This document shows positions 1 through 20,000 of a stretch of 20,000 nt of DNA, piece by piece. The notes below the pieces were generated by a model. The model was not told the DNA's origin and did no database searches. It was given only the letters and a program-made list of their open reading frames with translations. The stretch is from an uncultured virus (IMG/VR IMGVR_UViG_3300034200_002321) (Duplodnaviria; Heunggongvirae; Uroviricota; Caudoviricetes), in IMG/VR virus record IMGVR_UViG_3300034200_002321; one strand, 5' to 3'. Both the position numbers and the translations under genes were made by a program. The first letter of the stretch is position 1. Each line of letters begins with the position of its first letter.

Positions 1-129
1 TTTCTTTGCCGGTGGCGTTGCCGGTGGCGTTGCCGGTGGCGTTGCCGGTGGCGTGTTGGCAGCGGTTGGCAGCATTGCCTGAAGCGCGGCCAGTGTCTGA
101 GCGAGTGCTGTGAGTGTTTGTGCGTCCAT
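1..129 (-). CDS. 5' part of a leftward hypothetical protein (MDAQTLTALAQTLAALQAMLPTAANTPPATPPATPPATPPAKK...), runs off the window
   Basis: ATG at 129-127 with an AAGGA RBS upstream on the minus strand; open for 43 codons to the window edge; a minus-strand copy of the 17-bp box lies upstream. Confidence 0.75.
   Translation of the reverse strand, partial: MDAQTLTALAQTLAALQAMLPTAANTPPATPPATPPATPPAKK
6..53. repeat. 4 x 12-bp tandem repeat TTGCCGGTGGCG, encoding (TPPA)4 on the minus strand
   Basis: Read directly from the sequence. Confidence 0.95.
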
Positions 130-201
130 TGTTTGAGTCCTTAAAGCTGGTGATACCTTCCGCTCCGAAGTGGTGCGGCTAGGTTTGGCGTTGCCGTTTT
201 C

Positions 202-218
202 CAGTCGGCAGCACCTGC
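202..218 (-). promoter_or_regulatory. 17-bp box copy 1 (GCAGGTGCTGCCGACTG on the minus strand)
   Basis: Identical to the plus-strand copy at 2015; points toward the leftward gene. Confidence 0.85.
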
Positions 219-300
219 TTTTAATTATATAATTTTCAGACTCTCTAGGTTAAGGCATTTTAAAAATTCTCTGAAATGATAAAATTGGGTGATATTATGG
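219..300. promoter_or_regulatory. AT-rich divergent promoter region
   Basis: Palindrome AATTATATAATT (223-234) gives TATAAT on both strands; TGnTATTAT extended -10-like element at 290-298; flanked by two outward-facing 17-bp boxes. Confidence 0.6.
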
Positions 301-360
301 GCAGGGGATGCCGACTGTATGGTGGGCAGTCCCACCCTACGGGGGAGGACTTCTCCCACC
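301..360 (+). promoter_or_regulatory. 17-bp box copy 2 (GCAGGGGATGCCGACTG, 301-317) plus a long imperfect hairpin (321-360)
   Basis: Motif match; GGTGGG...CCCACC outer stem with inner AGTCC/GGACT pairing. Confidence 0.75.
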
Positions 361-436
361 TGACCGCGGCAGCCTATTATAGGGTGGAAAAGATTCTACC
401 CCGGGGCCGCCTCGCCCTGCCATCGCCTAGGCAGAT

Positions 437-526
437 AGGTGTCAGAAAGCGAAGCCGCGGCTTAATGCCTTGTATGAGGTGTTAGAAAGCGGAACTGCAT
501 GCCTTGTATGAGGTGTCGGAAAGCGG
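437..526 (+). repeat. Imperfect direct repeats ATGCCTTGTATGAGGTGTYRGAAAGCGG (465-492, 499-526) plus a partial copy AGGTGTCAGAAAGCG (437-451)
   Basis: Read directly from the sequence; spacings of 40 and 34 bp. Confidence 0.9.
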
Positions 527-539
527 CATCCATATAAGA

Positions 540-615
540 GCAGGTGTGGCCGACTGGTTCGGCGTGGCGTCGGCTGTCGTCGCCACCCTCACGTCCTTCG
601 ACTTGGAGTCTCATT
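540..615 (+). promoter_or_regulatory. 17-bp box copy 3 (GCAGGTGTGGCCGACTG) plus hairpin 564-586 and TTGGAG RBS
   Basis: Motif match; imperfect inverted repeat GTGGCGTCGGC/GTCGTCGCCAC; TTGGAG before ATG 616. Confidence 0.8.
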
Positions 616-828
616 ATGACGCATTATTGTTTCTGCGGGGCCGCCATCGACCCTGACCGCTTCGACGCCGGCTTTGCCACCTGCATTCAGCATGGTGACA
701 AGCACAGGCATGCTGGATTCATGGTCTTCGACCACAAGACCGCACCACGTCTGGCCATTGTCCCTGTACGACCGGGGACTGAAGAGCCGCTGCGTCTCGC
801 CCACCGCGCCAACCGACGATCACGGTAG
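616..828 (+). CDS. Small zinc-finger protein, TraR/DksA C4-finger-like
   Basis: CFCGAAIDPDRFDAGFATCIQH resembles the CxxCGxxIxxxRxxA...CxxC pattern of DksA/TraR fingers (last ligand His); TTGGAG RBS. Confidence 0.55.
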   Translation: MTHYCFCGAAIDPDRFDAGFATCIQHGDKHRHAGFMVFDHKTAPRLAIVPVRPGTEEPLRLAHRANRRSR

Positions 829-837
829 GAGACGCTC

Positions 838-1251
838 ATGATCCGATGGTTTGATTGTGAAGCTGACGACGCAGGCCGCATCTGCGACAAGGCCTATCAC
901 ATCGCTGAAATATGTGACATCTACATTCGCAGGAACAAAGAGCTGACCATACTGGCCTGTGACGACAGCGGCGACGTCGTCGGGGCTGTCTGGGTGTCGA
1001 TTGAAGGAGACGAGTATGACTTTGATGTCTGTGTACACCCAGAGCACCGCAACCGTCGCCACGGTCTTGATTTGATTGAAGCAGCAATCAGGCATTTCGG
1101 CGACGTTCGGAGTGCATATATCGACCTCGACATGCACATCAAAGTCTGTGTGGTCAATCCGAAACTGGTTCGAGTGCTGGCCGCAAAATACGGTTTTGAC
1201 ATTGAGGCTGAGAAGCCATTAGTCACCATTATGACACTTCACTTGGAGTAG
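838..1251 (+). CDS. GNAT-family N-acetyltransferase
   Basis: DVCVHPEHRNRRHGLDLIEAAI resembles GNAT motif A; C-terminal N-P...KYGF motif; 137 aa; AGGAG RBS. Confidence 0.75.
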   Translation: MIRWFDCEADDAGRICDKAYHIAEICDIYIRRNKELTILACDDSGDVVGAVWVSIEGDEYDFDVCVHPEHRNRRHGLDLIEAAIRHFGDVRSAYIDLDMHIKVCVVNPKLVRVLAAKYGFDIEAEKPLVTIMTLHLE

Positions 1252-1254
1252 AAA

Positions 1255-1410
1255 ATGCTTTGGTACTACGCCGCACACAGTAGCGGATCAGACCCAAATG
1301 AACGCCATCTTACATTCGCAAGCTATGGTCACCGCGACGAGACCAAAGCGTCTGCTGAACAAACAAAGGCGCACAAAGCGACTACGAGGTACAACAAGAA
1401 GCGCAAGTAA
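1255..1410 (+). CDS. 51-aa basic hypothetical protein (MLWYYAAHSS...RYNKKRK), absent from the ORF track
   Basis: TTGGAG RBS at 1243-1248, ATG 1255, TAA ending at 1410 just before box copy 4. Confidence 0.6.
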   Translation: MLWYYAAHSSGSDPNERHLTFASYGHRDETKASAEQTKAHKATTRYNKKRK

Positions 1411-1414
1411 CACT

Positions 1415-1486
1415 GCAGGTGTTGCCGACTGTGTGGTGCTGGCTGCTGTGGTCAGCACCGTCTTTTACTTTCAAAGGACCATTGAT
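1415..1486 (+). promoter_or_regulatory. 17-bp box copy 4 (GCAGGTGTTGCCGACTG) plus hairpin 1435-1459, U-rich tract and AAGGA RBS
   Basis: Motif match; GGTGCTGGC/GTCAGCACC stem. Confidence 0.85.
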
Positions 1487-2014
1487 ATGAACGAGAAGAC
1501 AGAAGAATTCATTGCCGAGCTTGACGCGAGGCCGTTTTGCTGCAGCCCGGAAGTGGCTCGCAAGCTCCTGACCATGCTGTTGGCTCACGAGGCTGATCCA
1601 GACAATCCAGCTAAAGTGCCACTGCGGTGGCATGATGCCGAGATCACAGCCTACCCCCACCCCGACACGGTGTGTTGTGGTAAGAGTGGTATGTACCGAA
1701 TGGTTCTCGGCGGTCGCCCACTTCGGTGGGACGTCGTGGTGGTTGAGGAGCTGCAGCCTCTGACAGTGCTCAAAAACATCCGAGTTCGCCGGAAAAGCAG
1801 CGTGACCAAATTCGGCGTCAGTGACTGCAGCGAACAGGCGGTCAAGACTGCAATCAAGATCGCTGCTGAGAAGCACAACGTCAACCCGAACGACATTCAG
1901 TGGACGATCGATAACATCGACGAGGGAGTTGGCGACGTGCACCTTATGCACGTCAAACAGACACCTTGGAGCGAGTGGCGACAGCAGCAGGAATCCCCCG
2001 TTGCTGTCTCATAG
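1487..2014 (+). CDS. Hypothetical protein (MNEKTEEFIAEL...)
   Basis: ORF; start moved to ATG 1487 based on the RBS and the upstream box. Confidence 0.75.
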   Translation: MNEKTEEFIAELDARPFCCSPEVARKLLTMLLAHEADPDNPAKVPLRWHDAEITAYPHPDTVCCGKSGMYRMVLGGRPLRWDVVVVEELQPLTVLKNIRVRRKSSVTKFGVSDCSEQAVKTAIKIAAEKHNVNPNDIQWTIDNIDEGVGDVHLMHVKQTPWSEWRQQQESPVAVS

Positions 2015-2088
2015 GCAGGTGCTGCCGACTGTGTGGTGCTGGCTGCTGTGGCCAGCACCGTTTTGTGTTTTTCTTGGAGACAATCACA
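2015..2088 (+). promoter_or_regulatory. 17-bp box copy 5 (GCAGGTGCTGCCGACTG) plus hairpin 2035-2059, U-rich tract and TTGGAG RBS
   Basis: Begins immediately after the TAG stop; perfect 9-bp stem GGTGCTGGC/GCCAGCACC. Confidence 0.9.
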
Positions 2089-3045
2089 ATGGCGTCAATT
2101 GGTAAAATCATCTGGGCTCATTTCGACGAGCAGAATGCTAAGGCAAAAGCTGCTGATGCACGGCAGCAGGGAGATGAAGCGGCAGCAGCTGCCGCTGATG
2201 CTGAAGCGGATGAGGCCGCGAAGGCCAAGGCTCTGGCTGACGCTCAGATGACCTTGAAGATGTCGGTGATGCACACAATCACCTGCACCTGCGGTGACAT
2301 CCTGGACCAGAGGACAGCCCGAGTGTTTCAGATTCACGGTCACGTTCGCCGTGTCCTCTGCCCTCGGTGTGCAGAGCAAGTTGTGACAAGGCTGCGGGAG
2401 AAGGATGCCTCTCGGTTGTCACAAGAGGATCAGGATACTATTGCAAACATGCAGGTGCTTTGGTGGAAACGTGGTGCCCAGCCCCTGAGGGAGGCTGAAT
2501 TTGACAAACCCAAAAAACCCAAGGCACCGCGTGGCACTGGTAAGAAGGCGTTCGCCAGTGTTCTCCGAGTGCTGGAGACACATAGCAAAAAGGGCCAGTC
2601 AGGGGCTGCTCAGGCTCATCTGGATCATGGCTTGGTGATTTCATACGCGTTTTGGATTCAGTTGCCACCAGAAAGCCCGCTGCGAGCTCCTACTGCGATT
2701 GCCGGCGAACGGAACCGCGATTACGAGTGTATGGTACGCAGCGTACAGGAATGGAAACGATCACCCCAAGTGGCACCCCTGACTATCGATGTCAACCCAC
2801 AGAAGATGGACGGTTGCTGGGGTCACGTGGTGAGACACGAAGGCAAGCCGGTGACTCGCACATTTGTCGATGCGAAATATCTTGAAACCATTTGCGAGTT
2901 CACCGATCTCGGTGGTCTGATCAGCTGCTGGGCGACGGAAGAGATCAAAGCAGATCAGCCGTTGCGGTGCCAGATTCTTATCCTCGATCCCGGCAACAAC
3001 GTGGTCGCTGGGGTCATGCCATTCTACGAACGGGAGGTGGTTTGA
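2089..3045 (+). CDS. Hypothetical protein: Ala-rich helix, CxC...CxxC zinc ribbon, Lys-rich linker and a possibly sliding-clamp-like C-terminal domain
   Basis: ORF from ATG 2089 (MASIGKII); CTC and CPRC motifs; FVDAKYL and terminal VAGVMP. Confidence 0.75.
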   Translation: MASIGKIIWAHFDEQNAKAKAADARQQGDEAAAAAADAEADEAAKAKALADAQMTLKMSVMHTITCTCGDILDQRTARVFQIHGHVRRVLCPRCAEQVVTRLREKDASRLSQEDQDTIANMQVLWWKRGAQPLREAEFDKPKKPKAPRGTGKKAFASVLRVLETHSKKGQSGAAQAHLDHGLVISYAFWIQLPPESPLRAPTAIAGERNRDYECMVRSVQEWKRSPQVAPLTIDVNPQKMDGCWGHVVRHEGKPVTRTFVDAKYLETICEFTDLGGLISCWATEEIKADQPLRCQILILDPGNNVVAGVMPFYEREVV

Positions 3046-3189
3046 GTGCGATTCTTCAATGAGGCACAGGCGTGGCGGTATCTGAAACACAAATACCCAG
3101 CAGCCGTGCAGCGGCAGTATCGAGTTGTCCCCTGCAATCAGCCAGCTGATTGCGGGGGGCTTTCTTTTCACATTGTCCAAAGGAAATAG
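3046..3189 (+). CDS. 47-aa hypothetical protein (MRFFNEAQAWRYLKHKY...), absent from the ORF track
   Basis: GGGAGG RBS at 3032-3037; GTG directly after the previous TGA; fills the gap exactly. Confidence 0.6.
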   Translation: MRFFNEAQAWRYLKHKYPAAVQRQYRVVPCNQPADCGGLSFHIVQRK

Positions 3190-3193
3190 AGTT

Positions 3194-3634
3194 GTGAAGT
3201 ACAAAGAAGTTGTGGAGACCTTGTTCAAACTGTTGGCTGTGGCAAACGCAGCAGATGCAGACGATGCCGCCGATTGGCAGGCACCGAAAGATGCGAATCA
3301 GAGAGACGGGCTGTTTGGTGACATACATAAAGCCATCCTCCGAATTGCCGGGAACGACGTGCTCGATCACTGGGCCGCAAGCGGCGAGGTAGAGATGCGA
3401 CTTTGCCGCCGGACGCTCCAGCAGCACGACGATCGGTATGCGAAGGCGTGGTATGTTCGCATGCCGAGAGAGTTCCATGCACTCGGACCATACAGGTTCA
3501 AGAGCCATGTCACGGCAGAACACGCAGTCGAACTGGTCATTGCCCAGTTCGGACTCCCGCCCGCTGAGGTCTGGCCGGATGGTGAGACGACGGAGGGAAA
3601 CATGTACGAGTACGACTACACGTATACGGAGTAG
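3194..3634 (+). CDS. Hypothetical protein (MKYKEVVETLF...YEYDYTYTE)
   Basis: GTG start with AAGGA RBS; TAG overlaps box copy 6. Confidence 0.7.
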   Translation: MKYKEVVETLFKLLAVANAADADDAADWQAPKDANQRDGLFGDIHKAILRIAGNDVLDHWAASGEVEMRLCRRTLQQHDDRYAKAWYVRMPREFHALGPYRFKSHVTAEHAVELVIAQFGLPPAEVWPDGETTEGNMYEYDYTYTE

Positions 3635-3702
3635 CAGAGGTCGCCGACTGGTACACTGTCGACCGGTGTGGTCGGCAGCTAACTTTTTTCTTGGAGAAAA
3701 AC
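3634..3702 (+). promoter_or_regulatory. 17-bp box copy 6 (GCAGAGGTCGCCGACTG) plus hairpin 3656-3678, U tract and TTGGAG RBS
   Basis: Motif match; CTGTCGACC/GGTCGGCAG stem. Confidence 0.85.
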
Positions 3703-4044
3703 ATGTTGCATGAACAGGCTGAACAGATCCTCGCAGAGGTGACCACACTCCCCCTGCGGAACCCAGATGATTTCATCGATGCAGTTCTCAATCGCATCCC
3801 TCTCGACGATGATCCTGATGGCTGGTGTATTGAAGACCTAAGCTTGGACGAGTGGAGTGGCGAACATGACGGGGTCCGGTACTTGTACCGGAACAACGGG
3901 GATTACAATCGCGATACATCTCCTGTGTTCTGGGTACACCAGCCACTTACGCATGACGAGCCCATCAAGTTCGGCTACAGCCCGTGGCCGCCGGGATTGC
4001 AGAACACATTTTTGGACGCTGAACGAAAGGGACAACGACCATGA
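3703..4044 (+). CDS. Acidic hypothetical protein, paralogous to the N-terminus of 4594-5718
   Basis: ATG 3703 with RBS; near-identical translation to the second repeat copy. Confidence 0.8.
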   Translation: MLHEQAEQILAEVTTLPLRNPDDFIDAVLNRIPLDDDPDGWCIEDLSLDEWSGEHDGVRYLYRNNGDYNRDTSPVFWVHQPLTHDEPIKFGYSPWPPGLQNTFLDAERKGQRP

Positions 4045-4313
4045 TGATTCAAGAACTGATCGAACGCCTGGAAAAACTCCGCGAGCTCCACGGACCGGAC
4101 TGCGAAGTCCGCTTGATGACTCAACCGACGTGGCCGTTCCAGACGACCATTGGCGGGATTGTGAGCTCGGAAGAGATTCACCGGGCGGATGCGGAACGTT
4201 GTAGACCATTCTATGCGATAGACGACGATGGCGACGCTCCGCCGGAGGTGGTCTTCCTCCTCGAAGGCACCCAACTCAGGTACGGATCCAAGTCCGCCTG
4301 GAATCTGGTCTGA
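4041..4313 (+). CDS. Small hypothetical phage-type protein (MMIQELIERLE...EVRLMTQPTWPF)
   Basis: ATGA overlap with the previous gene; plausible protein composition. Confidence 0.75.
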   Translation: MMIQELIERLEKLRELHGPDCEVRLMTQPTWPFQTTIGGIVSSEEIHRADAERCRPFYAIDDDGDAPPEVVFLLEGTQLRYGSKSAWNLV

Positions 4314-4328
4314 ACCGGGAGCCACGAC

Positions 4329-4539
4329 ATGCCACGCCTGAGTTGCCTGAAACCCGGCACTCGATTCCGGGTGCCCGAACTGGACCTGACAGCGACGCTG
4401 CTGATGGTGAACGAATGCCGGGCAGCACGCAGTCGAACAGGCCATTGCCCAGTTCGGAGTGGCACCCTCTGAAGTCTGGCCGGATGGTGAGACGACGGAG
4501 GGAAACGAGTATGAGTACGACTACACATACACTGAGTAG
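4329..4539 (+). pseudogene. Chimeric remnant: a gene start (MPRLSCLKPGTRFRVPELDL...) joined out of frame at about 4426 to the duplicated 3' end of the 3194-3634 gene
   Basis: GGGAG RBS and ATG 4329, stop at 4470-4472; the duplicated HAVEQAIAQFG...YTE* segment (4426-4539) is in a different frame. Confidence 0.65.
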
Positions 4540-4593
4540 CAGAGGTCGCCGACCGGTGTGGTCGGCAGCTAACTTTTTTGTGGAGAAAAAAAG
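4539..4593 (+). promoter_or_regulatory. 17-bp box copy 7 (GCAGAGGTCGCCGACCG), lacking 15 bp relative to copy 6, plus hairpin 4548-4566 and GGAG RBS
   Basis: Direct comparison with 3634-3702. Confidence 0.8.
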
Positions 4594-5718
4594 ATGTTGA
4601 ATGAACAGGCTGAACAGATCCTCGCAGAGGTGGCCACACTCCCCCTGCGGAACCCAGATGACTTCATCGATAGGGTGCTCGATCGCATTCCTCTCGACGA
4701 CGATCCCGATGGCTGGAGTATTGAAGAGCTGGACTTGGACGAGTGGGCTGGCGAACGAGACGGGGTCCGGTACTTGTACCGGAACAACGGGGACTACGAT
4801 CGCGACACATCACCTGTGTTCTGGGTACACGAGCCGCTCACGCATGACGAGCCCATCAAGTTCGGCTACAGCCCGTGGCCGCCAGCACAAGCCGCTCTCC
4901 GGGCGGCGTACTGTGAGAAACACAAACGAAAGGAATGCCCGCACTGCCAGGCTCTCATCCACCAAGACTGCGTCAGCTGTCCAAGCTGTGATCGGTACCT
5001 CGACACTGGCGGCCCTGTGGTTCCGGTTGAAAACGTGCTGCCGGAGGAGAGTTGGTACTGTCTGGAGGACGGCGGCAGCGATCGGTATCGCTGGGTGTAC
5101 GGTCAGCTCCTTCCAACAGACGACCCCGGGGTGCTGGTAATCGAGTTGGATGTACTGCCGTCTGACGGCCGGCGAGACCACGATGCACCGGAACAGTGGT
5201 GTGTTACAATTCGGTTTGCCATGCCCGACGGGGTGCGCAAGCAGGACCGGCAAGCCATGTTTGCGTCTCTGGGCATTGAGTCGTGGACGCCAACAAGCAA
5301 TCGATTTGCAGTTGAAGAGGTCTGGGAGGGTGCTGTTGACATACCGAAAAAGCACCAGCGTCGGCTGGGCTGGAAGGGAGTGCAACTTGTCCCTGGCGGG
5401 AGCGTTGACCTCTGTATGTTCAGCGAGTATGCAGATGCACGTCGTTGGTGCAACGAGCGTAACAAGTGGTTTGCTCAGGCTGTCAAAGCCATGGCTTGCT
5501 TGGACTACGGACTGTCGGCTGCGTTTTGGCAGTCCACTGGGTACTGCCCGTCGAGGCTCGTGGCCGCCGCCCGTGAAGAGGCTGCTGGCATCCACATAAT
5601 CATGACAGGGTGCAGCCTTGACAAACCACAGAATGGGGTTGGTGCAACCGGCTGGGAGACTTGCCGCGGCTACGATGTCACCAAGGCGGTAAAGAGGGCC
5701 TTGAAAGAACAGAAGTAG
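4594..5718 (+). CDS. Hypothetical protein: duplicated N-terminal domain, CPHC/CPSC zinc ribbon and a unique C-terminal region
   Basis: 374-aa ORF with RBS. Confidence 0.8.
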   Translation: MLNEQAEQILAEVATLPLRNPDDFIDRVLDRIPLDDDPDGWSIEELDLDEWAGERDGVRYLYRNNGDYDRDTSPVFWVHEPLTHDEPIKFGYSPWPPAQAALRAAYCEKHKRKECPHCQALIHQDCVSCPSCDRYLDTGGPVVPVENVLPEESWYCLEDGGSDRYRWVYGQLLPTDDPGVLVIELDVLPSDGRRDHDAPEQWCVTIRFAMPDGVRKQDRQAMFASLGIESWTPTSNRFAVEEVWEGAVDIPKKHQRRLGWKGVQLVPGGSVDLCMFSEYADARRWCNERNKWFAQAVKAMACLDYGLSAAFWQSTGYCPSRLVAAAREEAAGIHIIMTGCSLDKPQNGVGATGWETCRGYDVTKAVKRALKEQK

Positions 5719-5737
5719 ACTGGCTCTTGCCTGACCA

Positions 5738-5806
5738 GCAGGGGCGGCTGACTGTGTGGTGCTGGCTGTCGTGGCCAGCACCTTTTTCCTTCTTGGAGGA
5801 GTGAAT
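5738..5806 (+). promoter_or_regulatory. 17-bp box copy 8 (GCAGGGGCGGCTGACTG) plus hairpin 5758-5782, U tract and TTGGAGG RBS
   Basis: Motif match; perfect GGTGCTGGC/GCCAGCACC stem. Confidence 0.85.
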
Positions 5807-5989
5807 ATGACATACTATTACGGTAGCGAATACCCACGAGAGCCGCTCATCATCCGATTCTGGAGCACGCAAGGACATTTTGCGGCATGGGACATCGTCG
5901 CCAGCGCCTGCGTCGGCATTTGTACTCCTCGGCTGTTGGTGATGACAAGCCCCGCGTTTGTGGTTCCCGCCGTGGAGGTGCAGCAGTGA
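5807..5989 (+). CDS. 60-aa hypothetical protein (MTYYYGSEY...VEVQQ)
   Basis: GGAGGAG RBS, ATG 5807. Confidence 0.6.
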   Translation: MTYYYGSEYPREPLIIRFWSTQGHFAAWDIVASACVGICTPRLLVMTSPAFVVPAVEVQQ

Positions 5990-6354
5990 GTATCCACGGG
6001 TGTATGGTGGGCGTGACTGTGATTCATTCCCACAGCAAATGCGAGGCGTGTTCAGATACTGGGCTCGACCCAGAAACCAATTGGGACGCCTGCCCGCGGT
6101 GTCATGGCGCAGTAAATGGCACGCCGGTAGTCTACTTGGTTCTCGGCGGACAGGAAATTACCGGCCAAAAAAGGCTGCGGCTACTTAACCCGCCATCGTT
6201 TGACAGCAACTACTATTCAGGCCTGTTCGGCGTGACTATCTGGAGCACAGGCGACCGCGTGATGATCGGTGAAAAACACTGGGCTAATCGCGTCGGCTAT
6301 ACGGCAATTCAGTTGGCTCAACAACCAGTTCCGCCTGTGGAGGTGCAGCAGTGA
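5986..6354 (+). CDS. Hypothetical protein with a CxxC...CxxC zinc-binding motif (CEACSDTG...CPRCHG)
   Basis: GGAGG RBS with GTGA overlap. Confidence 0.65.
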   Translation: MSIHGCMVGVTVIHSHSKCEACSDTGLDPETNWDACPRCHGAVNGTPVVYLVLGGQEITGQKRLRLLNPPSFDSNYYSGLFGVTIWSTGDRVMIGEKHWANRVGYTAIQLAQQPVPPVEVQQ

Positions 6355-6491
6355 CAAAACCATACACCGCCAAATTCCTCGCAGCCGAAAAGCGCCGGAC
6401 CACGATCCACGACCACCAGCGCCGTATCTGCGTGCTGAAAGAAGCAGCCCGTCAGATCAAAGAAAGGGAGACACGTCGTGAAAAAAGTTAA
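6351..6491 (+). CDS. 46-aa basic hypothetical protein (MTKPYTAKFL...), absent from the ORF track
   Basis: GGAGG RBS with GTGA overlap; TAA at 6489-6491. Confidence 0.55.
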   Translation: MTKPYTAKFLAAEKRRTTIHDHQRRICVLKEAARQIKERETRREKS

Positions 6492-6666
6492 ACTCAAGTA
6501 CCCCATATTCCTCAAAGGAAAAGGCCTGCCAAAAGATGGGGTGTGTGTGCTCAACGAAGGGCAGGAAGTCGAAGTCCAACAGCTGGGCAACAACCTTGTC
6601 GAGATGACAGCCACGTATCGCGGCAAACAGATCACGTGGCGCACACTTGACAGTGTGTATTGGTAG
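6478..6666 (+). CDS. 62-aa hypothetical protein
   Basis: GGGAG RBS, GTG start; TAG overlaps box copy 9. Confidence 0.7.
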   Translation: MKKVKLKYPIFLKGKGLPKDGVCVLNEGQEVEVQQLGNNLVEMTATYRGKQITWRTLDSVYW

Positions 6667-6754
6667 CAGGTGCTGGCGACTGTGAGTGTGACCGCTGGCC
6701 AGCTGCGGCTGGTCAGTGTCGTGTTCACTTTTGTTTTCTCTTGGAGAGACTCTT
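6666..6754 (+). promoter_or_regulatory. 17-bp box copy 9 (GCAGGTGCTGGCGACTG) plus hairpin 6694-6717, U-rich tract and TTGGAG RBS
   Basis: Motif match; GCTGGCCAGC/GCTGGTCAGT stem. Confidence 0.85.
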
Positions 6755-7267
6755 ATGAGATGGAATACAGATTACCAACGAGTGCTTCCGCGGGACCTGT
6801 TCAACGAGGCTGCCCTGCTCAAGTGCTTGGGCAAGGTGGCCTTGTGGATCCACGAGGGGATGCTGCCCCTGCTTACGGTTGAACACACCCCAGTGGGTGT
6901 CGGCGACCAGCACACACAGGGCTTTGATGTTCGGCTGACTGAGTGTGGCTACCTGTTCGCTGGTAGTCTCAGGTTCTACCTGTGCGGCCGTCTGGCGGAT
7001 TCTCTTGGGCTGTCAGTGTCGCACCTGTCACAGCTTAGGAGTGGGATACATCCGTGGACGAAAGAAGTCCTGTTTGTCAGCCCATACAACAGTCGTGAGC
7101 CGTGGCCGCTGCTCTGGTGCTGGAGCTATGATGGAGACATGCTGCCAGTGTTCGCATATGACGGCGAGCCAGACCCGGATTTTCTGGCGGCGATGAGGAC
7201 GCCGCCGGCCACAACAGAAGTCAATGACGCTTTGCTGACGTTCTTGGAGGGCGATAGTGATGGTTGA
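6755..7267 (+). CDS. Hypothetical protein (MRWNTDYQRVLPRDLFNEAALLKCLG...)
   Basis: ATG 6755 with RBS. Confidence 0.75.
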   Translation: MRWNTDYQRVLPRDLFNEAALLKCLGKVALWIHEGMLPLLTVEHTPVGVGDQHTQGFDVRLTECGYLFAGSLRFYLCGRLADSLGLSVSHLSQLRSGIHPWTKEVLFVSPYNSREPWPLLWCWSYDGDMLPVFAYDGEPDPDFLAAMRTPPATTEVNDALLTFLEGDSDG

Positions 7268-7586
7268 GATTATGATTAACACTGACATCGACGCACCAGG
7301 CTGCCCGTGTGAGATCCTCGGAATCTGCGATGGTGAGGAGATCGGATCTATTCTGGTACAGACTGACTGGGACTATCCGGGATTCGCTCAGTCGTTTGGC
7401 TGGACGCTGCAGAAGGTGCAAAAGTCCCGCCGTCGTAAGTGCAGTCACGACGGGACTGATGGGACGGTTCGCTGCCCTTCGTGTGGCGTAGAGCCGGGGC
7501 AGTTCATTGCAGCTGCCTACGAATTCTTGGTCAGCAACGACGGGTTGCGGGCCGTTGACCCAGGATATTTTGATAGTGGAGGATGA
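7257..7586 (+). CDS. Hypothetical Cys/His protein (CSH...CPSC), possibly zinc-binding
   Basis: GGAGG RBS at 7246-7250; start at 7257 or 7260. Confidence 0.75.
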   Translation: MMVEIMINTDIDAPGCPCEILGICDGEEIGSILVQTDWDYPGFAQSFGWTLQKVQKSRRRKCSHDGTDGTVRCPSCGVEPGQFIAAAYEFLVSNDGLRAVDPGYFDSGG

Positions 7587-7587
7587 C

Positions 7588-8133
7588 GTGGATTTAGACA
7601 CACCAAACGACGTCAAAGCGTTGGCGTTGTCGGCTGATCGTGCTTGGCTTCTTGCCAGACTGCGAGACAGCCAAAGGATGACTGACACGCCATACAACGA
7701 GCTCCTGCGGGGTAGTTCGTTCGACTTTCAAAGCAAACGACTTTGCGGGCGGCATGGTTTCACCTTGCAATGGAAGCTGAGGAGGCGACCTGACCAGCCA
7801 ATCGAGTATGACAACCAACAGGCCTCTGTTGGCATTGTTACGCTGGATAAGAAGGAAGGCTACTCTTCAGTTTATCGAAGGATTTGGGGGTCGCTGCTTC
7901 CCGACGGTTGCTTAGGGCCTGTGGTGGTCCACCCGGTCCGTTTTATCGGTCGATCGCGGGGTGCATGCGGTCTTTGCTTGATCAGAACACACACAGTGCA
8001 TGATCCTTTGGGGGAGCCGGATGCCGCTCGGCAAGAGCTGGCTGGCCTGTGGGAAATACACCAAGACTTTGGTGTCGATGTAGACACACAACTCAGACAT
8101 GTGCATGGCCCGTTTATCCGCCGTTCTTATTAA
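7588..8133 (+). CDS. Hypothetical protein (MDLDTPNDVK...)
   Basis: GGAGG RBS, GTG 7588. Confidence 0.7.
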   Translation: MDLDTPNDVKALALSADRAWLLARLRDSQRMTDTPYNELLRGSSFDFQSKRLCGRHGFTLQWKLRRRPDQPIEYDNQQASVGIVTLDKKEGYSSVYRRIWGSLLPDGCLGPVVVHPVRFIGRSRGACGLCLIRTHTVHDPLGEPDAARQELAGLWEIHQDFGVDVDTQLRHVHGPFIRRSY

Positions 8134-8144
8134 AGGAAATTCTT

Positions 8145-8465
8145 GTGCGCAAAACAACACCACCCCCTGAGGTAGTAGACAGCAAGCTACGAGAGAGGCT
8201 TGAGCAGTATGTGCTGGATCACCACGCGATCCATATCATTCCAGAAAACACGCTGGAGCATTTTCTTCTGGTCGCAACGCCGCCAGTGAGAGACCAGCTG
8301 TGGACTGTCGTGTTTGCCCTTCCGTGGGAACAGTTGAGAGCTCTTTACTCTCCGTCGAGCAACTGTGAGCCTTTTGAAGAATCTGTGAACAAGTACGCGG
8401 TCGAGATCGCCACCTGTGTGTGGTCTCGTGAGTTTTCAAAACGGTATCCAACAGGAGAACGCTGA
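8145..8465 (+). CDS. Hypothetical protein (MRKTTPPPEVV...)
   Basis: AAGGA RBS, GTG 8145. Confidence 0.65.
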   Translation: MRKTTPPPEVVDSKLRERLEQYVLDHHAIHIIPENTLEHFLLVATPPVRDQLWTVVFALPWEQLRALYSPSSNCEPFEESVNKYAVEIATCVWSREFSKRYPTGER

Positions 8466-8482
8466 CTTTTTGGAGGGACCAC

Positions 8483-8686
8483 GTGCCTGCTGTCGTTAGT
8501 ACTGGTGCTGCTATTGAGAGTTTTTGTTACTTGACACTCAGAGAAGCGGTCGAAGTTGTTGCGTTTTTTCGCTCACTCGGCTGGGTTGTGTCCGAACCCA
8601 TCCAAACTTCAAGCCGCGAGCTGGGTTGGCAGCCGGATTGTTACGTTTACGTGCTTCACGCTGTTCACCACTCCCGTATTGATTAG
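8483..8686 (+). CDS. 67-aa hypothetical protein
   Basis: TTGGAGG RBS, GTG start. Confidence 0.65.
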   Translation: MPAVVSTGAAIESFCYLTLREAVEVVAFFRSLGWVVSEPIQTSSRELGWQPDCYVYVLHAVHHSRID

Positions 8687-8705
8687 TTTTTCTTGGAGAA
8701 AAAAT

Positions 8706-9545
8706 ATGTCTGTTCAGCAGCTCACACCCGCGACAATTGACATGACACTGTGGGTTTCAACATACGCAAGTCAGTACCACCCCGCTCCGTGGGAGGCCGA
8801 TGTCTGGCACTACGGACCTATTACGTCAGAGAATGGCCCTCTGCGAGTGGGACTTGATGTCTGGTCTGCGGTCTCCATGCTGCGGGCAGCGGACCTGAGG
8901 TATGCGGTGGAGTACCTCAATGATCTGGCCTACTGGGAGAGGTATAAGGACGATCGCAGACCTGCCTGGCTGCCACCCAGCCTGCTGATCTGGAGCGAAC
9001 CCCCAGAGACAATCCAGTATCTGAATACTTGGTGGCATCGAAATTTTTCGTGGCGGTGCAGCAAGCACCAGTCACCGGAGCACGCCGGTGACGGGTCTCT
9101 CATCTATCTGATGCTGGGGTGTGCAGACGCAACCCGTATGCAAGCTGCAACTGGCACCTTGCGGCCAGAGCACTACGACCGGGTGCTCATGTACTGTAAA
9201 GCCGCTGAGTGTTGGCGGTACAACACCATTGAAGGTGTTGATTTGTTGCGAGCCGAGCTGAACCTTGCGACAGCGGCAGGTCGCACGCCTGAACAAGCTG
9301 TTTTTGACATGCGGCAGGCAGACCTGGAGGCCTTTGAGCTCTGTGTGCACAGTAAGCACAAAGACGCATACGTTCGCTGGCTCAGAGGGTTGCAGGATGA
9401 CGACTTGCGCAACATGTACTACACGCCGATGACGCACAACCCCCTGTGTGTTGCAGATCGAATTGAAAAGCAGCTTGGCATCATCTACCGAACGCTGTGT
9501 CATCAGATGCCGGGGTATGCTAATGCACCTTGGAATAGCCGTTAG
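8706..9545 (+). CDS. Trp/Tyr-rich hypothetical protein (MSVQQLTPATID...)
   Basis: TTTTTCTTGGAGAAAAAATATG leader; ORF. Confidence 0.8.
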   Translation: MSVQQLTPATIDMTLWVSTYASQYHPAPWEADVWHYGPITSENGPLRVGLDVWSAVSMLRAADLRYAVEYLNDLAYWERYKDDRRPAWLPPSLLIWSEPPETIQYLNTWWHRNFSWRCSKHQSPEHAGDGSLIYLMLGCADATRMQAATGTLRPEHYDRVLMYCKAAECWRYNTIEGVDLLRAELNLATAAGRTPEQAVFDMRQADLEAFELCVHSKHKDAYVRWLRGLQDDDLRNMYYTPMTHNPLCVADRIEKQLGIIYRTLCHQMPGYANAPWNSR

Positions 9546-9547
9546 AA

Positions 9548-9621
9548 GCAGGTGACGGCGACTGTGTGGTGGGTCGGTGATGGTCACCGACCCACGTTTC
9601 TTTTTTCGATTGGAGCTTTGT
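9548..9621 (+). promoter_or_regulatory. 17-bp box copy 10 (GCAGGTGACGGCGACTG) plus a perfect 12-bp hairpin 9569-9595, U tract and TTGGAG RBS
   Basis: Motif match; GTGGGTCGGTGA/TCACCGACCCAC stem. Confidence 0.9.
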
Positions 9622-10392
9622 ATGGACTTGTGCAAGAAAACAAAAGAACACCCGGACTGGGTCAATACTGCAACAGGAGCGCACGTGCTCTTCGTCGACA
9701 GCATCTATCGCCTGGCGTACAGGAAGCTCGACGAAGGCGGGTCGTACTTGTTGGAGACGCCGCCGAAAAGGCTTCTGAGGTGGTTCTATACCGACGCCAC
9801 TGAAGACGAAAAGCAAACGCTGTCCGAGGTTCACGCGTGTATCGAACAGTTTGGGCAGGGTCTCCACATCAACAACAGCCCACTCGGTGTGTTTGTTTTG
9901 ATGTACAACGTCATGAACGGCAGGGCAGATCGGCTGCACACGGTGCTGGACCAAGGCATGCTGTCTCGTTTTGAAAAACGAATCCTCAAGAAAGACGGCA
10001 CTCTGACTAAAGAAGCACGTGCGGTCTTGGAGAGGACTGTGACTCCCGAGGTGCGGTATTGCCGGCCGTTCTACACCATCGACGGAGTGCTTCCCGAGCC
10101 ACCGTACTACCGGTGTGGTTTTTACGCATCACCACGCTACAACAAGCTGTATTTGCGTCTTGATACCAATTTTGCTGTGACACGAACAGACACATACAAC
10201 GGAAATCAAACACGAGAGATACTTTTGGCAGACACTGACAATGGGGTTGTGTCAAACATCCACCTGTGGTTCACCCCTCGGCGTACTGACTGGACTGAAA
10301 TCGAAGTACTTGCGCTCAAGGCACGAACAAAAGAGCTGCGAGCCGCGTATGAGCGAAGCCGCAGTCTGGCCGACGAATTTCCTGACTACTGA
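9622..10392 (+). CDS. Hypothetical protein (MDLCKKTKEHPDW...)
   Basis: ATG 9622 with RBS. Confidence 0.8.
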   Translation: MDLCKKTKEHPDWVNTATGAHVLFVDSIYRLAYRKLDEGGSYLLETPPKRLLRWFYTDATEDEKQTLSEVHACIEQFGQGLHINNSPLGVFVLMYNVMNGRADRLHTVLDQGMLSRFEKRILKKDGTLTKEARAVLERTVTPEVRYCRPFYTIDGVLPEPPYYRCGFYASPRYNKLYLRLDTNFAVTRTDTYNGNQTREILLADTDNGVVSNIHLWFTPRRTDWTEIEVLALKARTKELRAAYERSRSLADEFPDY

Positions 10393-10417
10393 CCAATCAC
10401 AAACGAGGAGTGTTGTT

Positions 10418-10705
10418 GTGCGAGTCACCATGGTGATGTCATCTAAACCAAACTCAAACGAGCTACACCTGAACTGGTCCGCCGATGAGTACAACAAGGA
10501 CGCAAGTCTGCAGAGCACATATGCTGTTGGACAGAAGTTCCAACGGATCACACAAGCCAGCGCGAAACTTTGCATCGGCTTTCCGGGGCCTTGGCGGGTC
10601 CAATCGCACAGTGCCAACGAAGATTCCAGCGTGACTGTAGTCCTCGTAAAACACAAGCGGGTCCGAAAGCCAAGCAGTGCAGGGTCTGGCTTTTTCTGCC
10701 GGTAA
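10418..10705 (+). CDS. Hypothetical protein (MRVTMVMSSKPN...)
   Basis: GAGGAG RBS at 10405-10410, in-frame GTG. Confidence 0.6.
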   Translation: MRVTMVMSSKPNSNELHLNWSADEYNKDASLQSTYAVGQKFQRITQASAKLCIGFPGPWRVQSHSANEDSSVTVVLVKHKRVRKPSSAGSGFFCR

Positions 10706-10809
10706 ACACGAAGACATACCAATGCTCTTTTTGTAGAGCATCGGTACTGGTTCAAATATCAACTCTCGTAATAAGGACACACTGATGCCAAACAAAAAAC
10801 CAAGACAGA

Positions 10810-11040
10810 GTGTACGAGCTGTACGATAAGTTTGAGGCTGCTGTGGAAGAGACGCAGGGCTGGGGTTCGGAGATCGAATCAGAGCTGACTACTCTGTTGG
10901 ACCCTGAATGCTACGCCGTTGAAGAATCCCGTCTCAGCACTATCGAGTCAATAGAGACGAGTGTGAAGGCGCTGCGGACGTACCTCCGCACTCTCAAACG
11001 TGTGTCTGCAAAAATCGTGGATCTCAAAAAAGCCAAGTAG
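10810..11040 (+). CDS. Small helical or coiled-coil hypothetical protein; true start may be ATG 10785 across an A6 frameshift
   Basis: ORF; the AAGGA RBS precedes an out-of-frame ATG at 10785. Confidence 0.65.
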   Translation: MYELYDKFEAAVEETQGWGSEIESELTTLLDPECYAVEESRLSTIESIETSVKALRTYLRTLKRVSAKIVDLKKAK

Positions 11041-11060
11041 CTTTTTTGCTGGTATTTTTC
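11025..11060 (+). terminator. Weak terminator-like hairpin CAAAAAAGC-CAAGTA-GCTTTTTTG
   Basis: Perfect 9-bp but AT-rich stem followed by T-rich sequence. Confidence 0.3.
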
Positions 11061-11079
11061 TTATTCTCGGAGACTATCG

Positions 11080-11826
11080 ATGGCAGGATATTTGTTCTAT
11101 GACGGGCCGTCTATGCTGGACGGAGCCCCGATCATTGGCGTAGCAACCACTGGCAGCAAAAACTCAAAGACCGGGCCGCTGCTGCAGACGTGGATTCTTC
11201 TGAGGGACCAACACCCGTTTGTCGGAGCACACACCGGAGAGGATGCTTCTGTCTGCGGTGACTGTCCACTGCGTGGTCTTGTCGTCAACAGCCGCAACAA
11301 GCACCGATCGTGCTATGTGCAGATCCACAGAGCCCCTGCAGCGGTGTGGAAGGCACATCGTCGCAGCCCCTACCCGCCACTGCCCAAACAGAGTGCGCTG
11401 TTGAAAGCGTACTCTGTGCGAATTGGTAGCTACGGAGACCCCGTGGCGATCCCAATCCATTATTGGGAGAGGCTTTGGTCTCTCTGTGCAAACGAAGTGA
11501 GACCGGGATATACTCACCAGTGGCGAGACAGTCGTTTCCGGCACTGGTCTCGGCATCTCATGGCCTCAGTGGAATCTGAGGCAGACGCTATCTCAGCTCG
11601 CATCGCTGGGTGGCGCACATTCCGGCTGATTCCATCGGTCGATCAGATATCCTCGGAGGAGATCCTGTGTCCCGCATCGCCGGAAGCCGGCAACAAAGCC
11701 ACGTGTTCCACCTGTGGAGCGTGTGACGGTAAAAAGTCAGAGTCAGACGGGCGCCGCAGTGTAGCGATCGTCCTGCATGGCTCATTCAACCGTGTGAAAT
11801 CCGCAAAGGCGGCGCACATCATCTAG
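11080..11826 (+). CDS. Cys-rich conserved phage protein, GP88/DUF7227-like (possibly a degenerate radical-SAM/Fe-S protein)
   Basis: Motifs YDGPSMLDG, SKNSKTG, CGDCP...CY, RIGSYGDP, GYTHQW, MASVES, GWRTF and CPAS...CSTCGAC; family recalled from memory, not searched. Confidence 0.6.
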   Translation: MAGYLFYDGPSMLDGAPIIGVATTGSKNSKTGPLLQTWILLRDQHPFVGAHTGEDASVCGDCPLRGLVVNSRNKHRSCYVQIHRAPAAVWKAHRRSPYPPLPKQSALLKAYSVRIGSYGDPVAIPIHYWERLWSLCANEVRPGYTHQWRDSRFRHWSRHLMASVESEADAISARIAGWRTFRLIPSVDQISSEEILCPASPEAGNKATCSTCGACDGKKSESDGRRSVAIVLHGSFNRVKSAKAAHII

Positions 11827-11836
11827 GAGATTGGTC

Positions 11837-12250
11837 TTGTACCGAGTTCTTTTGCATTTTGCTGACGGGTATATGTACACAATGAATGTCGACAGCGAAT
11901 GGGCGGAGGTGCTTGAAAGGCTGATGTTGGCTGACATCATCTGCCCCGACGAGGTCGAGCGCAGAGTCACTCGCATCTCTCAGCACCTCACGGACAACGA
12001 GGTGTGTTCGCACCTGTTGAACGCACAGTCCTGCATCAGCAAGCATTTTGCGACATACCCAGCAGTGACTTGGAGCGTCGACCTGAGAAACCGCATCGCT
12101 GTCTCATCTGTCGGGTGCACACTGACCGTGTCCGTACCGGATACAGATGAGCCGAACGTCACCTGCTTACGTGTCGCGATTGGCTGTCTTCGCGACTCGG
12201 AAGCTCACCGGATTCTGCATGCTGCTGGAGTGCCGGCGTGCCTTACCTGA
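11837..12250 (+). CDS. Hypothetical protein
   Basis: AGGAG RBS, TTG start (exact start uncertain). Confidence 0.6.
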   Translation: MYRVLLHFADGYMYTMNVDSEWAEVLERLMLADIICPDEVERRVTRISQHLTDNEVCSHLLNAQSCISKHFATYPAVTWSVDLRNRIAVSSVGCTLTVSVPDTDEPNVTCLRVAIGCLRDSEAHRILHAAGVPACLT

Positions 12251-12576
12251 TTGAGATAGCCAACGACCCCCCACTCGTTGTGCTCAGGCACGGCGAGTGG
12301 GATTCTTTCGACGCGATCAGGGCACAAGACCTGTCTATCAATTGGCCAGCTGCAAGAAGCTGCACCACTTGGAACAGGCTGGTAGATGTGCCTGTGCCGC
12401 TGCAGAAATGGTATCGCCTGCTTGTTGAAGAATTCAGCAACAGGCTGTACCTCTGTGAAAACGGCTCTGTGTGGACCACCGCTGTCTCCCCCGACGGGGT
12501 GCGGTGGGCCACGAAACCTGTCAGGTTCCACGCGAACATGACATACCTGTATGACTTTGCCATTCGAGAGGTGTGA
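12238..12576 (+). CDS. Hypothetical protein
   Basis: GGAG RBS, GTG start. Confidence 0.65.
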   Translation: MPYLIEIANDPPLVVLRHGEWDSFDAIRAQDLSINWPAARSCTTWNRLVDVPVPLQKWYRLLVEEFSNRLYLCENGSVWTTAVSPDGVRWATKPVRFHANMTYLYDFAIREV

Positions 12577-12577
12577 C

Positions 12578-12772
12578 TTGTCAGAAAAAGGATTAGTGCT
12601 GACTGTACCTGTTGGCCGTCATGCTGTCATCAACCCAGGCCCTAACCAGCTGAAGGTGGAGGTAGCACGCGTTTCGGGTGATAAGGTACGACTGAGATTC
12701 CTTGGTGACCGAGAGTGTTACAAGGTCATTCGTGATTCACTCGTACACGAAGAGGATGTTGACATTGTCTGA
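12578..12772 (+). CDS. csrA: CsrA/RsmA-like RNA-binding protein (divergent)
   Basis: GLVLTVPVGRHAVINPGPNQLKVEVARVSGDKVRLRFLGDRECYKVIRDSL follows the CsrA pattern L.LTR..GE.I.IG..I.V.V....G.QVR.G..AP....V.R.E; 64 aa; GAGG RBS. Confidence 0.65.
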   Translation: MSEKGLVLTVPVGRHAVINPGPNQLKVEVARVSGDKVRLRFLGDRECYKVIRDSLVHEEDVDIV

Positions 12773-12911
12773 GATCATCGCTGGATACGCAGTCCCCACG
12801 GCGATGCTGGTACTCGTTGCCGGTGTCGTTGTGAAGGCCTGCGTGACGTTGTGGGGTGTGCATCAAACCGAAAAAACTCAAGGATACCGGAGGGTCAAAT
12901 GGCGAAAATGA
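12765..12911 (+). CDS. Small single-pass membrane protein
   Basis: Hydrophobic IIAGYAVPTAMLVLVAGVVV followed by a basic tail; GAGGA RBS; start at 12756 or 12765. Confidence 0.55.
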   Translation: MSEIIAGYAVPTAMLVLVAGVVVKACVTLWGVHQTEKTQGYRRVKWRK

Positions 12912-13471
12912 GCGACCGTCCACGGGACTGCCGAGACTGGCAGCCTTGGTGGCGGCATGTTGTGATGGTTGACGTTGAAAAGAACACATGTGAAGCTGTC
13001 GTGTGGGAGATCTGCCGCTCCCGTGCCAACCGTTGCTGGATGATACGCAGCGTCACCGTGCATTTGCAGGGACACCAGGAGCAACGATCACCCGGCGCGA
13101 GTCGGTGTGTGCCTGTCGAGGTGGGCCACCAGTGCTACGGGTTGGCACTGGCATATGACTCGCAAGCGAACCAGGCAGCGACTCCCGACCTGTTCAAGAC
13201 AGGGATCCCCTTTGCTATAGAGCCAGAGCCCCAAGTGGTCCTGCAAGACTCTTGGTTCGATGGCCGACCACACAAGATTGTTTGGCCTCCCGGTGTGTTC
13301 GCGCTGCACATGGCGTTGCGTAGGGCCTGCCGAACGCGGCGTGTGCGGTGCAACATCAGCGTCACCAAACCGCCCAGTGGGTGGATCGTGAAAAACATCG
13401 TCCCCGAAACACCAGCAGAGCTGCTGTTCTGCACAACAGGAGCGGCATGTGCCACACGTCATCCCCGATGA
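12899..13471 (+). CDS. Hypothetical protein
   Basis: GGAGG RBS, ATG 12899. Confidence 0.65.
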   Translation: MAKMSDRPRDCRDWQPWWRHVVMVDVEKNTCEAVVWEICRSRANRCWMIRSVTVHLQGHQEQRSPGASRCVPVEVGHQCYGLALAYDSQANQAATPDLFKTGIPFAIEPEPQVVLQDSWFDGRPHKIVWPPGVFALHMALRRACRTRRVRCNISVTKPPSGWIVKNIVPETPAELLFCTTGAACATRHPR

Positions 13472-14186
13472 GCCTTGGCCAGACCGCCCACAACCGTCGG
13501 ACTCTAAACCTGAGTCGCAGTACGACCAATACGGTGATGGGCAAACGTGGGAGTTTAGTCAGCCCCAAGACTGTAAGAACGTCGGCCACCTGCAGATCAC
13601 GCTTTTGCGTCATGCAAAAATCCGCGGGTGGAACGTGCGCAGTAGCGTGAGCGGGGGCCGGCTGCGGTTTCAACGGCTACCGCTGCTGCCTGTTGTGATC
13701 GAGATGTGGGTGCCTTTTGAGCTCTACCTACTGCTCAGCAGGGCAGACCGGCTGGACCTCGAAACAGATTGGGGGTGTGTCCAGCACCTCTCCGCACTGG
13801 CTGCTGCCTTTGCGGCCGGAGACTGCAGTGCGGTCTTCCCCGAGTCAAACAGGAAGACTGCCCTGCGCCACCTGCACGAGGTGCAAGCTCATCTGATGCG
13901 AGGCTCGGACAAGCATTTGTATGCGACTCCGATCACCAGTGCGGTCAGCTGCCTGTGTTCCTCTGCAAAACACGATCAGAGGCGGGACTTGGCAATGGCA
14001 ACGCACGTTCTTGATTCGTTGGAGTTTTCATTGACGTACTGGCTTGTTGACGCGTGTCGCGAGTGTTTTGCGGCAGCCCCGAATCCGGTTGTATTCGTAC
14101 CACCAACTGACCGGGTGCTGAGAGGTCCTGACTTAGGCCCTCAAGGCATGCTCGTGTCGTGGTATGGAGCCAGCCGCACATTGTAG
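13449..14186 (+). CDS. Hypothetical protein
   Basis: AGGAG RBS, GTG start, 245 aa. Confidence 0.7.
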   Translation: MPHVIPDEPWPDRPQPSDSKPESQYDQYGDGQTWEFSQPQDCKNVGHLQITLLRHAKIRGWNVRSSVSGGRLRFQRLPLLPVVIEMWVPFELYLLLSRADRLDLETDWGCVQHLSALAAAFAAGDCSAVFPESNRKTALRHLHEVQAHLMRGSDKHLYATPITSAVSCLCSSAKHDQRRDLAMATHVLDSLEFSLTYWLVDACRECFAAAPNPVVFVPPTDRVLRGPDLGPQGMLVSWYGASRTL

Positions 14187-14200
14187 GAGAGGAGTAGTCC

Positions 14201-14554
14201 GTGTCCCAAGACACACCCATTTCAATCAGAATGCGTGGCTTTGCGCGGTTGAGCAGGAATTATCGACAGCGGCTGATCCGAGAAGCTAAGGACGCACAGC
14301 GGCTTTTTAGAAATCTACCAGAGCGACAATGCTGCTGGGGCGGCCTGACTATCGCAGAGATGGAGAAAGCACACATTATGTCGCAAGACTGGGAATCCCG
14401 TCGGCAGCAGGCCGTGTCTGAACTGCTGAGCCGCGGGTACACTCTCGGCCGGAAGAAAGACCCAAGCGGTACGTTCCGCACCGGGTGGTGGTGTGATAGC
14501 CGCTGGATCGCAGAGACAGCGGAAGAGGCCCTTCGTCTCGTCAACGGTAACTGA
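14201..14554 (+). CDS. Basic hypothetical protein
   Basis: GAGGAG RBS, GTG start. Confidence 0.7.
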   Translation: MSQDTPISIRMRGFARLSRNYRQRLIREAKDAQRLFRNLPERQCCWGGLTIAEMEKAHIMSQDWESRRQQAVSELLSRGYTLGRKKDPSGTFRTGWWCDSRWIAETAEEALRLVNGN

Positions 14555-14569
14555 AGAAAGGTTTGTTGC

Positions 14570-14845
14570 ATGCCAACTCCAAAGAGCATCATAGATCTGT
14601 CCGTATCAATCCTCAACGAGTCGTTTGATAAATACAAGACTGCCTGCTACGGAGACAGAGAACTACCGGCGGATCAGCTGCACGAGGTAAGGCGTGCTTA
14701 CCTGAGTGGGATGATCTGGTATGTATCGAAGATGGAGCATACGTCACTGATGTTGCCAATCCTCTGCGAAGCGGTCGCAAAGATACTGGAGCTCGACTCC
14801 AACATCACCGCAGCGATTGATAAATCGCCTGTGAAAGACGGCTGA
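14570..14845 (+). CDS. Hypothetical protein
   Basis: AAGG RBS, ATG start. Confidence 0.7.
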   Translation: MPTPKSIIDLSVSILNESFDKYKTACYGDRELPADQLHEVRRAYLSGMIWYVSKMEHTSLMLPILCEAVAKILELDSNITAAIDKSPVKDG

Positions 14846-14871
14846 CACTGTCTCGGCTTGTGCCGTGGTTC

Positions 14872-14902
14872 ACGCCCCGGAGGTCGGCCGGGGTGTTTCT
14901 TT
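14872..14902 (+). terminator. Rho-independent terminator candidate near the end of the rightward block
   Basis: ACGCCCCGG-AGGTCGG-CCGGGGTGT stem followed by TTCTTT. Confidence 0.6.
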
Positions 14903-14936
14903 GAGACAACCAGCAAGGAGAGGCGGGAGGCATCAG

Positions 14937-15044
14937 ATGCAAAACCACAATGTTGATATCGCAATGGTGCTCATGGTGTTGGCAGTAGTTGCCAACACAG
15001 CTGCAGTCGCGATGATCGTATGGGAGCTTATTCGCCTGTGGTGA
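14937..15044 (+). CDS. 35-aa single-TM peptide (MQNHNVDIAMVLMVLAVVANTAAVAMIVWELIRLW), absent from the ORF track
   Basis: Strong GGGAGG RBS; ends 8 bp before the convergent helicase stop. Confidence 0.6.
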   Translation: MQNHNVDIAMVLMVLAVVANTAAVAMIVWELIRLW

Positions 15045-15052
15045 CTCAGCGG

Positions 15053-16489
15053 TCACCTCGCGGCCGGTGCATACCCCTTTAATCGAGCGTAGTCCCGAAG
15101 GTGCAGCAGCAAGTCGTCCTGCATCTCGACCTTGTCTGAAATCCGCTGCCAAATGAGCTCGTGGACCGTTCCTTTGGCGCACAGTTTATGGATCCGGACG
15201 GTCGAACCAACGCCCATGCGCCACACACGAGCGTTGAACTGCTGGTAGTACTCGCTGCTGTCCGTCGGTCCAAACCAAACGATGTCCCGGCAGCTGCCCT
15301 TCTGCATGTTCACCCCATGAGCCATCGACATGGGGTGAACAGCCAGCACGTTCGGGCGGAGCGTGTCGCTGTTCCACCGTTCGACAATGTCCGCAGTTTC
15401 ACGGGCCGACACCCCACCGGCAACCCACCGCATCCCGGGGAACGCGCGGCGAAGGCTCTGCAACTCGTGTGTGAAGTGGAAGGCCACCAGCAGTGGCTTG
15501 CGATTCAGCTCTTCGTGCAGATCCACCACCGCGTCTACCATCTCACTGTGCACCTGATGGGCCTGTTTCTGCTCGTCGTAGATATGCCCGCTGGCGATCT
15601 GCCGACAACACATATATTTTGCTGCGGCGTTACTCGCCTCGCGAGGGTCGCCACTCTGCAGCGTAACAAACATTCGTTTTTCCATATCCTCGTACGCAGC
15701 GCGTGCGCTTGGTGGCAGGTCGACGTACACCAGCTTTTCGATCTTTTGCGGCATGCTGAGATAGTCCTGTATGTCCAGCCGCAGGCACATGGGTGCTACT
15801 TCCTGATCGAACCGCCCCTCGTATGCAGGGTGAATGGTCCATCGGTTGTGGTCGCGGTCCCCCTCCGCTGCACAGAACCTCCGGCGAAAAGTTGTCACAT
15901 CTTTTCCAAGAGGACATTGTTCCCCGTTGAGTAGCCACAGCTGAGGGAACAGGTCCACTTTGTTGTTCGGTGTCGGTGTGCCGTTCATGATCACCTTGAA
16001 CGGGATGCTCTGTGCCAGCTTTCGCATCGCGATTGATCGCTGGGCACTCCACGTACGAAAGCTGCCGCTCTCGTCAACCACCAGCAAATCCCACGGAAGC
16101 CTTTCGCGACCAGCAACACTCTTAGCCAGCCAATCCATCGCATCCCTGTTAATTATGTGAATGTTTGCCTGCGTGGCGAGCGCTTTGCGACGGTCGAACA
16201 CATTCCCCACAGCCACGGCGTGCGTCATATGCCGGAAGTTGCTCCAGGTTGCAACCTCGGTTGGCCAAACGTGCCTGCACACGGTTTTCGGCGCCACGAT
16301 CAGGGTGCGTGACGGGAACCCAAACTCTCGCATCTGCCGGATCCACTCCAACACGATGGCCGTCTTGCCCATGCCGGGGTCCAGGAACAGCGCACCGCCG
16401 CCACTACTGTTACCGGAAAGCAGCGTGCGATTGTGCAGGAATTTTATGGCGCTTTGTTGGTACCGGAGAGGCGTCCACTCTTTCATCAT
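15053..16489 (-). CDS. SNF2-like (SF2) DNA helicase
   Basis: LFLDPGMGKT (motif I), LIVAP (Ia), VVDES (II), NGTP (III), HGVNMQ (V), QFNARVWRMG (VI). Confidence 0.93.
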   Translation of the reverse strand: MMKEWTPLRYQQSAIKFLHNRTLLSGNSSGGGALFLDPGMGKTAIVLEWIRQMREFGFPSRTLIVAPKTVCRHVWPTEVATWSNFRHMTHAVAVGNVFDRRKALATQANIHIINRDAMDWLAKSVAGRERLPWDLLVVDESGSFRTWSAQRSIAMRKLAQSIPFKVIMNGTPTPNNKVDLFPQLWLLNGEQCPLGKDVTTFRRRFCAAEGDRDHNRWTIHPAYEGRFDQEVAPMCLRLDIQDYLSMPQKIEKLVYVDLPPSARAAYEDMEKRMFVTLQSGDPREASNAAAKYMCCRQIASGHIYDEQKQAHQVHSEMVDAVVDLHEELNRKPLLVAFHFTHELQSLRRAFPGMRWVAGGVSARETADIVERWNSDTLRPNVLAVHPMSMAHGVNMQKGSCRDIVWFGPTDSSEYYQQFNARVWRMGVGSTVRIHKLCAKGTVHELIWQRISDKVEMQDDLLLHLRDYARLKGYAPAAR

Positions 16490-16781
16490 TATCACTCCAG
16501 AATAGTCTTACAAAAGCAACGGCCTCTTTGCCTGTGTGGCACACGGCGGCACAGTACCCGTTCGCAACCAACCAGCTTATCTTCCGCTGCTGGCAGCTGG
16601 CGACGACGCTGCCTTCTTTCTTTGGCCGTTTCATTTCGATGTACAGCGGGTAGCCAAGACCCGGAATGAGCACCATTCGATCTGGCCACCCCTTGTCCGC
16701 CTTCACCACGAATTTTACGCACTGGATGCCGCGAACCTTACACCACCGACGGAGGTATCTTTCGTGCGCACTTTCTCTCAC
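16410..16781 (-). CDS. VRR-NUC domain (PD-(D/E)XK) nuclease
   Basis: GWPDR...YIEMKRP...QQ motif; typical position between polA and the SNF2 helicase. Confidence 0.88.
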   Translation of the reverse strand: MRESAHERYLRRWCKVRGIQCVKFVVKADKGWPDRMVLIPGLGYPLYIEMKRPKKEGSVVASCQQRKISWLVANGYCAAVCHTGKEAVAFVRLFWSDNDERVDASPVPTKRHKIPAQSHAAFR

Positions 16782-18904
16782 TTCCCGTACCTCCGCATCG
16801 CCTTCGTCTCACAGGCCACCTGCAGGCCTGCCGCCCAGCCTGGCGTCTCGCACATCAGCTGATCAAACCTGTCGACAGGCAGTGGCGAGTCAGACACCAC
16901 CTCATCGTGGACGCTGAGGACGACAGGGTACCCCGCGTTTTCAACTCGCTGGATCGCCTGCTTCAACAGGTCACAGGCCACAGCCTGCGTGATGTTTTCC
17001 GCAATCGTGCCGCCCCATGTCGACTGGACAGCCCATTTGTGAGTAACAGAGTCTTCGGCCCAGTAGTAGCACTCATACCCCGCCCCCCGCCCTCCCCTTC
17101 TCGGCACCTCTTCGACACCAGCACGCTGATACCACAGTAGCCGACCGCTGGGCAGCTGAATGACAAGGGCTTTCCTCTGTTCGTCGTAGAAGAATACACA
17201 CTTCCCGGCGTGCACTGCTGTCTTCTTGACCACAGAGCGAACCCATGCCGCTTCGTACACTCTCCACAGTGCCGGGATCTCTTTATACGTCGTGCGGTAC
17301 AGGTCGACGATAGCTTTGCTTCTATCGTCCTCCAGCTTCCAGTTGTATGGCGGCAACGCTGCTGTTGCCTGAAACTTACTGGGCTGGCCATTCCGGGCAG
17401 TGCCGCCCATCCCGTATTGGAGTGCCAGCACGGCAACTTTACCTAGTTGTCGCTCAGGGGCCGACTTTGCAATTGAGTCTTCGGCGACCCCAAAAATCCT
17501 AGCCGCAAACTGCCGGTACGGACAACGTTTCTCCATGAACGCGCGCTGCATCATCTCGCAATCCGCAAGCCAAGCGACAGCCCTTGCCTCAATAGCATTA
17601 AAGTCGCTGACGAGCAGCATGTTGCCGGGTGACGGAAGCAGCAGTGTCCGGATCGCATTGCTGATTCGCTGCAGCGGTTTTCCAGGCAAACGCTCCCCCC
17701 GTCGCAGAGTCTCGTGCAGCTTCTCTGCTTCCTCCTCTTTTGGCACGTCCCTGGGCAGGTTGTGCGGCTGCCACCCTCGGCCAGCCCATCGACCTGTGCT
17801 GGCGCCGTGCCATAGCATAGAGTGCCGCAGCCTCTCATCGTCGTCCAGTAGAGAGATCATCATCGGGACCTTGGCCAAACTGGTCAGACCGGCATCTTTC
17901 TTGATCTCCAGCAGCTCTCTGACGTGCGTCATGTGCGCAGGCACACCTGATTCGCTCAGCAGCTGCTGCACACTGGCTTTGTCGAGACTGGCTGTGGAGA
18001 CCCCCTGCATGTACAGCCACTCAACCATCCGATCTCGACTGGTAACCTTAGGGACGAAGCCGTGGGGGTATGCTGGGCTTGCGGTGATCTGACTGAGTCG
18101 CACGTTAGCGGCCGCCATCTCTCGCTCAACAGTTTCGTTGAACAGCAGCAACTCTGCGATGTCCACACGCAACCCTCTTTCGTTTATTTTGAAATCCAGC
18201 TCGAAGTCGGCCTGCATGTCGGCTGGCAAAGGACCCGCTTTGAGCAGGAATTCGGTCTGCGTAGCCACGTCCTGCCTGCAGTACTCCCACACCCGGCTCA
18301 GCCGAGGGTAGTCTTCCCACCACTGAAGCGGCATCGGCGTGTTCCCGTGCTCCGCGGCCCAAGCGGCCTGTGCTTTCGCACTGGGCTTCCTCGGCTGTGC
18401 GCACTGGTGCATCACGCGATTACCCACCATGTCTTTTTCGTTTTTCAGACCAGCAGCAATCGCCAGTTTCTCCAAACTGCGAGGCCAGCATTGCCAGCAC
18501 GCGATTGCCATGGTGCACCTCCAGAGGTGGTCTGGGATCTCAGGCCAACCCAACCGCCGCACGCAATGCCACTTCCAGACATTGCGGTCAAACACTGCGT
18601 TATGTGCGTACACAGGAAGGCCCTGCTGCAGGGCCCACACGACTGGCGGGGGGCACTCGTCTCCCGGCATGAACACAGCCGAGGGTGTCTCCACCATGCC
18701 GCCCTGCCGCGGAGGGATCGTGCCTCCGCCTGGGATGTAGGTGACGGCCTCCCCAACACTACCGGGATGGTCCGTGAGCACCATCTGCAGCCCGACGCAG
18801 AGCACCCCCGTGCTCTGCGATTGTGCATACCTGCGGTATGAGCTTTCTTTCAGGGTATGTGCCGACCTAGTCTCCAAGTCGAGCATCAGAAATCCGCGGG
18901 TCAT
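16778..18904 (-). CDS. polA: Phage family A DNA polymerase with 3'-5' exonuclease
   Basis: ExoI DLET, ExoII HNAVFD, ExoIII YCRQD, TGRW, motif A SDFNAIEAR, motif B RQLGKVAVLALQYG, motif C VHDE; start set at ATG 18904 (GAGG RBS). Confidence 0.95.
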   Translation of the reverse strand: MTRGFLMLDLETRSAHTLKESSYRRYAQSQSTGVLCVGLQMVLTDHPGSVGEAVTYIPGGGTIPPRQGGMVETPSAVFMPGDECPPPVVWALQQGLPVYAHNAVFDRNVWKWHCVRRLGWPEIPDHLWRCTMAIACWQCWPRSLEKLAIAAGLKNEKDMVGNRVMHQCAQPRKPSAKAQAAWAAEHGNTPMPLQWWEDYPRLSRVWEYCRQDVATQTEFLLKAGPLPADMQADFELDFKINERGLRVDIAELLLFNETVEREMAAANVRLSQITASPAYPHGFVPKVTSRDRMVEWLYMQGVSTASLDKASVQQLLSESGVPAHMTHVRELLEIKKDAGLTSLAKVPMMISLLDDDERLRHSMLWHGASTGRWAGRGWQPHNLPRDVPKEEEAEKLHETLRRGERLPGKPLQRISNAIRTLLLPSPGNMLLVSDFNAIEARAVAWLADCEMMQRAFMEKRCPYRQFAARIFGVAEDSIAKSAPERQLGKVAVLALQYGMGGTARNGQPSKFQATAALPPYNWKLEDDRSKAIVDLYRTTYKEIPALWRVYEAAWVRSVVKKTAVHAGKCVFFYDEQRKALVIQLPSGRLLWYQRAGVEEVPRRGGRGAGYECYYWAEDSVTHKWAVQSTWGGTIAENITQAVACDLLKQAIQRVENAGYPVVLSVHDEVVSDSPLPVDRFDQLMCETPGWAAGLQVACETKAMRRYGK

Positions 18905-19115
18905 GGGCTGCCTCAATTGCGCGTGCGAACAAAACATCCGTCCACGGTCGCACACCTCTCTCAAGCCGTGACAGGTACGACACTGACAGCCCAAGAGAAT
19001 CCGCCAGATGCTTCAGCCGCACACCGTTTTTCAGTCGGGCTTCTCTCACGAGCCTCCCACACGCCACGTGGTCCAGCAACTGGACCACGTGGGTTGGGGC
19101 CACCGGGCTGGACAT
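18867..19115 (-). CDS. XRE/Cro-like helix-turn-helix protein
   Basis: VREARLKNGVRLKHLADSLGLSVSYLSRLERG; ATG overlaps the SSB stop codon. Confidence 0.85.
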   Translation of the reverse strand: MSSPVAPTHVVQLLDHVACGRLVREARLKNGVRLKHLADSLGLSVSYLSRLERGVRPWTDVLFARAIEAAHDPRISDARLGD

Positions 19116-20000
19116 CAGAACACCGGCATGGACTGGCCGGCAAACACCTGTGCGTCGAGGTATTGTTCCGGCGTAGCCAAGTTAAACTCTGACGCTGGGA
19201 TGTTTTGGAAATCCTCAACACCCGTGCCACTGCCACCCAGCCGAACGCTGTCTGCAACCTTCAACACACCGTTCAGGGCCCAGTAGATGCCTTTGCCGCC
19301 CGTTTGGTTGTCGTACGGAAGAGCTGTAACACTGACGTACACGATCGCCCCGGCGTACATGTCGTCAGCATTGGCCTCGATCCTGTTTTGCCCTACATAG
19401 CACTTCGGGCGGCTGTCGCTCTTTGTGCGGAGGAACCACCCGTCGTTGCCTGTCTCTGCAACAAACGCTCCGTTTCGCACGCTGCTGAGTGGCATTATTG
19501 GCGGGTTCTTGCCGTTGGGCCAATTGACTCGCCAAACAGCTTGTGAAACCCGGCCAATCACCTCCTGTACTTTTTGCGTGATTTCTGCATACTTCGGATT
19601 GCTCTTGTACACATACAAATCACACGAGTACTTCGGCTTGTTCTGGGTCCCCGGTGCAGCCGCTGGCTCGTGCAAATGCGGGTAGCTGAGTACGACAGGG
19701 CCGATCAGCACTCGCAAGCCTTTGGATGGATCTTCCTGCGTCGCGACGGGTTTAACCGCTTGGACCGGCATCTGAGGACTCAGCGTTGCTGCCGGTGTCC
19801 AGATCTGGGGCTGCTGCGGAGCACCGGGTTGTGCCTGAGGCATGCCGGGGAACTGCTGCGGAGCACCAGGGAACTGCTGCGGAGCACCGGGTTGTGCCTG
19901 AGGCATGCCGGGGAACTGCTGCGGAGCACCAGGGAACTGCTGCGGAGCACCGGGTTGTGCCTGAGGCATGCCGGGGAACTGCTGCGGAGCACCAGGGAAC
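19115..20000 (-). CDS. ssDNA-binding protein, DUF2815 type, with a long N-terminal Pro/Gln/Gly repeat; start lies outside the window
   Basis: VLSYPHLHEP...KPKYS, MYAG...V...YD...GKGI...LNGVLK..D..RLGG...EDF; upstream of polA. Confidence 0.85.
   Translation of the reverse strand, partial: FPGAPQQFPGMPQAQPGAPQQFPGAPQQFPGMPQAQPGAPQQFPGAPQQFPGMPQAQPGAPQQPQIWTPAATLSPQMPVQAVKPVATQEDPSKGLRVLIGPVVLSYPHLHEPAAAPGTQNKPKYSCDLYVYKSNPKYAEITQKVQEVIGRVSQAVWRVNWPNGKNPPIMPLSSVRNGAFVAETGNDGWFLRTKSDSRPKCYVGQNRIEANADDMYAGAIVYVSVTALPYDNQTGGKGIYWALNGVLKVADSVRLGGSGTGVEDFQNIPASEFNLATPEQYLDAQVFAGQSMPVF
19811..20000. repeat. 63-bp tandem repeat made of three 21-bp subunits, encoding PGAPQQF-PGAPQQF-PGMPQAQ
   Basis: CATGCCGGGG recurs at 19841, 19904 and 19967. 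Confidence 0.97.

Follow-up and report, generated by a model that had tools for sequence, protein, structure and literature searches.

An uncultured freshwater phage carries, across its early gene block, ten copies of an oriented intergenic box, and the eight internal copies are each followed by a hairpin and an RBS leader. We tentatively read the box as a repeated antitermination (read-through) signal, placed before intrinsic terminators in one rightward early operon and one leftward unit, and put the probability of this reading at roughly 0.38. The carrier is a novel phage with a genome of 66,195 bp (~66 kb), and no close relative was found in the collections searched. The window is a 20,000-nucleotide stretch; together with 15.5 kb beyond its end (from G001), it gives the 35.5 kb of visible DNA to which the gene searches below refer.

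Ten oriented copies of an intergenic box

At up to one mismatch, GCAGRKGNNGSYGACTG has 11 matches in the window, against a chance level of 0.07 (mean of 200 shuffles, largest value 1). Nine matches are exact: 202–218 on the minus strand and, on the plus strand, 301–317, 540–556, 1415–1431, 2015–2031, 3634–3650, 5738–5754, 6666–6682, and 9548–9564. The copy at 4539–4555 has a single mismatch, T16 to C. These are the ten copies that the sequence-only reading had picked out, and their PWM scores range from 21.4 to 35.6 bits. The eleventh match (2276–2292, minus strand) was rejected as a member; it is intragenic, lies on the wrong strand, and scores 11.2 bits.

All ten copies are intergenic, in a region (bases 1–9621) where intergenic DNA makes up about 12% by our own gene calls. 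All ten also point in the direction of the next gene, the leftward one included, as had been described. Several were said to touch the preceding stop codon, and they do: the box at 2015 abuts its stop (TAG), and those at 3634, 4539, and 6666 overlap TAG by one base. The distance from stop to box is 2 nt at 9548, 4 nt at 1415, and 19 nt at 5738. No extra copies occur between 9.6 and 20 kb of the window or in the 15.5 kb past it, which extends the original claim that none lies past 9.6 kb or in the replication module.

Five copies have a longer, 24-nt form of the box (GACTGTRTGGTG). These five have three different hairpins, and conservation reaches the first hairpin bases (GGTG) across all three. 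Within the box is a partial dyad (CAG..G....C..CTG), a G follows within 2 nt in nine of the ten copies, and the bipartite −10/−35 architecture is absent. An Rfam search matched no family, and no matches beyond chance were found in viral, genome, and metagenome collections. No published consensus could be recognized in the box, in keeping with the sequence-only reading. Across 301 Burkholderiales genomes, a sample of the host type, there was no enrichment (maximum 3 per genome). The lack of Rfam matches and of Burkholderiales enrichment supports the original view that the early block has its own dedicated cis-regulatory system, specific to the phage.

Hairpins and leaders behind the box

In all eight internal copies (540 to 9548), a hairpin begins 1–6 nt past the box. 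Terminator-like hairpins lie at 1433–1461, followed by CUUUUACUUU and the ATG at 1487; at 2033–2061, followed by a U tract and the ATG at 2089; at 5758–5782, followed by UUUUUCC and the ATG at 5807; and, behind the last box, at 9569–9595, followed by a U tract and the ATG at 9622. The hairpin of copy 3634 spans 3656–3678 (ATG at 3703), and copy 6666 has a long one (6684–6730) with four G·U pairs, then a U tract and the ATG at 6755. Copy 540 has a hairpin at 561–588 without a U tract, the RBS CTTGGAG, and the ATG at 616. Copy 4539, with a hairpin at 4544–4570 and the ATG at 4594, derives from copy 3634 by a 15-nt deletion, and its box itself serves as the 5′ arm; at 3634, the 3′ arm has an alternative partner in the 3′ half of the box.

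The eight-copy leader of the sequence-only reading thus holds for the hairpin, for the distance from box start to start codon (76, 72, 74, 69, 55, 69, 89, and 74 nt, copies 540 to 9548 in order), and in six of eight copies for the RBS TTGGAG (GTGGAG at 4539, AAAGGA at 1415). The U-rich tract is present in seven of the eight and missing at 540. It lies within a longer RBS motif, TTTTTCTTGGAGA, which, like the 24-nt form of the box, is an addition to the first description. Because this motif also occurs hairpin-free at 8687, the terminator function may be incidental.

The stems measure 9–22 bp overall and 9–13 bp if copy 6666 is set aside, and no conserved lower stem pairing with the box forms. 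G·U pairs occur in the stems of copies 540, 1415, 2015, 3634, 5738, and 6666, and the paralogous hairpins of 1415 and 2015 have G–C in one where the other has G·U. This marks the hairpins as RNA structures. Of the eight strongest plus-strand terminator-like sites in the window, five lie directly 3′ of a box (9569, 2033, 5758, 1433, and 3656). No box stands ahead of the strong, terminator-like hairpin where the rightward block ends (14872–14896, plus strand), the weak AT-rich hairpin at 11025, or the hairpin at 3127–3160, which is strong and has a U tract. Conversely, a terminator is missing behind three boxes (202 on the minus strand, 301, and 540).

The divergent spacer and its variation between strains

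Two of the boxes face outward from an AT-rich spacer (219–300, 76% A+T). The leftward box begins 5 nt past a TATAAT-like spacer hexamer, and its gene has a start codon at 129; the rightward box at 301 is followed by a long structured leader with a hairpin at 321–360 that lacks a U tract. Of the window's 13 sigma70-like sites, three of the best-scoring lie in the spacer (two at 10/12, one at 9/12). On the plus strand, the promoter scan gave four such sites, at 205–233 and 271–298 in the spacer and then at 11913 and 14989. The two promoter-proximal boxes lie where the back-to-back sigma70-like promoters are predicted to start transcription.

Among the matches listed, strain X6 has 18 substitutions in the 82-nt spacer (~22% divergence), and in its two flanking boxes changes are limited to degenerate positions 6, 8, and 9, with none of 22 invariant positions altered. 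The rightward sigma70-like hexamers are not retained in the three variant strains, as partially rebuilt.

Proposed antitermination and its alternatives

The sequence-only reading had offered three mechanisms: a promoter with a 5′ stabilizing stem, a nut-like antitermination or processing site, and a recombination site. Of these, nut-like antitermination best matches the anatomy, since the box comes ahead of the hairpin in all eight internal copies. A signal of this kind has to lie before its terminator, and a re-initiating promoter is expected after it. No plus-strand sigma70-like site lies between the spacer and 11913, so read-through is needed for the genes behind the hairpins. An occupied box would block the hairpin at 3634 and 4539, where its 3′ half pairs with the 3′ arm. 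Also counted in favor are the strong terminator-like sites directly behind boxes, the U-rich tract in seven of eight internal copies, the RNA character of the hairpins, the boxless hairpins at 14872 and 11025, the lack of −10/−35 elements in the box and of a polymerase or sigma gene in the 35.5 kb, and the unchanged invariant positions in X6. Counted against are the three copies without a terminator, the boxless hairpin at 3127–3160, the place of the U tract in the RBS motif, the rightward hexamers lost in the three partially rebuilt strains, and the early proteins, which gave sub-threshold family matches and no identified antitermination factor. Since the promoter-proximal boxes sit at predicted start sites, their RNA copy might also lack the first box bases. 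To our knowledge, based on a non-exhaustive survey, no described system repeats an antitermination site before every terminator.

The box could instead be a contiguous 17–24-bp promoter. It would be recognized by an RNA polymerase that the phage encodes or delivers with its virion, or by the host enzyme together with a phage factor. Transcripts would start at or just past the 3′ end of the box, and the hairpin would both stabilize the mRNA at its 5′ end and form the 3′ terminus of the transcript from upstream. T7-type promoters are likewise a single block with a 5′ stem-loop leader. This explanation is possible but doubtful. The contiguity of the conserved block into GGTG of three different hairpins, the strict orientation, the start codon 55–89 nt away, the nearby G, and the limitation to one gene class all suit a promoter, as does the conservation of the two outward boxes between strains whose spacer hexamers are poorly conserved (strains listed or partially rebuilt). 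Phage YuA supplies a precedent, with nine promoters that share a conserved nonbacterial motif and require a phage factor (PMC10914365), and its DNA polymerase belongs to the family of our distant tblastn matches (<60% identity). The likeness to T7-type and YuA promoters covers a contiguous block upstream of one gene class and an early leader with hairpin, U-rich stretch, and RBS. However, transcripts from the box would meet a hairpin and U tract, which would terminate them, at once in seven of the eight internal copies, and the box lacks the −10-like hexamer that is retained in the YuA motif (TATACT in eight of nine motif promoters; PMC10914365). The polymerase that would read it is also unexplained: the suggested search for a sigma factor or RNA polymerase gene found none within the 35.5 kb, and two ORFans of 1839 and 1041 aa have neither the catalytic motifs searched for nor any PDB or phage match. 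A phage polymerase would need to be injected because the boxes serve the very first genes, and, given the lack of enrichment in the 301 Burkholderiales genomes, the box is not a host promoter type there.

An asymmetric operator for a monomeric or asymmetric repressor, like the stoperators of mycobacteriophage L5 and other cluster A phages, was missing from the initial candidates and fits the distribution and orientation well. The two divergent-region copies would be operators and the eight short-intergenic copies orientation-dependent roadblocks. Cluster A stoperators are asymmetric sites in promoter regions and short intergenic spaces, with an orientation strikingly correlated with transcription (PMC9283540). 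The ten co-oriented boxes resemble them, with several touching stops and two at predicted divergent start sites, and the partial dyad is expected of a DNA-binding-protein site. The order of box and hairpin does not count against it, since a fixed module of hairpin, U tract, and RBS would leave no other order. We nevertheless consider the operator unlikely. Stoperators are 13-mers, number more than 20, and are spread over the whole genome of a temperate phage whose repressor is known (PMC9283540), whereas the box is 17–24 nt, with ten copies in one block of 9.6 kb and the internal ones tied to hairpins. No repressor, integrase, or other lysogeny sign is visible within the 35.5 kb, where the sole HTH protein (18867–19115) lies inside the replication module. 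A roadblock directly ahead of a strong terminator would be redundant, and the passage of terminators in lytic growth would need a second mechanism. Quite improbable, finally, is a site for RNA processing or stability, cut by a host or phage endoribonuclease beside a hairpin that protects the RNA, on the pattern of the T7 early region, or a substrate for cassette-shuffling recombination. Hairpins between early ORFan genes, 0.2–2.9 kb apart, suit either. Stems of 9–13 bp, as found here (6666 excepted), are short for RNase III, and the box forms no conserved lower stem. For recombination, a tandem duplication of ~900 bp (3521–3992 versus 4426–4883, 89–90% identity) includes a box and is absent from related strains among the matches listed. 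The precedent is the PeSLs of T4-like phages, composite terminator/promoter motifs that lie in the intergenic spaces between ORFans and mediate shuffling, with the stem-loop upstream of a sigma70-like −35/−10 promoter (PMC4122927). The likeness lies in a repeated composite intergenic cassette between early ORFans that ends in SD and start codon, whose repeats may promote duplication. The order is reversed here, with a non-sigma70 box upstream of the stem-loop and no sigma70-like promoter, and the three cassette-replacement joints in related strains, among the matches listed (2274>2491, 3285>4418, and 5854/5857>6421), are all within genes and none at boxes, which leaves a recombination site unsupported. 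Passive homology would also need no invariant bases, yet these are kept between the strains listed.

Relation to known antitermination and hairpin systems

Lambda N acts at two nut sites made of boxA and boxB, and the boxB hairpin is the conserved protein-binding part. Like lambda nut and RAT sites, the box is a conserved linear, oriented signal followed by a hairpin, downstream of divergent early promoters and with terminators between early genes; as in RAT sites, it overlaps a terminator arm in two copies. Unlike lambda, there are ten copies, and the hairpin is variable and resembles the terminator itself. The box has no sequence similarity to nut or RAT and, unlike RAT sites, stands without a terminator in three copies. 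RfaH/ops is a short oriented signal in transcribed leaders, at which polymerase pauses and is loaded with an antitermination factor; the pause-inducing TG occupies ops positions 11–12, and RfaH needs central G4, G5, A7, and G8 (PMC5995543). Set in register with the 12-nt ops (ops12), box positions 6–17 share G7, G10, G13, T16, and G17, with T16/G17 at the ops TG, a post hoc lead only. The central bases that RfaH needs are only partly shared, and the box has an extra conserved 5′ GCAGR and ten copies. The hairpin promoters of N4 and LUZ7 have 4–7-bp stems, a conserved 3-nt loop, and a start 13–14 nt from the hairpin centre (PMC9163698). Short-loop hairpins before early genes and, in some copies, a G directly following the hairpin recall them; the 9–22-bp RNA-type stems with G·U pairs, the long conserved upstream box, and the lack of N4-like genes among those seen do not.

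A model for early gene expression

The copies, their order and orientation, the RNA-type hairpins, and box conservation are direct observations; termination at the hairpins, reading of the box during elongation, and the identity of the factor are inferences. Under the antitermination reading, host RNA polymerase would initiate in the spacer, and transcription of each box would load a factor onto, or retain it on, the elongating polymerase. The factor may be phage made, perhaps from one of the three genes ahead of the first terminator (616–1410), or host made. The box might be read as nascent RNA, as in lambda nut and RAT, or as exposed nontemplate DNA at a pause, as in ops. Polymerase would then traverse the intrinsic terminator that starts 1–6 nt past the box, and the boxless last terminator at 14872 would close the operon. 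Without the factor, polymerase would stop at the first terminators, and the early genes would be released stepwise.

A box confined to the early block

Ten copies of a conserved 17-nt box lie in the first 9.6 kb of the window. A search of the window with the pattern GCAGRKGNNGSYGACTG finds nine exact matches, starting at 202 (minus strand), 301, 540, 1415, 2015, 3634, 5738, 6666 and 9548, and a tenth copy at 4539 with one mismatch, at the same ten places as the sequence-only reading had them; 200 shuffles of the window give a mean chance expectation of 0.07. A 24-column weight matrix derived from the ten copies gives them 21.4–35.6 bits, against 11.2 bits for the next best site of the window and 9.2 bits for that of the overlapping IMG/VR record G001. 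An eleventh one-mismatch match, at 2276–2292 on the minus strand, falls inside a gene and is regarded as unrelated to the set. A similar frequency of the motif in coding DNA or in random orientation is not seen in the window, where the check returned that one intragenic match, at 11.2 bits against 21.4–35.6. The box is real, strongly non-random and under selection, and it matches no known consensus or family that was tested.

Placement is equally regular, and here too the initial description holds. All ten boxes are intergenic. Intergenic DNA makes up about 12% of bases 1–9621 under the gene calls used. Every box, including the single leftward copy, is oriented with the next gene. Box 2015 adjoins the upstream stop codon; boxes 3634, 4539 and 6666 overlap it, sharing their first G with the upstream TAG; and boxes 9548, 1415 and 5738 follow it by 2, 4 and 19 nt. 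No box lies beyond 9.6 kb in the window, as first noted, and none occurs in the further 15.5 kb of G001, so that the other 26 kb of visible sequence (35.5 kb read of a 66,195-bp genome) is free of it. Five copies (301, 1415, 2015, 5738 and 9548) extend the conservation to GACTGTRTGGTG and carry three different hairpins behind it. Upstream of the boxes the sequence is not conserved, at no more than 1.1 bit of information per column.

The consensus had not been recognized at first sight, and Rfam covariance models likewise give 0 matches in window 1–10500 at E up to 1. Searches of IMG/VR viral contigs with box patterns return isolated single matches at chance level in unrelated sequence, some of which read as coding by eye. 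An 18-base pattern searched in one genome per GTDB species gives 28 single matches, in line with chance, and the box pattern gives 0 matches in JGI metagenomes. A strict pattern is found no more than three times in any of 301 Burkholderiales genomes, which excludes origin from a host repeat for that sample only.

The hairpin, U tract and ribosome-binding module

Each of the eight internal copies, 540 to 9548, is accompanied by a hairpin with a folding energy of about −15 to −26 kcal/mol. It begins 1–6 nt 3' of the box, except at 4539, where the box itself forms the 5' arm. The expectation that all eight would carry hairpin, U tract and ribosome-binding site stands for the hairpin (8/8) and fails in part for the U-rich tract, which follows the stem in seven and is missing at copy 540. 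Start codons lie 55–89 nt from the box start, within the 55–90 nt first claimed. Terminator-scan sites behind 1415, 2015, 3634, 5738 and 9548 rank among the eight strongest on the plus strand, and a terminator is missing behind three of the ten boxes.

The stems span 9–22 bp and include G.U pairs, and the loops (3–5 nt) are not conserved. The hairpins of 1415 and 2015 are near-identical and differ by G-C in one for G.U in the other; this swap, with the G.U pairs in the stems, points to structures formed in RNA rather than DNA. The U tract falls within an extended ribosome-binding motif, TTTTTCTTGGAGA. This motif recurs at 8687, where there is no hairpin, and at 11061 and 14894, each time behind a hairpin without a box. 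The box therefore forms a module of its own, separable from the hairpin, U tract and ribosome-binding site that it precedes. In five copies the conservation extended to 24 nt runs into GGTG, the first bases of the hairpin 5' arm; the box itself pairs with a hairpin arm in 3634 and 4539 only.

At 3127–3160 a strong 15-bp hairpin with a U tract also lacks a box; it lies inside a putative 47-codon ORF (3046–3189), which may therefore not be real. At 14872–14896 a terminator that lacks a box is followed by a ribosome-binding-site-like motif and a 35-codon hydrophobic ORF (14937–15044), within the region (14840–15053) where transcription converges with the leftward replication block; the sequence ahead of this hairpin resembles the 3' half of the box only.

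The divergent spacer, its leader and strain variation

The two outer boxes, 202(−) and 301(+), point outward from the two ends of a spacer of 82 bp and 76% A+T. This spacer holds three of the 13 sigma70-like sites of a promoter scan, including two of its three 10-of-12 matches, and a −10-like hexamer stops 5 nt short of the leftward box and 2 nt short of the rightward one. On the plus strand the scan finds no further sigma70-like site between the spacer and 11913.

The leader behind box 301 (301–400) is strongly structured, at −49.4 kcal/mol and a z-score of −4.0 against shuffles. Within it, 337–365 carries many substitutions and single-base indels in related strains, which rules it out as coding; these changes may be compensatory. 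Farther on, 465–535 contains two 34-bp tandem repeats (465–498 and 499–532) with a third partial copy near 434, and box 540 comes next. Each repeat includes AGGTGT..GAAAGCG and has AGGTGY in common with the 5' half of the box. The sole substitution in 366–540 among the differences listed (40 of 632) is 482 T>G.

Contigs from four freshwater runs were compared with window 1–10000, and the readings below refer to the covered stretches. The 40 of 632 differences listed fall nearly all within 61–482, and box conservation can be read from them for the first two boxes. Among these differences, strain X6 has 18 substitutions and one insertion in the spacer (219–300). Its flanking boxes differ at three degenerate positions only, 9 (window 210), 8 (211) and 6 (306), and keep all 22 invariant positions unchanged. 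X10 and X14 carry the same three box changes and no others among the differences listed, which may be incomplete. In variants rebuilt from these differences the leftward −10-like hexamer keeps five of six matches, and the rightward sigma70-like sites are lost.

Larger rearrangements are also seen. Strain replacement joints fall at 2274>2491, 3285>4418 and 5854/5857>6421, within genes and away from the boxes. A tandem duplication of about 900 bp (3521–3992 versus 4426–4883, 89–90% identity), absent from other strains, takes in the end of one gene, a box–hairpin pair and the initial ~100 codons of the gene that follows; copy 4539 has lost 15 nt between two GCCGAC repeats.

Genome context

The source contig of the window is 66,195 bp, and the 24.7-kb G001, 98% identical, covers 10830–20000 and 15.5 kb beyond. 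Family searches recognize a GNAT acetyltransferase (838–1251), and the other recognizable genes encode a phrog_2554 protein, an SNF2 helicase, a family A DNA polymerase, a small HTH protein and an Enc34-type single-strand-binding protein; in G001 these are joined by a DUF2800 exonuclease, a tail chaperone and two large ORFans. Among cultured phages the closest share only about 33% identity in the DNA polymerase, and the nearest belongs to Mesyanzhinovviridae. The nearest DNA polymerase, 34% identical, is that of Janthinobacterium phage Donnerlittchen, whose genome map has no early block comparable to the box block. Megablast of window 1–10000 against phages gives no match, protein-guided searches for relatives with four queries return G001 only or nothing, and two relatives of gp9622 (72% and 66% identity) are found on Logan contigs only, which are 20,663 and 11,590 bp long. 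The phage occurs in freshwater and lake metagenomes from 12 studies, and no RNA run is among the 20 listed as containing it.

A genome search for a sigma factor or RNA polymerase, as suggested from the sequence, finds neither in the 35.5 kb visible of 66,195 bp, and no integrase or repressor. The two ORFans, of 1839 and 1041 aa, adjoin each other and the tail chaperone (L124 2834–11487, G001 14834–23487) and searches of PDB sequences, PHROGs, Pfam and 50,697 phage records find no match for either. They were considered as a virion polymerase and set aside, showing none of the catalytic motifs searched and no PDB or phage matches.

Early proteins, including those of three small genes at 616–1410 before the first terminator, give nothing significant in Pfam, PHROGs or NCBIfam. 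The product of the first rightward gene (616–828) is 70 aa long and has a Cys-x-Cys ... Cys-x-x-His arrangement and an arginine-rich C terminus, with a weak TraR/DksA zinc-finger lead (Atlas score 0.88, without a Pfam hit). At the window's edges, 12-bp tandem repeats (1–60) give the leftward gene product a Thr-Pro-Pro-Ala linker, and 21/63-bp repeats (19811–20000) specify a Pro/Gln/Gly-rich N-terminal region that starts at the second residue of the single-strand-binding protein, which is cut by the window end; contigs of other strains break or vary at both.

Proposed read-through and its alternatives

Whatever they are for, the hairpins with U tracts should halt bacterial RNA polymerase, and at least four strong ones stand in series between the sole sigma70-like promoter region and the genes at 7–15 kb. 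The phage therefore needs read-through or re-initiation, and the box is the sole conserved element available for either role. It always lies 5' of the hairpin, the place required of an antitermination signal and not one expected of a re-initiating promoter, which favors read-through. The same is favored by a box without −10/−35 architecture, by the lack of a polymerase gene in the visible 35.5 kb, by the final terminator at 14872, which has no box, and by boxes 3634 and 4539, which overlap a terminator arm. From this anatomy, a new variation on known kinds of phage cis-regulatory signal, we infer with a probability of about 0.38 that the box is a reiterated read-through (antitermination) signal. 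Somewhat more tentatively, the early operon may be gated gene group by gene group, with a loading signal before at least six intrinsic terminators and both divergent promoters that is read either from the RNA as it emerges or from the non-template strand while the polymerase is paused. With the signal repeated before each terminator, host RNA polymerase would be re-licensed at every step. Against read-through are the three boxes without a terminator, the strong hairpin at 3127–3160 without a box, a U tract that may serve translation, and searches of the early proteins (Pfam, PHROGs, NCBIfam) that found no cognate factor.

Several known antitermination sites were compared with the box. A lambda-type nut site combines a boxA-like linear element with a conserved boxB hairpin bound by an N-type protein, and such systems encode an N-like antiterminator early in the operon; here the linear part is conserved, but the hairpins vary in sequence and length. 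RAT/BglG-type sites overlap the terminator 5' arm in every copy, whereas the box pairs with an arm in 3634 and 4539 only and three of the ten have no terminator. A post hoc lead toward read-through comes from ops12, the 12-nt element recognized by RfaH (PMC5995543). Box positions 6–17 are in register with it at five positions (the flanks and three Gs), its pause-inducing TG having a counterpart in box T16/G17, and the central bases that RfaH reads are only partly common to the box.

It is unlikely, though worth weighing, that the box is instead a phage-specific promoter. A promoter would account for a contiguous block of 17–24 nt, in line with the T7-type form of about 17–23 bp ending at the start site, and for the conserved first leader bases beside poorly conserved spacer hexamers. 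Its transcripts would, however, reach a terminator at once, the very first genes would depend on an injected phage polymerase, and the gene for a single-subunit T7-type enzyme is not seen in 35.5 kb of the 66,195 bp. Phage YuA offers a precedent in its conserved non-bacterial promoter motif (PMC10914365), but that motif retains a −10-like hexamer, which the box lacks. Slightly more doubtful is a stoperator-type operator. Stoperators are described as asymmetric sites that occupy promoters and short intergenic gaps and follow the direction of transcription (PMC9283540). The boxes match this description, ten of ten being co-oriented and intergenic and two lying at the divergent promoter region. 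Confinement to one block contrasts with the genome-wide spread of sites in cluster A systems, which belong to temperate phages with an immunity repressor that binds them; the signs of lysogeny (integrase, repressor) are not seen in 35.5 kb of 66,195 bp, and a roadblock ahead of a terminator would be redundant. That the box is an RNA processing or PeSL-like recombination site is improbable. A PeSL cassette places a stem-loop upstream of a sigma70-like early promoter, followed by a Shine–Dalgarno sequence and start codon; here the order is reversed and the sigma70-like promoter is absent (PMC4122927). The strain replacement joints, all inside genes, avoid the boxes and so speak against the recombination site that had been proposed for cassette shuffling.

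Several other candidates were rejected. A scan of the eight internal copies finds no −35/−10 hexamers 16–18 bp apart, as a sigma70-type promoter has. Sigma54-type promoters have GG and GC doublets at fixed spacing (−24/−12); in the aligned copies GG is not invariant (AG in two) and GC is absent at the required distance. N4-type hairpin promoters have stems of 4–7 bp and a conserved 3-nt loop and are served by a virion RNA polymerase (PMC9163698); the stems of 9–22 bp with G.U pairs, the varied loops and the failure to find a vRNAP-like protein in the visible 35.5 kb do not fit. A leader peptide started from the SD-like AGGUG of the box is inconsistent in frame, length and stop position, and translational read-through is contradicted by the boxes, which occur in each of the three reading frames counted from the upstream stop. 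Pairing of the box with a downstream partner appears inconsistently, in five copies, and the strain change at 306 is uncompensated. An integron attC-like site lacks the complementary box on the far side of the hairpin.

Implications for the phage lineage

The early genes of this phage have no known relatives except one acetyltransferase, and under every reading the box marks the early block and the boundaries of its units. Should it be a promoter, an unrecognized transcription factor or polymerase would be implied for an abundant freshwater phage lineage; if it is an operator, stoperator-type control reaches beyond the actinobacteriophages. We know of no reiterated, short-range antitermination system described for phages. 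If the box does act in antitermination, the timing of early phage genes would take a new form, with many short-range licences, one per terminator, in place of one processive switch, and box plus terminator would make a compact, portable part for synthetic gene circuits.
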